Assembly (NCBI GenBank): GCA_001774945.1
Contig: MFBL01000043.1
Location: 2,782 to 66,781 of the forward strand
Length of the DNA: 64,000 nucleotides
From: Candidatus Curtissbacteria bacterium RIFCSPHIGHO2_12_FULL_41_17
GTDB lineage: Bacteria; Patescibacteriota; Microgenomatia; Curtissbacterales; GWA2-41-24
Direction of reading: 5' to 3'
Made by a program: the position numbers and the translations under genes
The notes under the pieces: generated by a model
What the model was told of the DNA's origin: nothing
The model's input: only the letters and a program-made list of their open reading frames with translations
Databases searched by the model: none
In this document: piece after piece, positions 1-64,000 of the stretch
How positions within the stretch are numbered: position 1 is the stretch's first letter
Layout of the letters: each line of letters starts with the position of its first letter

Positions 1-1551
1 CGAAAGCTATTTAATAGCGTCAGCAAAAAGCTTACGCCTGATAATGCCTTATATGGGTTAAACCATATGCATCTTTATGGTATCAATGCGCAATTTAAAG
101 ACGTTTCATCAAAACTTGAAAAGCTTTTAGATTTTTTATTTTTGCCTTTGCACAAATTATTTTTTTCCCAAATTGATTTCGATTTTAAGTTGGGAAGGGC
201 TCTTTTATTACTGCCTTGGCTAAATAAAGCCGATTGTATTGTTGCCAATACCGACGGTATTGCTCTTGCAATTTGCCTTTTAAAACGTTTGAGGCTTGTT
301 AACAAACCTCTTATCTATGCTGTCGGTTTATTTTATATTCAGGGCAATTTAAAAGCTGCGATCGACAATGAAAAAAAAAGTCTTTTTTTTCATTTTTATC
401 AATGGCTTCTTGGAGCTGCAGATCAAATTCTTTTTCATGCGCAGATTGAAAAAGATAAGCTCGTAAAAATGGGAGTTTATAATCCTGCCGTTTGTACATT
501 TGTACCTATGGGTTCAGATTCAGCTTTTTTTAACTTGAATAAATTTCAAAAATTGAAAAAGCTAGAAAATATCGTAGTCTCTGTTGGTAAAGATCGGGCC
601 AGGGATTACAAAACTCTTCTTGAATGTGCGAAAAAAATTCCATATATATCCTTCAAGCTTGTTTGCCGAAAGATCAATATAGCCGGACTAAATATTCCAA
701 ATAACGTTAAAGTTTATTTCGATCTGCCTTATATAGAGGTAGCTAAATTATATAAACAAGCCTCTCTGATTGTTATCCCTATTAGAGAAATGCATCGTTC
801 CAGCGGACAGATGACTCTTACGGATTGTATCCAGTGTTCAAAGCCGATCATTATAAGTGATGTGGTCGGAGTTAGTCATTATCCTCTTAAGAATAATGTC
901 AATGTCATAAAGGTTGCCCCCGAAAATCCCCAACTTCTTAAAAACGCAATTTTAAAACTGCTCAAAAATAATCAGTTGCGAACTAAACTAATCAGAAACA
1001 CCAAAACGTTGGCCGTACGCTACAGCACTAAAAATTATGCTCGATCCGTCGCAAAAACTATTAAATTCACCACAGACGATTTAAGACTGAAACCGATTAA
1101 AAAACCCGACCTTGAATTTATGCGCAATTTGCGTAATCAAAATCGCAATTTTTTTATCCATAGTGATGCAATTTCCACAAGCGAAAAACAAGCAGGTTGG
1201 TTTGAGGAATATACAAAAAAACATGATGATTACACTTTCATTCTGACTAAAAATGATACAAAGATCGGTATCGGTGCAATTTATAACATTAATGAGAAAA
1301 AAAGGAATGCCGAAATCGGCCGTTTTATTATTGACCAAAAATTCCAAGGTCATGGACACGGCAAAATCTTACTTAAAAAAATTGAAGAACTTGCTTTTAG
1401 CCGGCTGGGCCTGGAAAGTTTATACCTTGAAGTTTTAACTGGGAATAAGACGGCAGTCAACTTTTATAAAAAAACGGGATTTATTAAGCAAAAAGATATT
1501 TTAGTAAATGGTAAAAAAGTGACGTTTATGATTAAAAAGAAAGAATCATGA
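1..1551 (+). CDS. Glycosyltransferase family 1 (GT4-like) fused to a C-terminal GNAT N-acetyltransferase domain. It is 5'-partial because the reading frame is open from base 1.
   Basis: The ORF at 67..1551 has no in-frame stop back to the window edge. The middle region (VSVGKDRARDY...SGQMTLTDCIQCSKPIIISDV) looks like a GT1 C-terminal domain. The last ~150 aa (GIGAIYNI...RFIIDQKFQGHGHGKILLKKIEELAF...AVNFYKKTGF) carry a GNAT motif A (Q-x-x-G-x-G). Confidence 0.55.
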   Translation, partial: RKLFNSVSKKLTPDNALYGLNHMHLYGINAQFKDVSSKLEKLLDFLFLPLHKLFFSQIDFDFKLGRALLLLPWLNKADCIVANTDGIALAICLLKRLRLVNKPLIYAVGLFYIQGNLKAAIDNEKKSLFFHFYQWLLGAADQILFHAQIEKDKLVKMGVYNPAVCTFVPMGSDSAFFNLNKFQKLKKLENIVVSVGKDRARDYKTLLECAKKIPYISFKLVCRKINIAGLNIPNNVKVYFDLPYIEVAKLYKQASLIVIPIREMHRSSGQMTLTDCIQCSKPIIISDVVGVSHYPLKNNVNVIKVAPENPQLLKNAILKLLKNNQLRTKLIRNTKTLAVRYSTKNYARSVAKTIKFTTDDLRLKPIKKPDLEFMRNLRNQNRNFFIHSDAISTSEKQAGWFEEYTKKHDDYTFILTKNDTKIGIGAIYNINEKKRNAEIGRFIIDQKFQGHGHGKILLKKIEELAFSRLGLESLYLEVLTGNKTAVNFYKKTGFIKQKDILVNGKKVTFMIKKKES

Positions 1552-1590
1552 AAGTAGCGGTTTAGTTATTAGTGCAGTACAATTCAAAAC

Positions 1591-2769
1591 ATGCCTCAAA
1601 AGAATAAGTACCCTGTTGCAAATCTTTCTGTTCTGCCGGTTTTTAGACCATCAATGGGACAAGAAGAAATAGATGCTATTGCCGAGGTTATTAAAAGCGG
1701 CTGGATAGGTTTGGGGCCAAAAACAGAGGAGTTTGAGAAAAAATTTGCTGCTTTTGTTAACAGCGGTAATGCAATTGCTCTTTCTTCTGCAACGGCCGCT
1801 CTGCACTTAAGTTTACTTGCATTAGGAATCGGCAAGGGTGATGAAGTTTTAGTTCCCTCACTCACTTTTGTATCTACATCTCATGCTGTACTTTATGTTG
1901 GGGCAAAACCAGTCTTTGTTGATATTGATGAAGAAACTCTCTGCATGGACCCGGGGGATTTAGAGAGAAAGATTACCCGAAAGGCAAAAGCCATTATTCC
2001 GGTTGACTATGGCGGCCATCCTGCGGATCTTGATTCGATTAACCGTATTGCAAGATTTCATAAACTAACAGTAATTGAGGATGCCAGTCACGCAGCCGGA
2101 GCAAAGTATAAAGGAAGAATGGTTGGCGGCATTTCAGACCTTACTTGTTTTTCGTTCCACGCAGTCAAAAATTTGGCAACCGGGGATGGGGGAATGGTGA
2201 CAACAAATAATTCCAAGATAACCCAGAAAATAAGAAACTTACGGTGGATGGGTATCAACAAAGACACTTGGGAGCGTGAAGAACAAGTACTTAAAAAAAG
2301 TTATCGCCAATACGGATGGTTTTATGATGTTACTGATCTTGGCTACAAATATCATATGAATGATATTGCGGCAAGTCTTGGTCTGGTTCAGCTAAAAAAT
2401 CTCCAGAAAACGAACGCTATTCGTCGAAAGCTCTCAAGTCGTTACAATCAAAAACTCAACAATATCAGGTGGATTTCTACGCCTACCTTAAGGCCTTGGG
2501 CAAGAAGTGCTAATCATAATTACGTCATAAGAACTCATTTGCGGGATCGGCTCAATCTCTTTTTGAAGAAAAAGCGAATTTCATCTGGTGTTCATTACAT
2601 GCCAATTCATCACTTTTCATATTACAAAAACCATGGATATTCTGCCGATGTTCCCATAACAGATAGAATATGGAGTACCTTGCTGACTCTGCCTCTATAT
2701 CCTACTCTTTCAGACGAAGATCAAGACAGGGTAATTAAGGCTATCTACGATTTTGACAAAACTATCTAA
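1591..2769 (+). CDS. DegT/DnrJ/EryC1/StrS-family PLP-dependent sugar aminotransferase.
   Basis: Carries the FSFHAVKNLATGDGG motif with the PLP lysine. The N-terminal fold II aminotransferase pattern (IGLGPKTEEFEKKFA, DEVLVPSLTFVSTSHAV) is also present. Confidence 0.8.
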   Translation: MPQKNKYPVANLSVLPVFRPSMGQEEIDAIAEVIKSGWIGLGPKTEEFEKKFAAFVNSGNAIALSSATAALHLSLLALGIGKGDEVLVPSLTFVSTSHAVLYVGAKPVFVDIDEETLCMDPGDLERKITRKAKAIIPVDYGGHPADLDSINRIARFHKLTVIEDASHAAGAKYKGRMVGGISDLTCFSFHAVKNLATGDGGMVTTNNSKITQKIRNLRWMGINKDTWEREEQVLKKSYRQYGWFYDVTDLGYKYHMNDIAASLGLVQLKNLQKTNAIRRKLSSRYNQKLNNIRWISTPTLRPWARSANHNYVIRTHLRDRLNLFLKKKRISSGVHYMPIHHFSYYKNHGYSADVPITDRIWSTLLTLPLYPTLSDEDQDRVIKAIYDFDKTI

Positions 2770-3399
2770 ATGGTGAAAAGAAAAATTCAAGTCCCCGAAG
2801 ATCATTATTTCAACCTTAAATATGATTCCAAGGGACGCTGGATTAGCTACTGGTACCAAATTAAAGAAGTTTTGTCATTTAGCCCGGAAACGGTTTTAGA
2901 GATAGGGGTAGGCAATAAAACAGTTTCGGATTATCTTAAAAAGATTGGATTAAATGTCAAAACTTGCGATTTTGATAAAAGCCTAAAACCGGATGTAGTA
3001 GGGGATGTTTTAGATTTACCATTTAAAGGTGACAGCTTTGATGTAGTTTTATGTGCTCAGGTTCTAGAACATTTGCCTCCTGTTAAGTTCACCAAAGCCC
3101 TTGGAGAAATTTACAGAGTGTGCAAAAAAGCTGCTGTTATCACCTTACCCCATTTTAGCCTGACCAATTTGTATTTTGGTTTTAAGCTAATTCCTTTTGT
3201 TCCAAAGATTGAATTATCGCTTAAAGTTGATTGGCCTTTTAAACACAAGTTCAAAGGTGAACATTATTGGGAGATTGGCAAGAAGGAATATTATTTAAAC
3301 AAAATCAAAAAGAAAATTGAAGATGCGGGTTTTAGCATTGAAAAATCATTTTATCCCGCCGAAAATCCCTTCCACCACTTTTTTGTCATCAAAAAATAA
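2770..3399 (+). CDS. Class I SAM-dependent methyltransferase (Methyltransf_11-like).
   Basis: Has a glycine-rich VLEIGVGNKT motif I and DLPFKGDSFDVVLCAQVLEHL motifs II/III. Its start overlaps the stop of the upstream aminotransferase (TAAATG). Confidence 0.6.
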   Translation: MVKRKIQVPEDHYFNLKYDSKGRWISYWYQIKEVLSFSPETVLEIGVGNKTVSDYLKKIGLNVKTCDFDKSLKPDVVGDVLDLPFKGDSFDVVLCAQVLEHLPPVKFTKALGEIYRVCKKAAVITLPHFSLTNLYFGFKLIPFVPKIELSLKVDWPFKHKFKGEHYWEIGKKEYYLNKIKKKIEDAGFSIEKSFYPAENPFHHFFVIKK

Positions 3400-3465
3400 G
3401 TCCTATATTAAAAAATTACCCATCACCTTAAAGAAAACAATTCTTTGATATAATAACGAATAAAA

Positions 3466-4485
3466 ATGCTAAGGTACAAAATAGTTGTTACAGGTAATGC
3501 CGGTTTTATGGGTTCGCATCTGGTGGATTACTTAATTAATTTAGGACACGAGGTACATGGAATAGATAATCTATCAGGAGGATATTTAAGAAATATTTCA
3601 TCACAAGCCAAACCTACTTTCATAAAGATAGATCTGTGTGATAAAAAAAGAACTTCATTGATAATAAAACAATTAAGACCCCAGATTATTTATCATTTGG
3701 CAGCTATTGCACGGGAAGGGTTATCTCAGTTTACCCCTATAAGTCATGTTGAAAACAATTATAATGCTTACTTAAATTTACTTATTCCGGCAATCAATAA
3801 TGGTGTTAAGAGAATAGTCCTTTGTTCATCAATGGCTGTTTATGGAAATCAAAAACCGCCATTTGCTGAAAACATGCGTCGGGAACCCCACGATATTTAC
3901 GGTATTGCAAAAACAGCAATGGAACAAACGACCGAAGTGCTCGCAGATGTTAATATGTTCGAATATGTAATTCTAAGACCTCATAATGTATACGGACCCA
4001 GACAAAATCTAGCTGATCCCTATCGAAATGTAGTCGCCATTTTTATTAATTGTTTACTCAAAAATAAACCTTTCTATATCTATGGAGATGGAGAACAAAA
4101 ACGCGCATTTTCTTATATTGACGATATTACTCCTTCTATAGCAAAAGCAGGCTTTAATAAAAATGTAATTAACGAAATTGTTAATATAGGACCCGAAAAA
4201 GAATATACGATTAATCAATTATCCCAAATTATTTTAAAATCATTTAAATCCAAACTAAAACCAATCTATCAAAAAGAGCGGCCCAGAGAAGTAAAAGAAG
4301 CTTTTTGCTCATCCCAAAAAGCTCGTGAACTTTTGGGTTTTAAGGATAAAACGTCACTTGAACAAGGTGTTTTAAAAATGATGGACTGGGCAAAATCAAT
4401 AGGTTACACAAAGCCAAAATATCTCAAAGAACTCGAGCTCGAAAACAGTCAAACTCCAGAAACGTGGAGTAGTAAGCTGATTTAA
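3466..4485 (+). CDS. NAD-dependent sugar epimerase/dehydratase (extended SDR).
   Basis: Has a VTGNAGFMGSHL Rossmann motif, a YGIAK catalytic Y-x3-K and the typical PHNVYGPRQ motif. Confidence 0.7.
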   Translation: MLRYKIVVTGNAGFMGSHLVDYLINLGHEVHGIDNLSGGYLRNISSQAKPTFIKIDLCDKKRTSLIIKQLRPQIIYHLAAIAREGLSQFTPISHVENNYNAYLNLLIPAINNGVKRIVLCSSMAVYGNQKPPFAENMRREPHDIYGIAKTAMEQTTEVLADVNMFEYVILRPHNVYGPRQNLADPYRNVVAIFINCLLKNKPFYIYGDGEQKRAFSYIDDITPSIAKAGFNKNVINEIVNIGPEKEYTINQLSQIILKSFKSKLKPIYQKERPREVKEAFCSSQKARELLGFKDKTSLEQGVLKMMDWAKSIGYTKPKYLKELELENSQTPETWSSKLI

Positions 4486-4501
4486 CTGCCTAAAGACAAA
4501 T

Positions 4502-5701
4502 ATGGCCCTAAAAACTCTGGCGATTCTAAGCGATGAAGACTTAATCCGCTCCGATAGAACATCTAGCATGGCTATTAGGCAAAGATTTCTTGCAAATCTT
4601 CTCTCAAAAATATTCAATGTATCTCTTGTAACATCATTCGGAAAACACCAAGAAAAAAAACTATCGAATATTAAAATCATGGGTGGCGTAGGAAACCTGC
4701 ACAGCTTGTCAAAAGAAAAATTCGACGCTGTCATTATCGGTCTTGCTACAAATAAAGACTCTATTTACTATAAATATTCGAAATTGAAACCAAAGTCACC
4801 GATTATAGTTGATATGTACTACGCTATAATTTTCGAAAAATTAATTACACTGGAAAACTCATGGTCTGGCAATAGAATTTTTAACGAGAAGCTAAAAGTG
4901 TTAGATAAAATATTGGGCTCTGGTGATCATTTTATCTGTGCTACTTCACAACAAAAAGATTATCTACTTGGTATGCTTTCATCAATTGGTTGTATTAATA
5001 CTTCTAATTTTAGTGAAGAGTTGGTATCTATCGCACCGACTATTATCGATACAACTTTTAAAAAAAATAAAGTAAAGAAATTACGAAGTGGTTCACAATT
5101 TGGCGGGAATGACAAAATTGTCTTATGGCTTGGCGGAATTTACCCCTGGTTCGATCCTTGTCCTCTTATCGAGGCAATGCCGCAAGTTATTAGAAACACA
5201 AAAAATACTAAATTGCTCATTTTAGGCGGGAAGCACCCTAACATCGAATACAAATCATTTTATGATAAAGCTCTGGTGCTTGTACAAAAGTCTGGACTTT
5301 TAGGGAAAAGCATCATTTTTATGGATTGGGTCGATGAAAAGCAAAGCTACGCTTACATAAAAGAAGTCGATTTAAATGTGATATTGTCGCAACAAACGTT
5401 AGAAGACAAATATGCCTTTAGAACTAGAATCCTTGCACCTACACTTTTGGGGATTCCAAGTATTACCAACGGCAGCGATTATATCTCTAGCCTTATAAAA
5501 AAACACGGTGCAGGAGTAGTGCTAAATAGTACTGATCCAACAAATATAGCTGCAGCAATCAATGGTTTCTTTAGATTACAGGATGAGAAGCGCAAGATTA
5601 TAAGTGTCAAAAAAGTAATATCAGAAATAAAAAGTTCTACAGACCTTAAAAACCTTATAAACTTTGTTGAGAGGCGGCAAAACATAAAAGAAACACACTG
5701 A
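4502..5701 (+). CDS. Putative glycosyltransferase family 1 (GT-B fold).
   Basis: The C-terminal half (IVLWLGGIYPWFDP...LLILGG...GIPSITNGSDYISSLIKKHGAGVV) resembles a GT1 donor-binding domain. The match is weak. Confidence 0.4.
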   Translation: MALKTLAILSDEDLIRSDRTSSMAIRQRFLANLLSKIFNVSLVTSFGKHQEKKLSNIKIMGGVGNLHSLSKEKFDAVIIGLATNKDSIYYKYSKLKPKSPIIVDMYYAIIFEKLITLENSWSGNRIFNEKLKVLDKILGSGDHFICATSQQKDYLLGMLSSIGCINTSNFSEELVSIAPTIIDTTFKKNKVKKLRSGSQFGGNDKIVLWLGGIYPWFDPCPLIEAMPQVIRNTKNTKLLILGGKHPNIEYKSFYDKALVLVQKSGLLGKSIIFMDWVDEKQSYAYIKEVDLNVILSQQTLEDKYAFRTRILAPTLLGIPSITNGSDYISSLIKKHGAGVVLNSTDPTNIAAAINGFFRLQDEKRKIISVKKVISEIKSSTDLKNLINFVERRQNIKETH

Positions 5702-5768
5702 GGATAAATAACCTGTCGGATTTCCTAAATAAGCGAATAACAAAATTATTTTCAATTTCAAATTAATA

Positions 5769-7457
5769 ATGTCAGAATCTATTAAGATAAACCTCATGCA
5801 CTTCAAAGAAAACTTTGATACGAGAAAAAAGAATTTGATTGCAATAATTTCAATTATTGTTGTTACAGTCCTGTTAATTAGCCTGATGTTTCCATTAAAA
5901 AATCAAACAGCAGGTGATGATTATGCGTACGCTTATTCAGTTAAAAAGTCAATAGAAACTGGTCGACTGTACCTTTCTGAAGCAACTACAGCGGCTTTGG
6001 TTTTTCCGGTTCTTTGGGCAATTTTATTTTCTTCGTTTTTAGGCTTTTCATTTAAGACTTTACATATTTCTGTAGTATTTTTTTTACCCATCATTGCAAT
6101 AACAACTTATTTTCTACTAAAACAATTCAAATTAAAGCCACATTTAGCTTTTTTTGCATCACTATTTTTTATCTCAGTACCTTTTATTTTTCAATATGCG
6201 TTCACTTTTCTGACTGATATCCCTTTTTTAACATTAGAACTGTTAGTTTTGCTTTTTTTTGTCAGAGGATTAAAGGCAGATAAAAAAGGAGATCTATTTT
6301 TAGGTTCTATCTTTTCTGCTCTTGCTTTCTTAACAAGACAATTAGGACTCTTATTACCCTTGAGTGTTCTAGCTGCATATATAGTTACCTCCAGAATTAA
6401 TATAATTTCCAGAAAATATTTAAGTATTCTGGCAATCTCCGTACTGCCTGCGTTAACAGTTATCTTGTACATTTTAGTTTTTAGGGAAGGAACGGTGAAT
6501 CAATACATTTATGGCAAAAGAGTTTCCGAAACTATACATTCACTGCTTTTCGCACGATCTGCTTCCGTAGGACTTGAAGCATGGTCACGAATTATATACG
6601 TGGCTTTAGAATATTTTTGGCAAGCCTTAGGCCTTTTCTCACTGTTTGCCATAACAGTTATTGCCTCGAATTTCAAAAGATATTTAAGTAAAAAGGCTAT
6701 AAAATCTTTAATGTTAGCACTAATCGTCTTTATCGGCCTTGTACTTCTAGAAAAAATAGTCTATATGGAAAAAACCTATTTGGGTTTTCCGTTAGTGTTG
6801 TACAGGTATGAGAGTCTATTTCCGGTGCCTTGGCCTCATATATGGAAATACTTGGTCATGATAAGTTTTTTATTCGTAACAACAGAAAGTTTGTTAAACT
6901 TGAAGAACTTAAAATTTACAAGAACTGCTATCTTTCTTTTAACATCTTTTTTGCTTTTTCTCGGAATGAGTGCAATTGCTATCCCGTCTCATAAAAAATA
7001 CGTCATGTCCTTGTTGCCTTTCTTCCTAATTTACATCTGCTTATTATCCAAAAAGCTGAAAATTTCCGGACTTGTCGCCATACCAGTATTACTTTTTGTC
7101 CTAATCGACTCATTGCAAATGACAAAACTTAGATACGATACAAACGCACTTGCCCAGCAAAAAGGTCTTGAAATAGTTGGTAGAGGAATTGACATAGATA
7201 GAGTTCTGCCTAATCTGGAATATACATGGTCACTTTGGTATACAGTTGAAGATAAATATGCACAAGAGTTGAAAAAAGCCGGAGGTGATAAATTAACAGT
7301 AACATATCCCGTGACACCAGCCAACCAAGATTACCTAATTATTTCCAAGGAAAATATAAAATATGGAAATTTACCACAAAAATATTTATTTATCGAAAAC
7401 AGTCCATTTACTAGCTTATTTGTTTCTTCTTACCTTTTAACTATTAAAAAACTATGA
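5769..7457 (+). CDS. Polytopic membrane protein, probably a GT-C-fold (PMT/ArnT-like) glycosyltransferase. First of three tandem paralogs.
   Basis: Has an N-terminal TM helix followed by a DDYAYAYSV loop (DE-like motif) and more than ten hydrophobic segments. It shares blocks with the next two ORFs: TDIPFLTLE, LAFLTRQLG, FPVPWPHIWKY and SLQMTKLRYD. It also has a C-terminal soluble domain. Confidence 0.5.
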   Translation: MSESIKINLMHFKENFDTRKKNLIAIISIIVVTVLLISLMFPLKNQTAGDDYAYAYSVKKSIETGRLYLSEATTAALVFPVLWAILFSSFLGFSFKTLHISVVFFLPIIAITTYFLLKQFKLKPHLAFFASLFFISVPFIFQYAFTFLTDIPFLTLELLVLLFFVRGLKADKKGDLFLGSIFSALAFLTRQLGLLLPLSVLAAYIVTSRINIISRKYLSILAISVLPALTVILYILVFREGTVNQYIYGKRVSETIHSLLFARSASVGLEAWSRIIYVALEYFWQALGLFSLFAITVIASNFKRYLSKKAIKSLMLALIVFIGLVLLEKIVYMEKTYLGFPLVLYRYESLFPVPWPHIWKYLVMISFLFVTTESLLNLKNLKFTRTAIFLLTSFLLFLGMSAIAIPSHKKYVMSLLPFFLIYICLLSKKLKISGLVAIPVLLFVLIDSLQMTKLRYDTNALAQQKGLEIVGRGIDIDRVLPNLEYTWSLWYTVEDKYAQELKKAGGDKLTVTYPVTPANQDYLIISKENIKYGNLPQKYLFIENSPFTSLFVSSYLLTIKKL

Positions 7458-7520
7458 CACATGCTGTTCCAAAGAATCACCTTGACAACAATATCTTTAA
7501 ACATCATACGATTAGAATGA

Positions 7521-8255
7521 TTACTTTTTCGTCCCAAAACCGATAATCCATGCCCCGATTATGCTAGCTAGTGGTGTTGCAGCCAAAATATGATCAAAAA
7601 TATTATATATCGAAAGGAGTACCTCAGCCTTTTTATTTTCGAGGTATTTCATATTAATGCCGGAAATAATTTCGGTTTCAACATTAAAATCGAAACCTCC
7701 AAACACCTTCTCAATTTCACTAGTTGTCAGGAGCCTTTCATTTTCAGTTATGCCGACTCTTGTAGAAAAAGGTGAGCTTGGGCTTCTATATAACCAAAAA
7801 GCAGGATTATATTTATTTGGGTCGTAAGAGAAAAAATGACCTCCTGGCTTAAGTATCCTGGATGCTTCTTTGGCGACTTTTGAAAAGTCTGGAAAATGAT
7901 GTAATATCCCGGAGTAACAAATTAAGTCAACTGAAGCTGAAGGAAACCTTGTCTTTTCGATATCCCCAACTTCAAATTTTAAATTAGAATAATCTTGTTT
8001 AGCCCTCTTAATGCAGCCTTTGGAAATATCTAAACCGATAATCTCACTTTTTGGTAGTTCCTTTGCAAGTCTTGCCGTAAAAGCTCCGCTGCCGCAACCC
8101 ATGTCAATCACGTTTTTTATATCTGAAGACTTAAACTTTTTTTTCAAACGCGACAGAATTTTATAGTAGCCGCTATCATCAAATGCGTCATACCCGCCCT
8201 CGATATCAAATTTATCAAAAAACGTAACCTCTGCCTTTTTATTCTGGGCTGTCAT
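7521..8255 (-). CDS. Class I SAM-dependent methyltransferase.
   Basis: Carries VIDMGCGSGAFTARLA (motif I) and DLICYSGILHH. It is the only minus-strand gene in the first 25 kb. Confidence 0.65.
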   Translation of the reverse strand: MTAQNKKAEVTFFDKFDIEGGYDAFDDSGYYKILSRLKKKFKSSDIKNVIDMGCGSGAFTARLAKELPKSEIIGLDISKGCIKRAKQDYSNLKFEVGDIEKTRFPSASVDLICYSGILHHFPDFSKVAKEASRILKPGGHFFSYDPNKYNPAFWLYRSPSSPFSTRVGITENERLLTTSEIEKVFGGFDFNVETEIISGINMKYLENKKAEVLLSIYNIFDHILAATPLASIIGAWIIGFGTKK

Positions 8256-8348
8256 TGTGTCTTAAAATTTGCTTGGAAAAACCGCGTGTTATGTTGATTA
8301 TATGAAATTAACTGATATTATTACAACAGTTTACGGCCGCTAGTATTT

Positions 8349-10073
8349 ATGAGATACTCAATTATCCAAAAATTCCTGCTTCTTGTACTTGCCTACAAAA
8401 AGAAAACACTCCAAATGCTTAAGTCTGACAAAAATATTTACTTATTCCTATTGGCCGTTTTTTTTGTAGTCTTAACTATCATGTTGCCTTTTAAAGACCA
8501 GTTATTTTCTGAGGATTTTGCCTATGCTCAAAGCGTAAGACATTTTATTAATACTGGAGATTTAAAAATATCAGAAAGAGTAGTACCAACTAGTATTACT
8601 CATATAATTTGGGGAACGGTTGTTACAAAATTTCTTGGGCTTTCTTTAGCAAATCTCCATTTTTCTGTTGTGCTGCTTTTACCGTTTTTGCTTTTTGCGT
8701 TGTACAAATTATTTAGCTTAATTGGCTGCAATAAAGAAAAAAGTTTTATCTTCACAATATTTTTTTTCTCAATACCCTGGATATTACAGCTAAGCTATAC
8801 ATTTACGACGGATATACCATTTTTGATCTTAGAAGTTTTTGCAATACTGTTTTATATACAGGGATTTAAAGAGAATAAAACGACGAGTTTGTTGATTGGA
8901 TCAATATTTGCCTCTTTAGCATTTTTAACAAGGCAGTTAGGGATACTTTTGGCATTTGCCGCTTTTGTTACTGTCATTCTTAGCAGTAACAGCAAAAATC
9001 AAAAAATTAAAAATGCACTATTATCCTTAGGCATTCCTCTACTAACTCTTTTTTTGTATTTATGGTGGTTAAGTTTTCCTGAAAATAAAACCATCGCCCA
9101 ACTTAGCACGTATCGAGAGCTCAAAGAAACTTATTTTTATTCGTTTGCGCTTAATATTTTGATAGAGAATCTTGCAAGGATTATTCACACAACCTTAAAT
9201 CTGACCAGCCAAGCGTTAGGCTTATTATTTCCTATTATTTTATTGTTACTTTTAACTAACTTGAAAAGAGTATTTAATCTTGCGAATAAAAATAAACGCA
9301 GATTCACAGTTGCCACAATTGTTGCTGTAATTATCTATGCTATCGACATTATTAATTTCAGAAAAGAATACACTGTTGGTTTCCCGTTTAATATCTACCA
9401 ATATGAAAATCTTTTGCCAGTTCCTTGGGCACATATTTGGAAATATATAGTGTTAATTAGTCTCCCAATACTTAGCTGTACAATTTATCTACAATACAAA
9501 AATGTAATTAAACTTAACAATTATCAACGATTTATATCTTTATCCTTTGTTTTTTTAGCAATTCCAACAGTGATCCATGTTGCAAAATGGGATATATATA
9601 TAATTCCGTTTTTACCGCTCTCAATGTTATGGATTGCTAGTTCGACAAAAAAATTCACGCTAAATTTAAAACTTTCCTTGGTTGTTGTTTTAATATTGTT
9701 ATTAGATTCAGTGCAAATGACAAAATTAAGATATAACGAGTCAGCTCTCATATGGGAAAAAGCTATGAAATTAGTAGACAGCGGAATAAGTCCTGCCGAA
9801 ATTGACCCAAGTAACAATTTTGGCTGGTACTACTGGTTTTATTACGAAAAGTTGGCAAGCGATTCTATTAAATCTAACGACGGTAATAAGGATAAATCAG
9901 ACTACGGATTTGTTATAGCAAAACCCGACCTTCCCAAATATAGAATCTATACTGAAAGAATGATTCGTTATAGTAGCCTAAACACTACAAATTATAAAGT
10001 TCAAACGATTCCGCTTAGAAGTTTCTTGGTTAACTCGAAAATATATTTTATGCAACTTGATGAAAGATACTAG
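8349..10073 (+). CDS. GT-C-like polytopic membrane protein, second tandem paralog.
   Basis: Carries EDFAYAQSVRHF, TDIPFLILEV, LAFLTRQLG, LPVPWAHIWKY and SVQMTKLRYN, all collinear with 5769..7457. Confidence 0.5.
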   Translation: MRYSIIQKFLLLVLAYKKKTLQMLKSDKNIYLFLLAVFFVVLTIMLPFKDQLFSEDFAYAQSVRHFINTGDLKISERVVPTSITHIIWGTVVTKFLGLSLANLHFSVVLLLPFLLFALYKLFSLIGCNKEKSFIFTIFFFSIPWILQLSYTFTTDIPFLILEVFAILFYIQGFKENKTTSLLIGSIFASLAFLTRQLGILLAFAAFVTVILSSNSKNQKIKNALLSLGIPLLTLFLYLWWLSFPENKTIAQLSTYRELKETYFYSFALNILIENLARIIHTTLNLTSQALGLLFPIILLLLLTNLKRVFNLANKNKRRFTVATIVAVIIYAIDIINFRKEYTVGFPFNIYQYENLLPVPWAHIWKYIVLISLPILSCTIYLQYKNVIKLNNYQRFISLSFVFLAIPTVIHVAKWDIYIIPFLPLSMLWIASSTKKFTLNLKLSLVVVLILLLDSVQMTKLRYNESALIWEKAMKLVDSGISPAEIDPSNNFGWYYWFYYEKLASDSIKSNDGNKDKSDYGFVIAKPDLPKYRIYTERMIRYSSLNTTNYKVQTIPLRSFLVNSKIYFMQLDERY

Positions 10074-11718
10074 AAGCATTGCACTAATACTTTTAATAAG
10101 TGCCCTTTTTATTATACTCATGCTGCCATTGCAAAACAGCGTCTACAGTGATGATGTAGCTTTTTCTCAAAGTGTAAGACATTTGTTGCAAACTGGAGAA
10201 CTAAAAGTTTCGGAGTATACTGCTGCAAGTTCTATAAGCCATATTTTATGGGGGTCTCTATTCGCAAAGTTATTAGGATTTTCATTTACGTCACTGAATA
10301 TTTCCGTAATAGTACTTTTGCCGATCCTGCTTATTAGCTTTTATAAATTACTAAGGATAATTGGTGTCTCTACAGATAGAGGTTTCATCTTTACACTTTT
10401 TTTCTTTTCAATTCCCTGGATACCGTTTTTAACATACACATTCATGAGCGATATACCATTTTTAACCCTGGAAGTGTTAACAATCTTGTTCTATTTAAAA
10501 TACTCAAAAGATAAAAATGTCAAATACCTAACAGTCAGCCTGGTTTTTGCAAGCATTGCGTTTTTGGCAAGACAACTTAGCTTGGCACTCATCGCAGGTA
10601 TTGTAACTAGCATTTTATTAAACACAAAATTTTCTCTGAAAAGTGTAAAAAAAATGATCTTACCCCTTCTGATTCCACTGGTCACTATAATTTTTTATCA
10701 TATCTGGTTATCGGCGCCCGGCAATAAAACTATGCCTCAATACTTTTATGAAGATCAAATCAACGAAGTTTTAAAAAACTTCGTTCCGCTTACTAACATT
10801 TCTTTAAACATGCGCGTTTTGAACCTTTCTCTTTTTATGCATCGTACCCTTAATTACGCAAGCCAGGCGATGGGCTTACTGTTTCCGCTAATCTTTGTTT
10901 TAATTATTTCAAATATACCAAAAGTAAAGAGATTTATAAAAAGAAATTTTAGAATTATTATTTTTTCAACAACAGTAGCCGGATTGCTATACTTGCTGGA
11001 CGTTATTAATTTTAGAAAGGAATATTATGCCGGATTCCCACTTAACGAATACGAATACGAATCTTTATTCCCGATTCCATGGGCTCACATATGGAAATAT
11101 CTTGTAATCCTATCAATACCTTTTTGGTCTGTACTAATGGCAAAAACCTATACAAACGGATCGCAAAAAATAGACGCGCAAAAAAGATACCTTATAATTA
11201 CTTTTTTAGGTGTTCTCTTTATGACCGTGATTACTTTTCAGTCGTGGGATCGTTATGTACTTCCGTTGCTACCATTTGTGTTTATTTATTTAGCAAGAGT
11301 TACCAAGACATTAAAATTCAACTTATTAATATCAGTTCCAATCGTCGCATTATTTTTGATCGACGCTATTCAAATGACAAAATTAAGATATGATGAGGCC
11401 GGACTGCTTTACAAAATTGGGAATCAACTAGTACAGCAAGGAGCCGAACCTTCGACAATCGACTTAAACAGAGACCAGGGCTGGGATATCTGGTTCTATT
11501 ACGAGAAAGGAGTTCAAGAGCAAATTAAAGAAGCAAACGGAGATAAAACTAAGATAAATTTCCGCGTGTACCCCTTACCCAAAAAGAATATAAAATATGG
11601 CATCTACACGGACAGGATGATTAAATATCAAACCTTGAATATCGACGAAGATAGTTTCTTTATCATTCCTTTTAAAAGTTTGTTCGTCTCTTCAAAATTA
11701 ACATTTGTAAATTACTGA
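10057..11718 (+). CDS. GT-C-like polytopic membrane protein, third tandem paralog.
   Basis: Carries DDVAFSQSVRHL, SDIPFLTLEV, IAFLARQLS, FPIPWAHIWKY and AIQMTKLRYDE. It overlaps the previous paralog by 17 bp. Confidence 0.5.
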   Translation: MMKDTRSIALILLISALFIILMLPLQNSVYSDDVAFSQSVRHLLQTGELKVSEYTAASSISHILWGSLFAKLLGFSFTSLNISVIVLLPILLISFYKLLRIIGVSTDRGFIFTLFFFSIPWIPFLTYTFMSDIPFLTLEVLTILFYLKYSKDKNVKYLTVSLVFASIAFLARQLSLALIAGIVTSILLNTKFSLKSVKKMILPLLIPLVTIIFYHIWLSAPGNKTMPQYFYEDQINEVLKNFVPLTNISLNMRVLNLSLFMHRTLNYASQAMGLLFPLIFVLIISNIPKVKRFIKRNFRIIIFSTTVAGLLYLLDVINFRKEYYAGFPLNEYEYESLFPIPWAHIWKYLVILSIPFWSVLMAKTYTNGSQKIDAQKRYLIITFLGVLFMTVITFQSWDRYVLPLLPFVFIYLARVTKTLKFNLLISVPIVALFLIDAIQMTKLRYDEAGLLYKIGNQLVQQGAEPSTIDLNRDQGWDIWFYYEKGVQEQIKEANGDKTKINFRVYPLPKKNIKYGIYTDRMIKYQTLNIDEDSFFIIPFKSLFVSSKLTFVNY

Positions 11719-13613
11719 TGAAATTAATCAGAGCCAATTTTCTCATTATTACCATCTTTTTCGGTGTATTAATTACTCTCAGTCTTCCGCATATATTCCG
11801 CTATCTTGCACTCGGTTCAAAATACACGACGCTCATCATAAGCGGGCCATCAGCAACTGCGACAAGCTGGGAAGAAACTTATACTTACGCAACGGAAGCA
11901 AACAGAATTAAAAACAACCAGCCAATCAATGACCCGTATATTTATGAATACAGAAACAAGCCTTCTCCATTAATCTCCGAATTAGTTCCGTCTGTTCTTT
12001 TGGGAGTACCCGCCAAAGTATTATCAACATCTTTAGTTTTTATACTGGCAAAAATCTTCGTTTTACCGCTTACAATTTTCGTATGGTACCTTATAGCCAG
12101 ACAACTTGGCTATTCAAAAAAAGCCAGTATTTGCGCAGCCCTAACAAGTTTTATCTTACAGAAGCTTTTTGTCTACATTCCATATTTTCCTAAAATATTC
12201 TCTTACGAATTTGATGGCTACCTTGAAGCCCAAAGAATTTATTTTCCCCTGATATCCTCGTTTATTACATCAATCACTATCTTATTTATTTTAAAAATTC
12301 TGGATAATAGATTCCCACGGCCTAAAGGCCGTGGTTCTCTAGTCTTCGCTCAAAATTCGCTTCATCTTCGGCAGATACAGTGCCATGCGGTCCTCGTCCT
12401 TCGGACTGCGGGCCTAAAATGCTGGAGTTTTTTCGCTCAGAATAAAAAAATGAAGTATGTACTATTAGCCGGAATATTACCGGGCTTACTTTTTTATACC
12501 TACTTTTTTGCATGGACCTTAATTTGGTCGTCACTAATATTATTTTTAATCAGTTTGAAAATATCCGGCTGGCACATCCAGGCAAAAAAATTACTTGCTG
12601 TTCTGGCAGTTGGATTATTAATCGGCCTTCCTTATTTTCTAAACTTACTGTTCTTTTATCAAAATCCATCGAGAAGCGATTTCATTTTAAGGACCATAAG
12701 TTTCCCAATAATTGATTGGAATATACCGATAATATTCAGGTTTTTGACATTTTTTTGTTTGATTACTTTTTTTGGTAAAAAATGGTTAAAAAGTCCCGAC
12801 AAAAGATTATTAATCTTAATCTACTTAACGGCGGCATTTTTGCCCTTAGTCTCAAAAATAATTTTTCAGGCGGATAACCAAACAGACCATTGGTACGAGC
12901 GTTTCTTATACCCATTATCAACCTTTTTACTTGTTCTTTTTGCGGCCGACATAAAACAACTAGGCCTCAAAATCAAAAATTTTATTTTTCTGGCATTTTT
13001 ACTTTTGGCAATTCTGAAGTTTGATATTAGTATTTACAACGAGATCAAAAGACCATCCGAATATTTCACAATTGGTCTACCCCGACTAGATCTTTATCAT
13101 TGGATGGCCAAAAATCTGCCAAAAAACAGCGTAGTTGGATCACTAAGTTTTAAGGAAGAAATCTATTTGACGGCATACACGCCTCTCTATGCTTATCTGC
13201 CTCAAGCATACAAAACAATAGCGCCGACAAAAGAAATTACGGATAGATATTTATTTCTGGCTCGCCAAATCGGTGTTGGTCCCGAATTTATAAAACAAGT
13301 CTTTATCATGCCCGACCAGTCTTACAGTAACCCTGATTCAATTCAGGCAAAGGACGGTAACGGCTTTATGGTTCTTCTCGGTATCGCCAACCATTTCGAC
13401 AAGTTTCCATACCCGTCTCACTACAAAATACAACAAGATTTAGTCCAGTCGCTCAACAAATCGATAAATCAAATCGGCCGTCTTGATTATTTATTGATAG
13501 GCCCATTAGAAAGAGAAGCATCTCCAGATTTTGCCAAAAACACCAAATGCCAGCTTATATTCCAAAATGTCACATACAAACTCTACCGCTTCCACAATTG
13601 TTCTGTCCGGTAA
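11718..13613 (+). CDS. Large polytopic membrane protein of unknown function. It contains an atypical GC-rich in-frame insert at ~12312-12433.
   Basis: A 631-aa ORF with many hydrophobic helices. The internal segment RFPRPKGRGSLVFAQNSLHLRQIQCHAVLVLRTAGLKCWSFFAQNKK is basic and non-hydrophobic, and its codons are GC-rich, unlike the flanks. Confidence 0.4.
   Translation: MKLIRANFLIITIFFGVLITLSLPHIFRYLALGSKYTTLIISGPSATATSWEETYTYATEANRIKNNQPINDPYIYEYRNKPSPLISELVPSVLLGVPAKVLSTSLVFILAKIFVLPLTIFVWYLIARQLGYSKKASICAALTSFILQKLFVYIPYFPKIFSYEFDGYLEAQRIYFPLISSFITSITILFILKILDNRFPRPKGRGSLVFAQNSLHLRQIQCHAVLVLRTAGLKCWSFFAQNKKMKYVLLAGILPGLLFYTYFFAWTLIWSSLILFLISLKISGWHIQAKKLLAVLAVGLLIGLPYFLNLLFFYQNPSRSDFILRTISFPIIDWNIPIIFRFLTFFCLITFFGKKWLKSPDKRLLILIYLTAAFLPLVSKIIFQADNQTDHWYERFLYPLSTFLLVLFAADIKQLGLKIKNFIFLAFLLLAILKFDISIYNEIKRPSEYFTIGLPRLDLYHWMAKNLPKNSVVGSLSFKEEIYLTAYTPLYAYLPQAYKTIAPTKEITDRYLFLARQIGVGPEFIKQVFIMPDQSYSNPDSIQAKDGNGFMVLLGIANHFDKFPYPSHYKIQQDLVQSLNKSINQIGRLDYLLIGPLEREASPDFAKNTKCQLIFQNVTYKLYRFHNCSVR
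12312..12433. other. GC-rich structured element (possible small RNA or miniature insertion) embedded in-frame in the ORF.
   Basis: The span is roughly 50-60% GC against a ~33% background. There is a perfect 8-bp hairpin ccacggcc-taaa-ggccgtgg (12315..12334). A second hairpin gtcc-ttc-ggac lies at 12396..12406. A T6 run follows at 12428..12433. Confidence 0.3.
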
Positions 13614-13689
13614 CTCAAAAAATGCGTATCAAACCAAAAATATGTGATAAAATTTGCTTCAGCAAACGATATAATCATAAGCAAAATTT

Positions 13690-14784
13690 ATGATTCCCGT
13701 TATTGACCTGAAAATTACGGAAAAGCAAAACAGAGCGATAAAAAAACGCGTTTCAAAAGTCATAGATTCCAGGTCTTATATTTTGGGAAAAGAGCTTGAT
13801 GCTTTCGAAAAAGAATTCGCCAAAATCACTAAGGTAAAAAAAGCCATTGGGGTAGGTAATGGTACCGACGCCCTGAGACTTTCTCTTAGAGCTTTGGGTA
13901 TTGGCGCCGGTGACAAGGTTTTAACAGTGTCTCTCACATCGCCTTTTACAGCTATTGCCATAATAGAAGAAGGGGCGGTACCGGTTTTTTGCGATGTGGA
14001 CGAAAATACATGGACAATTGATCCTCGCGACATCATCAAACGGATAGACAAAAAAGTGAAAGCCATCATTCCTGTGCATCTTTATGGCAATCCGTCAGAC
14101 ATGAAATCAATAAATAAAATCGCAAAAAAATTTAATCTAAAAGTCGTAGAAGATGCCTGTCAAGCCCATTTGGCTCAAATAGATAATATTTTAGTTGGAA
14201 ACTGGGGAGATGCAGCAGCCTTTAGTTTTTACCCGACAAAAAATCTCGGCGCGATGGGTGATGCCGGAGCGGTAGTAACCAATAACGGCCAGCTTGCAAA
14301 GCACATTAGAATTTTAAGACATGGCGGTCAAACAAAAAGGTTTTGGCATGCGTACAGTGGGTTCAACAGCAGGCTTGATGAAATTCAAGCGGCAGTTTTA
14401 AGAGTAAAATTGAAATCACTAAAAAAACACAACACCAGCAGGTCAAAAATTGCTCGCACATACAAACAAGAATTAGCGAATCTCCCGATTTCATTTCAGC
14501 AAGCAGTTATTGGCGGAAAATCGGCAAACCACTTATTCGTGATAAGAGTAAAGCAGCGCGATAAGTTACATAAATATTTGCTCCAAAACGGGGTCGCAAG
14601 CGACATATATTACCCTTACCCGGTCCACGTCCAACCGGCATTTAAGAAGTTTTCGTCAGGCAGTCTGCCAATCACCGAAAAACTTACAAAAGAGTTGCTC
14701 GCTCTGCCATTTTATCCGAATCTCTCTGCGCCGGACCAGAAAAGGGTAATTCGAGCGATAAAAAGTTTCTTTAAAAATAACTAG
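13690..14784 (+). CDS. DegT-family PLP-dependent sugar aminotransferase.
   Basis: Carries FSFYPTKNLGAMGDAGAV with the PLP lysine. The N-terminal region (ILGKELDAFEKEFA...DKVLTVSLTSPFTAIA) fits the family. Confidence 0.8.
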   Translation: MIPVIDLKITEKQNRAIKKRVSKVIDSRSYILGKELDAFEKEFAKITKVKKAIGVGNGTDALRLSLRALGIGAGDKVLTVSLTSPFTAIAIIEEGAVPVFCDVDENTWTIDPRDIIKRIDKKVKAIIPVHLYGNPSDMKSINKIAKKFNLKVVEDACQAHLAQIDNILVGNWGDAAAFSFYPTKNLGAMGDAGAVVTNNGQLAKHIRILRHGGQTKRFWHAYSGFNSRLDEIQAAVLRVKLKSLKKHNTSRSKIARTYKQELANLPISFQQAVIGGKSANHLFVIRVKQRDKLHKYLLQNGVASDIYYPYPVHVQPAFKKFSSGSLPITEKLTKELLALPFYPNLSAPDQKRVIRAIKSFFKNN

Positions 14785-14831
14785 ATTCTCTGTGAATGAA
14801 GTATATTCTGTGCTAGAATTAGCTTCAACTC

Positions 14832-15809
14832 ATGCGTGTAAAACAAAAAATAATTGGAGTCACCGGTGCAGCCGGTTTCATTGGTAGTCATTTATGCGAG
14901 AAATTATTAAATAATGGTTACAAAGTAATAGCTGTCGACAATTTGTCAAAAGGCAGTAAAAATAACATACGAGATTCCCTGAAAAACAAGAGTTTTAATT
15001 TTTTTAAGGCTGACATAAGCAATCCAAAAACAGCAAGGAAGTCATTTGCCAACGTAGACGGTGTTGTCCATCTAGCTGCCTCTAAAATCCCAAGGTACGG
15101 AGGAAGGCTGGAAACTTTACTTGTAAACACCGAGGGAACAAAAAATATCTTAGAGGCGATAAAAAATAAGAAATCAAAGTTCATCTTTGCTTCGACGCCA
15201 GATGTCTACGGCAAAAACCCCAAAATACCATTTTCGGAAGACAGTGATCTTACTGTCGGTTCACCGGAGGTGGCAAGATGGGCCTATGCGGCTTCTAAAA
15301 TTTTTGACGAGCATCTTTGTTTTGGGTATTGGGAAGAATATAAAGTTCCTTTTGTCATTCTACGTCTATTTGGAGTTTATGGTCCGCGTCAGCACAGAAG
15401 CTGGTGGGGAGGGCCGCAAGCGCTTTTTATAGACAAGATCATAGCCGGAAAAGAAATTGAGATCCATGGTGATGGTCACCAGACAAGAACTTTTATTTAT
15501 ATCGATGATGTTGTTGAAGCACTCATTAAATCTATATCGTCCGAAAAAGCGAATAACCAAATAATTAACATCGGTACAACGCATGAAATTTCCATTATCG
15601 AACTTGGAAAATTAATTTCTAAACTTCTCCAAAAACCGCTCAAGATTAAAAAAGTACCGTATCGGTCTTTTACAGGCAAGAAATATGAAGATGTGAGAAG
15701 AAGGACTCCGACAATTAAAAAAGCTAAAGAGTTATTAAATTGGGAGCCAAAAGTCTCATTGGCTGAAGGACTTAAAGAAACAATAAGTTGGCACTTAAAA
15801 ACTAAATGA
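14832..15809 (+). CDS. UDP-glucuronate decarboxylase / UDP-xylose synthase-like SDR (ArnA C-domain-like).
   Basis: Carries GVTGAAGFIGSHL, YAASK and DGHQTRTFIYIDDVVEAL, which resembles the UXS signature G-x-Q-T-R-S-F-x-Y-V-x-D. Confidence 0.65.
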   Translation: MRVKQKIIGVTGAAGFIGSHLCEKLLNNGYKVIAVDNLSKGSKNNIRDSLKNKSFNFFKADISNPKTARKSFANVDGVVHLAASKIPRYGGRLETLLVNTEGTKNILEAIKNKKSKFIFASTPDVYGKNPKIPFSEDSDLTVGSPEVARWAYAASKIFDEHLCFGYWEEYKVPFVILRLFGVYGPRQHRSWWGGPQALFIDKIIAGKEIEIHGDGHQTRTFIYIDDVVEALIKSISSEKANNQIINIGTTHEISIIELGKLISKLLQKPLKIKKVPYRSFTGKKYEDVRRRTPTIKKAKELLNWEPKVSLAEGLKETISWHLKTK

Positions 15810-16537
15810 TTTACTTTCTAATTCCCTCTTTTAACGACTGTGAAAACTTTGCCGATTTGCTTAAAAATATTGCAAAGACCATAAAGCGCCAGAGATATAA
15901 AGTAACTATTGTCAACGACGGCTCTACAGATAAAACAAAGCAGGTTATAAAGGAGCTTTCAAAGAAATATCCGGTCACAATGATTGGCTATGATAAAAAC
16001 AGAGGACCGGGATACGCTTTTAAATTTGGTTTTAATTATTTAATCCCAAGACTCAAAGCCGATGATTTAGTAATAACTATGGAGGCGGACAACACTGCAG
16101 ATTATTTTATTCTTAAAAGAATGATTCAAGAATCCAATAACTTCGATGTGATACTAGCATCACCATATTCCGGGGCAGGGGCTTTTTTAGGCATAAATTT
16201 ACAAAGAAAAATTTTAGGACACGTTGCCAGTATTTTAGATCGCTTTATCTTTAGATTAAAAAACATTAAAACGTACTCGTCATTTTATAGAATTTACAGG
16301 GTAGCGATTCTTAAAAAGGCGAAAAAAGTATATGGTGATAAATTCATTACCGAAGATGGCTTTTCGTCTGTTATAGAGATTTTGATCAAGCTTGCAAAAG
16401 TTGACGCAAAATTTACCGAAGTTCCAGCAGTCGTTGACTGGAGGAGTCGGAAGGGTAAAAGCAAAATGAAAATTACAAAAACAATAACTCGCCATCTAAG
16501 ATTATACCAAGAATATCTTCAAGGAAAATATAACTAA
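15806..16537 (+). CDS. GT2 polyprenyl-phosphate sugar synthase (DPM1/ArnC-like, soluble form).
   Basis: Has the VTIVNDGSTDKT motif, and MEADNTADY provides the DxD-like region. Its start overlaps the upstream stop (ATGA). Confidence 0.6.
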   Translation: MIYFLIPSFNDCENFADLLKNIAKTIKRQRYKVTIVNDGSTDKTKQVIKELSKKYPVTMIGYDKNRGPGYAFKFGFNYLIPRLKADDLVITMEADNTADYFILKRMIQESNNFDVILASPYSGAGAFLGINLQRKILGHVASILDRFIFRLKNIKTYSSFYRIYRVAILKKAKKVYGDKFITEDGFSSVIEILIKLAKVDAKFTEVPAVVDWRSRKGKSKMKITKTITRHLRLYQEYLQGKYN

Positions 16538-17589
16538 TGAAAACGAAAATAGTTTCAATAGTTGGTGCGAGACCGAATCTTATTAAATTGGCAGCTTTAC
16601 ATCCTAGACTTCGCAAAGATTTCAACCATATCATAATCCATACAGGACAGCATTATGATTTAGAGCTTTCAAAACATTTTTTCGATGAGCTGGATATTCC
16701 AGAGCCCAACTATAATCTACATGTCGGCTCAGCGACTCATGGAATCCAAACAGCTAGAATCCTTTCTGGATGCGAAAGGATTCTACTGACTGAAAAGCCC
16801 TTTACTGTCTTGGTCTATGGGGATACAAATTCGACATTGGGAGGGGCTCTAGCTGCTGCAAAATTGCGTATCCCGACTGTGCACATTGAATCCGGGATGA
16901 GAAGTTACGATCGGTCAATGCCCGAAGAGATAAATAGAGTAATTACGGATCATATTTCATCATTATTATTGTGTCCTTCTGCTTCTGCTGCCAAATTTCT
17001 TAAAAAAGAAGGAATTACCAAAAACGTATTTTTTACTGGCGACGTTATGTACGATATTTTTTTAAAAATTAAGCCCAACCATCTGGTTTTGAAAAGATTT
17101 AATTTGAAGCCCAAAAGTTACTATTTTGCAACTGTCCATCGCCAAGAAAATACAGACAACCTTCAACGTCTTCGTCAAATATTTAATATTTTTGAAGCTT
17201 TAGATAGACCAGTTATTTTGCCAATCCATCCCAGAACTAGGAAAGCTCTTTCTCGAATTAAAATAAGTCTAAAAAATACTAAACTTGTAGAACCTGTCAA
17301 ATTTTCCGATAATATTGCCCTTGAACAGAATTCTTCGGTGATATTGACAGATTCTGGCGGCATTCAAAAAGAAGCCTATTGGTTAAGAATTCCCTGTCTG
17401 ACTCTACGAAATACTTCGGAATGGCTCGAAACAGTTAAAAGCGGGTGGAATCATATTACGGATTTAGATAGTGAACTTATCTTAAAATATACGACACAAA
17501 GGGTTAAACAATCTAAAACACACCCCCAATATTATGGAAAGGGCGATTCTGCTAAAAAGATAATCGATGTCATCAAGAAATGGCTATGA
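16537..17589 (+). CDS. UDP-N-acetylglucosamine 2-epimerase (WecB/WbpI family).
   Basis: Carries IVGARPNLIKLAAL, HTGQHYD and HIESGMRSYDRSMPEEINRVITDH, all family hallmarks. Confidence 0.8.
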   Translation: MKTKIVSIVGARPNLIKLAALHPRLRKDFNHIIIHTGQHYDLELSKHFFDELDIPEPNYNLHVGSATHGIQTARILSGCERILLTEKPFTVLVYGDTNSTLGGALAAAKLRIPTVHIESGMRSYDRSMPEEINRVITDHISSLLLCPSASAAKFLKKEGITKNVFFTGDVMYDIFLKIKPNHLVLKRFNLKPKSYYFATVHRQENTDNLQRLRQIFNIFEALDRPVILPIHPRTRKALSRIKISLKNTKLVEPVKFSDNIALEQNSSVILTDSGGIQKEAYWLRIPCLTLRNTSEWLETVKSGWNHITDLDSELILKYTTQRVKQSKTHPQYYGKGDSAKKIIDVIKKWL

Positions 17590-19403
17590 TAATTTGCGAT
17601 TTTGATGGTACAATTATTGACCCGTCGGAGAGACTTTACAAGGTTTATTCAAATTGCTGTTCTCTTCTTAAAATTAAACCATTATCTCAAAAAAGATTTA
17701 TAAATCTTAAAAGGTCAGGAAAGTCCGAAGTTGAGTTCATTAGTCCAGTAAAAGCTAGGGAAAAATACAGAAAAATTTTCAAGGAAAAAATAGAAGAAAA
17801 AAAATATTTAAGGTTGGACAGAATTTATCAATATGCAAAAGATTTCCTTGAGGATAATTATAAAAAAAATGAAATATTTTTAATGACTAATCGGCAAAAT
17901 AGAAAAAATCTGTTTTGGCAACTAGATTATTTGGAAATTAGAAAGTTCTTTCAAAAAATTATTCTTGCAAAAGAAGCAAACAAAAGTCTTCAATTTCTTA
18001 AATCACGGCATTTATACTTTATTGGTGACACAGAATTGGATATTAAGTTAGGGAGGAAATTATCTGCTTTCACAATTGCTGTAGACTATGGATTAAGAAC
18101 AAGGCGTTATTTGAAAAATTTTAAACCAGATAAAATTGTTTCCTTCCTCAAAGATATTAAATTTCCTACAGAAGACGTATTCATTCTTAAGACTTTGAAT
18201 AAAGGTCTTCAGCAGGTTAGAGATAGGACGGTTTTCATAGATTTGAGTAAAGAGCCTAGCCTATATGATTTGTTTAGAGTATTAAGAAAACAGCCTAAGA
18301 TGGTATTGATTAACGGGAAAGGATTTGTTGATCATTATGCCGTATTAGCGTCAGAGTTTGGGATTCCGCTAATTCCCGTACTTAAAAAAGATTCGCAAAG
18401 CGTCTTAAAGGTTTCCTCCCATACTATTCCAATTAAAAATAGTCATGTTATGGATCAAGACTCACAAGGCCAGCTTAAAACTGCTTCTAAATTAAAAATA
18501 AACCTTGGCAATAGCGAAATTCTTAAAAAATACCCTGAATTAGTTGAACTTAGCGACGGCATTGGTTTTTTGAGGACAGAATTTATACTTCTTTCTGTTC
18601 TAGAGGGTTTACATCCACAGTACTTTATCGATAAATTCGGGAAAAAGACATTGATAAAAAAATTCACAGTTGAAATGCTAAAGATAGTTTCAAAGTTCGA
18701 CAAAAAAAATAAACCGGTTTGGATACGTACGAATGATTTTTCAACAGATGAACTAAGACTGTTTAAATACGGAAATAGGTTCGAGAAAACGGAGCCTAAC
18801 CCCGCTCTTGGTTTCAGAGGAATAAGAAGAACTCTTGATGAGAAATTCTTATTAGAGGTAGAACTATCCGTATTCGATAATCTAATTAAAAATGGTATTA
18901 AAAATCTTGGCGTTTTTCCACCAATGGTTAGGTTCCCTGATGAATTCATTTCATTTGAAAAGATCATAAAAGAAAGATTTAAACATAAACTAAAGATAGG
19001 GTTGATGGTTGAAACGCCAGCTATTGCTCTGGCCTTTCACAACATAGTTAAAAAACTTGACTTTATGATATTTGGGTCCAATGATTTAACTCAATTCACT
19101 TTAGCTCTTGATAGGCAAAACCCGAATCTGGCGAAGTATTTCGATGGGAGAAATGAGTCGGTTATGTTCCTTTTCAATATCGTGATCGATTTGTGCAACA
19201 AGTTTAATGTCGAATCTTTCATTGGTGGTCAAGCTGCGAATGATTGGGAAACGGCCAAATTACTATTAAAACTTGGCATTTCCGGACTTTCTGTTTCACC
19301 TGACCCTTCTAGCTTTTCTAGAATGAGGGGCCTGATCTATAAATGGGAAAATAAACATAGTTTTTCTGTGAGTAAGCCAAGCTTTTCTGTGAATAAAAAA
19401 TGA
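17580..19403 (+). CDS. Fusion protein: N-terminal HAD-superfamily hydrolase domain plus a PEP-utilizing enzyme phospho-His swivel domain and a PEP/pyruvate-binding TIM barrel (Enzyme I / pyruvate phosphate dikinase (PPDK) / PEP synthase-like).
   Basis: HAD motifs are DFDGT (I), MTNR (II) and GDTELD (IV). The central VDHYAVLASEFGIPLIPV resembles GGRTSHAAIIARELGIPAV of Enzyme I (catalytic His). The C-terminal GIGFLRTEFILL and FGSNDLTQFTLALDR match PtsI GLFRTEFLYM and IGTNDLTQYTLAVDR. Confidence 0.65.
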   Translation: MAMIICDFDGTIIDPSERLYKVYSNCCSLLKIKPLSQKRFINLKRSGKSEVEFISPVKAREKYRKIFKEKIEEKKYLRLDRIYQYAKDFLEDNYKKNEIFLMTNRQNRKNLFWQLDYLEIRKFFQKIILAKEANKSLQFLKSRHLYFIGDTELDIKLGRKLSAFTIAVDYGLRTRRYLKNFKPDKIVSFLKDIKFPTEDVFILKTLNKGLQQVRDRTVFIDLSKEPSLYDLFRVLRKQPKMVLINGKGFVDHYAVLASEFGIPLIPVLKKDSQSVLKVSSHTIPIKNSHVMDQDSQGQLKTASKLKINLGNSEILKKYPELVELSDGIGFLRTEFILLSVLEGLHPQYFIDKFGKKTLIKKFTVEMLKIVSKFDKKNKPVWIRTNDFSTDELRLFKYGNRFEKTEPNPALGFRGIRRTLDEKFLLEVELSVFDNLIKNGIKNLGVFPPMVRFPDEFISFEKIIKERFKHKLKIGLMVETPAIALAFHNIVKKLDFMIFGSNDLTQFTLALDRQNPNLAKYFDGRNESVMFLFNIVIDLCNKFNVESFIGGQAANDWETAKLLLKLGISGLSVSPDPSSFSRMRGLIYKWENKHSFSVSKPSFSVNKK

Positions 19404-20476
19404 AAATGAAGATTTTAATAACAGGAGCAGGTGGTAGCGCCTCGATAGGACTTACACGTTGCCTAAAAAATTATTTTCCTAAGGCTAAAATTATCGGTGT
19501 AGAGTCAGATTTATTCAATTCAGCATTATCAGAAACAAATAGTACGTATCTTATCCCGCGGGCCAGTGACAAGGATTATATTAAGGTGCTCAACCATATA
19601 ATTCTAAAGGAGAAAATAGATTTTTTATATCCTCAAACCGATTCTGAAATTTCAGCTATAGCAAAGAATATTAGAAAAATTCAGTGTAAGACACTAATCC
19701 CTTCCTTTAAAATCATTTCAACTTGTCAAAACAAATATAAACTCAATAAACACCTATTTGCAAAAGGAATTCCTGTTCCCAAGACCATTCTTATAAAAAC
19801 ATCCAGTGACCTAAAAAATGCCACCAAGTATAAACTTTTTTGGCTAAGAAATGTTACAGGTGCCGGTGCAAAGGGCGCGTTTTTGGCGGAAAATTTTGAA
19901 CAAGCAATCTGGTGGATAAATTTTCAAAATGGTTGGGGCCACTTTACCGCATCAGAATACATGCCTGAGGATAACTATGGATGCGATTTACTTTTTGCTG
20001 GGGGGAAGCTCGTCTTCTCTCAAATCAAAAGGAGACTTGAGTATGTACTCTCAAAAGCAAACATCGTAGGAATAACTGGAACCACGGGCATTCTCGAGAC
20101 TGTCTCAACAAAATTCGACCTCAATGATATTTCTGAAAGAGCAGTGACTCTACTTGATAACAATATTTCAGGCGCTTTCTCAGTTGATATAAAGTGTGAC
20201 TCACTTTCAAAACCATATGTGACAGAGATAAATCCAGGAAGATTTCTATCATCCTCGATGCATTTATTCGCAGAAACTAAATTTCCTGCTCCCGCATTAG
20301 TAATTCTTGTTGCAAACGACCAAAAATTACCCTCTTTTCCCAAAAGAAATCCAATAAAAGGTGGTACCATCCTGATAAGACAACTAGATCGTAAGCCAGC
20401 GACAGTAAATCTGAAAAATCACAACAGATTAAGAAAAAAGTTTGAAAGAAAACATTATGTCAAATTAGAAACATGA
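19400..20476 (+). CDS. ATP-grasp domain protein (carbamoyl-phosphate-synthase-like ligase/kinase fold).
   Basis: Has an N-terminal Rossmann-like ILITGAGGSASIGL pre-ATP-grasp region. The central block KHLFAKGIPVPKT...GAGAKGAFLAENFEQA is ATP-grasp-like. It overlaps the upstream gene by 4 bp. Confidence 0.5.
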   Translation: MKMKILITGAGGSASIGLTRCLKNYFPKAKIIGVESDLFNSALSETNSTYLIPRASDKDYIKVLNHIILKEKIDFLYPQTDSEISAIAKNIRKIQCKTLIPSFKIISTCQNKYKLNKHLFAKGIPVPKTILIKTSSDLKNATKYKLFWLRNVTGAGAKGAFLAENFEQAIWWINFQNGWGHFTASEYMPEDNYGCDLLFAGGKLVFSQIKRRLEYVLSKANIVGITGTTGILETVSTKFDLNDISERAVTLLDNNISGAFSVDIKCDSLSKPYVTEINPGRFLSSSMHLFAETKFPAPALVILVANDQKLPSFPKRNPIKGGTILIRQLDRKPATVNLKNHNRLRKKFERKHYVKLET

Positions 20477-21459
20477 TCAAGATTGCAGTTATCGGCCTAG
20501 GGTATATGGGGCAGGGGCACGTCCGAGTGCTTTCTTCACTATCAGAAGTTGATATAGTTGCAGTCTGCGATAAGGATTTTCAAAAAACAGAAAAAATATC
20601 AAAACAGTATAGAGTGAAACCGTACCGAAACTTTAAAAAACTTTTAAAAGAGGAAGAACTAGATGCTATCTCAATTTGTCTCCCCACATCGCTTCATTTC
20701 ATAGTTGCATCAAATGCAGCCAAAAAAGGAATTGCACTTTTTATCGAAAAACCAATATGTTCTAATTCCAAAGAAGCTAAGAAACTAATTGAGCTCGCTA
20801 GGTTTAAAAAAACTCCAATAATGGTGGGCCACATCGAAAGATTTAATCCAGTAGTCAACGAAATTAAACAGAGGATTAAATTAGGAGAGCTAGGGAGAAT
20901 CTTGCAAATTCATACCCAGAGATTTTCTCCCCCACCCGCAAGGGCATTCGACGTTTCTGCGGTTGTGGATTTAGCAACCCATGACATCGACATCATTCAA
21001 TATCTTCTTGACCAAAAACCCGTCAGAATTTACGCAGAGACTGACAACAAAGCTCACAGAAAAGAGGATTTAATGGCAGCGATTTTGAGGTTTAAAAATG
21101 GTGTAATCGGACTCGTTGAAGTGAGTTGGCTACATCCGACAAAAATTAGAAGGTTAACAGTTTTAGGTGAGAATGGAATGTATGTAGCAGATTATATTAC
21201 TCAAGAACTATTTTTTTACAGACAAAACGAGAATCTATTCAGAAAAAATAATATTTCTCCGACTACTCCTATTACACAAGCAGATATTGTCAAAATAGCC
21301 TTTCAAGCAAAAGAACCTCTTGAAATAGAACTCGAATCTTTTATTCAGGAACTTCTATCCGGGGCAAAGATGTCTGTCACAGCTGAAGATGGCTTAGTTG
21401 CTCTAACCTTGGCGGAGAAAATGATTAATTCTGGAACTTTCCATAAAGTTTTAAAATGA
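20473..21459 (+). CDS. Gfo/Idh/MocA-family NAD(P)-dependent oxidoreductase (WbpB-like sugar 3-dehydrogenase candidate).
   Basis: Carries IKIAVIGLGYMGQGH at the N-terminus and EKPICSNSKEAKKLIELA, the EKP motif of the family. Confidence 0.7.
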   Translation: MIKIAVIGLGYMGQGHVRVLSSLSEVDIVAVCDKDFQKTEKISKQYRVKPYRNFKKLLKEEELDAISICLPTSLHFIVASNAAKKGIALFIEKPICSNSKEAKKLIELARFKKTPIMVGHIERFNPVVNEIKQRIKLGELGRILQIHTQRFSPPPARAFDVSAVVDLATHDIDIIQYLLDQKPVRIYAETDNKAHRKEDLMAAILRFKNGVIGLVEVSWLHPTKIRRLTVLGENGMYVADYITQELFFYRQNENLFRKNNISPTTPITQADIVKIAFQAKEPLEIELESFIQELLSGAKMSVTAEDGLVALTLAEKMINSGTFHKVLK

Positions 21460-22733
21460 ATGCTGCGGTAATCGGATTAGGTTATGTAGGGCTACCACTT
21501 TCTATCAGGCTTGCTCAAACCGGTTTTGGAGTACTTGGTATTGATAAAGATCAAAAGAAGATTGAACTTTTAGGAAAAAATTTACTTCCTTTCGGTCTGA
21601 GAGAACCAAATTTGTTGAGTTTTTTTAAGCAAGCTCAAGTGAGTAAAAATTTAAAATTCACATCAACTTATGAAGAGATAAAAGATGTTGATATCATTTT
21701 CATCAGTGTTGATACACCAGTTGAAAAAAGACAACCAGATATCGCTTCTTTATTAGCGGCCACTAAGAGCATTGCAAAACATTTAAAAAAAAATCAGATA
21801 ATTGTCATTGAATCTACAGTTGCACCCAAAACAACTCAAGATTTAATTATTCCCCTACTTGAGAAGCTATCAAAGTTGAAGTTAAATCGAGACTTTTTCG
21901 TTGCGGTTGTTCCAGAAAGAATCCGTCCTAATTATATTTTTAAACAACTGACAACCTTGCCTAGAGTGATTGGAGTATCTGATCTTAGAATTAAGAAAGA
22001 ACTAAGAATAATTTATTCAAAAATAACTACTGGGAAGCTAAATTTTACAGACTTGGCTACCGCCGAAGTTGTCAAAACAGTAGAAAATGCCTATCGGGAT
22101 GTTAATATCGCCTTTGCCAATGAGATAGCACTTGCTTGCGAAGATCTAGGGGTAGACGTATGGAAAATCAGAGAACTTGTCAATAAGTCACCATGGCGAG
22201 ATATGCATAAACCAGGATCAGGGGTTGGCGGGCACTGCATTCCAAAAGATCCATGGCTTTTAGCGTCTTCTGTCAAAAAACACCAAATGAGGTTAATTGA
22301 AACAGCCAGAAGCATAAATGATAATATGCCTGCGCACATTTTTGCATTAGCGGAAGAAGCGCTCAAAGAAAAGAAAATCAAAATTGCCAGTGCAAATCTT
22401 GCCATACTCGGTTATGCATATGTTGGCAATTCAGACGACACCAGAAATTCTCCAACTGAATCGTTAATACAAATCCTAAAGAACAAAAAAGTTAAATATA
22501 AGGTTCATGACCCATACGTCAAAGATTTTTCAAATCACTCTGTAGAGATGACAGCAAAAGGGGCAGACGTTTTAATTATCATGGTAAACCATGACGTATA
22601 TAAAAAAATCAATTATAAAAAAGTTGCGAAAGTAATAAAAACGAAAATTATCATTGATGGCCGGAACTTGGTGCCGGCCGAACTTGTCAGAAAGTTGGGT
22701 TTTGTCTATAAGGGTGTTGGAAACACCAGTTAA
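21456..22733 (+). CDS. Nucleotide-sugar 6-dehydrogenase (UDP-glucose/GDP-mannose dehydrogenase family; WecC/WbpA-like).
   Basis: Carries MNAAVIGLGYVGLPLSIRLAQ, GVGGHCIPKDP with the catalytic Cys, and a C-terminal UDP-binding domain. Confidence 0.8.
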   Translation: MNAAVIGLGYVGLPLSIRLAQTGFGVLGIDKDQKKIELLGKNLLPFGLREPNLLSFFKQAQVSKNLKFTSTYEEIKDVDIIFISVDTPVEKRQPDIASLLAATKSIAKHLKKNQIIVIESTVAPKTTQDLIIPLLEKLSKLKLNRDFFVAVVPERIRPNYIFKQLTTLPRVIGVSDLRIKKELRIIYSKITTGKLNFTDLATAEVVKTVENAYRDVNIAFANEIALACEDLGVDVWKIRELVNKSPWRDMHKPGSGVGGHCIPKDPWLLASSVKKHQMRLIETARSINDNMPAHIFALAEEALKEKKIKIASANLAILGYAYVGNSDDTRNSPTESLIQILKNKKVKYKVHDPYVKDFSNHSVEMTAKGADVLIIMVNHDVYKKINYKKVAKVIKTKIIIDGRNLVPAELVRKLGFVYKGVGNTS

Positions 22734-23872
22734 TGAAAAAATATTTTCTATTAGGACTGCTTATAAAATTCCTCTTTGTAGTCTTTACTTTTCACTTGGA
22801 CACCTTATTTATTTGGGAAAGACCGGCACATTTTATTCAAAATTTACATACAATCAGTTCCTATTACGGGCCGTTAACATACATTACCTTCGGTATGCTT
22901 TCACCGATTTATTTCCTAAGCCAGAACATCGGGTATTGGATATTAAAAATCCCTTACTTGTTTGTGGACATTTATATACTTTATTTATTGTTGAAAATGT
23001 CACCTAAAGCTATTCATAAAAAGGTCCTTGTCTTTTGGTGGCTGAACCCCATTGTCATATTCTCGACGTATGCGATGGGGCAATTAGACATAATTTTATC
23101 TTTGTGCGTGGTGCTTTCCGTGTATGTTGCCAAGAGACACCATGTCTTTTCAATCTTATCTCTTGGAGCAGGTGTGGCATATAAAACAATGACCCTGCCG
23201 CTTCTTATTTCCTCATCACTAATTCTAGAAAAAAATTTAGTTAAAAGGATTGAAATGATAGCAATCGGGATATCTGTGCCACTGTTACTTGGGATACTAT
23301 TCTGGTTACCCTCGCACCAAAATATTTCAAATACCTATTTTCCAACAGGCATTATTTTCTATCCCAAATTGTCAATGACCCCGGACGCCATTTGGGAATA
23401 TTCGAGTTTATTTATAGGAATAATCGGCTTTTTTGCAGTCCAATACCTGCTGATTAAAAAGAAAATAGACATTTCTAATTTTGCGCACGTATTATTCGTC
23501 TCGCTTGCGTTCGTTATAATTGCCCTACCCATCTACTCGGTTTTTAGATATACGATATTAATGCCATTACTGGTACTCGTTTCATTAAAAGTGAAAAAAG
23601 CCTTAGTGCTAGCACTTATTCTAATTTTGCTGCCGCTTGGTTATCTATACATTTGGCCTCTCGAGTGGGGCTTAATCGCCCATATTTACCCTCAGGCTAA
23701 AAATTTACCGGCACTGCGCGAATGGGTTTCCCTAGTGGTAAATTACGAAAATGCAGCATTTTTATTCAGAGTTATTGCTGATAGCCTGATTTTCTATTTG
23801 GCAATCATATCACTTAAAAAAACGTTCCATCATAAAACTTTATCCAATCAAATAAGTGGCAACCATATTTAA
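22733..23872 (+). CDS. Polytopic membrane protein, possible GT-C/DUF2029-like glycosyltransferase or polymerase.
   Basis: Has about ten hydrophobic helices and no soluble domain. The family assignment is uncertain. Confidence 0.3.
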   Translation: MKKYFLLGLLIKFLFVVFTFHLDTLFIWERPAHFIQNLHTISSYYGPLTYITFGMLSPIYFLSQNIGYWILKIPYLFVDIYILYLLLKMSPKAIHKKVLVFWWLNPIVIFSTYAMGQLDIILSLCVVLSVYVAKRHHVFSILSLGAGVAYKTMTLPLLISSSLILEKNLVKRIEMIAIGISVPLLLGILFWLPSHQNISNTYFPTGIIFYPKLSMTPDAIWEYSSLFIGIIGFFAVQYLLIKKKIDISNFAHVLFVSLAFVIIALPIYSVFRYTILMPLLVLVSLKVKKALVLALILILLPLGYLYIWPLEWGLIAHIYPQAKNLPALREWVSLVVNYENAAFLFRVIADSLIFYLAIISLKKTFHHKTLSNQISGNHI

Positions 23873-25373
23873 ATACCAACTAACACTTTTAATTTTTCTC
23901 CTACTGCTGTGGAACATCTTCATGCCGATTTTTGAAGGTGCTGATGAAGAAGGCCATTTTTGTTCAGCCGACTACATTGCTCATAAAAATAAGTTACCAA
24001 ACTTGCTGATAAATGACGGTTGCTTTATATGGCATCCTCCCTTGTACTATCTTTATCTTTCTCCATTCATTAGATTATTTCACACGCCACAGCATACACC
24101 TTTTGATGTCAAAGAAAACCCCAAAGCATTCTTATTAAGAAAGGGGCAGTACGCCCAGTACGTTCATACGAAAAAAGAGATGACATTCAGATGGAATACT
24201 CTTCAGCTTATGGTACATGTGCTTCGCTTATTGACCTCATTTTTTGCCGTTTTAATATTTATCATTACCTGGAAAGCTGCCAGAAATATCTTTTCCGAAA
24301 AGTTAGCCCGGAATTTGTCTTTGCTTCTATTCTTTAACCCAATGTTTATTCATATATTCACGACATTAACAAACGTGACACTAGTAAGTTTAATCGCAAC
24401 AGTGGTGATCTTGATAGATCTTGCGCATGCAAAAGAGTCTAAAAGCCTAAAAGTCGTATTTATCCAAGGCCTGTTAATAGGTTTTGGTTACATTACAAAG
24501 ATTACTATTTTGTCTTTAATTCCCGTCTGGCTTATTTTAATGATTGTTGAACAGCATAAGTTTAAATACTCGTTAAGGTTACTTATCGGCAAAGTTTCCA
24601 TTTTTACAATTGGGTTTGCTTTAAGTGCCGGTTGGTATCTTGCCAGGAATTTAATGCTTTACGGCAATATTCTGGAAGTAAATGCACTGGCAAAAACATA
24701 TGGGGCAAGTGCCCACGATTTACTGCTGGAGCGTGTCGGCCTTTTAAATTATTTAAACAGCATTGCACTGACACTATTTAAAACCTTTTGGTCCGGCTAT
24801 GGATATTTAACAATAAGATTTCCCGAATTTGTGAACCTACCTTTGCTCATAGTTTTGTTATTAATAATTTATACAATCTATGTGAATTACAAAAAACTGA
24901 ACCGGGAATTAACAATTGCCCTTATTTACGCAGTCGGTGTGATTGGGGGTCTGGTCATTATGAACTTTAGGCTTTCCGCAATGCACGCAAAGGACCTTTT
25001 CCCTGCTTATATGCCTCTTGCGCTATTGTTTGGATACGGCTTGTTTCATGCTAAAGACACCATCAAGAAAGGCCGTTTACGATTTTTTACAATTGTAAGT
25101 TTAATTCTCGGTTCCTATCTTTTTGCGCAAGTGGAAATTGTAAAATTATTAAAGGCATTGTTTCAATTTCAGTGGGCTCCGGTAGTACCTCTTCTTTTGG
25201 CAATAGCTATAAAAACCGTTCTTGTTTTCGCGCTTGTTAAAATTGTTGTGAGCTTCATAGGTAAGGCGAAATTTGACCCAAAAAGCGTTGTTGTTCTTAC
25301 ATACCTCATTGCAATATTTGACATTTTCATCCTATTTTCAAGCGTTTATCTGTTATACAAAAGCTTCATTTAA
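23856..25373 (+). CDS. GT39-like (protein O-mannosyltransferase/ArnT-like) GT-C glycosyltransferase.
   Basis: The first loop, FEGADEEGHFCSADYIAHKNKLPNL...WHPPLYYL, resembles the PMT DE(x)HF...HPPL motif. The rest is polytopic. Confidence 0.55.
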   Translation: MATIFKYQLTLLIFLLLLWNIFMPIFEGADEEGHFCSADYIAHKNKLPNLLINDGCFIWHPPLYYLYLSPFIRLFHTPQHTPFDVKENPKAFLLRKGQYAQYVHTKKEMTFRWNTLQLMVHVLRLLTSFFAVLIFIITWKAARNIFSEKLARNLSLLLFFNPMFIHIFTTLTNVTLVSLIATVVILIDLAHAKESKSLKVVFIQGLLIGFGYITKITILSLIPVWLILMIVEQHKFKYSLRLLIGKVSIFTIGFALSAGWYLARNLMLYGNILEVNALAKTYGASAHDLLLERVGLLNYLNSIALTLFKTFWSGYGYLTIRFPEFVNLPLLIVLLLIIYTIYVNYKKLNRELTIALIYAVGVIGGLVIMNFRLSAMHAKDLFPAYMPLALLFGYGLFHAKDTIKKGRLRFFTIVSLILGSYLFAQVEIVKLLKALFQFQWAPVVPLLLAIAIKTVLVFALVKIVVSFIGKAKFDPKSVVVLTYLIAIFDIFILFSSVYLLYKSFI

Positions 25374-25374
25374 T

Positions 25375-26505
25375 CTAAAAAAGATTATTGTACCTTTCTA
25401 TAAGAATTGGGTTAACGCTATTTAAATCGAAGTTGTGAATTCTGGTCAATGACGGGACAATTAAAGCAAAAGTTAGAAGAAGAAGAATCGATAACACAAA
25501 AAACTTTCTTAAAGTCTCATTTTTCAAATCTATGGATTTGAAAACCGCAGACATACCCGCACCCGTAAAAGTTGCCAGTGGAGGCATTAAGGGCAAACTG
25601 TAATACTCGTGTGTGGAGACATGTCTGTTGAAAAACGCCGCGTATAAAATCGAAGCAAATAACCACGTTTTCCATAAAGCCATAGACTTTTCCCTCCAGC
25701 TGTAGAAAAGTCCTATTATAAAAAATAAAAGCCCGATTGTTGTAAGGGCGTTGATATGTAATATGTTAAATACAGATGTATAAAAACGGTAATCCAGAAA
25801 AAACAAAGGGTCAAACCAATTTAGTATGGCATAGGCCCCGCTATAACCTTCACCTTTCATTATCATTGATGCACGGATAGACCAGACGATAATTGGCATG
25901 AAAAAAATTAGATATTTTAAAATTCCCAATCGTATCTTTGTATGTTTCTTTAAGGTAAAGATAAGCCCAAATAGATAAAATGGCAGCTTGATAAACCCTG
26001 ATATCATCAAAAAGAAATAAGAAGAATAATAAATGGAAATAAGTAGAAACATAAGTGCAAGCTCATCCGGCTGATATGATCTGCTTACAAGTACATGTAG
26101 AGGAGAAAATACAAAAACAAGAAGAGCCGGGAAAAGTAACTTTTTGTCTGAATGTTTTAAAATTATGAGCGCGAAAAATATCGAACTTATCAAATAAGCA
26201 AATATAGAAACCAATCTGCCTAAAATAAGATTTTGCCCAAATGACGAATATAATCCTGCTGTAATTAGGTTATAAATAGGTAATTCCAGAACAAGCGGGG
26301 TAGGGTAGCCCTTTTCGTATCTTATTTTGGGAATCCAAAAGTCGTTCCAACCATTAGCATAAATATTTCTGGTTATTTCTGCCGTTTGCGTTTGCCTTTC
26401 CGGGAAATATTCCAAAATAGGTTGATTTATCCTATAGAACCTTAATGCTAATCCCGACAGAATAATTATAGTTACTAAAATGTTTCTTTCTAAGGTGGTC
26501 ATCAA
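25375..26505 (-). CDS. ArnT-like (GT83/GT39) membrane glycosyltransferase, short form.
   Basis: Carries YFPERQTQTAEITRNIYANGW, comparable to ArnT DETRYAEISREMLASGDW. The rest is polytopic. It converges on the upstream plus-strand gene, with the two stop codons 1 nt apart. Confidence 0.45.
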   Translation of the reverse strand: MMTTLERNILVTIIILSGLALRFYRINQPILEYFPERQTQTAEITRNIYANGWNDFWIPKIRYEKGYPTPLVLELPIYNLITAGLYSSFGQNLILGRLVSIFAYLISSIFFALIILKHSDKKLLFPALLVFVFSPLHVLVSRSYQPDELALMFLLISIYYSSYFFLMISGFIKLPFYLFGLIFTLKKHTKIRLGILKYLIFFMPIIVWSIRASMIMKGEGYSGAYAILNWFDPLFFLDYRFYTSVFNILHINALTTIGLLFFIIGLFYSWREKSMALWKTWLFASILYAAFFNRHVSTHEYYSLPLMPPLATFTGAGMSAVFKSIDLKNETLRKFFVLSILLLLTFALIVPSLTRIHNFDLNSVNPILIERYNNLF

Positions 26506-28025
26506 GAGTGAATTACATGTTCAATAAAATCAAAAATTTTTTGATATGAATCTTTACCAAACGCGTCACAGCAATTTTTAACGACCTTATCCTGAATTGA
26601 TCTTTGTTTGGCCAAAGCACGGGGATTGCCGATAAACTTAAGAATTACCCTGTCTATTTTGGGCAAAGATTTAATCGGCACATTCACCGCGGCACCGCTT
26701 TTCGTCATAAAATTACCATCAACCTCTTGGAGCCACGAGTTGTGAAAGAAAAAAAGAGGCTTTTTGTAAAGCATCGCCTGGAAACCTGCTGTGGTGGCCC
26801 CAGTAAGGACTATGTCGTTATTTTTAATATCATCAGCAAGGGGGTGTGTACTGAACCCGAAATTTGAAGGAAGATCAATTGCTTTAAAATCACCCCCCTT
26901 ATTATAAGATGGATGCGCCCTTACCGTTATTAGAAATCTATTTGGCAGTTTTGATAAACCATTAATCAAGTCTCTTGTCACTGTACCATTCTCTATAGAA
27001 CGAAAAATTGCTTCCGTTCCAAACGGCGGCGCCAAAAGAACTAGAATGCCTATTGTTTTCTTTTTCTGAATGGCAAAATCATTCTTACCCACAGCATATT
27101 TTTTTAGAAAAGGAGACCCTACTTCAATTTTAACTTGGCGCATATTCTTGACTATTTCTGCCTGCTGTTTGGACCACATAAGTTCATAATCGCTTCGGTA
27201 AAACTGGGCATCAGTTTCCCACAACCAAATACCATGTTGGATTTCGGCAGAAGGAATACCTAATTTGTGAGCCATCAAACAAAAAGCCGATCCCGTTAAG
27301 TCATTGCTTGTAGTAGTCAACAGTAAGCGTGCCGAACTTAAAGAAAGCAATTTATTTGCTAACGATAATAGGCTTACTATTTCCGGAAACTGCACCAGTC
27401 GCAAGAACCATAGTCGTTTTTTCCAGTAATGACTACCGAATGGATAAACACGTGGTGTACTGCGTTGCCCTCTAGAGACAAAATAAGCTAGATATTTAAG
27501 CCTGCTAAATCTGTCCAAAAAAGATAATCCGCTTTGGAAATCAAAATAATCAATGGACGATTTGGACAATTGCTTTTTAAAGTGTTCGTTAAGTTTACCA
27601 ACGACCAGAATATCATATTTCCTGTGCAAAAAAGTTATTAGACCAAAAAGCTCTTCAATATGTCTTCCGCTTCCCAAGATAATGAGAGGAAAAATTTTAG
27701 AAACTTGAACTTGCTTACGAGCGTGCATGGTATCTTTAACTAAATCATAAGTCCTAAATAATATTTCCAGTATTTTTTTAAATCTATTTGTGCCGCGATT
27801 AACAATTAGCGGATAATTTGCCCAGACATCCATTACTAACCCTGACTGATTTTCCAAATCAAACAGACAGGAGAGAAAGTAATGCTGAGAAAAAGCTTGC
27901 ACAGTCTCAATTGCCACGCCTTTAAACTTAAAGTTGAGTTTTGGGTAATATCTTGAAATCCAGGAGTTAGAAAGATTAGCAGAGAGACTGTAATTTTTCT
28001 TTGTCTCCTGATAAGACTTAGGCAT
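26502..28025 (-). CDS. Putative polysaccharide-biosynthesis transferase (TagF/KpsS Capsule_synth-like).
   Basis: The C-terminal half (ITVRAHPSYNKGG...IVLTGATTAGFQAMLYKKPLFFF) resembles CDP-glycerol glycerophosphotransferase / capsule synthesis proteins. The call is weak. Confidence 0.3.
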   Translation of the reverse strand: MPKSYQETKKNYSLSANLSNSWISRYYPKLNFKFKGVAIETVQAFSQHYFLSCLFDLENQSGLVMDVWANYPLIVNRGTNRFKKILEILFRTYDLVKDTMHARKQVQVSKIFPLIILGSGRHIEELFGLITFLHRKYDILVVGKLNEHFKKQLSKSSIDYFDFQSGLSFLDRFSRLKYLAYFVSRGQRSTPRVYPFGSHYWKKRLWFLRLVQFPEIVSLLSLANKLLSLSSARLLLTTTSNDLTGSAFCLMAHKLGIPSAEIQHGIWLWETDAQFYRSDYELMWSKQQAEIVKNMRQVKIEVGSPFLKKYAVGKNDFAIQKKKTIGILVLLAPPFGTEAIFRSIENGTVTRDLINGLSKLPNRFLITVRAHPSYNKGGDFKAIDLPSNFGFSTHPLADDIKNNDIVLTGATTAGFQAMLYKKPLFFFHNSWLQEVDGNFMTKSGAAVNVPIKSLPKIDRVILKFIGNPRALAKQRSIQDKVVKNCCDAFGKDSYQKIFDFIEHVIHS

Positions 28026-28566
28026 GGCGGTGAATTTTAGCGAGAGTAGCGTTTACTACCTCTATATAAAGAGGGTATAAATCATTGTAGACATCCGCCT
28101 CGACTTTATTTTTGATACTATCTATTCTTATAAATTTTTCAACAATTACTTTTCCGCCGTCAACTTTTTCGGTCATCCAATGAGATGCCACTGAAGCCTT
28201 GTTAACTCCGTCATTTATTAGTCTTAAAATGGGTTTTGCACCTTTGTATTTATATAAGCATGGATGGATGTTAATGCAGGGTATGGATTTTACCAAATGA
28301 GGACTAAAGATCTTCTTACCATGACAGCACAGTAGTAAATCAATCTGCTTTGCTAACTTTTCAATTAATTCTTGATCATCCAATTTATGTTTGGGGAAAA
28401 TTTGCAGGTTGAATTCTTCGGCTATTTTTTCGATTTTTTCGTCTTCGCAAAAAACAGCTCTTATATTGTGTCCTTTGGCAATCAAGTTCAGTAGAACTAT
28501 CATACCTGTACTTTGACCACCATAAAAAGCAATTTTCATCTTTAATTTGTTTTGACCATTTTCCAA
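28018..28566 (-). CDS. Formyltransferase-domain protein (Fmt/ArnA-N-like sugar N-formyltransferase).
   Basis: KIAFYGGQSTG and IHPCLYKYKGAKP compare with the formyl_transf motif HPSLLPKYRG. Confidence 0.55.
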   Translation of the reverse strand: MENGQNKLKMKIAFYGGQSTGMIVLLNLIAKGHNIRAVFCEDEKIEKIAEEFNLQIFPKHKLDDQELIEKLAKQIDLLLCCHGKKIFSPHLVKSIPCINIHPCLYKYKGAKPILRLINDGVNKASVASHWMTEKVDGGKVIVEKFIRIDSIKNKVEADVYNDLYPLYIEVVNATLAKIHRHA

Positions 28567-29663
28567 GAAAGTGGTGTACCGCGTTCTATATCGCCTTTTG
28601 CAGTCCTCCCTATAACATCTTCATAATACTTAGGAGCCAACCCGTCTCCGGGCCTGATACATCTCACGTTGTCTGGTGTTAAAGTATCGCCCTTTTTGAT
28701 ATCATTGATGGCAAAAATCGATTGCGAAAACCTTCTACCATTGTAGATTTCGGCTGGGTTTACTGGTCCGTACTTTACTCTCCCTATAACTTCTTTTGCA
28801 AATGGTGTGTTTAAAATATCCGTCCCCATTTTTTCATTTTTTCGGATTTGCCGAACCATCTGAGCAACTTCATCTGGCTCTATCGAAAATGAGGCATCAG
28901 GCCCACCCATCGAACGCTTTAAAATTACATGCTTTTCGACTATGGCAGCACCTAGAGCTGCTGCAACAATGGGAATTTTGATACCGCCATTATTATCAGA
29001 AAATCCTGTGACTGCCTTAAACCTTTTGGATATATCCGGTATTGTTTTAAGATTGATATCGGCAAGTGCTGGTTTCGAAGCGTAGCTTGTTACGCAATGA
29101 AGAATTGCAATCTGGTCCACACCGTTTTCTTTTAGAGTTTTTAGAGCAAGTTTAATATCAGAAATGCTTGCAAATCCCACAGAAAGGATAACAGGCTTAC
29201 CTATTTTTGCAACCTTTCTCAAAAGAGGAATATGACTTGCTTCATAAGAGGAAATTTTGTAGGCCGGAGGATTGATTTCTTTTTCTAAATAATCAACAGC
29301 CGTCTCATCAAATGGCGTCGAAAAAAGGATTAAGCCTAAGCTTTTTGCAAGTTTTGAAAGTTTTGGTTGCCAGTCCCAAGGGGTATAAGCGGTTTTGTAA
29401 AGGTCATAAAGTTTGTGTCCTCTCCAAGCGTTTGGCGTATCTTCAGACTCCACGATAAACCACTTCTTATCACAATCAATTGTTAGAGTGTCTGGTGTAT
29501 AAGTTTGCAATTTGACAGCATCTACACCGGCAGCGGCTACTGCTTTAATTAACCGGACGGCTTCATCATAATTTTGGTGATGGTTCCCCGAAATCTCAGC
29601 AACAATAAAACAAGGATGACCTTGACCGATTTTCCTGTGGCCAATCTTAATAACTTTTGCCAT
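28542..29663 (-). CDS. pseI: NeuB-family nonulosonic acid synthase (PseI/NeuB/LegI) with a C-terminal SAF domain.
   Basis: Carries HPCFIVAEISGNHHQNYDEAVRLIKAVAAAGVDAVKLQTY. The ORF extends to 29750, but the likely start is MAKVIK at 29663, which avoids a long overlap with the upstream GT2. Confidence 0.75.
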   Translation of the reverse strand: MAKVIKIGHRKIGQGHPCFIVAEISGNHHQNYDEAVRLIKAVAAAGVDAVKLQTYTPDTLTIDCDKKWFIVESEDTPNAWRGHKLYDLYKTAYTPWDWQPKLSKLAKSLGLILFSTPFDETAVDYLEKEINPPAYKISSYEASHIPLLRKVAKIGKPVILSVGFASISDIKLALKTLKENGVDQIAILHCVTSYASKPALADINLKTIPDISKRFKAVTGFSDNNGGIKIPIVAAALGAAIVEKHVILKRSMGGPDASFSIEPDEVAQMVRQIRKNEKMGTDILNTPFAKEVIGRVKYGPVNPAEIYNGRRFSQSIFAINDIKKGDTLTPDNVRCIRPGDGLAPKYYEDVIGRTAKGDIERGTPLSWKMVKTN

Positions 29664-30354
29664 GCGATTTTGGTAATAAGTACGAACGTATTTGAGAAAT
29701 TTCAATAAGTTTGTTCGGATGAAGCTCCTCAAGCTCTTTGATACCGGCAATAACTTTTGACTGTTTAGCCGTAATGCTTTGCGTGTCGCGATGATAAGTA
29801 AAAAGGGATTTATTTATATGTTGACCATTCCATTTGCCAAGAGTTCTCAAGAATAAATCATATTCGATAAAAGTAATATTAGGATTGTAAAGCCCCTCAT
29901 CCAATACCCGCTTCCGCCTCATCATTACACCAATCATTACACTTTCAAATATATTTTTAGGCGAAACTGTTTTTTTATTCCCCTTATATTCCTCTATGTA
30001 GTCACAATATACAAAATCTACAGAACTTGAACTGTCAAGAACTTCCGCCTCCTGTGAAAGCAAATCGGGATCAAATTCATCATCGCCGTCAAGAAAAACG
30101 ATGTAATCTCCTTGACTTGATAAAATTCCCGTGTTTGCCGCTTGAGCATGTCCTTGATTTTCTTGATTGACTATCCGTAAATTTTTAACAGATGCGAACT
30201 TTTTTATTATCTCCAAAGTCTTGTCGGTCGAACCGTCATTGACAACAACAACCTCGAAGTCTTCTTCTGGGTAATTTTGTCCAAGGGAACTTTTAATAGC
30301 TCTTTCTAAGGTTTTCTCATTATTAAAAGCCCTGATAATAATTGAGACTTTCAT
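29647..30354 (-). CDS. Glycosyltransferase family 2.
   Basis: Carries VSIIIRAFNNEKTLERAI...VVNDGSTDKT and FLDGDDEF as the DxD region. Confidence 0.7.
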   Translation of the reverse strand: MKVSIIIRAFNNEKTLERAIKSSLGQNYPEEDFEVVVVNDGSTDKTLEIIKKFASVKNLRIVNQENQGHAQAANTGILSSQGDYIVFLDGDDEFDPDLLSQEAEVLDSSSSVDFVYCDYIEEYKGNKKTVSPKNIFESVMIGVMMRRKRVLDEGLYNPNITFIEYDLFLRTLGKWNGQHINKSLFTYHRDTQSITAKQSKVIAGIKELEELHPNKLIEISQIRSYLLPKSHGKSY

Positions 30355-30357
30355 TTA

Positions 30358-31602
30358 TCAATTATCCATGCCTTTACCAAAGAGAATGTAAGAGTTTACT
30401 CTTGGCTCCTTTGAAGCGCTCACTTGAAAAACACAACTATCTTTTTTTGTAAGGCGAACTTTACCAACACCCTCATCTCTTATGTGACCAGTAACAGAAT
30501 CTTTTAGTGTCCAATTATGTTCACTACTCTTCCTCCAAATTTTAAGATTCCTAAATTGGTCTATCAAAAAATAAAAACCCAGCTCTGTCATCCCTATCCA
30601 GTCCAAAAATAATTGCAGATTTTGGGGTTTTTTATTTTGGTAATTCTTAACCTGATTAATTCCTTCTTCTCGAGTTAACCTTTTTAGCCTAATTTCTCTT
30701 ACGGCATGATCCGTTGCTTTACCATAACCCAATTTCAAAAATTTAATATAATCATGTACGTCCGAGTAATTAAAACAGTCGACATCATTATAGGTATCAA
30801 AAGTTCTAGTTTGAGCAGCAGTTTGATAGCCGTACTCCTTTATCATATCTTCATGCTGTTTTTTTGAATCCCATCGAATGTAATTGGAGAGATATATGCC
30901 GCGGATACCAATCCTTTCGATTTCCTTATCGTGAGGATAGATAAATGGTGTTAAATCTTCACGGCTTAGGTAATTTTGCTGATCAATCAGGTCTTCTGCT
31001 TCATAATCCAGAAGATCATGCTCCTTGCGGTATTTTCTAGTCATTTCAACTTCATCCAAGTGAGAAAACATACCCACCTGGTCGATACCCTGATGCCCCC
31101 CCCAAATAATTAACGGAATTTTAAATCTAACAGCTGTTTGAACAGGAAAAACCGTTTGGCCGGCAAGGCAATGCCAATACATACTGCCCATTTTTTGTAA
31201 AGTTACCTTGGTAATTTTTTTAACAATTTTGGGATTAACAGTCAATGTAAGCAAATCACAATCAAATAGGGTTTTGAGGTAAGCTAAATTTCTAATCCCA
31301 ATAGGAGTATTATATTGTTTATTATAAGTAACCAGCAGGGGATTCATTTTATAAATATTTTTTATAGTATGAACAATAAAGTAAGAATCCCTTGCTCCGG
31401 AAACGGGAACAATACAGTCATAATTTTCTTTTGATTTATTCCTGAAACCATCCAAAATCCTCTTGAGTTTTTTGATCCGCTTGTCCCAATCCAGAATATC
31501 TTTTTCTTCATGGACCCTGCAGCCGCTGCAAACCCCCTCGTTGTCAAAAGTAATATTTAATGGGTGGTTAGCCGGATATATACAACGTGTGCAGTATTTC
31601 AT
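30358..31602 (-). CDS. N-acetyl sugar amidotransferase (WbuX/PseA-like PP-loop ATPase).
   Basis: A Cys-rich N-terminus (MKYCTRCIYPANHPL...CSGC) and PP-loop-like CIVPVSGARDS are present. The ORF is open to 31722, but the likely start at 31602 abuts the HisF-like gene. Confidence 0.6.
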   Translation of the reverse strand: MKYCTRCIYPANHPLNITFDNEGVCSGCRVHEEKDILDWDKRIKKLKRILDGFRNKSKENYDCIVPVSGARDSYFIVHTIKNIYKMNPLLVTYNKQYNTPIGIRNLAYLKTLFDCDLLTLTVNPKIVKKITKVTLQKMGSMYWHCLAGQTVFPVQTAVRFKIPLIIWGGHQGIDQVGMFSHLDEVEMTRKYRKEHDLLDYEAEDLIDQQNYLSREDLTPFIYPHDKEIERIGIRGIYLSNYIRWDSKKQHEDMIKEYGYQTAAQTRTFDTYNDVDCFNYSDVHDYIKFLKLGYGKATDHAVREIRLKRLTREEGINQVKNYQNKKPQNLQLFLDWIGMTELGFYFLIDQFRNLKIWRKSSEHNWTLKDSVTGHIRDEGVGKVRLTKKDSCVFQVSASKEPRVNSYILFGKGMDN

Positions 31603-31603
31603 A

Positions 31604-32476
31604 TTAAATAATCTCAGGAGGATAATATTTGAATCTTTGCTCGGCAAGGTACCGATCTGGTCTTTTAGCAATCCTGCCCCCGTCATCAAATTCAAAATCC
31701 ATATAATGTGCCTGCGTGTCAAATCTTATATCGATGCCTTTCTTTTGCAGGTATGCTTTAGCGTTTATTACGCTATGCTCTGTGAAATGAAAAAAATTGC
31801 CTGCTGCCGCACAATTTGCCCTACCTTGTGTCATTACGTCAACAAAGTCTTGTGGATGTCCTGCTCCGCCACAGGCGATTACCGGAATATCAACAGCCTC
31901 TACTATCATCCTGACCATATTAATGTCATACCCAACCTTTGATCCGTTCCTGTCAACACAGTTGAGCAATATCTCTCCAGCCCCCAAACTTGCTAAAGTT
32001 TTGGCCCATTTGACCGGATCTTTTTCCGGTATATCAATGCCGAAATTGGAAAAAACAGAATATTTTTTATCTTTGTCTAATTTAACATCAATCGATGCAA
32101 CTATGCACTGGTTGCCCAATATGGATGCCCCCTTTTTAATCAAAAGAGGGTCTTTCAAGGCAGCACTATTAATAGCAATTTTATCTGCGCCAAATTTTAC
32201 CAACTTCTGCATGTCGCCAACCGAACTTATTCCCCCGCCAACCACCAAGGGCACGAAGCATTTTTTTGAAACACTTTGAATTTCTAAAAAATCCGGCCCC
32301 TGGTCTTTAGGAGTCGCTGATATGTCTAAATAAATTATTTCATCTATACCCCAGGAATTTAGAAATTCGACGGCAATTTGGGCTTTTCCTACCGGTAGAT
32401 ATTTAGAAAAGCCGATACTTTGGACGACTATACCATCGCGGATGACCAAAATTGCTGTTAACCTTTTTTTTAACAT
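31604..32476 (-). CDS. HisF-like imidazole-glycerol-phosphate-synthase cyclase homolog (WbuZ-like).
   Basis: (beta/alpha)8 HisF-like blocks: IDEIIYLDISA, VGGGISS, VIACGGAGHPQD. Confidence 0.65.
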   Translation of the reverse strand: MLKKRLTAILVIRDGIVVQSIGFSKYLPVGKAQIAVEFLNSWGIDEIIYLDISATPKDQGPDFLEIQSVSKKCFVPLVVGGGISSVGDMQKLVKFGADKIAINSAALKDPLLIKKGASILGNQCIVASIDVKLDKDKKYSVFSNFGIDIPEKDPVKWAKTLASLGAGEILLNCVDRNGSKVGYDINMVRMIVEAVDIPVIACGGAGHPQDFVDVMTQGRANCAAAGNFFHFTEHSVINAKAYLQKKGIDIRFDTQAHYMDFEFDDGGRIAKRPDRYLAEQRFKYYPPEII

Positions 32477-33100
32477 TTAATTGATGCCGCAATAATTAAA
32501 AAAACTTCGATAAATCCGCAAGCCGTTATTTTGGCTCTTCTCCGGATGAAACTGGACACCGAAAATATTATCCTTTTGTATTGCGGCTATCATCTTATGA
32601 CCATAAATGAAAGTAGCCGCAACAAACTTGTTATTGCAAACAAAGTGATAACTGTGATCAAAGTAAAAATTCGTGTTGGAAGACACACGCGAAAAAAGCG
32701 GATTTTTAGAAACGGCATGAATATTATTCCAACCCACATGGGGAACTCTAATTTCCTGGCCGGGTGGAACTTTCGCTACGTGTCCACTAACCCATCCAAG
32801 ACCTTTATGGAAGCCGTTTTCAACAGAATCATTCGCCAGAATTTGCATTCCCAAACATACCCCCAGGATTGGCTTTTTTCGCTTTATAACTTCATGGGCC
32901 AATACATCAACTATGCCAATTGCTTTTAAATTTTTCATCGCCTCTGGGAAAGCTCCAACTCCCGGGAGGATATAGGCTTGTGCTCTTTTAATATCCGCAG
33001 GAGAATTAGAGATTAAAAAATCATAACCTAAGAACGTTAGCGTATTTGCAACCGATTGGTGGTTCCCCAGTTTGTAATCTATTAATAATATTTTTTTCAT
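32477..33100 (-). CDS. HisH-like class I glutamine amidotransferase (WbuY-like).
   Basis: Carries KILLIDYKLGNHQSV, PILGVCLGMQIL with the catalytic Cys, and HPE. The likely start is the MKKILL Met. Confidence 0.7.
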   Translation of the reverse strand: MKKILLIDYKLGNHQSVANTLTFLGYDFLISNSPADIKRAQAYILPGVGAFPEAMKNLKAIGIVDVLAHEVIKRKKPILGVCLGMQILANDSVENGFHKGLGWVSGHVAKVPPGQEIRVPHVGWNNIHAVSKNPLFSRVSSNTNFYFDHSYHFVCNNKFVAATFIYGHKMIAAIQKDNIFGVQFHPEKSQNNGLRIYRSFFNYCGIN

Positions 33101-34218
33101 ATTAATGGCGTTTTTAAAACCCATTTTCCCTGTTTGTCTTTCTTCCAAATATCTTTGTTTCTGAATGATTCAACAACTTGCCAAAATTTATTTTCTAATA
33201 TTTCAATGTAGTTGCAGAATTTTTTAATGTAATAATTGGAACATTTTCCATCATATTTTTTAACCAGATCCACCGCTTCTTCGCGGGTCATTCTACCAAA
33301 TCTAATCTCTTCACATACCTCGTCCGTAACTTGTCCAAAGCCATACTTTATGTATTTGATCATTTGATTAACAATTACGAAATCATCATCCAGTGCGTTA
33401 AATGGGAAAATATGTCCGGTATTGCCCGGAGAGTCTTCCCTGATTTCCAGTCCTCTTGCTATCGAAAACTTTGCATTATCCAGCTTGGTAAAATCTCGCC
33501 AGTAGTAGCCCAAATATTGGATCTTTAACTTTCCCCATTCCAACTCTTCATCCGAAGAGTAACGATACCAAAGAGCTTGCTGTCTAGCTATATTTTCGTC
33601 CTCAAGTAACTCATCTGGGTTGCCTCCGGCAAGAGTATTTGAGTACTTCATTTTACCCGCGTCTGCCGAAATGGAGCCAACCCCTAAATCACCTAACTGA
33701 ATAGCAGGATTTTCACCTAAAAAAATTAGGGGAATTTGATAAGCGATGGCAACTTTTGGGGCGCTTGCGTAAAGTGCCATTTCCGTTGATTTTGCCCAGT
33801 TACCGTATTTTAAAAAACTGCGGCGCATCAGCTTTTTCCATATTTGGGGAGCCGGAGCAATTGTTACTGTGTCAAAACCTAAGGATATTAAATTGCTAAT
33901 ATTGTGGGCACCTCTTTCGGTTAACTGCTCCGGAGGATAACCACAACAAACCAGCAGCGGTTTTAATCCTAGCCCATCTCGAACGTACAAAGATTGCCTA
34001 GTGCTGTCTTTCCCGCCGCTTACACCGACAATACAATCATAACCTGAAACATTATGTTTCTTTCCAAAATCGGCGATTTCCAGAAGTTCTCGTTTCCTCT
34101 GCTCCCAATCAATCTCATCAAATTTCGCTGTGAACCGACAGGGAGGACAAATGCCATCAGAGTCAAACTTTATGCCCGGCCTTGTGTCGGGCTGGACGCA
34201 TTTTTTGCAGTATCTCAT
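33097..34218 (-). CDS. N-acetyl sugar amidotransferase, second paralog (WbuX-like PP-loop).
   Basis: Carries MRYCKKCVQPDTRP...CPPC and the PP-loop DCIVGVSGGKDS. Confidence 0.65.
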   Translation of the reverse strand: MRYCKKCVQPDTRPGIKFDSDGICPPCRFTAKFDEIDWEQRKRELLEIADFGKKHNVSGYDCIVGVSGGKDSTRQSLYVRDGLGLKPLLVCCGYPPEQLTERGAHNISNLISLGFDTVTIAPAPQIWKKLMRRSFLKYGNWAKSTEMALYASAPKVAIAYQIPLIFLGENPAIQLGDLGVGSISADAGKMKYSNTLAGGNPDELLEDENIARQQALWYRYSSDEELEWGKLKIQYLGYYWRDFTKLDNAKFSIARGLEIREDSPGNTGHIFPFNALDDDFVIVNQMIKYIKYGFGQVTDEVCEEIRFGRMTREEAVDLVKKYDGKCSNYYIKKFCNYIEILENKFWQVVESFRNKDIWKKDKQGKWVLKTPLI

Positions 34219-34769
34219 TTTCTTTTAGGTGCATCGAATTCACTTGATAATATTCCATACTCAACAATATCCGCATACTCTCTGTCTTTAAAAAACGCTT
34301 TTCTTCTTCTTCCTTCCTCAATCATCCCCAAAGAAACGGCAAGTTTTTGCATGGCAATATTTTTTGATGACGTGCCACAATAAATTCTATTCAAATTAAG
34401 TTCGTCAAATCCGTGCTTTAAAATCAAAAGAGCAGCTTCTTTAGAATAACCTTTGTGCCAGTAGTCTTTTTCTCCCAACAATATCGTAAGCTCTCCGCTG
34501 CGGTTAACCGGGTCAATATTTTGAAGAGCGATATTACCAATGTGCAAATTTTTGCCCGTCAAAACAATTGCCAGGACAATTTTATCTTTAGTCTTACTGC
34601 TCTGCTTAATATACTTACGCCCTTCACTGTAAGAGTAGGGGAAAGTGTTATGGGAGTTATATCTGGAGACTTCTTCATTATTTAACCACGAAACGTAATT
34701 ACCTTGAAGATCTTTTTCTTCCAAGGGCCGCAAATATATGTTTTTGCCTGCCAAAAAAGGATTTCTCAT
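34215..34769 (-). CDS. GNAT-family N-acetyltransferase (RimL/PseH-like).
   Basis: The length and the motif HKGYSKEAALLILKHGFDELNLNRIYC are typical of RimJ/RimL-type GNATs. Confidence 0.6.
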   Translation of the reverse strand: MRNPFLAGKNIYLRPLEEKDLQGNYVSWLNNEEVSRYNSHNTFPYSYSEGRKYIKQSSKTKDKIVLAIVLTGKNLHIGNIALQNIDPVNRSGELTILLGEKDYWHKGYSKEAALLILKHGFDELNLNRIYCGTSSKNIAMQKLAVSLGMIEEGRRRKAFFKDREYADIVEYGILSSEFDAPKRK

Positions 34770-34777
34770 AAGCTTTA

Positions 34778-35482
34778 TTATTTAACCATCTTTTGTGCTG
34801 CCAAAAGGTCTGACGGGTTATCAATATCCACGTTTTCGTTTTCGTCCATGATCACAAACTCTATGCTGTTGTCATCCACCAGTTTATTCATTTTCATCAG
34901 CACTTCGTATTTTGAGAAATAAATCGCGCCGTCTTCCCTATATAAAGGTTTGTAATATTGACGGTTAACTCTCTCTTTTGGATAAAAAGGCACGTATTTA
35001 TTTTTACCTTCATCAAAGCGCCATAACCTACCCCAATCGCGCACAACGCTTACAACGCTATTGCATTTTTTCTTCTGGAATAAATCCAGCGCCTCTTCAA
35101 CTCTCTCTTTTCTTAAAAAGGGAGCAGTAGGGTAGAGAAGCAGCACTATATCACAACGATAACCCTCCTCGTCTTCGAGGTATTTAATTGCATGTTGTAA
35201 AACAGGTAAAGTAGGAGTTTGGTCGTCGGCTAATTCCTTTGGTCTGTCAAACGGAGTTTCGGCACCGTATTTATTGGCAATGGCCTTTATCTCACTATCA
35301 TCGGTTGAAACAATCACTCTATCAATTCTTGGCACTGATAAAGCTAAACCGATTGGCCATGCTATTAGCGGTTTGCCGCCAAGAGGTAGAACATTCTTTC
35401 GTGGAATGGATTTTGAACCGCCTCTGGCGATAATGATGGCAACAATTTTTTTATGGCCGCCTTGTTTATTTTTCATTTTCAA
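34778..35482 (-). CDS. pseF: Acylneuraminate cytidylyltransferase family (CMP-nonulosonic acid synthetase, PseF/NeuA-like).
   Basis: VAIIIARGGSKSIPRKNVLPLGGKPLIAW is the CTP_transf_3 signature. Confidence 0.75.
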   Translation of the reverse strand: MKMKNKQGGHKKIVAIIIARGGSKSIPRKNVLPLGGKPLIAWPIGLALSVPRIDRVIVSTDDSEIKAIANKYGAETPFDRPKELADDQTPTLPVLQHAIKYLEDEEGYRCDIVLLLYPTAPFLRKERVEEALDLFQKKKCNSVVSVVRDWGRLWRFDEGKNKYVPFYPKERVNRQYYKPLYREDGAIYFSKYEVLMKMNKLVDDNSIEFVIMDENENVDIDNPSDLLAAQKMVK

Positions 35483-36479
35483 TCAAATTGATTATGTTTT
35501 TAATCGGTCCTTTTATGTAATTAACCGTTGATTTTGCTTTAAAATTTCCTTCGAGATATCTCTTAATCTCTCCTGCCAAATCACTTTTAGCAGTCACAAT
35601 TTTATCACAGAGAATAGATTTTTCTCTTATTAGCTCATTTTTAGAAAGCCCTGGCTGATACGAGACAACATTCCTTCCAACAAGATTTGCAAGATAAAGC
35701 ACAATAGAGTTCATGCCAAAAACCAAACCGTGTTTTTTTAACGAATTTTTTAAATCGAGCCTGTCAATTTTTACGTTACCGTGTTTTTTCAGGTAACTGT
35801 TATATTTACTTGGGTAGTCTTTAGGGTGCAATCGGAGAGATAATTTTACATCTTGCTTCTTTAACCCCGAAAGTACTGCCAAAAGATCATCAAATACACT
35901 AAACTCGTCAAAACCAAACATATTTAATTTATGAGTTTTGTTAACCCTCGATAATGGTTGAGAAATAAATAATATTGAGTCATGTTCATTGCCGGAAGTT
36001 CCGAAGCCAGTTGTAAAATATTCAAAATAGGGATTACCGGTAACGCAAATTACTTTCGGATTAAACCCTAACTTAACCATCTCCTTTTTTGCAAGGTCAT
36101 CCATCACGCAAATTAAATCCGGTAAAAATTTGAAGTCTCCCGGGTTGTTTGAAAATCTTTGAACGTAATTTGACCAGTAATCAAGGATATAAATTGATCT
36201 TATTTTGCGCTTCTTGCAGTAATATAAAACTTTCTTGTCGATAGTAGGACCAACGCTTGTTCCCGCTAAAAAAAGGTTTGGCTTAAACTTTGTCAGCATC
36301 CTTTCCAACTCTGCCTGGCTGATCTTATCAGCGTCTTTAAAATCAATATCCCATGAGCAGAAAATCTTTTTGGCGGGTCCCTCGATAATATTTAATAGAG
36401 TATGCTTTTTGAGTTTTCTTATAAGCGGGAAAACAGCATTGGCAGCTCCAGGGTCAGACGCGCTAACAACGACCCTCAT
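35466..36479 (-). CDS. PseG-like / GT28-C-domain protein (candidate UDP-sugar hydrolase).
   Basis: Two Rossmann-like halves, and its position between the cytidylyltransferase and an aminotransferase in the Pse-type operon. The call is weak. Confidence 0.3.
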   Translation of the reverse strand: MRVVVSASDPGAANAVFPLIRKLKKHTLLNIIEGPAKKIFCSWDIDFKDADKISQAELERMLTKFKPNLFLAGTSVGPTIDKKVLYYCKKRKIRSIYILDYWSNYVQRFSNNPGDFKFLPDLICVMDDLAKKEMVKLGFNPKVICVTGNPYFEYFTTGFGTSGNEHDSILFISQPLSRVNKTHKLNMFGFDEFSVFDDLLAVLSGLKKQDVKLSLRLHPKDYPSKYNSYLKKHGNVKIDRLDLKNSLKKHGLVFGMNSIVLYLANLVGRNVVSYQPGLSKNELIREKSILCDKIVTAKSDLAGEIKRYLEGNFKAKSTVNYIKGPIKNIINLIENEK

Positions 36480-37810
36480 TCTAAAAGTTCCAATTTACAT
36501 TGAAGCACTTTATTAACAGCATCGAAAAAAAGATCAATTTGACGATAAGTCCTTGGATGCTGGCATATATCCGTGAATGTCAGCTCTTTCTCATACAATC
36601 TTTCAGTTACCGGACAAAGCCCTCTATCGTAATTGGTATTGTAGCCGTCGTAATCAAAAGGAAAATGGGTTTGATTGAAAACATGTTTTTCTTGAAAAAG
36701 TTTTAGGAGGTAAATGGGCTTTACATAACCTTTGGACATCGGGAAACCCTCAGCAGCCATGGCTTCAACGAATAGGTTTCTGCTTATACCTAATTTATTT
36801 TCGTCTATCTTGATGGGGAAAACGTAATAAACATGTTTTTTATCTTTATCTTCCTTTGGTAGGATAAAGCCTTCAATATCTGCAAGCTTTGATCGCAAAT
36901 GATTTACAAGGTCTAACCTCTTTTCGTTTAAGAAATCTAATTTTTTAAGTTGGTAATACCCAAGCAGCGCATGGATTTCACTCATCCTAAAATTATTGCC
37001 CATAACCGGTCCCAGATGGTAATTTGGGTCTTCGTCGGCAACTATTTCTCCGTGGTTTCTCACAAGTTGTGCCCGATAGGCGCTGTGTTTATTATTCGTT
37101 ACCAAAACTCCTCCCTCGCCAATTTGGATAACTTTATGAACGTTGAAACTAAAAACTCCAACGTCGGCAATAGTTCCCGTGTACTTACCTTTATATTGCG
37201 CACCAGGAGCTTGAGCATTATCCTCAATAGTTTTAAGTTTATATTTTTTGGCGATTTTAAGAATTTGGTCAAAATCTGCCGGATTCCCAAACAGGTTAAC
37301 AATCATTATCGCCTTTGTTCTTGAACTAATTACTTTTTCAATTGAGGTAGGATCAACACAAAAATTATCCTCATCGATATCCGCAAAAACCGGTACGGCT
37401 CCATTTGCCAAAATGCTTGTTGCAGATGCCGACATCGTGTATGGTGGAACGATAACTTCGTCCCCTGGTCCTATCTCAAGACTTGCGACTGCAGCTTGTA
37501 ATGCGGTTGTTGCGCTATTAAAAGTGACTGCAAATCTGGATCCAAATTTCTTACAAAATAAGAATTCCAACTTTCTAACTTGTTTTCCGCCTAAGAATTT
37601 ATCACCTGTTATCCCGACAAAGTCGGAAAGCGGGCCCTTACCCAGGAGTTTTATAAGAGATTCGATTTCTTTTTTGCTTATATTGTAAACAGGATCGAAA
37701 GGTTTATTTAAAATCGGCTTGCCGCCCAAAATGGCTAATTTTTTCCCCACTTTGAGTTCCTTTCTATGAGGGCTATAATTTTTAAAGCCGCCAGTGCTTC
37801 TTCTCCCCAA
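36476..37810 (-). CDS. DegT-family PLP aminotransferase with N- and C-terminal extensions.
   Basis: Carries FSFNVHKVIQIGEGG. The annotated ATG would overlap the upstream gene by 76 bp, so the true start may be a downstream TTG/GTG. Confidence 0.7.
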   Translation of the reverse strand: MGRRSTGGFKNYSPHRKELKVGKKLAILGGKPILNKPFDPVYNISKKEIESLIKLLGKGPLSDFVGITGDKFLGGKQVRKLEFLFCKKFGSRFAVTFNSATTALQAAVASLEIGPGDEVIVPPYTMSASATSILANGAVPVFADIDEDNFCVDPTSIEKVISSRTKAIMIVNLFGNPADFDQILKIAKKYKLKTIEDNAQAPGAQYKGKYTGTIADVGVFSFNVHKVIQIGEGGVLVTNNKHSAYRAQLVRNHGEIVADEDPNYHLGPVMGNNFRMSEIHALLGYYQLKKLDFLNEKRLDLVNHLRSKLADIEGFILPKEDKDKKHVYYVFPIKIDENKLGISRNLFVEAMAAEGFPMSKGYVKPIYLLKLFQEKHVFNQTHFPFDYDGYNTNYDRGLCPVTERLYEKELTFTDICQHPRTYRQIDLFFDAVNKVLQCKLELLE

Positions 37811-38712
37811 ACGATATTGTTTTTCTTCCCTAAAAAATAATTATCAATGTTTTTGTAAACCGGGAGCAAACCGCCGGAAATATCGACGAAAAAACCCGAC
37901 TGTCTGGATCTTGTAAGAAAGTTAGACGATCTCTCAACCCGATACAAGTTTAATTTATCATTTTGAATGTTTATTCTGCCATTTTCAAGCAGAATATCCA
38001 TCTCAAATAGATTAAAAAATTTATAGTCCAGCCCTTGAATAAAAGCGTTAAACCCATCCCTAAAACTAATAACGCAATCCATTGTTTTGTCGGTCTCCTT
38101 CGATGCTGCTCTGTCGAAAAATCCTTGAGCACTTTTTACGTCTGGTGAAATCTTGAGCAGCAGGTTTATAAAATGAGAACCGTTATTATATAAGCCCTTA
38201 GTGTACTTGCAGTTTATCGACTGGACCCTACCAAATTTCCCCTCTTTGATGGATTCAATGAGTCTAATGTAACTGTCGGTAAAACCTCGAAAATAATTTA
38301 CGGCAAATCCAACATTATGCTTTTTTGCCTTGTCGACAATTCTTTTTGCACTCTGGTAAGAATATGAAATCGGCTTTTCGCAAAGGATAAATTTAATCCC
38401 CGCGTCGATTGCTAGATCACATATCTGTATATGTGAATTTGTATTGGTGGCAACAACCAAAAGATCAAGTTTCTGACTACTAATCAATTTTTTTGCTGAA
38501 CTGTAAATTGCAACTTGATGGTCTACTTTCCCCTTAAACACTTCTCGCGCCGTCGCGCTTTCATCACTAGCCGCGACTAGTTCAAAATCGTCAATGGCTT
38601 TAATAGCTGACAGATGTGTTGGGTATTTCATCCTACTAACTACATGAGGATCATCCTCGTAACCATGAGTGATTCGTCCAAGTCCAATTATTCCTGTGCT
38701 AATTTTTTTCAT
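37735..38712 (-). CDS. Gfo/Idh/MocA-family oxidoreductase.
   Basis: Carries STGIIGLGRITHGY at the N-terminus and CEKPISYSYQSAKRIV. Confidence 0.65.
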   Translation of the reverse strand: MKKISTGIIGLGRITHGYEDDPHVVSRMKYPTHLSAIKAIDDFELVAASDESATAREVFKGKVDHQVAIYSSAKKLISSQKLDLLVVATNTNSHIQICDLAIDAGIKFILCEKPISYSYQSAKRIVDKAKKHNVGFAVNYFRGFTDSYIRLIESIKEGKFGRVQSINCKYTKGLYNNGSHFINLLLKISPDVKSAQGFFDRAASKETDKTMDCVISFRDGFNAFIQGLDYKFFNLFEMDILLENGRINIQNDKLNLYRVERSSNFLTRSRQSGFFVDISGGLLPVYKNIDNYFLGKKNNIVWGEEALAALKIIALIERNSKWGKN

Positions 38713-39824
38713 CGAAGTGCTTTTTTTAAACTCTCAATGACATACATTTGCTCATTTAATTGTAATCCGGCATACAAAGGTAAAGACAAGGCTTGATGGT
38801 AATAGCTTTCGGCGATGGGGAAATCTCCTATCTTGTAATCTTTTCGGTAGAGGCTAAAAAAATGAATCGGAATATAATGAACTTGAACACCTATTCCGTC
38901 TTTGCGCATTTTGTCAAAAACCCTTTTCCTATTTTTAGAATTCATTCTAATTGGAAAAAGATGCCAGGCACTTTTTGCTTCTTTTTTCTCAACGGGCAAT
39001 GAAACGCCATCAACATTTCTCAATTGCTTTTGGTAAATACCCCAGATTTTCCTGCGTGTTTGTATAAAGGAGTCGATTTTTTTAAGCTGGCTTGCACCAA
39101 GAGCTGCTTGTATATCGGTCATCCGAAAGTTGTAGCCAAGCGTATCCACATCGTAATACCATCCGCCTTTACTTTTAGACTCTTTCGGTCTGCTAATTCC
39201 GTGATGCCTGATCTTCTTGATCGTTTCAAAATATCTCTTTTCGTTTGTGGCAACAGCTCCCCCCTCTCCCGTAGTAATTGCTTTGACCGGATGAAAAGAG
39301 AAGGTTGTTAAATCAGCGATACTTCCGATTCGCCTGCCTTTATATACGCTTCCTAAAGCGTGAGAAGCATCGTCGATTAATATTAAGTGATATTTACCAG
39401 CAAGTTTTTTTAATTTATCCCAGTCGGCAGGGTGACCGGCAAAATCCACGGCAATAATCGCTCGGGTTTTTTGAGTAATTTTTTTTTGGGCTTGTTCTAC
39501 ATCAATCGTTATAGTATCTGGATAAACATCACAAAGAACGGGTTTAGCGCCGCAGTATAAGACACAATTGGCACTGGCAACAAAAGTGAGTGCCGGAACG
39601 ATAACTTCATCTCCGGGTCCTATCCCTGCAGCTATACAGGCGGCGTGCAGGGCACATGTTCCATTTGCAACAACGCACGTATATTTGGCGCCGACGAATT
39701 TAGAAAGGGATTTTTCAAACTGCTCTATTCTTTTTCCTTGAGTAATCCAATCAGATTTAAGAGCTTCAACTACGGATGAAATGTCACTGTCATCAATGAG
39801 CTGATGGCCATATGGAATAACCAT
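38709..39824 (-). CDS. pseC: PseC-like DegT aminotransferase (UDP-4-amino-4,6-dideoxy-hexose transaminase).
   Basis: Carries YGHQLIDDSDISSVVEALKSDWITQGKRI, DEVIVPALTFVASANCV and FSFHPVKAITTGEGG. Confidence 0.7.
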   Translation of the reverse strand: MVIPYGHQLIDDSDISSVVEALKSDWITQGKRIEQFEKSLSKFVGAKYTCVVANGTCALHAACIAAGIGPGDEVIVPALTFVASANCVLYCGAKPVLCDVYPDTITIDVEQAQKKITQKTRAIIAVDFAGHPADWDKLKKLAGKYHLILIDDASHALGSVYKGRRIGSIADLTTFSFHPVKAITTGEGGAVATNEKRYFETIKKIRHHGISRPKESKSKGGWYYDVDTLGYNFRMTDIQAALGASQLKKIDSFIQTRRKIWGIYQKQLRNVDGVSLPVEKKEAKSAWHLFPIRMNSKNRKRVFDKMRKDGIGVQVHYIPIHFFSLYRKDYKIGDFPIAESYYHQALSLPLYAGLQLNEQMYVIESLKKALR

Positions 39825-39826
39825 AA

Positions 39827-40801
39827 TTAGGCTTTGACTATGCCCGAGATTTGTTTCTTAATTTCACCAACTGATAACCACTGGTCATTATTGTCACTCG
39901 TATAGCTGAATGATTTGAAACCGCGATTAACTTTGGGAAGCGTATTAGCTGACCAGTGAATAATTGCGAAGTGGCTGCCCAAATCATGGCTATTCCTGGA
40001 TTCTTCATAGCTGATCAAAACTTCATGAATTTTCTCGCCTGGCCGTATGCCGATGACATCAATTTTTGCCTTTGGCGCGACAGCCCTTGCGATATCAACT
40101 ATTTTAACGCTGGGTATTTTTGGCACGAAAATTTCTCCTCCCGCCATTTTACCAAGACATTTTAAGACGAAATCCACTCCTTGTTCTAAAGTTATCCAAA
40201 ATCTTGTCATTCGGGTATCTGTAATATTTAACCGATTCCCTTTTGCCTGTTCTATAAAGGCCGGCACCACACTGCCTCTTGAACCAACCACGTTGCCATA
40301 CCTTACAACGCTAAGTCTGGTTTTTGTTGCACCAGCGTAAACGTTGCCCTGAACAAATAATTTTTCAGCAACCATTTTGGTCGCTCCATACAAATTCACC
40401 GGAGAAACCGCTTTGTCGGAAGAAACCAATATAGCTTTTTTAACTCCTGTATCAATTGCCGCTTCAATGACATTTTGACTGCCCAAAATGTTTGTTTTTA
40501 CCGCTTCATACGGATTGTATTCCAAAATCGTCACCTGTTTTAAGGCAGCGGCATGGATTACAATGTCGGCGTCGTACATAGCGCGTTTAAGCCTTTCAAG
40601 ATCTCGAACGTCTCCGATAAAAAAGCGCAGCCGTTTATCATTATCGTAAATTCGCGCGAGTTCATACTGTTTAAACTCGTCTCTTGAGAATACGCGGATG
40701 ATGCCGCGGAAGGAATTGCCTGATAGCACCTTGGCGATAAACGCCTTTCCGAAAGAGCCAGTGCCGCCGGTTAAGAGGATTGTTTGATTGGTTAGTTTCA
40801 C
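39827..40801 (-). CDS. pseB: PseB/FlaA1-like UDP-GlcNAc 4,6-dehydratase (short CapD-like SDR).
   Basis: Carries ILLTGGTGSFGKAF, YGATK and IHAAALKQV. Confidence 0.7.
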   Translation of the reverse strand: MKLTNQTILLTGGTGSFGKAFIAKVLSGNSFRGIIRVFSRDEFKQYELARIYDNDKRLRFFIGDVRDLERLKRAMYDADIVIHAAALKQVTILEYNPYEAVKTNILGSQNVIEAAIDTGVKKAILVSSDKAVSPVNLYGATKMVAEKLFVQGNVYAGATKTRLSVVRYGNVVGSRGSVVPAFIEQAKGNRLNITDTRMTRFWITLEQGVDFVLKCLGKMAGGEIFVPKIPSVKIVDIARAVAPKAKIDVIGIRPGEKIHEVLISYEESRNSHDLGSHFAIIHWSANTLPKVNRGFKSFSYTSDNNDQWLSVGEIKKQISGIVKA

Positions 40802-40852
40802 AACAACTGTGTTTGAATGAGTATTTTAGCCCAATACGTAAGTAAAAACAAA

Positions 40853-42115
40853 CTACTTTAAGATAATAGGAGAGGGGAGAGGAACAATAAATTTTCCCCT
40901 GAAACCACGCTGTTTTAACTTGGAAGAAAGCTCATCTGCGATATGCCATGAAAACAAGAACGCATAGTCGGGTTGGTCGCGAAACAACCGTTCCTCGTCA
41001 ACAACAGGTATAAGAGTCCCTGGCATATACCTTCCTATTTTGTGTGACCCTTTAACTTCACAAATGTAATCAATCATTCCATCGTCGATTCCGCAATAGC
41101 TTACAAGAGTACTGCCTCTTGACGGTGCCCCAATGCCATATATAGTTTTATCTTTGGATTTTAGCTTATATATCAAATCCAAAATCTGAAGTTTAGAAAG
41201 AATAACCCTTTTTCTAAAATTCAAAAGCGCTTTCTTTGAATCAACAATACCCTTTTCCATCCTGAGCATTTTGGAAACAGTAGGCAAAATTTTCCTTTCA
41301 CCCTTTCTTGCTGCATATACTCTAATCGATCCTCCGTGTGATGGAATTTTTTTAGCGTGGAATATCTCAAGTCCGTACATTGAAAGTAAATACTTCAAAC
41401 TACGAAGCGAGTAATAACGCATATGTTCATGATAAATAGTGTCGTATTGCAAAGTTTTGATAAGAGAGTAAAGGTAATGAGATTCAGATACAAAAACCCC
41501 ATTTGGTGCCAGAAGTCTCTTAATATTTTTCATCACTTCAGGAAGATCTTCCATATGAGCAAAAACGCTGGTTGCCGTAATAAGAGCAGCCTTGCCCTTT
41601 TTCTTTATGATGTTGTCAACAACGGTTGGGGTAAAATAATCAATAATAGTTTCGATTCCTTTTTCAATTGCCAGCCGGCCTATTTCTTCCGGCGTGATCC
41701 CGAGCACTCTATGATTGTCTTTAAAATTGGAAAGCAAGTTACCATCGTTTGAACCAATGTCTACGATTAAGTCTTTCCTCGTAAGCGCTAAGATTTTCAA
41801 GGACTCTCTATAAAGTTCTGCGAAGTTGTCTCTTAATACTTTTGTTGTACTGCTTGTGTAAGGATATTCGGCAGGAAAAAGAATTTTAGGGTCGACAATT
41901 GTTCCAAGTTGGACAAGCAAGCATTGTGGACAGTACAGCCATTGTGCGGGATAACTGGGCTGCCTGATTGGTCTCGTACCAATTTTCGGCATGATGTTTA
42001 CTGGGGGTAAGTAACCCAAAAAAAGTATGGGCTCAAGTTTTTTATTTCCGCAAATTTGGCAGCTTTCAACGGGAATACTAGTGTTAGTTCCAAAAGCAAG
42101 AACTCTTTTAACCAT
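40853..42115 (-). CDS. SAM-dependent sugar C-methyltransferase (Methyltransf_13 zinc-ribbon plus Methyltransf_14; TylC3/NovU-like).
   Basis: Has an N-terminal CQICGNKK...CPQCLLVQL zinc ribbon, a VDIGSNDG SAM motif, and a length of about 410 aa. Confidence 0.55.
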   Translation of the reverse strand: MVKRVLAFGTNTSIPVESCQICGNKKLEPILFLGYLPPVNIMPKIGTRPIRQPSYPAQWLYCPQCLLVQLGTIVDPKILFPAEYPYTSSTTKVLRDNFAELYRESLKILALTRKDLIVDIGSNDGNLLSNFKDNHRVLGITPEEIGRLAIEKGIETIIDYFTPTVVDNIIKKKGKAALITATSVFAHMEDLPEVMKNIKRLLAPNGVFVSESHYLYSLIKTLQYDTIYHEHMRYYSLRSLKYLLSMYGLEIFHAKKIPSHGGSIRVYAARKGERKILPTVSKMLRMEKGIVDSKKALLNFRKRVILSKLQILDLIYKLKSKDKTIYGIGAPSRGSTLVSYCGIDDGMIDYICEVKGSHKIGRYMPGTLIPVVDEERLFRDQPDYAFLFSWHIADELSSKLKQRGFRGKFIVPLPSPIILK

Positions 42116-42118
42116 TAG

Positions 42119-43102
42119 TTAAATAATCTCCAAGGCTGGCATTAAATGTGCGTTGGCATTATACCACTGCGCTGTTAATTTAATTCCTTCGCTTAATGAA
42201 ATTTTCGGCTTATATCCAAGTTTTTCAATTTTTGAAATATCAGGTAATCGTCTGATTGTGCCGCCCGCTGCGAGTTTCCCTGGTATAATTTTAATCTTTC
42301 TGCCGTAAAATTTGGCAATCTCATTTGCAACGTCTTTAATTTTAGCTTCCTCTTCAGTACCGATATTGTAAGTGTTTAAAGTCTTCGCCTTTTTGAAAAG
42401 AATCATAAGTCCTCTTATAAAATCATCAATATATACAAATGACCTTGTTTCGTTACCACTGCCCTGGATCGGAAAGGGAATAATGTCCTCCTTTTTGTCC
42501 AGGAGTTTCTTAAGTCTTAAGATAAACTGTGGAATAACGTGCTCCCAACCCATTTGTGGACCATACACATTATGTGGTCTAAACACCACGGCCCGACGAA
42601 AATATTTTTTACCGTAGTTTAAAACATACAGCTCGCTTATAATTTTTCCCCCAGCATAAGAAAATCTTGAATTCCCCGAATCCGGTATTACCAGAGGAAC
42701 GTCTTCCGGGGTCGGCACTACAGGAGGAATATGATAAACTTCTGAACTGGATGCAAAGAAAAATTCTTCTACCCCCCACCAAAGGCAAGCATCTACGATA
42801 TTTATAATACCCCTTGTTGAAACGTCTAAAACTTGTTCCGGTATTGTATAGAAAAATTTCGTACCGTTTATTGCAGCCAAATGTATTACTGCATCAACAT
42901 TCTTACAGGCCTTTCTCACTTCTTCGAAATTTCTTATATCCCCTTTTATAAACTCGATATGGTTTGTTAAATCTTTCAGGCTTTGGGGATTCCCCCTTGA
43001 GTAATCATCAAAAATCTTAACACTATCCCCATTTTTAATAAGCGCTCTTACTAAATTCGTGCCGATAAAGCCCGAACCGCCTGTAACTAGATAAGTTTTC
43101 AT
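42119..43102 (-). CDS. NAD-dependent epimerase/dehydratase (extended SDR).
   Basis: Carries VTGGSGFIGTNL, YAGGK and PHNVYGPQ. Confidence 0.7.
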   Translation of the reverse strand: MKTYLVTGGSGFIGTNLVRALIKNGDSVKIFDDYSRGNPQSLKDLTNHIEFIKGDIRNFEEVRKACKNVDAVIHLAAINGTKFFYTIPEQVLDVSTRGIINIVDACLWWGVEEFFFASSSEVYHIPPVVPTPEDVPLVIPDSGNSRFSYAGGKIISELYVLNYGKKYFRRAVVFRPHNVYGPQMGWEHVIPQFILRLKKLLDKKEDIIPFPIQGSGNETRSFVYIDDFIRGLMILFKKAKTLNTYNIGTEEEAKIKDVANEIAKFYGRKIKIIPGKLAAGGTIRRLPDISKIEKLGYKPKISLSEGIKLTAQWYNANAHLMPALEII

Positions 43103-43162
43103 TTATAAAAAAACATTTGAATAAACTGGTAATTTTTCACCATTTGTAATATTCTAGCCGAT
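43103..43162. promoter_or_regulatory. Divergent intergenic promoter region.
   Basis: A 60-bp AT-rich spacer lies between head-to-head genes 42119..43102(-) and 43163..44089(+). It contains TAATAT/TATAAA-like boxes. Confidence 0.35.
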
Positions 43163-44089
43163 ATGTCAAAAGAGTCTACCAAAAGCCAACCTCAAAAACA
43201 AAAAATTTTAGTATACGGATCAACAGGCTTGGTTGGTACAAAGATAATTCAGCTATTATCTGATAAGTTTAGAATAGTAGCTCCGCCGCATTATCAACTT
43301 AATTTAGTAAATAAAAAGAAAATTTCAAGCCATCTCAAAGATGTATTACCAGACCAAATAATTTATGCTGCCGGTTTAACAAAAGTTGACAGTGCACAAG
43401 CAAATCCAAAAAAGGCATTTTATCTCAACTACCAAATTGTTGACTTTATAGCCTCGCAGGCATCGAAGTTAAAAGTGCCTTTTCATTACTTATCGACAGA
43501 TGCCGTTTTCAATGGCACAAAAACTAATGCTCCTTATAGAGAAGACGATAAACCAAATCCCATCTCTGTTTATGGAGAGAGTAAATTAAAAGGCGAGATC
43601 GCAACACTTTCTGCCTCTTCCCGAAATTCAGTCATTAGAACGGAACTAATTTACACATCTTATTTCCCGCACAAAAAAGATTTTGCCAGAGTCGCTTACG
43701 AGTCGCTTAAAAGAAAAGAAATGTTTGATGGAATTATTGATCAGGTGATAACACCCACTTTTGTTGACGATATAGTATACTCAATTAGCTTAATTTTTGA
43801 AAAAAAAGCAAAGGGTATCTATCATGTTGCCTCTACAGATGCTACAACAAACTACGGTTTTTTGATTAAGCTAGCAAAAATATTTAACTTTGACGAAACG
43901 TTAATCAGAAAAGTAAAATTCGACGATTTCTTTGCTGGTAAAATTGCCAAAAGAGCGAAATATTGTTGGCTCGATACCGCCAAATTTCAAAAAGAGTTTA
44001 AAGACCACCCACTCAGAAGAATTAAAAACAGTTTGCTGGATTTTAAAAAACAGCTATCCAAGGTAGAATTACTGCCTATCGACCTTTAA
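43163..44089 (+). CDS. RmlD-like NAD(P)H-dependent sugar-nucleotide 4-reductase (dTDP-4-dehydrorhamnose reductase family).
   Basis: Carries ILVYGSTGLVG, YGESKLKGE and a RmlD_sub_bind-like length. Confidence 0.55.
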   Translation: MSKESTKSQPQKQKILVYGSTGLVGTKIIQLLSDKFRIVAPPHYQLNLVNKKKISSHLKDVLPDQIIYAAGLTKVDSAQANPKKAFYLNYQIVDFIASQASKLKVPFHYLSTDAVFNGTKTNAPYREDDKPNPISVYGESKLKGEIATLSASSRNSVIRTELIYTSYFPHKKDFARVAYESLKRKEMFDGIIDQVITPTFVDDIVYSISLIFEKKAKGIYHVASTDATTNYGFLIKLAKIFNFDETLIRKVKFDDFFAGKIAKRAKYCWLDTAKFQKEFKDHPLRRIKNSLLDFKKQLSKVELLPIDL

Positions 44090-44794
44090 TCTTTGCAAGA
44101 TACCCCATAGGTACCAATGGATATATTTGGGCAGCCATTTCATCATTTTAAATTTTGAAGTACCCTGAGTTCTTTCTCTCCAGATAGTTGGAACGTCACA
44201 GATTTTTGCTCCCATTGAGTTTGTTTTAATTAAAATTTCCATCGAAAATTCCCATCCCCCGTTAGATTCAATTTTAATTTTTTTCAAAAAGTCTTTTTTA
44301 TACATTTTAAAACCATTGGTTAAATCTCTCGTCGATATTCCTAAAAGAACCATAGTCAATAAACCTGCAACTCTCGACAATGTTGTCTTGATAAACCCGC
44401 CGCCGATTTTGCTGCCGCCTTTTGAGTATCGGGTTGCGCAAACAATATCAAAGCCTGCTTGGATTTTTGAATACATCTTATTTATCGTCTTCGGATCATC
44501 AGCCAAGTCTGCAGGCATGACAACACAAATTCCAAAAGACGACGTTGTAAACCCTGTCTTTACTGCATTTATTATCCCTCGTCCGAATTTGTTTCTGACA
44601 AGTTTAACGTTTGGAAATTTCTTACGGATTAATTTTACCGGTTCAATTGTAGTATCTTTATCAAAGTCATAGACAATTAAAACCTCATGCTTTGCGTCAA
44701 CCATTTTTTCGATTTGCTTAATCTGCTCGGTGATATTTTCGCCTTCGTTATAAACGGGTAAAATAATGGAAATTCCTTCAGCGGACTTTTTCAT
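44069..44794 (-). CDS. GT2 polyprenyl-phosphate glycosyltransferase (DPM1-like).
   Basis: Carries ISIILPVYNEGENI and VMPADLADDP. Its 3' end overlaps the convergent upstream gene by 21 bp. Confidence 0.65.
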   Translation of the reverse strand: MKKSAEGISIILPVYNEGENITEQIKQIEKMVDAKHEVLIVYDFDKDTTIEPVKLIRKKFPNVKLVRNKFGRGIINAVKTGFTTSSFGICVVMPADLADDPKTINKMYSKIQAGFDIVCATRYSKGGSKIGGGFIKTTLSRVAGLLTMVLLGISTRDLTNGFKMYKKDFLKKIKIESNGGWEFSMEILIKTNSMGAKICDVPTIWRERTQGTSKFKMMKWLPKYIHWYLWGILQRLKVDRQ

Positions 44795-44804
44795 AGCATT
44801 GCTT

Positions 44805-46514
44805 TTACCTCCCTACTTTCAATACGTCAAAATATGGACCAGCGCGATCCATAATAAAAAGTGGAAAAACGTAGTGCGTATCAACTAAAAGCTCGGGAAT
44901 TTTTCCATCATAAATAGAATTTTTTGTAGGCGAAAAATGCGCCGCTAGTTCAAATCTGCCTGTCTTATCCAGGTTCAATAATCTTCCGTCAGACCCGAGG
45001 TAGGAATCAACAACATATCTTACCGGAAATACAGCTTTTGCTTTTTCAAAAGCTTCCATCTTGGATAACGATTTATTAGAGTAGTCATATATATATAAAA
45101 CTTCCCGAACATTAATAGGGTATGATTTTCCTACTAATTTTTCAGCACGCATGTAGTAAGATTTGTTATTTAATCTGATAATTTTTCGGGCATCTGTCCC
45201 GGAAACATAGCCTAAAGCTCTTTTTTCGGTTGAGGCAATGGGAATTCTAATGTCTATATTTTTATCAACCCATTTTCTTACTTGAACAAATGTTGGTTCT
45301 CTCAGAAGCAGAAGATTCCAATAAATTGAGTTAAAAGAGGCAACAAAAATTATAAAAACAGTAAATGGTATCCTTAACATTTTATAGCGTTCTATTAAGT
45401 TAGCTGCCTCAAATCCGGCAAATAAAGGTAATAATGAAATGCCAACCAAAGAATATCTCAAAAAAGGAGGAAAGATACTTACAATCAGCGAAAAATTAAA
45501 TATTATAAATATTAAAAAAGCGAAAAGAATCCGCTTATCCCTACTTTTTTCAAATCTTCCCAGGATGAATTTAATGAAAAAGACGGCGGTCAAAATTACT
45601 ATTAGTCCGTCTGTTAGAAAAAAATCTTTGGTCATTCTAGGTACCGACATTTCCCTTAAAGATATAAGTGGATTTTTTAGAAGGCCTACAGTAGGATTTG
45701 CAGGATCAATAATTTTTAAAAAATTCCCTCCAACTGAGAAATAATTTAAAACTAGAACCAAGAATAACCACAATAATGCTCCGAAAATATGATGAATTGA
45801 AATAATTTTTTTTCCAGCAAAAATTCGTATTAAACCCACCAATAAAATAACTATGCCCGCTATTTGATGAAAACCGAAGGCGATAGAGGCAAAAAATACA
45901 GAGAGAAGAAGATTCCGCAGCGCATGGTTTCTCTTTAAAACGCTTCTTAATACAAACAAAGTTGCCAGCAGGCTGAAAAAAATTGCCCCTGACCAACCTC
46001 TAGCAAGATGAGAAATATGAACTAGATTAAAAGAGACTGCCGCAAAAAAACTCGCCCACAAGGCTATCTTTCTGTTTTTAAACAATTCCACACAGAGAAG
46101 ATAAATAGCAATTATGCTTAATGTTCCAAACATTGCCGAAATTATTCTAGGTATGAAGAGCATATAGCCTTCTTGGGTTACTAATAAAAACTCCATATCT
46201 TGTACCGAGTGAATCTTTCCGGTTAGCAAAAGTACACTAAATGCCAAAAGAAGGAAAGGAATCTGGAGATAAGCTCCAAGCGGTCCGTAATTCCCGATAG
46301 TAAAAGGAGTTTTTTCAGCTAGCATATTTAAAGCGCTTTGATGGTATATTGCTTCATCATTTGAAACAAAAAGTATAGGAAAGCCAATAGTTAGATTATT
46401 GATCCTTAACAAAAAGCCCAGAGTAATAATTGCAAGAAGAATATACTTCGGCTGCCGAAAAACAGGTTTAGTTAGAATATTTCTTAAAAAATTCCTCAAA
46501 TTTCGAAACAACAT
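44805..46514 (-). CDS. ArnT/PMT-like GT-C membrane glycosyltransferase.
   Basis: Carries SNDEAIYHQSALNMLAEKTP, comparable to the ArnT DE-x-RYAEISREML loop. It has more than ten TM helices and a C-terminal soluble domain. Confidence 0.5.
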   Translation of the reverse strand: MLFRNLRNFLRNILTKPVFRQPKYILLAIITLGFLLRINNLTIGFPILFVSNDEAIYHQSALNMLAEKTPFTIGNYGPLGAYLQIPFLLLAFSVLLLTGKIHSVQDMEFLLVTQEGYMLFIPRIISAMFGTLSIIAIYLLCVELFKNRKIALWASFFAAVSFNLVHISHLARGWSGAIFFSLLATLFVLRSVLKRNHALRNLLLSVFFASIAFGFHQIAGIVILLVGLIRIFAGKKIISIHHIFGALLWLFLVLVLNYFSVGGNFLKIIDPANPTVGLLKNPLISLREMSVPRMTKDFFLTDGLIVILTAVFFIKFILGRFEKSRDKRILFAFLIFIIFNFSLIVSIFPPFLRYSLVGISLLPLFAGFEAANLIERYKMLRIPFTVFIIFVASFNSIYWNLLLLREPTFVQVRKWVDKNIDIRIPIASTEKRALGYVSGTDARKIIRLNNKSYYMRAEKLVGKSYPINVREVLYIYDYSNKSLSKMEAFEKAKAVFPVRYVVDSYLGSDGRLLNLDKTGRFELAAHFSPTKNSIYDGKIPELLVDTHYVFPLFIMDRAGPYFDVLKVGR

Positions 46515-47769
46515 ATCTTAATTTTGCTTTATCGTTTCCTGGATAAACTCCGATCCAAAAACCATTATTCATAATTAAATCACTATTTTTTAAATCTGTG
46601 ACCACACGGTGTTTAATATTAAGGTATGCAGGGTGGCGAAGTAAGTTTCCTGCAAATAAACTTCTGGTTTCAATTTTGTTATCCTGAAGAAAGTTAACGA
46701 TATCCAGTCTGGAAAACGGGGCAGTTTTTTTGACTACAAGCATGAACCCGAACCAGCAGGGTTCGGTTTTTTTATCCCACGCGGGCAGGATGAAAAACTT
46801 TTCGTATTTTTTTAAATTTTTATACAAATAATCGAAATTTTTTCTGCGTGTTTTGATAAATACCGGCAGTTTCTCAAGCTGAGCTATGCCGATTGCAGCG
46901 GCTATGTCGGTACTTTTTAAATTGTATCCAATGTGTGAATAGGTATATTTATGGTCGTAGCCATACGGGAGTTTGCCCAATTTGTAGCCAAATCTTCTGC
47001 CGCAGCGGTTGTCTTGCCCCGTTCTGCACCAGCAATCTCGTCCCCATTCACAAAATGAGTTAACAATAACGTAAAGGTCTGGATTGTTGGTGACAACTGC
47101 TCCTCCTTCACCCATAGTTATCTGGTGCGCAGGATAAAAGGAAAATGTTGCCAAATCCCCAAAACTGCCGACATACTCTCCTAAGTATTTTGAACCCAGC
47201 GCATCGCAGCAGTCTTCGATTATCCAAAGATTATATTTCTTGGCAACTTTCTGAACTTCTTTCATGTCGAACGGATTGCCAAGAGTATGAGCCATCATTA
47301 TGACTTTAGTTTTTTTTGAAACGGCCTTTTCAATAAGTTTGGGAACTGCATTTCTGCTGGCTGCATCTATGTCGACAAAAACGGGAACTGCACCGAACTG
47401 AATTATCGGGTTGATTGTCGTTGGGAAAGAACAAGCGACAGTTATGACTTCATCACCCGGCATAATTCTTCTTTTGCCAAGTTTTATAGAGGTGAGAGCC
47501 GAAAATGCTGCCAAATTGGCGCTCGAACCGGAGTTTACAAGTGTCGTGTATTTGACTCCCAGAAATTTAGAAAATTTTTTACAAAATTCTTCTGCAAAGT
47601 GTCCTTCTGTCAGCCAAAATTCTAAAGACGCCTCGACTGCTTTTTCAATTTCTTTCTGGTCAAAAACCCTGCCGGAAACTTTAACTGGGGTTACTCCCGG
47701 AATGAAGTTCTGGGGTTTGTGATATTTTAAGTAGTGTTTTTTTATCAGGGATTTTGGAATTACTGTCAT
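46468..47769 (-). CDS. rfbH: E1-type PLP/PMP-dependent 3-dehydrase (CDP-6-deoxy-L-threo-D-glycero-4-hexulose-3-dehydrase, RfbH/DdhC-like).
   Basis: The DegT fold has FSFYPAHQITMGEGG, where His (codon at 47125..47127) replaces the PLP lysine. It also carries C188-X57-C246-X1-C248-X7-C256, the E1 [2Fe-2S] motif. Confidence 0.7.
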   Translation of the reverse strand: MTVIPKSLIKKHYLKYHKPQNFIPGVTPVKVSGRVFDQKEIEKAVEASLEFWLTEGHFAEEFCKKFSKFLGVKYTTLVNSGSSANLAAFSALTSIKLGKRRIMPGDEVITVACSFPTTINPIIQFGAVPVFVDIDAASRNAVPKLIEKAVSKKTKVIMMAHTLGNPFDMKEVQKVAKKYNLWIIEDCCDALGSKYLGEYVGSFGDLATFSFYPAHQITMGEGGAVVTNNPDLYVIVNSFCEWGRDCWCRTGQDNRCGRRFGYKLGKLPYGYDHKYTYSHIGYNLKSTDIAAAIGIAQLEKLPVFIKTRRKNFDYLYKNLKKYEKFFILPAWDKKTEPCWFGFMLVVKKTAPFSRLDIVNFLQDNKIETRSLFAGNLLRHPAYLNIKHRVVTDLKNSDLIMNNGFWIGVYPGNDKAKLRYVVSKFEEFFKKYSN

Positions 47770-48740
47770 TTGGTCAGATCTTCACCAACAGATTTCTTTT
47801 TTTCATTTAATATCTCATCAATAATGTATACGGGTCTTGACTTAGTTTCTTCAACGATAACTTGGATATATTTACCTATAATACTAATTGCCAAAAGCTG
47901 AATTCCCCCAAAGAAGACAATACTAACAACAATGGTTACGGCAGCTTTAATAGGATTTCCAAATAACAAGAAAATCAGCAGATAAGCAATGATAAAAAGA
48001 AATGAAAGTAAGACCAGAATAAAGCTAATATAGACCATCAGATCCAAAGGTAAATAGGAAAAACCGAAAAAGCTTCTTTCGGCATGTTTAATGTACCTGA
48101 AAAAATTATATGAACTCTTCCCCCTTTTTCTCTTTTGTCTTTTATATTCCACGTAATCAGTTTTAAATCCAACCCAGGCCCTAAGGCCCCTAAACATCCT
48201 GTACTTTTCCGGCAATGATTGAATTGCCCTTAAAACTTTTCTGTCTAACAGTCCATAACTTCCACTATTTACTGGAATGTATATGTCCGAAATTGCTTTA
48301 AAAATTTTGTAATAAGTTTTTCTTAAAAGAGTCATTATCAAACTATCCTCAATTTTTGTACGTATTCCCACCACAACATCAAACCCTTTTTCCCAGCGGT
48401 CGATAAACTGCGGTATCAAATGAGACGGATCTTGCAAATCAGCCTCGTAAATAATTACTGCATCGCCGTTAGTCTTATCTAGTCCTGCATGAACTGATGC
48501 TTCCGGGCCGAAATTCCTTGACAAAAAAATGCCAACCACATTTTTGTCTTTTTTTGCAAGATCTCGGATTTCTTTTCTCGTATTATCCAAACTTCTATTG
48601 TCAACAAAAACAAATTCGTAGGCATAATTTTTAATTTTAGTAATTACATTTTTTAATTCCCTATAAACTTGGAGGACATTCTCCTCCTCATTAAAACAGG
48701 GAATTACAAAAGAAATAATTTTTTTCCTATTACTTATCAT
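47766..48740 (-). CDS. GtrB/ArnC-like GT2 polyprenyl-phosphate glycosyltransferase with C-terminal TM helices.
   Basis: Carries ISFVIPCFNEEENV and IYEADLQDP. Two C-terminal hydrophobic helices follow (ISFILVLLSFLFIIAYLLIFLLF...). Confidence 0.7.
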   Translation of the reverse strand: MISNRKKIISFVIPCFNEEENVLQVYRELKNVITKIKNYAYEFVFVDNRSLDNTRKEIRDLAKKDKNVVGIFLSRNFGPEASVHAGLDKTNGDAVIIYEADLQDPSHLIPQFIDRWEKGFDVVVGIRTKIEDSLIMTLLRKTYYKIFKAISDIYIPVNSGSYGLLDRKVLRAIQSLPEKYRMFRGLRAWVGFKTDYVEYKRQKRKRGKSSYNFFRYIKHAERSFFGFSYLPLDLMVYISFILVLLSFLFIIAYLLIFLLFGNPIKAAVTIVVSIVFFGGIQLLAISIIGKYIQVIVEETKSRPVYIIDEILNEKKKSVGEDLTK

Positions 48741-49432
48741 TTGCCTTGTAGTAAATATTTTTTTAAGTCAAAAAATTTCTCAATAATGAGATCTGCATTA
48801 GATAAAAATTTTGCGGGTAACGTTGACCGTATCGCAATACAGTAAAGCCCAGCGCCTGAAACCGAAAGTATTCCTAGTGGAGCATTTTCAACTGCTACTG
48901 CCTCATGTGATTCTACTTCGAGCATCTCAAGAGCCCTCTTATAAGGGTCAGGACTAGGCTTTACTTTTAAATTCATATCTCCTGTTATCAAGACATCAAA
49001 AAGAGCCAAAAGTTTTCCAGGAGCCGTCTTGGCAAGTCTCAATTTAGTTGCTCCACTAACTAGCGCCAATAATTTCTTTGAGGCTTTTAGCCTTTTTAAT
49101 ATTTGTAATACCCCTGGATATAATCTTAATTTATTAAAATTAACATAGACATTGTCTTTATCGCGGGCAATTTTTAAAATTTGACTTTCCGAAAGTTTCA
49201 GTTTGTTATTTAAAACGATGGTTCTGGCAACTCCAGCTGGGTTCATTCCTTCAAGTGGTAGATAGTCATTTTTCCGAAGCGAAACCTTTTGCTTCAAAAA
49301 AACTTTACGCCAAGCACGAAAATTATCATACATACTATCAACTAAAACCCCATCATAATCAAATAATACTGCTTTTAACCTCTTGGGAAATTGTCGTTTA
49401 TTCACACTGACCTTATCTTCTCCAGATTTCAA
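48737..49432 (-). CDS. HAD-superfamily hydrolase (beta-phosphoglucomutase-like phosphatase).
   Basis: Carries AVLFDYDGVLVDS (motif I) and VSGATK. Confidence 0.65.
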   Translation of the reverse strand: MKSGEDKVSVNKRQFPKRLKAVLFDYDGVLVDSMYDNFRAWRKVFLKQKVSLRKNDYLPLEGMNPAGVARTIVLNNKLKLSESQILKIARDKDNVYVNFNKLRLYPGVLQILKRLKASKKLLALVSGATKLRLAKTAPGKLLALFDVLITGDMNLKVKPSPDPYKRALEMLEVESHEAVAVENAPLGILSVSGAGLYCIAIRSTLPAKFLSNADLIIEKFFDLKKYLLQGK

Positions 49433-50318
49433 CCCTATTCAGATTTAACGAGTTTTTATCAATCTTCGAAATATTTTTTTGGTACCACCTGTACAAGTAT
49501 TCAAGTTTTTCATCAAAATTGCTAAATTTCAAACCTATTATTTCATCTTTAAGTCTTTGGTTATCACACGTATATTCATTATTTAACCCACTTTTCATAA
49601 TTTTTATAGGTAATTTTTTACCAGAAATTTTGAGAATTTTTTGGGCAATTGAAACAAGATCAATAGGCACACCCGTACCTACGTTATAAGTTTTAAATTT
49701 CCCATCATGCGTCAGGAAATGGTCTAAAATCTTAGTAAAGTCCTCGACATAGAGATAGTCGAAAAATATATTCTGATTAATAGTAATCGGCATATTAAAA
49801 ATTACTTTACAGATTGTGTTGGAAATAAAACGGTATTGCCAATTCTCATATTTCCCATAGAGTCCAAAGATTCTTAAGTTAACTATATTTTCAGACTTTT
49901 CGATGTACTTTGCGCAAATGTACTTGTAAAGGCCAAAATCATCCGATGGGATTCTTGAATCGAAATCAGTTTCTTTAACTTTGCTAATTGAAAGTTGCTT
50001 GCCATATTCGGCGCCTGAGCCGACTAAAATCATTTTTTTAAAAAACTGATCATTTCGAACAATATTGAAGAACATTCTTAGATTATAAGAAGTTACATGC
50101 TCAAAATTTGCTTCTTTCTGATTTCCACCGCGATTTGCTAAATGAATTACTATATCAATAGGGTTCTTTTTCATGAATTTATAAACAGCATCAGAGTCGA
50201 CAAGTTCCAATTCATCGTGCGAAGGTGCAATGAACTGATATTTTTTATCCAAAAGTTCAAAAATATTTCTGCCAATGAAGCCTTGTTTACCCGTTAAAAA
50301 AATTTTGAGCTTTGCCAT
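49413..50318 (-). CDS. NAD-dependent epimerase/dehydratase family protein.
   Basis: Carries IFLTGKQGFIGRNI and YKYICAKY. Confidence 0.55.
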   Translation of the reverse strand: MAKLKIFLTGKQGFIGRNIFELLDKKYQFIAPSHDELELVDSDAVYKFMKKNPIDIVIHLANRGGNQKEANFEHVTSYNLRMFFNIVRNDQFFKKMILVGSGAEYGKQLSISKVKETDFDSRIPSDDFGLYKYICAKYIEKSENIVNLRIFGLYGKYENWQYRFISNTICKVIFNMPITINQNIFFDYLYVEDFTKILDHFLTHDGKFKTYNVGTGVPIDLVSIAQKILKISGKKLPIKIMKSGLNNEYTCDNQRLKDEIIGLKFSNFDEKLEYLYRWYQKNISKIDKNSLNLNRVEIWRR

Positions 50319-50333
50319 TTCCAGGTTGAAGTT

Positions 50334-51377
50334 TTATAGCGAAAATTTAATATTATACTGAGAAATTAGTTTTTTGAATTCTTGGTAGTCGAAGTTACTT
50401 ATCGGAATTCCTGTTTTTATTCTAATCTTATATACTTCCTTTTCTGGGTCACCGGCGACCATAACTCTTTGATCGTTTGAGGCTACAGACTTCTTGCGAA
50501 GTGCATCGCAAAGGTCTCTTAGGCTCCTTTTAAAAATTTCCAACCTTATATAACGAGAAATATCTATAGCCATAAAGAAATGTCCGAGTCTACGTTTCTT
50601 ATTAGTGAGTGGGTACATTGGTACGATTTTTCTCCCGTAAGGCATTCCAGATAAAAGGGAGCATAAAATTTCAATAGCTAAAGCTAGTCCATACCCTTTA
50701 TACCCACCTATTGGATAGAGCCCAACTGCTTTCATGGGATCAGTAGTGATTTTTCCGTTTTTATCAACTGCCCAACCAAAATCGAGGGCCTTTTTTTTAG
50801 ACTTATAAACAAGAATTTTATTCCAGGAAATTTGACTGGTGGCCATGTCTAAGCACAAGGGTTCTTCACCTGTCATTGGAGCAGCAAAGGAAATCGGATT
50901 GGTTCCTAGATATGGTTTTCTTCCGCCGTATGGCACTACCAATGAATCAACATTGGTAAAAGCAAAACCGATCATGTTCTTCTTTGCTGCCAAAAGCGTA
51001 TAGATGGCAGCTGCCCCGAAATGTGACGAATTTCTGACGCTGACTGCTCCTAGCCCTGTTTTTTTAGCAAGCATAGTTGCTTTCATCATAGCTTCGATGC
51101 CAGCAGCAATTCCGAAGCCATCATCAGCATCAAAGATTCCACAAGAAGGGGCCGTTTTAGTAAAAATAAATTTTGGATTCTTTTTAATTCTTCCTCTCTG
51201 AGTAGCACGTATGTAATGGGGAATAAGTCTGATCCCATGTGAATCGACGCCCCTCAAAGACGTATCCACTAGGCCATTGACTACTAGAGTGCTAATTTTC
51301 CTAGAGACTCCCACTGTTTTAAATAATTCGTAACCAAAATTGCGAAGTTTAAGATGGGGAACTAATTTTTCTCGCAT
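50334..51377 (-). CDS. Ldh_2-family (malate/L-lactate/sulfolactate dehydrogenase type 2) 2-hydroxyacid dehydrogenase.
   Basis: Carries GVDSHGIRLIP, HFGAAAIYT and GGYKGYGLALAIE, all family blocks. Confidence 0.7.
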   Translation of the reverse strand: MREKLVPHLKLRNFGYELFKTVGVSRKISTLVVNGLVDTSLRGVDSHGIRLIPHYIRATQRGRIKKNPKFIFTKTAPSCGIFDADDGFGIAAGIEAMMKATMLAKKTGLGAVSVRNSSHFGAAAIYTLLAAKKNMIGFAFTNVDSLVVPYGGRKPYLGTNPISFAAPMTGEEPLCLDMATSQISWNKILVYKSKKKALDFGWAVDKNGKITTDPMKAVGLYPIGGYKGYGLALAIEILCSLLSGMPYGRKIVPMYPLTNKKRRLGHFFMAIDISRYIRLEIFKRSLRDLCDALRKKSVASNDQRVMVAGDPEKEVYKIRIKTGIPISNFDYQEFKKLISQYNIKFSL

Positions 51378-53216
51378 CTATTCCTCATCGATTGGTTTAA
51401 TAATCATGTTCTTCAGAAACTCTTCACGGGGCAAAAATGGGTACATATCTTCCATAGGTTTGGAGATAACTTTCCCGTCGCTCCTGACGTATGAAGTCAC
51501 TTTTGGAATTAAAGGTTGTTTAGGGCCCATCATAATTTCGCAAATAAATGGACCTGGTTTGGAAAGTACATATTTTAATTGTCTTTTTAAGTTTTTATGG
51601 TTCTCGATTTTTATGGAAGGAATACCGTAGGCATAGGCAATTTTTTGCATGTCTGGGAAACTAATGCCACTTTTAGGATTTGCTCCGACATAATGTCCTT
51701 TAAAAAAGTTTTCTTGAGTAATGCGAATTGCTAAATAGCCGTCATTATTGAGTACGAAAATTTTGATAGGCAACCGATGATGAACAATAGTTTGTAATTC
51801 TTGAATGTTTAATTGAATACTGCCATCGCCCGCAAGACAAATAACTCTCTTTTTGCTATTGGCAATACAGGCTCCGATGGCAGCTGGTAAATCATAACCC
51901 ATCGAAGCACAGCCAACATTGCCTATAAGCCTTTGATTTTTCTTGAGTCTTATACATTGGTAGGTGCAGGTGAAGGCAGTGCCGTCTCCTACTACTATCA
52001 CTTCATCATCTTTCATCACGTCAGAGAGGATATCTATAAAGTAGTAAGAATTAACATATTTTTTTTGTTTTTTTTGCTCGGGCAAAACTGGCAGATATTT
52101 TTTTCTAATCCGCTTACAGTAATCATGCCATAGGTCCCATGAAGGCAATCCCTTGTTTTTAATTTGTCGACTAAGCTCTTTAATAAAGACTTTTGCATCA
52201 GCACAAATCGGTAAATCCGCATGAACCGTTTTTTTAACAAGTTCTGCTTTGTCAATGTCAATCATCACATGTTTGGCTTCCCTGGCAAAAGTTTTATAGG
52301 AAAAACTAACTACCCAAATTGAGAGTCTTGATCCAATGCTGATTAATAAATCACAATTCTGAACGACAAAATTGCCAACTCGTTCCCCAAAGATTCCCGG
52401 ACGGCCCAAGAATAACCGGTGGTCAGAAGGAATCAAATCATGGGCAGTAATGCCCGTTACTACTGGAATATTCAGTTTTTGAATTAATCGACCGAAATCG
52501 TCAACTGCTCCGGCAAGTCTGACGCCATTACCAGCCAGAATCAATGGTCTTTTTGACGCAAAAATTAACTTGACAGTTTGAGCAACCTTCTTTTTGACTT
52601 TACCTTGACTGTCAAGATCAAATTTAACCTCCCGTGGATTAAAGGGCTTTAACAAAGCAGGATTTACTCTTGCTGCTTGAATATCAAGGGGAATATCAAT
52701 CCAAACCGGACCTGGTCGACCGGACATTGCTAGATAAACTGCTTTTTCAAGATGACACCGAATCTCTTGAGGTTTGGTTACTGTCACTGCATATTTGGTT
52801 ACTGGCTTAACCATTGACACTATTGGTAGTTCTTGTATGCCAATCTGCCTGACCTTAGATTTACCTATCGTTGTTTCTAACTTAGGTTGCCCTGAAATAA
52901 ATAGTGTCGGGATTGAATCAAGCCATGAACCAATAAGACCGGTTAAGGTATTAGTGCCGCCTGGCCCGGCGGTAACGACACAAACACTCAATTTTCCGGA
53001 AAGTCTTGTATAGCTTTCGGCAGCCATCGCCGATGCTTGCTCATGGTGATTGCAAAAGTAGCGTATTTTTGAATTAGAACCAAAAGATTCATTAAGATGC
53101 ATGGCGTTGCCGCCAGTGATCATAAATACATCGCGAATGCCAAGGTCCACCAAATAAGAGACAAGATAATCAGAAAGTTTTATGAGATTATTTGATTTTT
53201 TGAGTTTTTCTGTCAT
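51378..53216 (-). CDS. Thiamine-pyrophosphate-dependent enzyme, acetolactate synthase large subunit-like (about 610 aa).
   Basis: Has three ALS-like domains: TPP_N (ITGGNAMHLNESF), central (VTGITAHDL) and TPP_C (GCASMGYDLPAAIGA...AGDGSIQLNIQEL). The ORF is open to 53333, but the likely start is MTEKLKK at about 53216. Confidence 0.65.
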   Translation of the reverse strand: MTEKLKKSNNLIKLSDYLVSYLVDLGIRDVFMITGGNAMHLNESFGSNSKIRYFCNHHEQASAMAAESYTRLSGKLSVCVVTAGPGGTNTLTGLIGSWLDSIPTLFISGQPKLETTIGKSKVRQIGIQELPIVSMVKPVTKYAVTVTKPQEIRCHLEKAVYLAMSGRPGPVWIDIPLDIQAARVNPALLKPFNPREVKFDLDSQGKVKKKVAQTVKLIFASKRPLILAGNGVRLAGAVDDFGRLIQKLNIPVVTGITAHDLIPSDHRLFLGRPGIFGERVGNFVVQNCDLLISIGSRLSIWVVSFSYKTFAREAKHVMIDIDKAELVKKTVHADLPICADAKVFIKELSRQIKNKGLPSWDLWHDYCKRIRKKYLPVLPEQKKQKKYVNSYYFIDILSDVMKDDEVIVVGDGTAFTCTYQCIRLKKNQRLIGNVGCASMGYDLPAAIGACIANSKKRVICLAGDGSIQLNIQELQTIVHHRLPIKIFVLNNDGYLAIRITQENFFKGHYVGANPKSGISFPDMQKIAYAYGIPSIKIENHKNLKRQLKYVLSKPGPFICEIMMGPKQPLIPKVTSYVRSDGKVISKPMEDMYPFLPREEFLKNMIIKPIDEE

Positions 53217-53973
53217 GATGCGAAATTGTGAGGTATATGATATCATCACGTGCCAAAATTTTCGGCCGGCTTTGTATCTCCGAAAGCAAAGCAATTTCCC
53301 CACAGCTAAGAAGAATTTCTCCTCGATCATCAACTAATCCTCCTTTTAATATGCCCACTAAGTGAGCTGATTCTGTTTTCAACTGTTGATCAATATCCAA
53401 TCCTCTTTCAAAAGAAATTAAAGTTAAATTGCAATCACCAATAAGTTTTCTATCTTTTTTCTTTAAAGGTTCTTTATGAAAATGAACATATCGATATTGC
53501 TTTGTTTTATTAGTCATCTTACTTTGTCCTTCATACTCTTGATTTTCTCGGCCATATTCGTCTTTTAATCTAATTAAGTCTTTCTTATTCGGGGGTGATT
53601 CAATTTCCATAATAAACGCCCCCCCCCTGGAGATAGTTTTAGTCCTGTGAAAGACGGCTTCCTCTATACTTATTCCTTCACACTTACCAAATTCAAACCA
53701 GCCTTCAAGTGTTGATACAAGAACCCTTCCAGAAAGCACCATCAGCGAAGTTTTTTTATTGGGATGGCAATGCATTGAGGTTGCGTGATTATATTTCAAA
53801 AAGAGAACCCATACTGCCACTTCCGGATTTTCATACATTAAATATTCATATCCCCAAGGCTTATTAACAATTATTCCTCTATAATTAAAAGCGTCTTTAC
53901 TATGAGGAACTGCAGTCCTAAGACGAGATAAGTTTTCGATATCCGATTTGGATCTAAATATCCGCTTAATCAT
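53188..53973 (-). CDS. Cupin-domain protein (type II mannose-6-phosphate-isomerase-like).
   Basis: VNKPWGYEYLMYENPEVAVWVLFLKYNHATSMHCHPNKKTSLMVLSGRV matches the ManC C-terminal cupin pattern. Confidence 0.45.
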   Translation of the reverse strand: MIKRIFRSKSDIENLSRLRTAVPHSKDAFNYRGIIVNKPWGYEYLMYENPEVAVWVLFLKYNHATSMHCHPNKKTSLMVLSGRVLVSTLEGWFEFGKCEGISIEEAVFHRTKTISRGGAFIMEIESPPNKKDLIRLKDEYGRENQEYEGQSKMTNKTKQYRYVHFHKEPLKKKDRKLIGDCNLTLISFERGLDIDQQLKTESAHLVGILKGGLVDDRGEILLSCGEIALLSEIQSRPKILARDDIIYLTISHHDRKTQKIK

Positions 53974-54507
53974 TTAGGATATTTTACTTATCAGGCTGAC
54001 GGTAGTTTTCATCCAACTAGCAAGATTGTGTGGATGATCCGAAGTGATAATGTTTCCGTCAACGACTACAGCCTCTTGGTGGTAGATGGCTCCAGCGTTG
54101 ATAAGGTCATCTTTCATGCCGATGTAACAAGTCGCATTCTTTCCTTTTAAAATTCCTGCCGAGATTAAAACCCATGGGCCATGACAAGTACTTGAAACAA
54201 TCTTTCCAGTTTTATTCATCTTGCGCACAAATTGCAAAATTTTTTTTACTTGTCTGACCCTATCTGGAGCTTCATGCCCACCCGGGATAATCACTGCGTC
54301 GTACTTTTTAACAGATAGATCATTTATAAGTACTGTAGGTTTTATAGGGTAGCCATGTTTGCCTTTGATCTCACTATCGCTACTGGTGGCTATGTCAGTT
54401 TTTATTTTGGATTCTTGGAGTCTAAAATAAGGGTAGATTACTTCCGGGTCTTCAAAGCCCGGTCCGGTAATAATTACTGCCTTTTTTATTTTCATTCTTG
54501 CAACCAA
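53974..54507 (-). CDS. DJ-1/PfpI-family protein (class I glutamine-amidotransferase-like fold).
   Basis: Carries AVIITGPGFED, IIPGGHEAPD and SSTCHGPWVL with the nucleophile Cys. Confidence 0.6.
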   Translation of the reverse strand: MVARMKIKKAVIITGPGFEDPEVIYPYFRLQESKIKTDIATSSDSEIKGKHGYPIKPTVLINDLSVKKYDAVIIPGGHEAPDRVRQVKKILQFVRKMNKTGKIVSSTCHGPWVLISAGILKGKNATCYIGMKDDLINAGAIYHQEAVVVDGNIITSDHPHNLASWMKTTVSLISKIS

Positions 54508-55283
54508 TGAGACTTATTTTTATCTACTAGGTCGGCTAAAAACAGGTAATCACGATCTGTATCGAGCCATCGCCAAAATCCATGATGTGGGTAAATTGCT
54601 AGCTGGCTATCTTTGATCAAATTTTCAAAGACTTCTGTTTCAAGCATGCATTCATTAAATGGTGAAAGATAGGAAAAGACTTGACTTTTAAAAACCATGA
54701 AACCGCCATTAATGTAACGCTCAATCAAGTGAGACTTAACATTGGCCGCATTATAAAAACCAATTGCCAAATTTTTCTTTACCAAAAGTTCTCCTATCCG
54801 GAAAGGAGGAACCACCCCACTGATTGTGGCGATTTTTTTATTTTTTTTATGAAATTTCAGAAGTTTTTCTAAATTGACATCCGCTAAACAGTCAGCATAA
54901 GTCACCATAAAATCTGATTCCTTGTCCAGGTATTTCTTACATCTGGCAATACGCGAACCAGTCAAAGCTGCTTCCCCAGTATCTACAAGTGTTATTTTCC
55001 ATTCAGATTCGCCATGCCTACTTAATTGTTCAAAGTCATCGCCTTTGGAAAGCTCGATGCGTACATCACCAGTATACAGATCATAATTGGCAAAAAAATC
55101 TCTAATCATTTCTCCCTTGTAGCCAAGCGCCAAAATAAATTCATTAAAGCCAAACAGTGAATATCGCTTCATTACATGCCAAACAATAGGCCTATGTCCA
55201 AGCTTGACCATCGCTTTTGGGATGTAGTCAGATTGTTGAGCAAGTCTAATGCCTCTTCCGCCGCACAGAATTACTACTTTCAT
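54492..55283 (-). CDS. Glucose-1-phosphate cytidylyltransferase paralog (RfbF-like).
   Basis: MKVVILCGGRGIRL...PKAMVKLGHRPIVWHVMKRYSLFGFNEFILALGYKG is collinear with Salmonella RfbF. Confidence 0.7.
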   Translation of the reverse strand: MKVVILCGGRGIRLAQQSDYIPKAMVKLGHRPIVWHVMKRYSLFGFNEFILALGYKGEMIRDFFANYDLYTGDVRIELSKGDDFEQLSRHGESEWKITLVDTGEAALTGSRIARCKKYLDKESDFMVTYADCLADVNLEKLLKFHKKNKKIATISGVVPPFRIGELLVKKNLAIGFYNAANVKSHLIERYINGGFMVFKSQVFSYLSPFNECMLETEVFENLIKDSQLAIYPHHGFWRWLDTDRDYLFLADLVDKNKSHWLQE

Positions 55284-55359
55284 GATTGGATGTCATTATA
55301 TAATAATTTATGTCTTCATCAAAAAATAGATGAGACCATATCAGTAGGAATGTTAAAAG

Positions 55360-55770
55360 ATGAATTCGGTGTTGTTTAAATCTACTCAAGGAGAAAACTT
55401 TAGACTTAGTAGCAAATTTATATTTGTTGGTATTTTAAATACTATCGTTGGCTATGGACTTTTCGCCCTGCTTATTGATCTTAATATTTTCTATCTTTTA
55501 TCTCTAACCATTTCCCATATCGCTGGTACAATTCATAGTTATCTTTGGAATCGACTTTTCACCTTTAAGTCAAAAAGCAGCATAGTAAAGGAGATAACCA
55601 AATTTGTCACTGTTTATACTTTTATTTATCTTACTAATTTTGTTTTACTATACGTTGCCGTGGATTTATTGCAGCTTAATACTTTGATTGCTCAACTGTT
55701 TATTTTGGGGGTAGTAACAGTGATCTCATTTTTAAGCCAAAGATACTGGACTTTTAGAAGATATTATTAG
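55360..55770 (+). CDS. GtrA-family small membrane protein.
   Basis: A 136-aa protein with four TM helices. It carries FIFVGILNTIVGYGLFALLI and is divergent from an RfbF gene. Confidence 0.6.
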   Translation: MNSVLFKSTQGENFRLSSKFIFVGILNTIVGYGLFALLIDLNIFYLLSLTISHIAGTIHSYLWNRLFTFKSKSSIVKEITKFVTVYTFIYLTNFVLLYVAVDLLQLNTLIAQLFILGVVTVISFLSQRYWTFRRYY

Positions 55771-56735
55771 CTAGAACTTTTAACTTCTTGAAAATACTCC
55801 TTGTACCATTCGTAAATATCTTTGATCGTTTTATCGATGTTACTTGCCGGCTTCCAGGCAAGCATTTTTCTTATTTTATTAAAATTAATTGATTGCTGGG
55901 GTATTTCATTAATTGCGCTTTTGGTAATCCGGTACTTTATTTTTCTACCCAATTTTTTTTCAATCTTGCCCAAAAGTGCAAGGACCGAAAGATTTTCGCG
56001 TGATGATACATTGAAAACTTCGCCCTTTATTTTTTGGATATTTTTGGAGCAGACAATCAAAGCCTCAACAATATCTTTAACATAAACGTAATCTCTTATG
56101 TATTTGCCATCGCTTCTGACATCTAAGACATCTCTTTTGACAATTGCCTTGAGCGCTCCAGGGATAATCCGGCTAAAATTGATGTCACCTTCGCCATAGA
56201 CATTTCCGAACCTTACCACAACGGTAGGCAAATTATACGTCTTAAAATACGTAGTGGTTATAAGATCACAGGCGGCTTTTGACGTTTCGTAAGGATGATC
56301 TCCCGAAAGTGGATCCTTTTCAGATGCTTTAGGAATTTTCCCATAGGCTTTATCAGATGAAACAACAATTATTCCTTGAACTTTTCCATATAATCTTGCA
56401 GCCTCCAGAACATTAGCAGTGCCTATGATATTAGTTTCAAAAGTTTCCAGTGGGTTATAATAAGCGGTTGGTACTATCGATTGGGCAGCCAGATGGAAAA
56501 TGAAATCAATTTCGTATTTAGTGACAATGTCCAGTGTCCTTTTGAAATTTTTCAGATCTTTCTGGACTAAAATTACATATCTTGCAAGTCTTTGGCGCAA
56601 AAAATAAGACTTTGGATTTAGACTTTGGTAGGGGACAATAACATTTGCCTTGTCGTTAATTAACCTTTTAACTAGATGACTTCCTATAAATCCCGTTCCT
56701 CCAGTAACTAAAACATTTTTTCCCGTTAATCCCAT
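55767..56735 (-). CDS. CDP-glucose 4,6-dehydratase-like SDR (RfbG-like).
   Basis: Carries VLVTGGTGFIGSHL, SSDKAYGK and YETSK. It lies adjacent to rfbF. Confidence 0.6.
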   Translation of the reverse strand: MGLTGKNVLVTGGTGFIGSHLVKRLINDKANVIVPYQSLNPKSYFLRQRLARYVILVQKDLKNFKRTLDIVTKYEIDFIFHLAAQSIVPTAYYNPLETFETNIIGTANVLEAARLYGKVQGIIVVSSDKAYGKIPKASEKDPLSGDHPYETSKAACDLITTTYFKTYNLPTVVVRFGNVYGEGDINFSRIIPGALKAIVKRDVLDVRSDGKYIRDYVYVKDIVEALIVCSKNIQKIKGEVFNVSSRENLSVLALLGKIEKKLGRKIKYRITKSAINEIPQQSINFNKIRKMLAWKPASNIDKTIKDIYEWYKEYFQEVKSSS

Positions 56736-57505
56736 ATTTTCCAGGCAGGGTTTTCCTTCCAGAAGTTATTTAAGTCTTGGACATCTTGATAGGTATCCAT
56801 TGAATGAAAAAATTCCTTATGGTAGTAAACCGTCAGTTGTCTTTTTTCTATTAATTTGTAGAAAACATCTTCTATCATCGAATCCGGTTCAATATAATTA
56901 AAGATGCTTTTTTTAAATACCATAAATCCAACATTAATTAAATTCTTAATTTTTGCACGCTTTTCAAATTTTTTAGCCATTCCGTTTTTGTCAATTTCTA
57001 AACCGCCAAATTTTAAAATTGGGTGAGCTACTGTTACAGTGCCGATAGCCTTTTTGTTTTTGTGGTAACTTAGAAGATTGGCAATATTAATATCAGCAAC
57101 TCCATCACCATAAGTAACCATGAAATCATTGTCATTGATGTATTTTTTTAACCTTCTTACCCGTTCTCCAGTCAGCGATTCTTGCCCGGTATCAACGAAA
57201 GTAATTCTAAAATCATCTTTTTTTTCACCTTTATGATGTTTAATGCTGTGTTTATCCGTCACGAGCGTAAAATCTCCGTCATAATATTTTTTGTTAACAA
57301 AATAGTCTTTAATTAGATTTCCTTTATATCCGAGAGCAATAATAAAGTCACGGAATCCGAAGTGGGCGTAAATTTTCATGATATGCCAAAGGATAGGTTT
57401 ACCTCCAACTTCCACCATCGGTTTAGGTTTAAATTCTGTTTCTTCTTTAAGACGATAGCCAATGCCCCCGCAAAGTATTACGACTTTTATTCTACTGGCT
57501 CTCAT
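56726..57505 (-). CDS. rfbF: Glucose-1-phosphate cytidylyltransferase (RfbF).
   Basis: VVILCGGIGYRLKEETEFKPKPMVEVGGKPILWHIMKIYAHFGFRDFIIALGYKG is nearly collinear with Salmonella RfbF. Confidence 0.75.
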   Translation of the reverse strand: MRASRIKVVILCGGIGYRLKEETEFKPKPMVEVGGKPILWHIMKIYAHFGFRDFIIALGYKGNLIKDYFVNKKYYDGDFTLVTDKHSIKHHKGEKKDDFRITFVDTGQESLTGERVRRLKKYINDNDFMVTYGDGVADINIANLLSYHKNKKAIGTVTVAHPILKFGGLEIDKNGMAKKFEKRAKIKNLINVGFMVFKKSIFNYIEPDSMIEDVFYKLIEKRQLTVYYHKEFFHSMDTYQDVQDLNNFWKENPAWKIWD

Positions 57506-58274
57506 TTTTTGAACCCTTTACGTCATCTAAATAATGACTAATAACCGTTTTTGTTTCTCCTTGCATTTTTATCTTGCCACCATCCAGATAAATTGCTTTG
57601 GAACAGATAAGTTTTACCGCATCCATGTTGTGGGAAACAAACACAATTGTTTTCCCGCTTTTTACAAATCTTTTCATTTTATCGAGGCATTTCTTTTGGA
57701 AATTTTGATCACCGACTGCTAGAACTTCATCTATTAAAAGTATTTCCGGATCCATGAAAGACACAACCGAAAAGCCAATTCTAGCATACATGCCAGAAGA
57801 ATAACGTTTTATAGGAGTGTCGATAAATTTCTCGATGCCGGAAAATTTTACGATGTCGGCATATTTTCCTTTAATCTCTTGTTTTTTCATTCCTAAAATT
57901 GCTCCATAAAGAAAAATATTCTCTTTGCCGCTTAACTCGGGGTGAAGACCGGCCCCAAGCTCAATAAAAGCCCCGACTTTTCCATTTACTGTTATCTGGC
58001 CGCTTTTGGGATAGGTAATTTTAGAAATAAGTTTCAGAATGGTGCTTTTTCCGGACCCGTTTCTGCCGATTATCCCCAGACACTCTCCCTCATGTACAGT
58101 AAAGCTTAGATCATTTATTGCCAATAGAGTTTCTCTCTGAAGGGTTTTGTGTCTATTTTTGCCAATTAATTTTCCTAAAAAAATCCCAAAATCATCCGAA
58201 AAGCGTCCATATTTCATTCTTGAGATTAAATAACTTTTTGTAACATTTTGAAACTTTATGGCTATGTTGTCCAT
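57492..58274 (-). CDS. ABC transporter ATP-binding protein (Wzt/TagH-like polysaccharide export).
   Basis: Walker A GRNGSGKST, the LSGG-like signature SSGMYARIGF, and Walker B LLIDEV. Confidence 0.75.
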   Translation of the reverse strand: MDNIAIKFQNVTKSYLISRMKYGRFSDDFGIFLGKLIGKNRHKTLQRETLLAINDLSFTVHEGECLGIIGRNGSGKSTILKLISKITYPKSGQITVNGKVGAFIELGAGLHPELSGKENIFLYGAILGMKKQEIKGKYADIVKFSGIEKFIDTPIKRYSSGMYARIGFSVVSFMDPEILLIDEVLAVGDQNFQKKCLDKMKRFVKSGKTIVFVSHNMDAVKLICSKAIYLDGGKIKMQGETKTVISHYLDDVKGSKNESQ

Positions 58275-58300
58275 TTATTCGAAAAGTAAATTTTTCTTTT

Positions 58301-59083
58301 TTAAATAACGTCGGCAAAAACTTTTTCCTTAATCTTAAAAAATTTGTATCCAAAGATAAAAAGTATTAAAGATATTCCAAGCGCTATTGCAAAATCATTC
58401 CAATTTGGAGCCAAGCCTCCAACCGTTACTTTCCTGAAATTTTCTACTACCGAAGACATTGGATTTAACATATAAAATGGCCTAAATTTTTCGGGTACTT
58501 TAGAAAGAGGGTAAATCACCGGCGTAACAAAGATCCACAGTTGTATCAAAAGAGGAATTACAAATTTAATATCTCGCCACATTACATTAAGTGCAGAGGT
58601 AAATAGAATTAGCCCAGCGATAAAGATTGTTTCCAAAAATACAATGGGAATTGTGTAAACTACATTTATAGTGAGTGGGACATTGTAAATAACAAGCATC
58701 ACTATAAAAATTAATGCACTAATTAAAAAATCCATAAAACCTGCAATTATAGATGCAAACGGAAGAATTTCTCTTGGGAAATAAATTTTAGTCACCAAAT
58801 TCCCGTTATTTATAACTGCCAAAGACCCGAAAGAAAGACTAGTGGCAAAAAAGGTCCATGGCATTAAAGCACTGTAATAAAAAAGAGGGTAAGGGACCCC
58901 TTCGGAATTAATTTTTAAGAAGAAGCCGAATATCAAGGTGAACATTATCATTAGAGAAAGAGGCTGAATCACTGCCCATGAAGCCCCAAGAAGTGTTTGC
59001 TTGTACCTCACCTTTATCTCTCTATTCGTAAAAGCAAAGAGCAGTTCTCGAAACTTTATCAATTCTTTTAAATGGATAAACAT
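58301..59083 (-). CDS. ABC-2-type transporter permease (Wzm/TagG-like).
   Basis: A six-TM 260-aa protein located immediately upstream of the ATPase. Confidence 0.65.
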   Translation of the reverse strand: MFIHLKELIKFRELLFAFTNREIKVRYKQTLLGASWAVIQPLSLMIMFTLIFGFFLKINSEGVPYPLFYYSALMPWTFFATSLSFGSLAVINNGNLVTKIYFPREILPFASIIAGFMDFLISALIFIVMLVIYNVPLTINVVYTIPIVFLETIFIAGLILFTSALNVMWRDIKFVIPLLIQLWIFVTPVIYPLSKVPEKFRPFYMLNPMSSVVENFRKVTVGGLAPNWNDFAIALGISLILFIFGYKFFKIKEKVFADVI

Positions 59084-59086
59084 TTT

Positions 59087-60034
59087 TTAATTTTGACTAA
59101 GCCATTCAATATACTTGGCAAGTCCCTGCGGTAGTTCTGTTCTTGATTCCCACCCAAGGAGTTTTTTTGCTTTTACTATATTTGCCCAGGTAACTTCAAC
59201 ATCACCGGCTTGTTTGGGCAACATTTTAATTTTGGCCTTTTTGCCAGTCGCTGTCTCCAGCGTTTTGATGAAATCGGCCAAAGTTATCGGATGGCTATTG
59301 CCAAGGTTAATGATTTCAAAATCGAAGGCTACGTCTAAGGCTCTCAGAATGCCATCGACAATGTCGTCAATATAGGTGTAATCGCGACTTGTTAATCCAT
59401 TACCGAATTGACCAATTTCTTTTCCCTTCAATATAGCTTTAGTGAAGAGCGCTGGTGCCATATCAGGCCTGCCACGAGGACCATAAACGGTAAAGAGTCT
59501 CAAGATGGTTGCCTTAAGACCAAAATTACGGTGAAATGTTTCTACAAAAAATTCGGCTGCTCTTTTGGATGCGCCATATGGGGAGATAATGGCACCACAT
59601 GGATCATCTTCAGAAAATGGCAATCTTTTGGAGTTGCCATAAACGGACGAAGAAGAGCCATATATAAATTGACCAACCCCTGCATTACTTGCGATTTTTA
59701 AAAGATTGACTGTCCCCAAAACGTTTACCTCGGCATAAAGTAATGGATCAGCAATAGAAGCTCGAACACCTGCTCTTGCCGCCAGATGGATAACTTTTTC
59801 CGGTCTTTCTTGGGCAAAAATCTCACCAAGCCTCGAAAGATCAAGGATGTCCATTCGATACAGCCTGAACTTTTTGTAAGACATGGCGGATTGAATATTT
59901 TTTTCTTTAACAGCCGGATTGTAATAATCGTTAAAATTGTCAATGCCTATCACCTCATATCCCTCACCAAGTAATCTCTCAGTCAGATTTGAACCAACGA
60001 ACCCCGCACATCCAGTAACAAGTATTTTTTTCAT
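59087..60034 (-). CDS. NAD-dependent epimerase, UDP-glucuronate 4-epimerase-like.
   Basis: Carries ILVTGCAGFVGSNL and IDNFNDYYNPAVKEKN (compare DNxNDYYD of Cap1J/Gla) and YGASK. Confidence 0.6.
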   Translation of the reverse strand: MKKILVTGCAGFVGSNLTERLLGEGYEVIGIDNFNDYYNPAVKEKNIQSAMSYKKFRLYRMDILDLSRLGEIFAQERPEKVIHLAARAGVRASIADPLLYAEVNVLGTVNLLKIASNAGVGQFIYGSSSSVYGNSKRLPFSEDDPCGAIISPYGASKRAAEFFVETFHRNFGLKATILRLFTVYGPRGRPDMAPALFTKAILKGKEIGQFGNGLTSRDYTYIDDIVDGILRALDVAFDFEIINLGNSHPITLADFIKTLETATGKKAKIKMLPKQAGDVEVTWANIVKAKKLLGWESRTELPQGLAKYIEWLSQN

Positions 60035-61272
60035 TCTGACGTTTTTAATTTAAAATAGCCTGCATTCAATAAATAATTGTATATAATTTCCGCGGCAAGT
60101 TCATGCCCTGTTTTATTCCAGTGATAGTCCTGACTAAAATACAACGGGAATTTACCACTTTGTTTAAATCCCGGTAATAAATTAATCGTTGGTATATCAT
60201 GCGAATTTAATCTTTCAGTCAATTCATACTCAAAAGGTTCTCGTGTGTCCGAAAAGTTTTCATCAACGCTTATTAACGTTCTGCCAGGCCATTCTTTAGA
60301 TGAAACCTGAATCGCATCCGGTATTGCTATAACAACAAATGGAATATTTTTTTCTTCAAGTAATTTTTTCATATTAACTAAATTAGTAATTGGTATTTTC
60401 CACAGCTTCTGCCAGTCGTCCTCACTAATGTCATCTCCTCTTATTATTGAGTAAATATCATGATCTATATCTCCGGTAAGGGATTGGTTCTCTTTTTCAT
60501 CTCTTACTGTATTTTTTATAAAATTTATCGTGAATTTATAAATTCTTATATTTTCTCGAAGCCACTTTTTGATAAGATAAACCGTTTTGCTTTTTTCGAT
60601 TTCTTGATTCTTTTCAATAGCGGCAGACTTATTTATTTTTTCAAAATCAAATTCTACTTGACCACTTTCAATCTTTGCTAATATGGCATCCTCACCAAGA
60701 TCAGGGTAGCTAAAGATTAATTCTTCGAATCTTTTGTTGTCATCGAAAAAGTCTGTAATGGTAAACGCATACATCATGAGATCTGGATTAAATAATAACC
60801 CTACTTTTTTTAAATATAAATATTGAGTTAACGGAGAATGTCCAAAAATTGCCAGGTTAATAATATTAATATTTACGTTTGGGTTATTTTCATTAAATCT
60901 CTTTTCGATAATAGTTGAATATCTGTCTTCAAGCTCTACTCCATGTCCTTGAGTAAAAGAATCACCGAGCAAAACTAATCTGTATTCATCATCTGGTTTG
61001 TAAAAACTTAAGTCCTCATCCCTAATGCCTAAATTATTGATGGAGAATTCTACATCCCATTCGTCTGAAATTTGTCTGCAGACCGTATTCGGAATCATTA
61101 CGTTATGAAAATATTTATCCAAGCTTGAGCATTGTCCGCCGTCGCTAGATTTATCTTCAGTAATTCTAAGATACACATCGACTGTTAAAATCGAGAAGAA
61201 TAATCCAAAAATAAATAAAACCAATTGAAATCGATACTTTTTTAAAACTTTCAAAATTTTATTGAGAAGCAC
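60031..61272 (-). CDS. SGNH/GDSL-hydrolase-domain protein with an N-terminal TM anchor (candidate polysaccharide O-acetyl transferase or esterase).
   Basis: Has an N-terminal hydrophobic helix. LLGDSFTQGHG gives the GDS(L) block. An HW motif near the C-terminus (DYHWNKTGHE) is consistent with an SGNH catalytic His. Confidence 0.45.
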   Translation of the reverse strand: MLLNKILKVLKKYRFQLVLFIFGLFFSILTVDVYLRITEDKSSDGGQCSSLDKYFHNVMIPNTVCRQISDEWDVEFSINNLGIRDEDLSFYKPDDEYRLVLLGDSFTQGHGVELEDRYSTIIEKRFNENNPNVNINIINLAIFGHSPLTQYLYLKKVGLLFNPDLMMYAFTITDFFDDNKRFEELIFSYPDLGEDAILAKIESGQVEFDFEKINKSAAIEKNQEIEKSKTVYLIKKWLRENIRIYKFTINFIKNTVRDEKENQSLTGDIDHDIYSIIRGDDISEDDWQKLWKIPITNLVNMKKLLEEKNIPFVVIAIPDAIQVSSKEWPGRTLISVDENFSDTREPFEYELTERLNSHDIPTINLLPGFKQSGKFPLYFSQDYHWNKTGHELAAEIIYNYLLNAGYFKLKTSE

Positions 61273-61276
61273 AATA

Positions 61277-62236
61277 CTATAAATAGTCTTTGAAATATTT
61301 AATCGTTACTTTAAGTCCTTCTTCAAGTGAGATTTTAGGTTCCCAATTTAAATTCTTTTTTGCTTTGCTGATATCAGGTCTGCGCTGGTGGGGATCATCT
61401 ATAGGTAGATCTTGAAAAACTATTTTACTTTTGCTGTTGGTGAGTCTCTTTATGAGTTTAGCGAATTCTAAGATTGTTCTTTCATCGTCATTTCCGATAT
61501 TAAATATCTCGCCGGGTCCTCCTTTTCTCATTGCTAGGATTTGTCCTTCGACTTGGTCGTCAACATAACAAAATGATCTTGTCTGTTTCCCGTTACCGTA
61601 GATTGTGATTGGCTTATTCGAAAGAGCCTGCTTTATAAAATTGACTACAGCTCTTCCTTCGGCAATATTCATTCTTGGTCCATATGTATTAAAAATTCTG
61701 GTGATTATGGCATTAAGACCTTTCTCTCTGACAAATGTTGAAACAATCGTCTCGCCAAATCTTTTTGCCTCGTCATAAACAGATCTTGGGCCTGTGGGGG
61801 AAACATTACCTCGATATCCTTCTGACTGAGGCGAAACTTGTGGATCGCCATAGACTTCGGAAGTTGAAGCAAAAGAAAGTTTGGCTTTATGTTTAAGTGC
61901 CAGCTCACACATGTTCCATGTGCCGATTGTATTAACCTGCATAGTTTCAAATGGATGGTTTAGGTAGGAGAAAGAAGAGTTCTTGTTTGGATCCGCAGGA
62001 GAAGCCAGATGGTAAATTTCGTCAATTTTTCGGAATTTATTGCTTTTGAAAGGTTTTACGACGTCATGATTGAAAAAGAAAAAAGTTTTTCTTCCCAGTA
62101 AATGTGCAATATTTTTTTGCGAACCGGTTATAAGATTATCTAGACAGATGACGGTATCACCACGATTGACCAGTTTCTCACACAGGTGTGATCCGATGAA
62201 ACCAGCGCCACCAGTAACTAGAATTGTCTTTGTCAT
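61277..62236 (-). CDS. UDP-glucuronate decarboxylase / UDP-xylose synthase-like SDR, second paralog.
   Basis: Carries ILVTGGAGFIGSHL, YDEAK and GNGKQTRSFCYVDDQVEG. Confidence 0.7.
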   Translation of the reverse strand: MTKTILVTGGAGFIGSHLCEKLVNRGDTVICLDNLITGSQKNIAHLLGRKTFFFFNHDVVKPFKSNKFRKIDEIYHLASPADPNKNSSFSYLNHPFETMQVNTIGTWNMCELALKHKAKLSFASTSEVYGDPQVSPQSEGYRGNVSPTGPRSVYDEAKRFGETIVSTFVREKGLNAIITRIFNTYGPRMNIAEGRAVVNFIKQALSNKPITIYGNGKQTRSFCYVDDQVEGQILAMRKGGPGEIFNIGNDDERTILEFAKLIKRLTNSKSKIVFQDLPIDDPHQRRPDISKAKKNLNWEPKISLEEGLKVTIKYFKDYL

Positions 62237-62297
62237 ACCTTTTACGTTTACCCGAGGTTTTTAACCCGTGGTACTCGTGATACTTTGATACCCCCAA

Positions 62298-63431
62298 TCA
62301 TAAAATTTTCTCTAGTGCTGCTACCATATAATCTATTTCTGACCTTTTAAGTTTAGGATACATCGGCAATCTGATCAAAGTCGCAGCCACATCCTCCGTT
62401 ACGGGCAGATCTCTTATTTTATAACCCAGTTTTCTGCCCATCGGGGAAGTATGAAGAGGCAGATAATGAAAAGAGGCCTCGATTCCATAAGTTCGCAAAC
62501 CCGCAATTACTCGATCTCTTAATAGTCTCGGTACTCTAATCGCAAAAATGTGCCAGTTAGGTTCAGTTTCCTCGGTAATTTGCGGCAGAATCAATTTCGA
62601 GGAAAGTTTTTTTAACTTTTTTATTAAGTAATCAGCATTCTTCTCTCTGAGTCTGGTTATTTCCGCCAGCTTCTTTACCTGCTCCAGCGCTATTGCTGAG
62701 AGAATATCAGAAAGTATTAGACTTCTTCCGACCGAAACCCAGGAATACTTTTTTCTTTCACCTCGGATAAAAGAAGACCGATTTGTTCCCTTTTCACGAA
62801 TTATTTCGGCGCGCTTAAAAATCGCAAGATCCCTAGTTACAAAGGCACCGCCTTCTCCGCTGGCTACATTTTTTGTGCCGTGGAACGAAAAGCATCCCAC
62901 ATCAGATAGCGTCCCTAAGTAGCTACCGTCATATTTACTGCCTAAAGCATGAGCAGCATCCTCGATTACTAAAAGTCCATGATCTCTGGCAATGTTCGAG
63001 ATAGCGTTCATATCGCAAGCCATTCCGGCATAGTGAATAACCATAATTGCTTTGGTTTTTTTAGTGATTTTTTTCTCTATGTCGACAGGATCAATGTTGT
63101 AGCTTGTAATGTCGATATCCGCAAAAACAGGTTTGGCTCCGCAAAGCTTTATTGCATTTGCGCAGGAGGAGAAGGTAAAGCTTGGAAGTATAACCTCGTC
63201 GCCTCGCTTAACAAGACAGGCGCATGCAAGCTCCAGCGCCGCTGTTCCGGAGCCGGTCGGCAAAACATATTTTATGCCAAGATAGCTTGCGAGTTCATCT
63301 GCCAACTGTTCACTATAGGCCAAATCGCCGATGCCTGTTCCTTGGCGCATGGCATCAATAACCGCTTTTTCTTCTTCTTTTCCCCAAAAAGGTTTATGCA
63401 AGGGGATGATGTAATCAGTCATAAATAACAA
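62298..63431 (-). CDS. DegT-family PLP aminotransferase.
   Basis: Carries FSFHGTKNVASGEGG and DEVILPSFTFSSCANAI. Confidence 0.8.
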   Translation of the reverse strand: MLFMTDYIIPLHKPFWGKEEEKAVIDAMRQGTGIGDLAYSEQLADELASYLGIKYVLPTGSGTAALELACACLVKRGDEVILPSFTFSSCANAIKLCGAKPVFADIDITSYNIDPVDIEKKITKKTKAIMVIHYAGMACDMNAISNIARDHGLLVIEDAAHALGSKYDGSYLGTLSDVGCFSFHGTKNVASGEGGAFVTRDLAIFKRAEIIREKGTNRSSFIRGERKKYSWVSVGRSLILSDILSAIALEQVKKLAEITRLREKNADYLIKKLKKLSSKLILPQITEETEPNWHIFAIRVPRLLRDRVIAGLRTYGIEASFHYLPLHTSPMGRKLGYKIRDLPVTEDVAATLIRLPMYPKLKRSEIDYMVAALEKIL

Positions 63432-63480
63432 GGTCTAAATTTCAAATTACAAACAATATCAAAATAACAATCATTAAAAC

Positions 63481-64000
63481 TCAAAACTGTTTAGAATTTA
63501 TAATTTTGGATTTAAGATTTGTTTGGAATTTGCTATTTGTTATTTGTGATTTTAAACGGATCAGGTTTTTGATGTAGTCAATTGTGTCGGGTATGAGTCT
63601 AACTGTGGATTTTTTATCTCTTCTTCGGACAAAAAGTACCGGAATCTCACTAATCGTAAGTCCCATCCAGTATGCTTTGGCGCATATCTCTGTATCCCAG
63701 AACCAATGGTTATCTCTTACCTTGAAAAGCACAGGAAGTATCCTATCTCTCTTGAAAAACTTGTAGCCGGCTTCGGTATCGGATATTGGAATTCTGATCG
63801 ATGCCTTTACCAAAAAAGAATAGATTTTTGAAGCTAAAAACCTTGCAAGTGATTTATAACCGGCCTCAAAATACCTTTTTCCAACAACCATGTCGTAGCC
63901 TTTTTTAATTTCATCTACGAAAATGGGAATATAATTTTCCGAAATTTCCAAATCAACATCCAAATAGCCGCAGATTTCTCCTTTTGCTGCCCTGATTCCA
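63481..64000 (-). CDS. GT2 glycosyltransferase, 3' portion. The N-terminus is presumably encoded beyond the window end.
   Basis: The central-to-C-terminal GT2 region (YDMVVGKRYF...) is present. The ORF starts at the first Met at 63963, and whether the frame stays open past base 64000 was not checked. The C-terminus is low-complexity. Confidence 0.45.
   Translation of the reverse strand, partial: GIRAAKGEICGYLDVDLEISENYIPIFVDEIKKGYDMVVGKRYFEAGYKSLARFLASKIYSFLVKASIRIPISDTEAGYKFFKRDRILPVLFKVRDNHWFWDTEICAKAYWMGLTISEIPVLFVRRRDKKSTVRLIPDTIDYIKNLIRLKSQITNSKFQTNLKSKIINSKQF

What the first reader, a model, noticed from the sequence alone, without database searches (positions are those of the whole stretch)
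17580..20476. HAD phosphatase fused to an Enzyme-I/PPDK-like phospho-His phosphotransferase, coupled to a stand-alone ATP-grasp protein
ORF 17580..19403 combines three parts not normally found together.

- It has an N-terminal HAD hydrolase domain (DFDGT, GDTELD).
- It has a central PEP-utilizing swivel domain with a candidate catalytic His (VDHYAVLASEFGIP).
- It has a C-terminal PEP/pyruvate TIM barrel (GFLRTEFILL, GSNDLTQFTLALDR).

It lacks both the HPr-binding domain of Enzyme I and the nucleotide-binding ATP-grasp domain of PPDK/PEP synthase. An ATP-grasp protein is instead encoded immediately downstream (19400..20476) with a 4-bp overlap, which suggests translational coupling.

This looks like a split, rewired PEP synthase/PPDK-type phosphotransfer machine with a built-in phosphatase, embedded in a nucleotide-sugar operon. 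The nearest functional precedents are specialised members of this family such as rifampin phosphotransferase and the Campylobacter L-glutamine kinase Cj1418 of the MeOPN capsule-modification pathway. A reasonable hypothesis is PEP- or ATP-driven phosphorylation of a sugar or small-molecule substituent, followed by dephosphorylation or transfer.
Basis: partly seen in the sequence, partly recalled or inferred. Interest (0 to 1): 0.8.

Follow-up and report, generated by a model that had tools for sequence, protein, structure and literature searches.

The report
HAD-fused PEP phosphotransferase in sugar-decoration operon
A real and very rare fusion of a phosphatase to a cut-down PEP-synthase-like enzyme, from an uncharacterised enzyme clade, sits with a ligase in a conserved gene set that probably attaches a phosphorylated small molecule to an amino sugar and then removes the phosphate.

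Summary
ORF 17580..19403 encodes a HAD phosphatase, a phospho-His swivel domain (His252) and a PEP-binding TIM barrel. It overlaps a ligase-type ATP-grasp gene (19400..20476) by 4 bp.

New findings:
- The swivel+TIM part belongs to a small clade that is monophyletic (100/100 bootstrap) and appears undescribed: about 20 clusters among 1.84 billion representative proteins.
- The clade keeps the His and all PEP/Mg ligands. It replaces the proton-donor Cys of EI, PPS and PPDK with Gly, and T-S-H with x-D-H.
- Only two clusters carry the HAD fusion.
- An unfused version exists (L173): PEP-utilizer, ATP-grasp, HAD, plus a UDP-GlcNAc-3-dehydrogenase-like gene and a DegT aminotransferase.
- The ATP-grasp+HAD pair also occurs without the PEP-utilizer.
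- The PEP-utilizer also occurs without the ATP-grasp, beside nucleotidyltransferase and CDP-alcohol phosphotransferase genes.

Best reading (inferred, not shown): a PEP-driven, His-mediated kinase makes a phosphorylated small molecule. The ATP-grasp ligates it to the amino sugar, and the HAD removes the phosphate.

Verdict: new variant of a known kind; interest about 0.65.

The parts
17580..19403 (+). Fusion protein (607 aa): HAD phosphatase + phospho-His swivel domain + PEP-binding TIM barrel. It belongs to the 'GG' clade of truncated PEP-synthase-like proteins.
17580..18170 (+). HAD domain (residues ~1-197). The nucleophile Asp7 lies in D-F-D-G-T (17598-17606). Motif IV is G-D-T-E-L-D.
   Evidence: Pfam HAD_2, E 1.8e-10. 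Motifs checked. It is 31-33% identical (E 1e-24 to 1e-28) to stand-alone HADs encoded just after orthologous ATP-grasps in L011, L012 and L173.
18171..18470 (+). Diverged swivel (mobile) domain. The candidate phospho-His252 is encoded at 18333-18335 and is preceded by Asp251 (an x-D-H motif instead of T-S/C-H).
   Evidence: Aligned to PEP synthase from residue ~236. His is invariant in 17 of 17 family members. PF00391 is hit by 9 of 17 members. Signature changes are listed.
18471..19304 (+). PEP/pyruvate-binding TIM barrel (residues 298-575). R332, E334, R383, D386, E478, N501, D502 and R512 are kept. Gly549 (19224-19226) replaces the proton-donor Cys.
   Evidence: Pfam PF02896, E 1e-46. Alignments. 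Motif scan of 154 proteins. Foldseek match to 8a8e, TM 0.90.
19400..20476 (+). Ligase-type ATP-grasp protein (358 aa), with an ATGA overlap onto the fusion gene.
   Evidence: Pfam PylC-like_N + ATP-grasp_3. AF2 pLDDT 94. Foldseek top hits are 2pn1, biotin carboxylase, RizA, PurK, PurD, PylC and Ddl. Family alignment A5 shows invariant K112, E186, D263 and E276.
20473..21459 (+). GFO/IDH/MocA oxidoreductase, UDP-GlcNAc 3-dehydrogenase-like. Conserved module partner.
   Evidence: NCBIfam NF040723, 293 bits, which is below the equivalog cut-off of 450. It is 39% identical to the GFO next to the unfused module in L173.
13690..14784 (+). DegT/DnrJ/EryC1 sugar aminotransferase. Conserved module partner that would make the sugar amine.
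   Evidence: Pfam E 1e-109. It is 38% identical to the DegT of L173. A DegT also lies beside the ATP-grasp+HAD pair in L011, L012 and L175.
16537..17589 (+). Non-hydrolysing UDP-GlcNAc 2-epimerase (WecB). Its stop codon overlaps the start of the fusion gene.
   Evidence: TIGR00236, 277 bits against a cut-off of 210. A WecB C-terminus also precedes the fusion in L001.
21456..22733 (+). UDP-sugar 6-dehydrogenase (UDP-ManNAc/UDP-Glc dehydrogenase family).
   Evidence: Three UDPG_MGDP_dh Pfam domains. The same gene follows the GFO in L009 and L010.
14832..16537 (+). SDR epimerase/dehydratase (14832-15809) and GT2 glycosyltransferase (15806-16537) in the same operon.
   Evidence: The same pair is found upstream in L009.

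Best explanation
The locus encodes a glycan-decoration module.

1. A UDP-GlcNAc-3-dehydrogenase-like oxidoreductase and a DegT aminotransferase make an amino sugar nucleotide. WecB and a 6-dehydrogenase take it towards a 2,3-diamino-mannuronic-type sugar.
2. The swivel+TIM part of the fusion takes the phosphoryl group of PEP onto His252. It passes it to a small acceptor bound in the same TIM-barrel site (ping-pong). This yields a phosphorylated building block X-P.
3. X is most likely a pyruvate-like 2-hydroxy acid such as glycerate or lactate. Loss of the Cys that protonates C3 of enolpyruvate frees space there, and no enolisation is needed on the acceptor side.
4. The ligase-type ATP-grasp joins X-P to the sugar. 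This is most likely N-acylation of the new amine. Less likely, it amidates the uronate with an amine-phosphate.
5. The HAD domain then hydrolyses the phosphate.

The fusion therefore joins the first step (phosphate on) and the last step (phosphate off) of one pathway.

Shown here: domain composition, conserved residues, clade membership and gene-neighbourhood conservation.
Inferred: every catalytic step, the donor, the acceptor and the order of steps.
For: (1) Domains and catalytic residues are present.

(2) The clade is distinct.
- It is monophyletic 100/100 against the 45 nearest canonical PPS/EI sequences.
- The Cys is replaced by Gly (Val or Ser in two members) in all members, whereas 44 of 45 canonical sequences keep Cys.
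- Substitutions at EI C502 strongly impair EI activity, and Cys-502 is the residue named for transition-state protonation (PMC13598208, citing Garcia-Alles 2003).
- His and the PEP/Mg ligands are invariant at a mean identity of 39% within the clade. This argues for a live active site.

(3) There is a Rosetta-stone relationship. L173 encodes PEP-utilizer (35% id), ATP-grasp (43%) and HAD (32%) as three coupled genes, beside GFO (39%) and DegT (38%).

(4) The ATP-grasp+HAD pair is conserved in 8 of 9 lineages. It usually sits with DegT and/or GFO, and lacks a uronate dehydrogenase in L012, L173 and L175.

(5) There is no WbpD-type acetyltransferase in the 13690-25373 operon.

(6) Clade members without an ATP-grasp sit with NTP_transferase + CDP-alcohol phosphotransferase (L013, L095) or with AsnB + NTP_transferase (L014). 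In those loci they occupy the position a kinase would hold in a Lic-type pathway. Both contexts need a phosphorylated small molecule.

(7) Precedents:
- The C. jejuni Cj1438C amidoligase uses serinol-P or ethanolamine-P, and the HAD Cj1435 then removes the phosphate (PMC11800379).
- Phenylphosphate synthase is a split PPS homolog that phosphorylates a non-pyruvate OH via His~P, and its alpha subunit alone exchanges phenol with phenylphosphate (PMC6114531).
- N-glyceroyl 2,3-diaminoglucuronic acid and D-glyceramide 2-phosphate both exist in natural glycans (PMC11407970, PMC6222762).
Against: - No biochemical data exist for any clade member.
- Without the Cys, phosphotransfer from PEP may be slow or may need another proton donor, so PEP as donor is not secure.
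- 2-PG and 3-PG are central metabolites, so a dedicated enzyme to make them seems unnecessary. The acceptor may be something else.
- Four lineages have ATP-grasp+HAD without the PEP-utilizer, so X-P can come from elsewhere.
- Two clade members sit beside ordinary kinase-like genes (APH family in L178; APS-kinase-like in L176). That weakens the argument that the PEP-utilizer replaces a kinase.
- The HAD part of the AF2 model is poor (pLDDT below 50 over large stretches), so domain geometry could not be used.
- Most contexts are short metagenomic contigs.
Confidence: 0.45

Rival explanations
1. Split, rewired PEP synthase/PPDK. The ATP-grasp protein acts as the nucleotide-binding domain. It uses ATP to (pyro)phosphorylate His252. 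The TIM barrel then phosphorylates pyruvate or an analogue, and the HAD trims the product.
For: - PylC-like ATP-grasp genes of two different subfamilies sit next to clade members in at least five independent lineages: window/L009, L001, L173, L176, and L002/L003.
- The PPDK/PPS N-domain is itself an ATP-grasp fold (established knowledge).
- Phenylphosphate synthase shows that a PPS homolog can work as separate subunits (PMC6114531).
Against: - The ATP-grasp matches carboxylate-amine ligases by sequence and by fold. It does not match PPDK_N.
- The same ATP-grasp family occurs with a HAD but no PEP-utilizer in L011, L012, L174 and L175.
- Clade members occur without any ATP-grasp in L013, L014, L095 and L178.
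- The Cys needed for pyruvate/enolpyruvate interconversion is missing.
Confidence: 0.15
2. His-to-Asp phosphorelay. The HAD domain occupies the position N-terminal to the swivel domain, where EI, PPS and PPDK carry their second active site. His252~P would phosphorylate the HAD nucleophile Asp7. The HAD would then act as a PEP-driven phosphotransferase (kinase or mutase) rather than a phosphatase.
For: - Domain order is HAD-swivel-TIM.
- The DxD motif is intact.
- HAD enzymes form aspartyl-phosphate intermediates, and some (phosphomutases) transfer the phosphate to substrates (established knowledge).
Against: - Orthologous HADs are separate genes placed after the ATP-grasp in L173, L011, L012 and L175. 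In three of these loci no PEP-utilizer is present.
- L002 has a metallophosphoesterase in place of the HAD. That enzyme type is not known to form a phospho-enzyme intermediate (established knowledge).
- Only 2 of about 20 clade clusters carry the fusion.
Confidence: 0.1
3. PEP itself, or another central phospho-acid, is the ATP-grasp substrate. The swivel+TIM domain does not make X-P. Instead it removes or recycles an enol-phosphate (for example from an N-phosphoenolpyruvoyl intermediate, giving an N-pyruvoyl sugar), or it locally interconverts PEP and pyruvate.
For: - The PEP/Mg ligands are fully conserved.
- ATP-grasp+HAD pairs work without the PEP-utilizer in several lineages, so the ligase substrate may be a common metabolite.
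Against: - The carboxylate-binding arginines are retained. This suggests a free-acid substrate rather than an amide.
- The role would be redundant with the HAD.
- It does not explain the nucleotidyltransferase/CDP-alcohol-transferase contexts.
Confidence: 0.1
4. Catalytically dead PEP-binding module. Loss of the Cys and of the T-S-H motif marks a pseudoenzyme, which serves as a PEP sensor or scaffold for the ligase/phosphatase pair.
For: - Cys549 is replaced by Gly, and T-S-H is replaced by x-D-H.
- The swivel domain falls below Pfam detection in this protein.
Against: - His252 and eleven PEP/Mg-site residues are invariant across a clade with only 27-50% identity to the query.
- The replacements themselves are conserved (D251 in 85% of members, G549 in 90%). 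That is the signature of a changed function, not of decay.
Confidence: 0.1

Closest known systems
PEP synthase (PpsA), especially archaeal-type PPS (PDB 8a8e, 9dae, 2ols)
   Same: - Best sequence and fold match for the swivel+TIM region: 33-36% identity, TM 0.90 on the PEP-binding domain.
- Same phospho-His position and the same PEP/Mg ligands.
   Different: - No PPDK_N nucleotide domain.
- NCBIfam PEP-synthase models score 190-200 bits against cut-offs of 598-740.
- The proton-donor Cys is replaced by Gly, and T-S/C-H by x-D-H.
- A HAD domain is fused at the N-terminus.
- It sits in a glycan operon, not in a gluconeogenic context.
PTS Enzyme I
   Same: A swivel His domain followed by a PEP-binding TIM barrel. 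PEP would be the direct phosphoryl donor, with no nucleotide involved.
   Different: - No HPr-binding domain (PF05524).
- Lower identity (~22-27%).
- The equivalent of Cys502 is missing.
Phenylphosphate synthase (Thauera aromatica PpsABC)
   Same: A PPS homolog that phosphorylates a non-pyruvate hydroxyl group through a phospho-His. It is split into separate subunits. The His-bearing subunit alone catalyses acceptor/phospho-acceptor exchange (PMC6114531).
   Different: - It uses ATP through a PPDK_N-type beta subunit.
- Its acceptor is phenol, in a catabolic pathway.
- It has no HAD and no ligase-type ATP-grasp.
- Sequence relationship to the clade described here was not tested.
C. jejuni Cj1438C amidoligase + Cj1435 HAD phosphatase (glucuronamide decoration of the capsule)
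   Same: The pathway logic is the same. An ATP-grasp ligase attaches a phosphorylated small molecule to a sugar, and a HAD phosphatase then removes the phosphate (PMC11800379).
   Different: - Cj1438C is a TupA-like ATP-grasp, not PylC-like/ATP-grasp_3.
- Its phospho-amines come from DHAP or phosphoserine via PLP enzymes, not from a PEP-utilizing enzyme.
- It acts on a uronate carboxylate. Here the conserved partner is an aminotransferase.
Cj1418 L-glutamine kinase and rifampin phosphotransferase
   Same: Specialised members of the swivel-His family that phosphorylate unusual acceptors. In Cj1418 the product is then cytidylylated, which parallels the NTP_transferase contexts of L013, L095 and L014.
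   Different: They have a PPDK_N-type ATP-grasp, use ATP, and lack the PEP-binding TIM barrel (established knowledge). The protein studied here has the TIM barrel and lacks PPDK_N.

Membership tests
PEP-utilizing enzyme superfamily (PPS/PPDK/EI) | C-terminal PEP/pyruvate-binding TIM barrel (PF02896) with conserved Arg/Glu/Asn-Asp PEP and Mg ligands | tested here: met
   PF02896, E 1e-46. R332, E334, R383, D386, E478, N501, D502 and R512 are invariant across 40 sequences that include EI and PPS. Foldseek TM 0.90 to 8a8e.
PEP-utilizing enzyme superfamily (PPS/PPDK/EI) | Mobile (swivel) domain PF00391 carrying the phospho-accepting His | tested here: met
   This protein has no PF00391 hit at E<=0.01. 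It does align to PPS models and to 2ols from residue ~236. His252 is invariant. 9 of 17 clade members hit PF00391, best E 1e-9.
PEP-utilizing enzyme superfamily (PPS/PPDK/EI) | Active-site Cys (EI C502 / PPDK C831) that protonates enolpyruvate | tested here: not met
   Gly549 occupies that column. It is Gly in 18 of 20 clade members (Val and Ser in the other two), against Cys in 44 of 45 canonical sequences.
PEP synthase / PPDK proper | N-terminal PPDK_N nucleotide-binding ATP-grasp domain (PF01326), and a score above the equivalog cut-off | tested here: not met
   No PF01326 hit. NF005057 scores 199.6 bits against a cut-off of 598. TIGR01418 scores 190 against 740.
PTS Enzyme I | N-terminal HPr-binding domain (PF05524), and a score above the TIGR01417 cut-off | tested here: not met
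   No PF05524 hit. TIGR01417 scores 118 bits against a cut-off of 342.
HAD-superfamily phosphatase | Motif I DxDx[TV], motif IV [GS]Dxx[xD]D and the Rossmannoid core; Pfam HAD_2 above the gathering score | tested here: met
   D7-F-D9-G-T and G-D-T-E-L-D are present. HAD_2 scores 41.7 bits against 23.8. Phosphatase activity itself cannot be tested here.
ATP-grasp carboxylate-amine ligases (PylC / CPSase-like) | Pre-ATP-grasp domain + ATP-grasp fold with conserved Lys and acidic/Asn Mg ligands | tested here: met
   PylC-like_N, E 3e-11, and ATP-grasp_3, E 3.5e-7. Invariant K112, E186, D263 and E276, and near-invariant N278. AF2 pLDDT 94, with Foldseek hits to 2pn1, biotin carboxylase, RizA, PurK and PylC.
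   No PF01326 hit. No PPS or PPDK chain among 92 PDB profile hits, of which the best 60 were shown. None in the Foldseek top 50 either.
Cj1438C/Cj1435-type amidoligase-phosphatase pair | TupA-like ATP-grasp amidoligase acting with a HAD phosphatase on a phospho-amine adduct | tested here: inconclusive
   The HAD partner is conserved in 8 of 9 lineages. The ATP-grasp belongs to a different Pfam family (PylC-like/ATP-grasp_3). Substrates cannot be tested with these tools.
PEP mutase / phosphonate pathway | ICL/PEPM-family PEP mutase | tested here: not met
   No PEP_mutase hit on the fusion protein or on any of the 49 window ORFs scanned against Pfam.

The most novel reading that the evidence does not exclude
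The 'GG' clade is a new enzyme class within the PEP-utilizing superfamily. Its members would be stand-alone PEP:small-molecule phosphotransferases, that is, nucleotide-independent, phospho-His-mediated kinases working ping-pong in one TIM-barrel site. They would feed phosphorylated building blocks into glycan decoration by two routes. One route is ATP-grasp ligation followed by HAD dephosphorylation (this window). The other is NDP-activation followed by CDP-alcohol-type phosphotransfer (Parcubacteria, an unassigned metagenomic contig (L095) and, without the transferase, SAR11). In the fusion, the swivelling His may additionally communicate with the HAD aspartate.
Probability: 0.35. Interest if true: 0.8.

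Novelty: new variant of a known kind. Interest (0 to 1): 0.65.

Why it matters
If the reading is right, PEP-utilizing enzymes are not limited to pyruvate (PPS/PPDK) or a protein (EI) as the partner of the phospho-His. That would add a nucleotide-free kinase chemistry to glycan tailoring.

It would also assign a role to a recurrent but unannotated ATP-grasp+HAD gene pair. That pair sits next to sugar aminotransferases in bacterial and archaeal surface-glycan loci.

It would predict a new N-acyl or amide substituent on a 2,3-diamino uronic acid.

The clade-wide loss of the catalytic Cys, with every other ligand retained, is a clean natural experiment on the mechanism of this enzyme family.

Tried and rejected
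Searches that added little or nothing:
- The third word-indexed homolog search, run with the clade alignment, returned no new members.
Together they added four clade loci from three distinct genes: L013 (with the identical L093/L094), L014 and L095.
- Literature searches found nothing for a PEP-utilizing enzyme together with ATP-grasp, cytidylyltransferase or polysaccharide clusters. No description of this clade or module was found in the held library.
- The first NJ bootstrap script timed out. It was redone with faster code.

Analyses that could not be done:
- The AF2 model of the fusion could not be used for inter-domain geometry.
- The window has no tRNA or marker genes, so the organism was not identified.
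- The best genome-collection relative is a Parcubacteria MAG at 41% identity over the swivel+TIM region only, which says nothing about the window's taxon.

Readings rejected:
- Phosphonate (PEP mutase) pathway: no such family is present.
- Ordinary gluconeogenic PEP synthase: scores are far below the cut-offs, there is no N-domain and no Cys.
- Assembly-artefact fusion: the fusion is conserved at 50% identity in an independent contig.
- The antisense ORF 18455..18967: it lies inside the fusion gene on the opposite strand and was left uninvestigated as a probable chance ORF.

Full report
OBSERVATION.
The two ORFs are as described. ORF 17580..19403 (+) encodes 607 aa and ORF 19400..20476 (+) encodes 358 aa. 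They share an ATGA stop/start overlap. They lie inside a run of ten co-directional genes (13690-25373) whose junctions range from +47 to -17 bp.

Pfam finds HAD_2 at residues 4-168 (E 1.8e-10) and PEP-utilizers_C at residues 298-575 (E 1e-46) in the first protein. It finds PylC-like_N + ATP-grasp_3 in the second. The HAD motifs D7-F-D9-G-T and G-D-T-E-L-D are intact.

The middle region has no PF00391 hit of its own. NCBIfam PEP-synthase models and PDB entry 2ols do align from residue ~236 through GKGFVDH252YAVLASEFGIP. His252 is invariant in every alignment made. Nine of 17 family members hit PF00391.

The AF2 model has pLDDT above 90 for the barrel. The barrel superposes on the PPS C-terminal domain 8a8e at TM 0.90 and 1.8 A, and swivel+TIM aligns over ~420 columns with Enzyme I 2hwg. 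There is no PPDK_N and no HPr-binding domain.

The fusion is real. It recurs in L009, whose adjacent ATP-grasp is 90% identical, and in a 50%-identical relative (P0002/L001). Each has an orthologous ATP-grasp immediately downstream, and L001 also has a WecB upstream.

A DISTINCT CLADE.
A word-indexed search of 5.8 billion proteins found only the protein itself and one other HAD fusion. Next came three short (417-437 aa) swivel+TIM proteins at ~36% identity, and then ordinary PEP synthases at ~33%.

An exhaustive profile search of 1.84 billion representatives put about 20 clusters of 409-434-aa proteins at the top. A motif scan showed two things about exactly these proteins:
- They have I-G-G-x where PPS, PPDK and EI have I-C-G-x.
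- They have [DN]-H where the others have T-[SC]-H.

In a neighbour-joining tree of the swivel+TIM region, the 20 clade sequences separate from the 45 nearest canonical sequences in 100 of 100 bootstraps. Mean identity is 39% within the clade and 30% to the outgroup.

Clade signatures are S/C->D251, A->G253 (Tyr in this protein), R->K/N/S258, L->F330, M->F446, x->P447, S->I/V497, C->G549 and S->G569.

All PEP/Mg ligands are retained: R332, E334, R383, D386, E478, N501, D502 and R512.

The replaced Cys corresponds to EI Cys502. Substitutions there strongly impair EI, and Cys-502 is assigned to protonation of the transition state (PMC13598208, citing Garcia-Alles et al. 2003). Conserved replacement in an otherwise intact site points to a changed reaction, not to decay.

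Among 185,579 species-representative genomes, only a Parcubacteria MAG and a Pelagibacteraceae single-cell genome carry a clade member.

GENE CONTEXT.
(a) The ATP-grasp belongs to a family of ~43 clusters. In nine lineages examined:
- A HAD is next to it or fused nearby in eight: window, L009, L001, L173, L011, L012, L174 and L175. The exception is archaeal L176.
- The stand-alone HADs of L011, L012 and L173 are 31-33% identical (E 1e-24 to 1e-28) to the HAD domain of the fusion.
- DegT and/or a GFO oxidoreductase adjoin the pair in the window, L011, L012, L173 and L175.

(b) L173 carries the complete unfused module: PEP-utilizer (35% id, D-H motif, Val at the Cys position), ATP-grasp (43%) and HAD (32%) in one coupled string, with GFO (39%) and DegT (38%) alongside. 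The window's fusion is therefore a Rosetta-stone link between the PEP-utilizer and the HAD.

(c) Clade members pair with a second, distant ATP-grasp subfamily plus a metallophosphoesterase (L002) or a different HAD (L003). One pairs with an A5-type ATP-grasp in an archaeal MAG (L176).

(d) Other clade members have no ATP-grasp:
- L013 (Parcubacteria): NTP_transferase | PEP-utilizer | CDP-alcohol phosphotransferase.
- L095: CDP-alcohol phosphotransferase | NTP_transferase | PEP-utilizer.
- L014/L004 (SAR11): PEP-utilizer | AsnB-type amidotransferase | NTP_transferase.
- L178: PEP-utilizer | APH-family protein.

WHAT THE ATP-GRASP IS.
It is a classical three-domain ligase-type ATP-grasp. Profile hits in the PDB are 2pn1, PurD, PurK, biotin carboxylases, RimK/LysX, Ddl and L-amino-acid ligases. 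The AF2 model (pLDDT 94) gives the same list plus PylC, with no PPS or PPDK N-domain in the top 50. The Lys and acidic/Asn residues typical of ATP/Mg binding are invariant. It therefore most likely makes an acyl-phosphate and an amide bond. It is unlikely to pyrophosphorylate a His.

MECHANISM (INFERENCE).
Both types of context call for a phosphorylated small molecule.
- In one, it is NDP-activated and transferred as a phosphodiester. This is Lic/IPCT-DIPPS-like logic.
- In the other, it is ligated and then dephosphorylated. This is the logic shown experimentally for C. jejuni Cj1438C/Cj1435, where serinol-P or ethanolamine-P is ligated to glucuronate and the HAD Cj1435 removes the phosphate (PMC11800379).

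The only active site in the ~420-aa stand-alone clade proteins is the TIM barrel. The simplest scheme is therefore ping-pong: PEP phosphorylates the His, pyruvate leaves, and an acceptor that resembles pyruvate binds and is phosphorylated.

Several features fit an alcohol acceptor. The carboxylate and Mg ligands are retained. The C3 proton donor is lost, which makes room and removes enolisation chemistry. An Asp next to the His could serve as a base. A 2-hydroxy acid such as glycerate or lactate would fit, but this is not shown.

Phenylphosphate synthase is a precedent. It is a PPS homolog that phosphorylates a non-pyruvate OH through His~P, and its His-bearing subunit alone catalyses exchange (PMC6114531).

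In the window the amine-forming enzymes (GFO + DegT) are the conserved partners. Uronate dehydrogenases are absent from L012, L173 and L175. The operon has no WbpD-type acetyltransferase. I therefore favour N-acylation of UDP-GlcNAc3N(A) by the ATP-grasp with a phospho-acid, followed by HAD dephosphorylation. WecB and the 6-dehydrogenase would give the mannuronic form.

N-glyceroyl 2,3-diaminoglucuronic acid is known in an archaeal N-glycan (PMC11407970). D-glyceramide 2-phosphate is known in a Providencia O-antigen (PMC6222762). Such products are therefore chemically plausible. Amidation of the uronate with an amine-phosphate remains possible.

RIVALS.
The ligase-type fold, the independent occurrence of each partner and the missing Cys argue against it.
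- A His-to-Asp relay into the HAD is attractive from the domain order. It is disfavoured by unfused orthologous HADs that work without a PEP-utilizer, and by a metallophosphoesterase substitute in L002.
- A pseudoenzyme is disfavoured by invariant ligands across deep divergence.
- PEP as the direct ligase substrate, with the TIM domain as a dephosphorylating or recycling enzyme, cannot be excluded.

COMPARISON AND NOVELTY.
The protein works like a member of the PEP-utilizing superfamily and passes that family's two core tests (TIM barrel and swivel His). It fails three others: the Cys, the PPDK_N domain and the HPr-binding domain. It is far below the equivalog cut-offs for PPS, PPDK and EI.

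I found no description of the clade or of the five-gene module in the held literature. I rate it a new variant of a known kind. It is a new functional subfamily with a unique HAD fusion, embedded in a conserved and uncharacterised glycan-tailoring module.

Every catalytic assignment is inference from sequence and context. Biochemistry is needed.

CAVEATS.
- Most contexts are single short metagenomic contigs.
- The organism of the window is unknown.
- Donor and acceptor are unproven.
- The HAD region of the structural model is unreliable.

Noticed in passing
window 5769-7457, 8349-10073, 10057-11718, 23856-25373 (all +); also 11718-13613: Four paralogous PMT_2/ArnT-like GT-C membrane glycosyltransferases lie on the same strand. 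Three are in a row. They are followed by a 631-aa ORF with no Pfam hit. This is an unusual concentration of lipid-linked-sugar transferases.
   Followed up: partly
window 28018-36479 (-): A nonulosonic-acid block lies on the opposite strand: NeuB-family synthase (28542-29750), formyltransferase-like (28018-28566), class-I glutamine amidotransferase (32477-33148), GNAT (34215-34769) and CMP-NulO-synthetase-like cytidylyltransferase (34778-35482). Several Pfam-less ORFs sit among them.
   Followed up: partly
window 40853-42115 (-), 51378-53333 (-): A sugar C-methyltransferase (Methyltransf_13/14) and a 651-aa acetolactate-synthase-like TPP enzyme are present. They suggest C-methylated or two-carbon-branched sugars (YerE-like chemistry, from memory). 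At least five DegT aminotransferases are spread over the window.
   Followed up: no
L013 9067-11938; L095 8-2452; L014 144-4042: Clade members from a Parcubacteria MAG, an unassigned metagenomic contig and a Pelagibacteraceae single-cell genome are flanked by a sugar-1-P/inositol-1-P-type nucleotidyltransferase. L013 and L095 also have a CDP-alcohol phosphotransferase. The SAR11 locus has an AsnB-type amidotransferase instead. None has an ATP-grasp or a HAD.
   Followed up: partly
L176 6788-11000 (archaeal MAG GCA_046757245.1): An A5-type ATP-grasp and a clade PEP-utilizer sit in a housekeeping archaeal context (TBP, MtrH, ribosomal protein S25e). They lie next to an APS-kinase-like gene (132.5 bits against a cut-off of 138.7) and a 363-aa ORF with no family. 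No HAD is adjacent and there is no glycan cluster.
   Followed up: partly
L009 1987-2995: In L009, whose ATP-grasp is 90% identical to the window's, the position of WecB is taken by a 280-aa product with no Pfam hit, followed by a 165-bp gap. This may be a degraded or replaced epimerase gene.
   Followed up: no
L175 8725-14389 (Amycolatopsis sp. YIM 10, CP045480): The ATP-grasp+HAD pair (with GFO and DegT upstream) is followed by a 79-aa ORF, an SDR, an AMP-binding enzyme, LuxE, LuxC and an LPG_synthase_TM protein. This is a quite different downstream chemistry from the O-antigen-like loci.
   Followed up: no
window 67-1551 (+): A glycosyltransferase family 1 domain is fused to a C-terminal GNAT acetyltransferase domain in one 494-aa ORF.
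   Followed up: no
window 18455-18967 (-), 20020-20370 (-): Antisense ORFs of 170 and 116 aa lie entirely inside the fusion gene and the ATP-grasp gene. They are probably chance ORFs in AT-rich sequence.
   Followed up: no

Follow-up and report, generated by a model that had tools for sequence, protein, structure and literature searches.

A predicted pseudaminic-acid-type nonulosonic acid operon with a twin-WbuX cassette and a Gfo-DegT-GT-B triad in Candidatus Curtissbacteria

We analysed a 64,000-nt stretch of DNA (the window) from Candidatus Curtissbacteria bacterium RIFCSPHIGHO2_12_FULL_41_17, positions 2,782-66,781 of contig MFBL01000043.1 (GCA_001774945.1), and assigned its genes to families by NCBIfam and Pfam profile searches, using the curated NCBIfam equivalog cut-offs. 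A sequence-only reading had described one minus-strand operon for a pseudaminic-acid-type nonulosonic acid (NulO). Each ORF that it named is present on the minus strand where it was placed, with some starts differing by a few codons, and the operon is indeed a single unit, but its true span is bigger: 18 tightly spaced or overlapping genes, with gaps of at most 51 nt, run from 43102 down to 25375 (Table 1). The gene set was the same when genes were called independently on identical contigs, and the intact operon is kept gene-for-gene in another locus, L042, at 37-80% identity. The first gene encodes an SDR that falls below the NCBIfam cut-offs of both the LegB (146 bits) and dTDP-glucose dehydratase (142 bits) models. 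Its homologues, at about 35% identity, adjoin the amidotransferase cassette described below in loci L043/L044, and the C-methyltransferase-like gene accompanies that cassette in the same loci and in L081; a part for the SDR in the NulO pathway is uncertain, as is the role of the methyltransferase-like protein.

Table 1. Genes of the operon in order of transcription, with the basis of each assignment
Product	Coordinates	Strand	Basis
SDR, LegB- or dTDP-glucose-4,6-dehydratase-like	42119..43102	-	First operon gene; 3 nt upstream of next gene
NDP-hexose C-methyltransferase-like protein	40853..42115	-	Pfam Methyltransf_14 1.4e-41, Methyltransf_13 zinc domain, Methyltransf_23
PseB, inverting UDP-GlcNAc 4,6-dehydratase	39827..40801	-	TIGR03589 442 bits (cut-off 407.75)
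PseC, C4 aminotransferase	38709..39824	-	TIGR03588 478 bits (cut-off 423.5)
Gfo/Idh/MocA oxidoreductase, first triad member	37735..38712	-	Pfam GFO_IDH_MocA
DegT2, second PLP aminotransferase	36476..37750	-	Pfam DegT 7.5e-90
GT-B337, GT-B fold protein, distinct family	35466..36479	-	AF2 model pLDDT 92.5
CMP-nonulosonate synthetase, PseF-like	34778..35476	-	Pfam CTP_transf_3; TIGR03584 168 bits (below cut-off 206)
GNAT N-acetyltransferase	34215..34769	-	Pfam Acetyltransf_3 2e-25; stop overlaps WbuX1 start
WbuX1, N-acetyl sugar amidotransferase	33097..34218	-	TIGR03573 304 bits (cut-off 203)
HisH/WbuY-like glutaminase subunit	32477..33100	-	HisH model 213 bits
HisF/WbuZ/AglZ-like barrel	31604..32476	-	WbuZ 245 bits (cut-off 300), HisF 228, AglZ/HisF2 212; all below cut-off
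WbuX2, second N-acetyl sugar amidotransferase	30358..31602	-	TIGR03573 346 bits (cut-off 203)
Small GT2 glycosyltransferase	29647..30354	-	Pfam/NCBIfam GT2
PseI, pseudaminic acid synthase	28542..29663	-	TIGR03586 391 bits (cut-off 340)
Short formyltransferase, N-terminal domain only	28018..28539	-	Pfam Formyl_trans_N 1.6e-13
GT-B507, GT-B glycosyltransferase-like	26502..28025	-	AF2 model pLDDT 94.2
Polytopic membrane protein	25375..26502	-	Hydrophobic translation; last operon gene; overlaps GT-B507 stop; no NCBIfam or Pfam family match

The earlier PseB-like, PseC-like and NeuB-family labels held, with PseB, PseC and PseI each exceeding its NCBIfam equivalog cut-off. In the profile searches the synthase falls with PseI, and the dehydratase with the inverting enzyme PseB, which reaches 245 bits against the FnlA model (cut-off 730). 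PseI is the sole NeuB-family gene in the window, and we rejected NeuB sensu stricto or Kdo identity for it, as it scores 259 bits with the NeuB model, below the cut-off of 400, and passes that for PseI. The window likewise holds a single CTP_transf_3 gene, which belongs to the cytidylyltransferase family claimed for it but stays below the PseF cut-off. These profile matches support a pathway of the pseudaminic (Pse) type rather than the Neu or Kdo type, and with moderate confidence we favour the reading that the operon directs the synthesis, CMP-activation and probably the transfer of a pseudaminic-acid-type NulO with modified N-substituents. The CMP-Pse pathway of Campylobacter and Helicobacter (PseB, C, H, G, I and F, plus PseA) has in common with the operon the PseB, PseC and PseI equivalogs, a CTP_transf_3 enzyme and a WbuX/PseA-family amidotransferase in the cluster. 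Unlike that pathway, however, the operon is without a PseG homologue, its GNAT is weakly PseH-like, and it has two amidotransferase paralogues with dedicated HisH/HisF proteins, a Gfo-DegT-GT-B triad and a formyltransferase. The pathway had been called apparently complete, a label that the lack of a PseG homologue in the 64-kb window does not bear out. This gap, and the scores of the GNAT and cytidylyltransferase below the PseH and PseF cut-offs, count against the favoured reading.

GT-B337 had been labelled PseG-like, a label that had to be abandoned. The protein matches neither TIGR03590 (PseG) nor Glyco_tran_28_C, nor any PDB sequence, and a search of the window's ORFs with an HMM of bona fide PseG proteins, taken from related loci, gave no match at E<=10. 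Profile searches thus rule out PseG homology, and the closest relatives are UDP-GlcNAc 2-epimerases: these and related enzymes make up the top 49 Foldseek matches of the AF2 model (E ~6e-12), among them the UDP-2,3-diNAc-GlcA 2-epimerase 8sxv. Within the family, weak matches link 31 of 46 members to Epimerase_2 and 15 of 46 to polyST, while D100, E192 and H218-P219 are invariant. Non-CPR relatives have a bona fide PseG (TIGR03590, 246-285 bits) as well as the GT-B337 homologue, and the conserved role of GT-B337 is therefore not simply that of PseG. We regard the protein as a candidate nucleotide-sugar hydrolase/2-epimerase or transferase. In other CPR loci a DUF218 protein (in L008 as a fusion with the Gfo gene) occupies the place that PseG has in non-CPR loci; it is absent from the window. 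Its absence, together with the missing PseG and the Epimerase_2-like character of GT-B337, is what would be expected if the sugar had a non-pseudaminic configuration or the pathway were incomplete, with GT-B337 acting as a hydrolysing 2-epimerase that gives the C5 epimer of Pse, or with the UDP-hydrolase encoded elsewhere or missing. We consider this improbable: the Pse-specific cut-offs are passed by PseB, PseC and PseI, the operon is intact and has a gene-for-gene counterpart in L042, and stereochemistry is not assignable from sequence.

The WbuX-HisH-HisF-WbuX module within the operon proved real, both WbuX proteins exceeding the TIGR03573 cut-off. WbuX1 matches the Legionella enzyme 8WEX (6.7e-34) and has the canonical PP-loop SGGKDS and a tetracysteine motif; WbuX2 has the tetracysteine motif as well, with SGARDS in place of the canonical loop. 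The glutaminase motifs GVCLGMQ and HPE are intact in HisH. The HisF-like barrel, presumed to be an ammonia conduit, retains D130 and has Val at the position of the cyclase residue D11 of Thermotoga maritima HisF. The operon shares with the acetamidino systems WbuX/WbuY/WbuZ, WbpG/HisH2/HisF2 and AglX/Y/Z and with the Legionella NASAT 8WEX a PP-loop and tetracysteine enzyme adjoining HisH- and HisF-like genes, and a HisF-like protein without a cyclase catalytic residue. An acetamidino product, as proposed earlier, is the natural prediction from this family (PMC10607449). As described, each HisH/HisF pair of the known acetamidino systems comes with a single WbuX, whereas the pair in the operon lies between two deeply diverged paralogues in a fixed order.

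The double amidotransferase had been taken for an unusual local duplication, which the comparison overturned. WbuX1 and WbuX2 are only 29% identical, WbuX2 homologues number 5,933 at E<=1e-50, and of the 43 loci retrieved with WbuX2 as query, 42 have a second WbuX alongside and 36, Geobacter and Leptospira included, have the unchanged order WbuX1-HisH-HisF-WbuX2. Judged by sequence, the two are an ancient pair within a widespread, fixed cassette. Of the 34 loci with the cassette that span 12 kb or more, 27 have a NeuB homologue and 22 a GNAT homologue, which in many of them directly precedes WbuX1. In Geobacter sp. DSM 9736, NeuB, SDR and cytidylyltransferase genes precede the cassette, and a separate Gfo-LbH-DegT-HisH-HisF-WbuX set lies ~3 kb downstream of it, which argues that the WbuX pair serves the NulO rather than one sugar each. 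In the best explanation, the two paralogues make up an obligate cassette that is conserved widely and devoted to NulO clusters. If WbuX1 and WbuX2 each act on their own N-acetyl group, the product would bear two amidino groups; we found no report of a di-acetamidino NulO in the literature searched.

Alternatively, the two paralogues may form one heteromeric amidotransferase with HisH/HisF that installs a single acetamidino group (Pse5Ac7Am or Pse5Am7Ac), WbuX2 being a specialised or partly degenerate subunit. We hold this possible but doubtful. It would account for the near-obligate co-occurrence, the fixed order and the overlapping stops and starts, as well as for the distribution of the loops: SGARDS, kept in 45 of 63 WbuX2 orthologues, is specific to that clade, and SGGKDS is the loop of every one of the 51 WbuX1 orthologues whose motif can be recognised. 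Eukaryotic relatives of TtuA form an active/degenerate heterodimer (Ncs6/Ncs2). The Legionella enzyme is a dimer in the crystal and is closest in fold to TtuA-type enzymes (PMC10607449). However, WbuX2 retains the loop Ser, Gly, Asp and Ser, its tetracysteine site and strong conservation (54-74% identity), and so looks catalytically competent from its sequence; elsewhere, single-WbuX systems function alone. The residues at the Legionella dimer interface, moreover, lack conservation across the family (PMC10607449). The non-canonical PP-loop of WbuX2 also counts against the single-NulO reading.

The Gfo and DegT genes, previously called extra, belong to the families named but are not ad hoc additions. 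Among the 28 GTDB loci in which GT-B337 has a homologue, Gfo and DegT2 each occur in 24 and a NeuB homologue in 22, and Gfo adjoins DegT2 (within 1.5 kb) in 23. By these sequence counts, Gfo-DegT-GT-B is a conserved triad that is linked with NeuB genes across many phyla. Gfo has an EKP motif invariant across 27 orthologues, and the best PDB matches of its profile are 3q2k and 3q2i, which we take to be WlbA-type UDP-sugar 3-dehydrogenases, and also inositol dehydrogenase. DegT2 is better conserved than any other gene of the cluster (54-68% identity across CPR loci) and is 33% identical to PseC. Its best PDB matches are KdnA (5k8b), perosamine synthetase and BtrR, with WbpE and PseC lower; as a single sequence it matches the Kdo8N transaminase KdnA first, and as a profile it places perosamine synthetase above KdnA, which comes eighth.

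With such matches, the operon could instead make two sugars, Gfo, DegT2, GNAT and GT-B337 forming a WbpB/WbpE/WbpD/WbpI-like route to a UDP-2,3-diacetamido-2,3-dideoxy-hexose, with a WbpG/AglX-like WbuX for that hexose and a PseA-like WbuX for pseudaminic acid. The four functions match the known ManNAc3NAc(A) pathway one-to-one, the best structural matches of GT-B337 are 2-epimerases such as 8sxv, and 2,3-diacetamido sugars are the substrate class of WbpG (PMC10607449). Gfo and GT-B337 indeed fit a separate 2,3-diamino sugar equally well, an observation that weighs against a single NulO. We nevertheless think two sugars unlikely. The triad is tied to NeuB, DegT2 scores higher with the C4 aminotransferases perosamine synthetase and ArnB, and with KdnA and BtrR, than with WbpE, and L058, L121 and L122 have the twin cassette but no triad. 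Moreover, a classical set (a UDP-GlcNAc 3-dehydrogenase-like Gfo of 293 bits, DegT, WecB and a UDP-ManNAc dehydrogenase-like protein) stands separately on the plus strand of the window, as it does in L112 and Geobacter L121, and two sugars would leave the minimal CPR clusters L006, L007, L014 and L022 without an enzyme to free the hexose for NeuB.

For the single NulO, the triad may supply a third amino group by oxidation followed by transamination, by analogy with ElaA and KdnA. KdnB/KdnA, which makes 8-amino-Kdo in Shewanella, shares the logic of oxidising and then transaminating an ulosonic-acid hydroxyl, but it acts on an octulosonic acid, it oxidises with the iron alcohol dehydrogenase KdnB rather than with a Gfo-type enzyme, and the DegT2 match to KdnA is not clearly above that to perosamine synthetase. 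In Acinetobacter baumannii KL49, ElaA/ElaB/ElaC form a CMP-legionaminic acid C8 epimerase, and crystal structures and docking led to the proposal that ElaA, a Gfo/Idh/MocA protein, oxidises the C8-OH of CMP-Leg5,7Ac2 (PMC13656337). The likeness, by family and context, lies in a Gfo/Idh/MocA gene beside a CMP-NulO synthetase within a NulO cluster; there the partner is an SDR reductase, whereas here it is a PLP aminotransferase, and amination rather than epimerisation is therefore predicted. Such sugars exist in nature, since the O-antigen of Flexibacter (Tenacibaculum) maritimus contains a 5,7,8-triamino-3,5,7,8,9-pentadeoxy-NulO, a Pse-like ('manno') NulO with the third amino group at C8 (PMC3210612); PMC9796276 does not describe its biosynthesis at gene level.

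The acyl-group genes were confirmed at family level, although the GNAT is weakly PseH-like (29 bits, cut-off 93). The short formyltransferase matches dTDP-4-amino-4,6-dideoxyglucose formyltransferase best in NCBIfam, and its translation has an N-I-H motif and then an Asp further on. Short formyltransferases adjoin the PseI gene in related loci of several phyla, making the formyl group suggested earlier plausible. The sugar may carry N-substituents beyond the usual number. As for transfer, GT-B507 has no Pfam or NCBIfam family; in the PDB its fold is closest to those of GT1 glycosyltransferases and MurG, its family counts 1,972 representatives, and an alignment of 50 relatives shows R369, H371 and P372 conserved in 90% or more. 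The protein is distantly paralogous to GT-B337 and is the probable transferase for the NulO. The small GT2 holds the same position in loci L041/L042 and is present in L010 and L107/L108 too.

Together, these findings suggest the following route. By homology, PseB and PseC would convert UDP-GlcNAc to a UDP-4-amino-4,6-dideoxy sugar, PseI would condense the freed hexose with PEP, and the PseF-like enzyme would form the CMP-sugar. The short formyltransferase or the GNAT may acylate the 4-amine, and a non-PseG enzyme, for which the epimerase-like GT-B337 is the best candidate, would remove UDP. Gfo and DegT2 would then oxidise and transaminate position C8 or C4 of the NulO, probably when it is already a CMP-sugar, and the GNAT could acetylate the new amine. 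WbuX1 and WbuX2, as ATP-dependent PP-loop enzymes, would turn N-acetyl into N-acetimidoyl groups with ammonia from the HisH glutaminase delivered through the HisF-like barrel, and GT-B507 and/or the GT2 would transfer the sugar. We infer the regiochemistry, step order and product identity from sequence, and the best reading of the product is a pseudaminic-acid-type NulO with acetamidino and, probably, formyl groups.

Altogether, this uncultured member of the Curtissbacteria (CPR) appears equipped to produce a sialic-acid-like surface sugar that is positively charged and heavily decorated with nitrogen, using an operon with two sub-modules, the twin-WbuX cassette and the Gfo-DegT-GT-B triad, that are widespread, conserved and uncharacterised.

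Family assignments were made by scoring each protein against NCBIfam models and their curated cut-offs, and we found that the dehydratase, the aminotransferase and the synthase of the operon each exceed the cut-off of the corresponding pseudaminic acid (Pse) model. The sequence-only reading of this locus had proposed a Pse-type pathway with an acetamidino product and had itself named, as grounds for abandoning it, a synthase that groups with NeuB and an SDR that belongs elsewhere; the PseB, PseC and PseI scores tested this directly, and the synthase matches PseI over NeuB and the SDR matches PseB over FnlA. PseF is by far the best match of the cytidylyltransferase, though below cut-off, and the GNAT acetyltransferase scores below the cut-off of the PseH model; the PseH step could be served by a GNAT or by the formyltransferase. 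At the level of homology, the family scores support the predicted Pse-type, acetamidino interpretation, and the gene assignments of the earlier reading hold except for its PseG label.

The operon comprises 18 genes on the minus strand, running from 43102 to 25375, whose junctions overlap or are spaced by 0-8 nt, with a single 51-nt gap before PseB; a scan for consensus promoters and terminators returned the same counts as in shuffled sequence. Its first two genes, encoding a LegB-like SDR and a protein similar to NDP-hexose C-methyltransferases, may modify the nonulosonic acid (NulO) or make another sugar, and they also lie beside the twin-WbuX cassette in related loci retrieved for comparison (L043/L044 and L081). 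There is one NeuB-family gene and one CTP_transf_3 gene in the window, which has a GC content of ~37% and is nearly wholly a glycan-biosynthesis island. Several ENA metagenome contigs have a gene order identical to that of the window, and the window's WbuX2 is matched at 100% identity by a protein from the groundwater genome of Candidatus Curtissbacteria bacterium RIFCSPHIGHO2_02_FULL_40_17 (CPR/Patescibacteria).

The window contains two further gene sets. The minus-strand series with an RfbH/E1-type 3-dehydrase (664 bits, cut-off 423) looks like a route to a yersiniose-type branched 3,6-dideoxyhexose, with a YerE-like enzyme. The plus-strand sugar operon is similar to the pathways for 2,3-diamino-uronic acids in Methanococcus and P. 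aeruginosa, and it includes a 607-aa fusion of a HAD domain to a PEP-utilising domain. The four PMT_2/GT-C-like proteins and two other polytopic proteins suggest several lipid-linked glycosyl transfers at the cell surface.

Features of the window and of related loci, with the evidence for each
Feature	Coordinates	Strand	Evidence
PseB	39827-40801	-	TIGR03589 (inverting UDP-GlcNAc 4,6-dehydratase equivalog) 442 bits, cut-off 407.75; FnlA 245 vs 730
PseC aminotransferase	38709-39824	-	TIGR03588 equivalog 478 bits, cut-off 423.5
Gfo oxidoreductase	37735-38712	-	Pfam GFO_IDH_MocA
DegT2, second PLP aminotransferase	36476-37750	-	
GT-B337	35466-36479	-	GT-B fold
Cytidylyltransferase	34778-35476	-	PseF model TIGR03584 168 bits, cut-off 205.7; Pfam CTP_transf_3
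GNAT	34215-34769	-	Acetyltransf_3; PseH model TIGR03585 29 bits, cut-off 93.1 (trace signal)
WbuX1	33097-34218	-	TIGR03573 304 bits, cut-off 203.2
WbuX2	30358-31602	-	TIGR03573 346 bits, cut-off 203.2
PseI synthase	28542-29663	-	TIGR03586 391 bits, cut-off 340.25; NeuB/NnaB 259, below 399.65
Formyltransferase	28018-28539	-	short, N-terminal domain only; Asn-His and Asp residues readable
GT-B507	26502-28025	-	507 aa; model pLDDT 94; nearest folds GT1 glycosyltransferases, MurG
LegB-like SDR, C-methyltransferase-like gene	40853-43102	-	
3-dehydrase series	46468-53333	-	RfbH/E1-type 3-dehydrase, HAD hydrolase, SDR, Ldh_2 dehydrogenase, 651-aa thiamine-diphosphate enzyme
Second sugar operon	13690-25373	+	DegT, LegB-like SDR, GT2, WecB, 607-aa HAD/PEP-utilising fusion, ATP-grasp ligase, UDP-GlcNAc 3-dehydrogenase-like Gfo, UDP-ManNAc-dehydrogenase-like protein
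PMT_2/GT-C-like large membrane proteins (four)	5769-7457, 8349-10073, 10057-11718, 23856-25373		
Polytopic proteins (two more)	44805-46514, 25375-26502		unannotated
DUF218 protein	L008:7097-8722; L016:5708-6346; 14 other loci		YdcF/SanA-like
Clusters with third WbuX type	L021:4032-6619; L012:4016-6871		~405 aa, N-terminal extension

The protein that the earlier reading had called PseG-like, here GT-B337, did not retain that label. It has no match to PseG (TIGR03590), GT28 or any other family and no PDB sequence match, and PseG is absent from the top 50 Foldseek matches of the models of both GT-B337 and GT-B507, the second GT-B protein of the operon. An HMM built from genuine PseG proteins of related loci likewise gives no match in the window at E<=10, and the complete pathway that the sequence-only reading had inferred is therefore not demonstrated. 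The alignment-based AlphaFold model of GT-B337 (pLDDT 92.5) has as its top Foldseek matches UDP-GlcNAc 2-epimerases, NeuC and UDP-2,3-diNAc-GlcA 2-epimerase (E ~6e-12, TM 0.6-0.7), and profile searches return weak matches to archaeal 2-epimerase, KpsC and SiaD. The family, whose members come mostly from CPR bacteria, has an invariant His-Pro, D100 and E192 and a near-invariant Ser-Gln-Pro, with Pfam Epimerase_2 weakly matched by 31 of 46 members and polysialyltransferase by 15 of 46. Its hhalign match to the window's own WecB (probability 1.3%) is too weak for aligning catalytic residues, and a tblastn search of plasmids with GT-B337 gave no match.

Since non-CPR loci carry a genuine PseG (TIGR03590, 246-285 bits) alongside a GT-B337 homologue, we ruled out that GT-B337 is simply a replacement for PseG. 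It is nonetheless the sole conserved candidate for release of the hexose that the window and the minimal CPR clusters L006, L007, L014 and L022 offer. GT-B507, a distant paralogue of GT-B337 from a family of ~2,000 representative members, is the more likely transferase of the two. In other CPR loci, a DUF218 protein occupies the position that PseG has outside CPR, in the order DUF218-formyltransferase-PseI; it is fused to a Gfo oxidoreductase in L008, has no counterpart in the window, and may be an unrecognised enzyme of the NulO pathway.

Both WbuX paralogues, which belong to the N-acetyl sugar amidotransferase (NASAT) family, carry the tetracysteine motif CxxC...CxxC of the zinc site, as do 51/57 WbuX1 and 70/76 WbuX2 orthologues, the misses being mostly truncated ORFs. 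The PP-loop reads SGGKDS in the window's WbuX1, in every one of the 51 WbuX1 orthologues whose motif is recognisable and in 7/7 single-copy WbuX proteins of other CPR loci; in the window's WbuX2 and its clade it reads SGARDS (45 of 63 orthologues), which keeps the S, G, D and S of SGGxDS. Of the two proteins encoded between the paralogues, HisH (213 bits) has readable, intact motifs of the glutaminase Cys-His-Glu triad. The HisF-like protein scores below the HisF, WbuZ and AglZ cut-offs and has Val at the position of the T. maritima HisF cyclase residue D11, which fits a role as an ammonia conduit.

A metagenome search with WbuX2 yielded 80 loci at 54-74% identity, and among the 43 with enough upstream sequence, 36 have the exact order WbuX1-HisH-HisF-WbuX2 and six more have an adjacent WbuX1-like gene. 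The two amidotransferases of the earlier reading are thus part of a fixed cassette and not a local duplication; a recent tandem duplication is ruled out by the mere 29% identity between the two and by the separate orthologue clade of each. In public data, 5,933 sequences are homologous to WbuX2 at E<=1e-50, among them those of CPR bacteria, DPANN archaea, Omnitrophota, Geobacter sp. DSM 9736 and Leptospira perdikensis; plasmids gave only relatives at 25-32% identity. When cassette loci with a length of 12 kb or more were considered, a NeuB homologue was found in 27/34 and a GNAT homologue in 22/34, and the triad of Gfo, DegT2 and GT-B337 accompanies the cassette in 21/34 loci. In L058, the cassette follows a plain PseB-PseC-PseF-GNAT-GNAT-PseI cluster, in Leptospira a cytidylyltransferase, and in Geobacter NeuB, an SDR and a cytidylyltransferase, with a separate Gfo-LbH-DegT-HisH-HisF-WbuX set ~3 kb downstream.

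We conclude that the WbuX1/WbuX2 pair is a unit dedicated to NulOs. It may make two amidines or form one heteromeric enzyme. A main reading in which each sugar has one WbuX was rejected, since in Geobacter the pair occurs together with a third WbuX that is accompanied by a HisH/HisF set of its own. In the sole structural study of the family (PMC10607449), the enzyme is a PP-loop dimer that binds zinc, and pairs of paralogues are not discussed; the literature searched held no report of a di-acetamidino NulO, and a literature search found nothing on PDB entry 8GYH. A third type of WbuX occurs in Kaiserbacteria/Paceibacteria clusters, with a GNAT on one side, an Amidase-signature (GatA-like) protein on the other and no HisH/HisF, an arrangement that may be an alternative ammonia supply.

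The Gfo oxidoreductase and DegT2, which had been described as extra genes, are present but not extra, since they are part of a conserved triad with GT-B337 that forms a syntenic block in GTDB genomes. Among the 28 loci that have a GT-B337 homologue and span 12 kb or more, found in GTDB genomes by a search seeded with 11 closer GT-B337 sequences, Gfo is present in 24 and DegT2 in 24 (23 within 1.5 kb), as are a NeuB homologue in 22, PseB in 17 and PseC in 16. The triad occurs in Kaiserbacteria, Paceibacteria, Saccharibacteria, Falkowbacteria, Omnitrophota, Melainabacteria-like cyanobacteria, Methanoperedens, Syntrophales and others; DegT2 is the most conserved gene (54-68% identity within CPR), and the typical order outside CPR is PseG-formyltransferase-PseI-PseF-Gfo-DegT2-GT-B-GNAT-WbuX1-HisH-HisF-WbuX2.

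The main rival explanation is that the triad and the GNAT are the WbpB/WbpE/WbpD/WbpI route to a separate 2,3-diacetamido sugar, whose functions they match one-to-one. The resemblance of GT-B337 to 2-epimerases favors this route, as do the top PDB matches of the Gfo profile, 3q2k (1.3e-34) and 3q2i (6.7e-30), which we take to be WlbA, with inositol dehydrogenase equally close (2.9e-34). On the other hand, NeuB genes go with the triad (22/28 loci), and the plus strand of the window has its own classical set, consisting of the UDP-GlcNAc 3-dehydrogenase-like protein (293 bits), WecB (277 bits), the UDP-ManNAc-dehydrogenase-like protein and DegT, with a separate classical set likewise present in L112 and Geobacter. 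The best PDB matches of DegT2 include KdnA (8-amino-Kdo transaminase), perosamine synthetase, BtrR and ArnB, with WbpE and PseC lower (202 bits for WbpE and 288 for perosamine synthetase in the profile comparison).

If the triad instead acts on the NulO, pathway logic limits where. We rejected C3 amination of the UDP-hexose that feeds PseI, since the C3 oxygen of the hexose becomes the C6 ring oxygen that closes the pyranose of the product; the hydroxyls of pseudaminic acid left for the triad would be those at C4 and C8. Gfo would oxidize and DegT2 transaminate the NulO, after which the GNAT would acetylate the new amine. Support for this sequence comes from the KdnA match of DegT2, from ElaA of A. 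baumannii, a Gfo/Idh/MocA protein for which oxidation of the C8-OH of CMP-Leg5,7Ac2 was proposed from crystal structures and docking (PMC13656337), and from the known 5,7,8-triamino-pentadeoxy-'manno'-nonulosonic acid of Flexibacter maritimus (PMC3210612). The window's Gfo shares with ElaA the GFO_IDH_MocA fold, the catalytic Lys of the EKP motif (E112-K113-P114, invariant in 27 orthologues) and the NulO-cluster context, with no chain named ElaA among the PDB matches listed for it. A paper on the Tenacibaculum O-antigen gives generic gene classes only (PMC9796276). In the variant CPR clusters L006, L007, L014, L019 and L022, a short SDR beside PseB replaces PseC, while the triad, the cytidylyltransferase and a divergent NeuB (26-34% identity) are kept, which suggests that the backbone of the product is 7-hydroxy and fusaminic-acid-like and that the triad supplies its only added amine.

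With the triad acting on the NulO, the sugar of the window would carry three nitrogens, N5 from GlcNAc, N7 from PseC and a third from DegT2, and its inherited acetyl, one GNAT acetyl and one formyl would leave two acetyls for two WbuX enzymes, a bookkeeping that is suggestive only. That the sugar is unusually heavily N-modified, as the sequence-only reading argued, remains an inference. In its full form, the proposal is that the operon makes an undescribed polycationic triamino NulO with a Pse-type backbone, a third amine at C8 or C4 put on the CMP-sugar by Gfo/DegT2, one formamido and two acetamidino groups, with one WbuX per amidine, and that the triad and the cassette represent a widespread, unrecognized NulO branch common to CPR bacteria, DPANN archaea, Geobacter and Leptospira; taken as a whole, we consider this unlikely.

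NulOs decorate flagella, pili, S-layers and capsules and influence how hosts, phages and partner cells recognise a cell. Since the lifestyle of CPR bacteria is one of attachment to other microbes, the sugars on their surface are likely to be central to it; to our knowledge, none has been chemically defined, and a literature search found nothing on NulOs in CPR bacteria. The locus belongs to a widespread, uncharacterized NulO-cluster variant with two conserved modules without assigned chemistry, the twin-amidotransferase cassette and the oxidoreductase-aminotransferase-GT-B triad, the latter recurring in NulO clusters of many phyla. Both modules deserve experiments, and because the cassette is found in the culturable Geobacter sp. 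DSM 9736 and Leptospira perdikensis, these are directly feasible in cultured strains. They could reveal a new class of sialic-acid analogues with a positive charge, together with new enzymes for their synthesis.

Follow-up and report, generated by a model that had tools for sequence, protein, structure and literature searches.

The window (the whole stretch of DNA that was analysed, 64,000 nucleotides) contains, at positions 44069..57505, what is most likely a single glycan operon, from a bacterium of the Patescibacteria (CPR). The original prediction had described a HAD hydrolase gene, an Ldh_2-family dehydrogenase gene and a gene for a ThDP enzyme of about 610 aa as adjacent on the minus strand, with an SDR gene between the first two; all four ORFs are present on that strand at the coordinates first given, and the arrangement is confirmed by the ORFs and their Pfam matches. 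These four genes are packed tightly and overlap or abut (0-29 nt), as expected if they form part of one operon. GT2, GT-C-type and several DegT genes lie near these four, also as described before.

The first step of a CDP-sugar pathway (CDP-glucose formation) is represented by a predicted RfbF-like glucose-1-phosphate cytidylyltransferase gene (56726..57505, minus strand; PF00483), which scores 276.8 bits against TIGR02623, slightly short of the cutoff of 300, and is syntenic in loci L001, L002, L086, L090 and L093. Adjoining it is a gene for a CDP-glucose 4,6-dehydratase-like extended SDR (RfbG-like; 55767..56735, minus strand; PF16363 and PF01370), with TIGR02622 (CDP_4_6_dhtase) as the top NCBIfam match (182 bits, cutoff 278) and with orthologs of 52-62% identity in syntenic loci. 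The abundant DegT aminotransferases of the original prediction are reduced by one: several DegT genes are indeed found, but the adjacent gene at 46468..47769 (minus strand) encodes RfbH/E1, the CDP-4-keto-6-deoxyglucose 3-dehydrase that would supply the 3,6-dideoxy-4-keto acceptor. Its assignment as a DegT aminotransferase was rejected on the basis of the score against NF011936 (664 bits, cutoff 423), the exact Fe-S motif (C188-X57-C246-X-C248-X7-C256) and the replacement of the PLP lysine by His215.

Neighborhoods of the ThDP gene were counted in 41 full-flank loci of many phyla. RfbF-like and RfbG-like genes occur in 32 and 33 of these, respectively, true RfbH/E1 (orthologs of at least 45% identity) in 28, and a GT2 gene of the type at 47766..48740 in 24. 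Orthologs of the SDR (at least 35% identity) adjoin the ThDP gene in 14 of the 41 loci; these belong to many phyla and lack Ldh_2 and HAD. Across phyla, members of the ThDP family have RfbF, RfbG and RfbH as neighbors, and in most cases both Ldh_2 and HAD are absent.

The ThDP enzyme

The ThDP ORF extends mechanically to 53333; the ATG at 53216, which yields 612 aa (51378..53216, minus strand), is favored by the lengths of the homologs (604-606 aa). The protein comprises three domains (TPP_enzyme_N/M/C) and contains the GDG-x26-NN motif and the catalytic Glu (HHEQ). As judged from sequence, it is most likely a ketone-accepting carboligase of the YerE/JanthE type and not an ALS. Its best PDB match is JanthE (8rph, 460 bits), compared to about 278 bits for AHAS and 267 bits for PpYerE (5ahk), and it remains below every NCBIfam equivalog cutoff for ALS, Xsc, Gcl and guanidino-oxopentanoate decarboxylase. 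JanthE has been validated as an aldehyde-ketone carboligase of the YerE-like kind (PMC12188165).

An ordinary acetolactate/acetohydroxyacid synthase (for branched-chain amino acids or acetoin), located in the glycan island by coincidence, would have the same Pfam architecture, and homologs were labelled 'acetolactate synthase large subunit' by JGI annotators. The probability of this explanation is close to nil: the score against TIGR00118 is 373 bits (cutoff 538) and the other ALS equivalogs are far below cutoff, no ilvN, ilvC or ilvD was found in the window, the synteny with sugar genes is kept across phyla, and the enzyme is much nearer to JanthE than to any AHAS. On this point, i.e. that the enzyme is no bona fide ALS in an ilv context, the original prediction holds.

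The ThDP enzyme of the window and JanthE share only 37% identity in a multiple alignment. The former belongs to a 17-member clade with the active-site signature [ILV][FY]W; at JanthE positions 121/268/293 it has I/F/W, whereas JanthE has V/Y/P and the enzymes of clusters with RfbFGH only ('plain' clusters) have D/aliphatic/R in 33 of 37 cases. The chemistry of this clade is therefore predicted to differ from that of the plain clusters, with a hydrophobic/aromatic active site.

Predicted pathway and export

In a published scheme for acyl-branched sugars, CDP-4-keto-3,6-dideoxyglucose and a 2-oxoacid are joined by a YerE-like enzyme, followed by YerF-like reduction, and enzymes encoded in the cluster provide the 2-oxoacid donor (PMC9306805). 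The operon of the window matches this scheme, and it probably directs the synthesis and export of a yersiniose-class 3,6-dideoxyhexose with an acyl branch (CDP-3,6-dideoxy-4-C-acyl/hydroxyalkyl hexose), with the core steps derived from family assignments and conserved context. Glucose-1-P would be converted to CDP-glucose by the RfbF-like cytidylyltransferase, to CDP-4-keto-6-deoxyglucose by the 4,6-dehydratase, and to CDP-4-keto-3,6-dideoxyglucose by RfbH/E1 (with PMP and [2Fe-2S]). No gene for the E3 reductase, the electron donor of RfbH/E1, was found in the window; E3 is clustered with such pathways in merely one of 166 loci. The ThDP enzyme would then decarboxylate a 2-oxoacid and join the acyl-anion equivalent to the C4 ketone, to yield a tertiary alcohol that bears an acyl branch, and the branch ketone may be reduced by the adjacent extended SDR (49413..50318, minus strand; PF01370; GxxGxxG and YxxxK motifs) in a YerF-like manner.

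Export probably proceeds via a GT2, GtrA and GT-C route. The GT2 protein with C-terminal membrane helices (47766..48740, minus strand; PF00535) has PgfS (236 bits) and ArnC (130 bits) as top NCBIfam matches, both under cutoff, and would load the sugar onto polyprenyl phosphate, as an ArnC/GtrB/PgfS-like transferase. The small GtrA-family membrane protein (55360..55770, plus strand; PF04138, 88 bits), a putative polyprenyl-P-sugar flippase with an ortholog of 58% identity at the same position in L001, would flip the polyprenyl-linked sugar. Transfer to the final acceptor at the surface may be catalyzed by a polytopic membrane protein (44805..46514, minus strand), for which no Pfam match was obtained; its syntenic ortholog in L001 (43% identity) matches PF02366 (PMT; 28.2 bits, cutoff 22.7), which suggests a GT-C enzyme of the PMT/ArnT-like type. 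The minus-strand run ends with a second, DPM1-like GT2 gene (44069..44794; PF00535, 80 bits), whose NCBIfam matches, to PgfS and dolichyl-phosphate hexose transferase, are weak. If the pathway is correct, it would place a carbon-branched 3,6-dideoxy sugar on the CPR cell surface, as a previously undescribed variant with extra helper enzymes.

Accessory module and donor supply

Three co-conserved partners were overlooked in the original prediction, all on the minus strand: a second RfbF-like nucleotidyltransferase (NT2; 54492..55283; TIGR02623, 248 bits, under cutoff), a DJ-1/PfpI-family protein (53974..54507; Cys-His nucleophile elbow; PF01965, 170 bits; TIGR01382, 154 bits, cutoff 139; top PDB match PH1704/PfpI, 146 bits), and a bicupin (53188..53973) that represents a new family and has the invariant site H68/H70/H109. 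NT2, the first gene of the module, is kept directly upstream of DJ-1 in L001, L002, L081, L083, L086, L090, L093 and L168. DJ-1 and bicupin occur together in all 22 well-flanked bicupin loci, and the bicupin, an obligate partner of the carboligase, is fused to the ThDP enzyme in 26 of 52 adjacent pairs; it may cooperate directly with the latter, for instance to condition either the 4-ketosugar or the acyloin product. The synteny is maintained at 49-70% ThDP identity. Together, NT2, DJ-1, bicupin, Ldh_2 and HAD make up an accessory module, restricted to certain lineages, which accompanies the distinct carboligase clade.

The HAD-IA hydrolase (48737..49432, minus strand; PF13419 and PF00702; DxD motif) is of the phosphatase, pyrophosphatase or mutase type and is predicted to be a phosphatase or pyrophosphatase; its top PDB match is the inorganic pyrophosphatase BT2127 (78 bits), followed by beta-phosphoglucomutases (about 56 bits). 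It is present in 16 of the 22 bicupin loci and tracks the bicupin/DJ-1/ThDP core, and not Ldh_2, which is found in three of them (two others have 2-Hacid_dh). What is conserved is therefore not a phosphatase-dehydrogenase-decarboxylase chain.

This bears on the chain of the original prediction, i.e. phospho-hydroxyacid to hydroxyacid, 2-oxoacid and aldehyde, for a taurine-, AEP-, lactyl- or glyceryl-type substituent. Its enzyme classes resemble ComB, ComC and ComDE, ComC (2x06) is among the top solved relatives of Ldh_2 (196 bits), Ldh_2 and HAD are fused in one case (L083), and the island is rich in aminotransferases. The chain is nevertheless highly improbable: the ThDP enzyme is a full-length carboligase of a family that stands beside RfbF/RfbG/RfbH in most phyla without Ldh_2 or HAD, Ldh_2 stays below the cutoff of 500 bits for the sulfolactate dehydrogenase equivalog (234 bits), and the neighboring 'DegT' protein is an E1 dehydrase and no transaminase. 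The scanned ORFs of the window yielded no gene for ComA, PepM, a Ppd- or ComDE-type enzyme or cysteate synthase. ComB (Pfam PF04029) belongs to a family other than HAD. Of the aldehyde- or 2-oxoacid-derived decoration, the handling of a 2-oxoacid survives; the aldehyde route to a non-sugar substituent is unsupported, given the carboligase type and the Rfb context.

Ldh_2 (50334..51377, minus strand; PF02615, 352 bits) has intact catalytic motifs and is below the AllD, ComC, Mdh and YiaK equivalog cutoffs. Of seven relatives sampled (50-64% identity), six are encoded in the same module as a ThDP enzyme, which together with the fusion in L083 upholds the earlier view of functionally linked genes outside central metabolism. 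One relative of 50% identity stands alone amid housekeeping genes, so the subfamily is not sharply split from general malate/lactate-type enzymes. At two separate tree positions in the window's own ThDP clade of 17 members (L081; L090/L091), an unrelated D-2-hydroxyacid dehydrogenase (2-Hacid_dh) stands in the slot of Ldh_2, which it took over twice, independently.

Within the acyl-branched sugar pathway, Ldh_2 may oxidize a 2-hydroxyacid to the 2-oxoacid donor, a role that we regard as evenly poised. Its substrate could be lactate, with pyruvate as the donor; glycerate or 3-phosphoglycerate, with (phospho)hydroxypyruvate; or 2-hydroxybutyrate, with 2-oxobutyrate. It is less probable, and on balance unlikely, that the branched-sugar pathway stands but that neither Ldh_2 nor HAD has a part in supplying the donor. 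HAD could then be a BT2127-like pyrophosphatase pulling both cytidylyltransferase reactions, or a hexose-phosphate mutase giving glucose-1-P, as its top solved relatives suggest; Ldh_2 might recycle a by-product or act as the reductase of a branch that bears a carboxylate, and DJ-1 could detoxify reactive dicarbonyls from 4-ketosugar chemistry. In favor of this, HAD accompanies the core whether or not a dehydrogenase is present, and five of 16 loci of the window's clade have no 2-hydroxyacid dehydrogenase, which makes this step dispensable. Further, L-specificity is typical of Ldh_2 enzymes and D-specificity of 2-Hacid_dh enzymes. This is awkward for one shared hydroxyacid precursor and would suit a reduction, since the two products could then differ in stereochemistry. 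However, both dehydrogenase families use alpha-hydroxy/alpha-oxo carboxylates, and the donor is the sole such compound expected in the pathway, because its carboxylate is lost as CO2 in the ligation; the Ldh_2-HAD fusion and the presence of 2-oxoacid-making enzymes near the carboligase in other clusters also argue for donor supply.

Among these other clusters, the variable position is filled in L084 by an HMGL aldolase together with an acetaldehyde dehydrogenase, a pair that resembles ErwI/ErwJ, and in L160 by an enolase-superfamily MR_MLE enzyme of the acid-sugar-dehydratase type. The characterized products of HMGL aldolase-type enzymes are 2-oxoacids, as are those of this MR_MLE type. RfbH is missing from some bicupin/DJ-1/HAD loci, so that the acceptor can differ in other lineages.

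Operon layout and sugar-nucleotide genes

The locus is best read as a pathway for a yersiniose-class acyl-branched CDP-sugar with Gtr/Arn-type export in a CPR bacterium, extended by an accessory module that had not been described before. The genes from position 57505 down to 44069 overlap or are separated by gaps of 0-29 nt, and this tight packing gives the appearance of a single operon; the base composition is about 36% GC, and the nearest database proteins are those of Microgenomates, Roizmanbacteria, Woesebacteria, Berkelbacteria and other Patescibacteria. The open reading frames of the original prediction were confirmed by ORF check and domain search, all on the minus strand and with the expected domains: a HAD phosphatase (48737..49432; PF13419 and PF00702), an extended SDR (49413..50318; PF01370), an Ldh_2-family dehydrogenase (50334..51377; PF02615, 352 bits) and a three-domain thiamine-diphosphate (ThDP) enzyme (51378..53216; TPP_enzyme_N/M/C). 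Read mechanically, the ORF for this last protein begins at 53333; the ATG at 53216 yields a protein of 612 aa, which fits the length of most homologs (604-606 aa) and the onset of similarity to the best solved relative.

The adjoining gene at 46468..47769, previously taken for a DegT aminotransferase, encodes the CDP-4-keto-6-deoxyglucose 3-dehydrase (RfbH, or E1), with 664 bits against the NCBIfam equivalog NF011936 (cutoff 423), a [2Fe-2S] motif at exact spacing (C188-X57-C246-X-C248-X7-C256), and His215 at the position of the aminotransferase PLP lysine. Annotations such as 'DegT aminotransferase' and 'acetolactate synthase' are misleading in such islands. Upstream are two glucose-1-phosphate cytidylyltransferase-like genes (56726..57505, 277 bits; and 54492..55283, termed NT2, 248 bits; cutoff 300 for both) and a CDP-glucose 4,6-dehydratase-like SDR gene (55767..56735), so that RfbF, RfbG and RfbH genes are all three found inside the operon. 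A DJ-1/PfpI protein (53974..54507) and a 261-aa protein without family match (53188..53973; the bicupin, see below) are encoded between NT2 and the ThDP gene. The extended SDR gene, one gene downstream of the ThDP gene, is a candidate for a YerF-like reductase. The E3/AscD reductase, searched for by its 2Fe-2S motif, is absent from the window; by the same search E3 is clustered in just one of 166 related loci, and its absence here is therefore uninformative.

The ThDP enzyme and its genomic context

The ThDP enzyme fails every curated equivalog cutoff in NCBIfam, i.e. those for acetolactate synthase (ALS; TIGR00118, 372.7 bits, cutoff 538.35), sulfoacetaldehyde acetyltransferase (242 bits, cutoff 620), glyoxylate carboligase (249 bits, cutoff 791) and 5-guanidino-2-oxopentanoate decarboxylase (259 bits, cutoff 500), and it scores far under the cutoffs of all PRK ALS models. 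No ilvN, ilvC or ilvD was found among the scanned window ORFs or in syntenic loci, and an ordinary ALS (IlvB/IlvI/IlvG) was rejected on the NCBIfam cutoffs and the genomic context. The cofactor motif GDG-x26-NN lies at residue 463, and the HHEQ motif with the catalytic Glu was invariant when 12 ThDP homologs were aligned. In a search against all solved structures, the best relative by far was JanthE (8rph/8rpi/8rpj; 460 bits); plant AHAS reached about 278 bits and PpYerE (5ahk) just 267 bits, which places the window enzyme in the JanthE branch and not in the YerE branch. JanthE is a biochemically validated 'YerE-like' enzyme of Janthinobacterium sp. HH01 that couples 2-oxoacid donors to ketone acceptors (PMC12188165; PMC12247030), and its physiological substrates are unknown (PMC12188165).

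The context of the family was examined in one genome per GTDB species, in which at least 592 ThDP relatives were confirmed and 80 loci were kept; all window proteins were searched by tblastn against these, and counts were made on the 41 loci with full 10-kb flanks. True RfbH (at least 45% identity) was present in 28 of these 41 loci, an RfbF-like gene in 32, an RfbG-like SDR in 33, an ArnC-like GT2 in 24, and an ortholog of the extended SDR beside the ThDP gene in 14; Ldh_2 was found in none, and HAD and DJ-1 in one each. The hosts include Campylobacter concisus, Nitrosospira, Clostridium, Bacteroidales, Acidobacteriota and Planctomycetota. The ThDP family is characteristic of clusters for CDP-3,6-dideoxyhexoses, and Ldh_2 and HAD stand outside its general context. 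It is chiefly on account of the RfbFGH neighbors and the near-absence of Ldh_2 and HAD in these 41 loci that the window genes are now assigned to a branched-sugar pathway.

The original prediction had compared the HAD, Ldh_2 and ThDP genes to coenzyme M (CoM) or aminoethylphosphonate synthesis. The likeness to the CoM pathway (ComA, ComB, ComC and ComDE) lies in an Ldh_2-family dehydrogenase adjoining a ThDP enzyme, with a phosphatase nearby, and among solved structures ComC is fairly closely related to the window Ldh_2. However, Ldh_2 reached 234 bits with the model for the ComC-type (R)-sulfolactate dehydrogenase (NF040650; cutoff 500), the phosphatase is a HAD and not ComB, the ThDP enzyme is of the 612-aa three-domain carboligase type and not ComDE, and the context is nucleotide-sugar synthesis. 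The scans of the window ORFs returned no domain match for ComA or ComB, and no PEP mutase (PepM), Ppd/ComDE-type decarboxylase or cysteate synthase in any scanned ORF; the only PEP-related domain, in a PEP-utilizers_C/HAD fusion (17580..19403), belongs to a different family. The CoM- and phosphonate-type logic was consequently rejected, as it is not supported by the cutoffs, the scanned ORFs or the RfbFGH context of the ThDP enzyme.

The enzyme is most likely a YerE-like carboligase, in which case it would attach an acyl anion, derived from a 2-oxoacid, to a CDP-sugar at its C4 ketone. In the known pathways for acyl-branched sugars, a YerE-like enzyme joins CDP-4-keto-3,6-dideoxyglucose and a 2-oxoacid, followed by YerF-like reduction, and a special donor is made by cluster-encoded enzymes, e.g. 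the aldolase ErwI and the dehydrogenase ErwJ (PMC9306805). The yersiniose A pathway of Yersinia pseudotuberculosis (RfbF/AscA, RfbG/AscB, E1/E3, YerE, YerF) has in common with the window the CDP-glucose/4,6-dehydratase/E1 route to a 3,6-dideoxy-4-ketohexose, an ALS-like ThDP enzyme near an NAD(P)H reductase, for which the window has a candidate, and probably a surface-glycan sugar as product (PMC9306805). In contrast to that pathway, the window carries in addition Ldh_2, HAD, DJ-1, the bicupin and a second nucleotidyltransferase and has no E3 nearby; its carboligase is nearer to JanthE than to a YerE structure (5ahk) and differs in active-site signature from the widespread enzymes of RfbFGH-only clusters, export would be by GT2, GtrA and GT-C proteins and not by O-antigen assembly, and the host is a CPR bacterium. 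The erwiniose cluster of Pectobacterium atrosepticum (ErwE, ErwF, ErwI, ErwJ) likewise encodes a carboligase together with donor-making enzymes (PMC9306805), whereas the candidate donor-forming enzyme of the window is a 2-hydroxyacid dehydrogenase (Ldh_2; 2-Hacid_dh in relatives) and not an aldolase. No report linking CPR bacteria with yersiniose or dideoxyhexoses was found among the literature matches listed.

The active site was compared at positions 121, 268 and 293 (JanthE numbering), which were singled out by docking in the JanthE study. The RfbFGH-only enzymes, i.e. those without the accessory module (NT2, DJ-1, bicupin, Ldh_2 and HAD), carry D at position 121 (33 of 37), an aliphatic residue at 268 and R at 293 (33 of 37), and the window clade carries I, L or V at 121, F or Y at 268 and W at 293. 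JanthE itself has V, Y and P, and thereby shares the hydrophobic/aromatic residues at 121 and 268 with the window clade, in contrast to D121 and R293 of the plain enzymes. The accessory module thus goes together with an altered carboligase active site, which would fit a different donor or an acceptor of somewhat different form. In a neighbor-joining tree of 139 ThDP sequences (midpoint-rooted, without AHAS outgroup or support values), the window enzyme falls within a clade of 17 members that are all associated with the module. JanthE and the window enzyme lie on opposite sides of the midpoint root; their identity is just about 37%, and JanthE has an unusual CDG in the ThDP motif, whereas the window enzyme has the canonical GDG. 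The loci closest to JanthE among those fetched, L140 (46%) and L148 (44%), both contain DJ-1, bicupin, Ldh_2 and HAD. The accessory module may represent the native, physiological context of JanthE.

The accessory module and a proposed supply of the donor

In close relatives the gene block NT/4,6-dehydratase/NT2/DJ-1/261-aa protein/ThDP/Ldh_2/SDR/HAD/GT2/RfbH is conserved, namely in the homologous loci L001 (70% ThDP identity), L002 (Roizmanbacteria, 58%), L086, L093 and L168, and L085 (Harrisonbacteria) has the identical gene set in rearranged order. The functional linkage proposed for the genes was borne out, with six of seven sampled Ldh_2 relatives (50-64% identity), including those of CPR, Omnitrophota and Elusimicrobiota, located in a module that also encodes DJ-1 and a ThDP enzyme; the seventh (50% identity) is a stand-alone gene amid housekeeping genes.

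The 261-aa protein has 640 relatives, and its confidently predicted model (pLDDT 89) shows a bicupin fold with H68, H70 and H109 invariant in the alignment; fold searches brought up cupins of general kind (cysteine dioxygenase, CapF cupin domain, PMI, lyxose isomerase) and point to no function. In a census of metagenome contigs anchored on the bicupin (22 well-flanked loci), DJ-1 was present in all 22, an ALS-like ThDP enzyme in 17, HAD in 16, Ldh_2 in three and 2-Hacid_dh in two loci; hence, HAD tracks the module core and not Ldh_2. Half of the adjacent bicupin-ThDP pairs (26 of 52) are in-frame fusions, and an Ldh_2-HAD fusion occurs once (L083). The HAD protein is similar to the pyrophosphatase BT2127 (78 bits) and to beta-phosphoglucomutases. 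No description of a module of bicupin, DJ-1, HAD and 2-hydroxyacid dehydrogenase was found in the literature searched.

Further arrangements of the module were observed. The metagenome locus L160 (OBEQ011167587.1; 8534..14290) encodes DJ-1, an SDR, bicupin, an MR_MLE enolase-superfamily protein and HAD, with genes for a B12-radical SAM protein and a GHMP kinase upstream; there is no ALS-like carboligase, and in its place stands a split E1_dh/Transket_pyr pair, the other ThDP type known for sugar branching. L084 (Omnitrophota, GCA_035390605) and L167 (Elusimicrobiota, GCA_037138235) have such a split pair plus a separate ThDP enzyme of about 600 aa, along with DJ-1, Ldh_2, adh_short, methyltransferases and a zinc ADH; L167 additionally has a cupin-ThDP fusion, and L084 an ErwI/ErwJ-like aldolase and dehydrogenase pair beside DJ-1, Ldh_2 and the ThDP enzyme, as known from the erwiniose cluster. 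The products of these two loci are probably multiply branched sugars. In other metagenome contigs (L104, L109, L146, L125, L143 and others) another full-length ThDP enzyme, HAD and DJ-1 are encoded directly after a bicupin-ThDP fusion (about 850 aa); the DegT-type genes nearby share just 25-30% identity with RfbH, and thus the acceptor there is probably another ketosugar. Bicupin-ThDP fusions are also present in L008 and L014 (Nitrospinaceae and Nitrosomonadaceae) and in L023 (Pacearchaeota), for which no RfbF, RfbG or RfbH genes were found within 10 kb by tblastn; annotated neighbors are radical SAM/B12 enzymes in L008 and L023, together with methyltransferases, NUDIX and PhyH in L008, and with DJ-1 and HAD in L023. 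The module is not confined to CDP-dideoxyhexose pathways, nor to bacteria.

For the supply of the carboligase donor, the displacement of Ldh_2 is informative. Three loci without Ldh_2 carry a D-isomer-specific 2-hydroxyacid dehydrogenase in the module, either between DJ-1 and the bicupin (L081) or behind the ThDP gene, precisely where Ldh_2 is otherwise encoded (L090 and L091), and within the window's 17-member clade these loci are nested among Ldh_2 loci at two separate positions, which means two independent non-orthologous displacements with the carboligase unchanged. The sole chemistry common to the two dehydrogenase families is the interconversion of 2-hydroxyacids and 2-oxoacids, and this points to the donor, the only alpha-oxo carboxylate expected in the pathway. 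Other clusters vary in the gene near the carboligase: L084 has an HMGL aldolase together with an acetaldehyde dehydrogenase, and L160 an MR_MLE protein, presumably of the acid-sugar-dehydratase type; characterised members of both groups yield 2-oxoacids. From the displacements, the common chemistry and the 2-oxoacid-forming genes elsewhere we infer a donor-supplying role for Ldh_2. There are caveats, in that five of the 16 loci in the window's clade are without any dehydrogenase, the two families are usually of opposite stereospecificity, and the near relative at 50% identity is a stand-alone enzyme; on balance, we judge the chances that Ldh_2 supplies the 2-oxoacid donor of the carboligase to be even.

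Pyruvate is the default candidate for the donor. An alignment of Ldh_2 with ComC, AllD and MDH-like structures showed intact catalytic motifs, and its residues assign no specificity. The displacing 2-Hacid_dh proteins are nearest to glycerate dehydrogenase (217 bits), 3-phosphoglycerate dehydrogenase (190 bits) and glyoxylate reductase, all under cutoff, and nearer to these than to D-lactate dehydrogenases, which is a weak hint at a glycerate-type substrate and at hydroxypyruvate as donor. JanthE prefers C4-C5 2-oxoacids in vitro (PMC12247030).

More tentatively, bicupin, DJ-1, HAD and 2-hydroxyacid dehydrogenase might define an undescribed 'JanthE type' subclass of ThDP-dependent sugar branching, in which a bicupin-coupled carboligase with a hydrophobic site would use a non-pyruvate donor, made in situ from a (phospho)hydroxyacid, to form a yet uncharacterised branched sugar for cell surfaces in CPR, DPANN, Omnitrophota and Elusimicrobiota; we rate this as possible but somewhat unlikely. 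If true, it would bring to light the physiological setting of JanthE, which has long been sought. As surface determinants, acyl-branched sugars are rare, and their ThDP carboligases are wanted as biocatalysts for chiral tertiary alcohols; the fusions and non-orthologous displacements within the module lead to testable hypotheses on donor supply and on the native substrates of JanthE-type enzymes.

Putative export genes and other features of the window

Downstream of HAD, the operon encodes a GT2 with C-terminal membrane helices (47766..48740; ArnC/GtrB/PgfS-like), which resembles PgfS and ArnC and scores under both cutoffs, and a polytopic membrane protein (44805..46514), whose assignment to GT-C is taken solely from its 43%-identical ortholog in L001 that matches PMT above cutoff; a second GT2 gene follows. 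A GtrA-family protein (55360..55770; PF04138) is encoded on the opposite strand. One operon thus combines such a GT2 with a GtrA-family protein and a putative polytopic GT-C protein, which would correspond to three-component glycosylation systems of the Gtr/Arn type (GtrA, GtrB/ArnC, GtrC/ArnT; CsbB/GtcA/YfhO; Pgf); in contrast to these, a CDP-activated branched dideoxyhexose would serve as donor, and some CPR envelope polymer as acceptor. The locus places a branched-sugar pathway in CPR bacteria; these are ultrasmall, and their surface glycans probably serve for attachment to hosts.

Elsewhere in the window, three consecutive PMT_2-type GT-C paralogs (5769..7457, 8349..10073 and 10057..11718, plus strand) suggest several lipid-linked sugar transfers to surface acceptors; they are followed by a 631-aa ORF (11718..13613) without family match. 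The PEP-utilizers_C fusion at 17580..19403 (plus strand; 607 aa) joins HAD_2 and a PEP-binding domain in an unusual architecture, and is flanked by genes for a UDP-GlcNAc 2-epimerase, a PylC-like ATP-grasp protein, a GFO/IDH/MocA oxidoreductase and a UDP-sugar dehydrogenase. A sub-cluster of nonulosonic-acid type (28018..35482, minus strand) comprises a formyltransferase (28018..28566), NeuB (28542..29750), a HisF/HisH-like pair (31604..33148), a GNAT protein (34215..34769) and a CMP-sugar synthetase-type CTP_transf_3 protein (34778..35482). An NDP-hexose C-methyltransferase-type protein (40853..42115, minus strand; Methyltransf_13/14 with a zinc-binding domain) indicates that a second, methyl-branched sugar is probably made by the island. 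Finally, a 413-aa protein with SGNH/AlgX-like and GDSL-like domains (60031..61272, minus strand), probably a glycan O-acetyltransferase or esterase, is encoded between two SDR genes and by a Wzm/Wzt-type ABC exporter (57492..59083).
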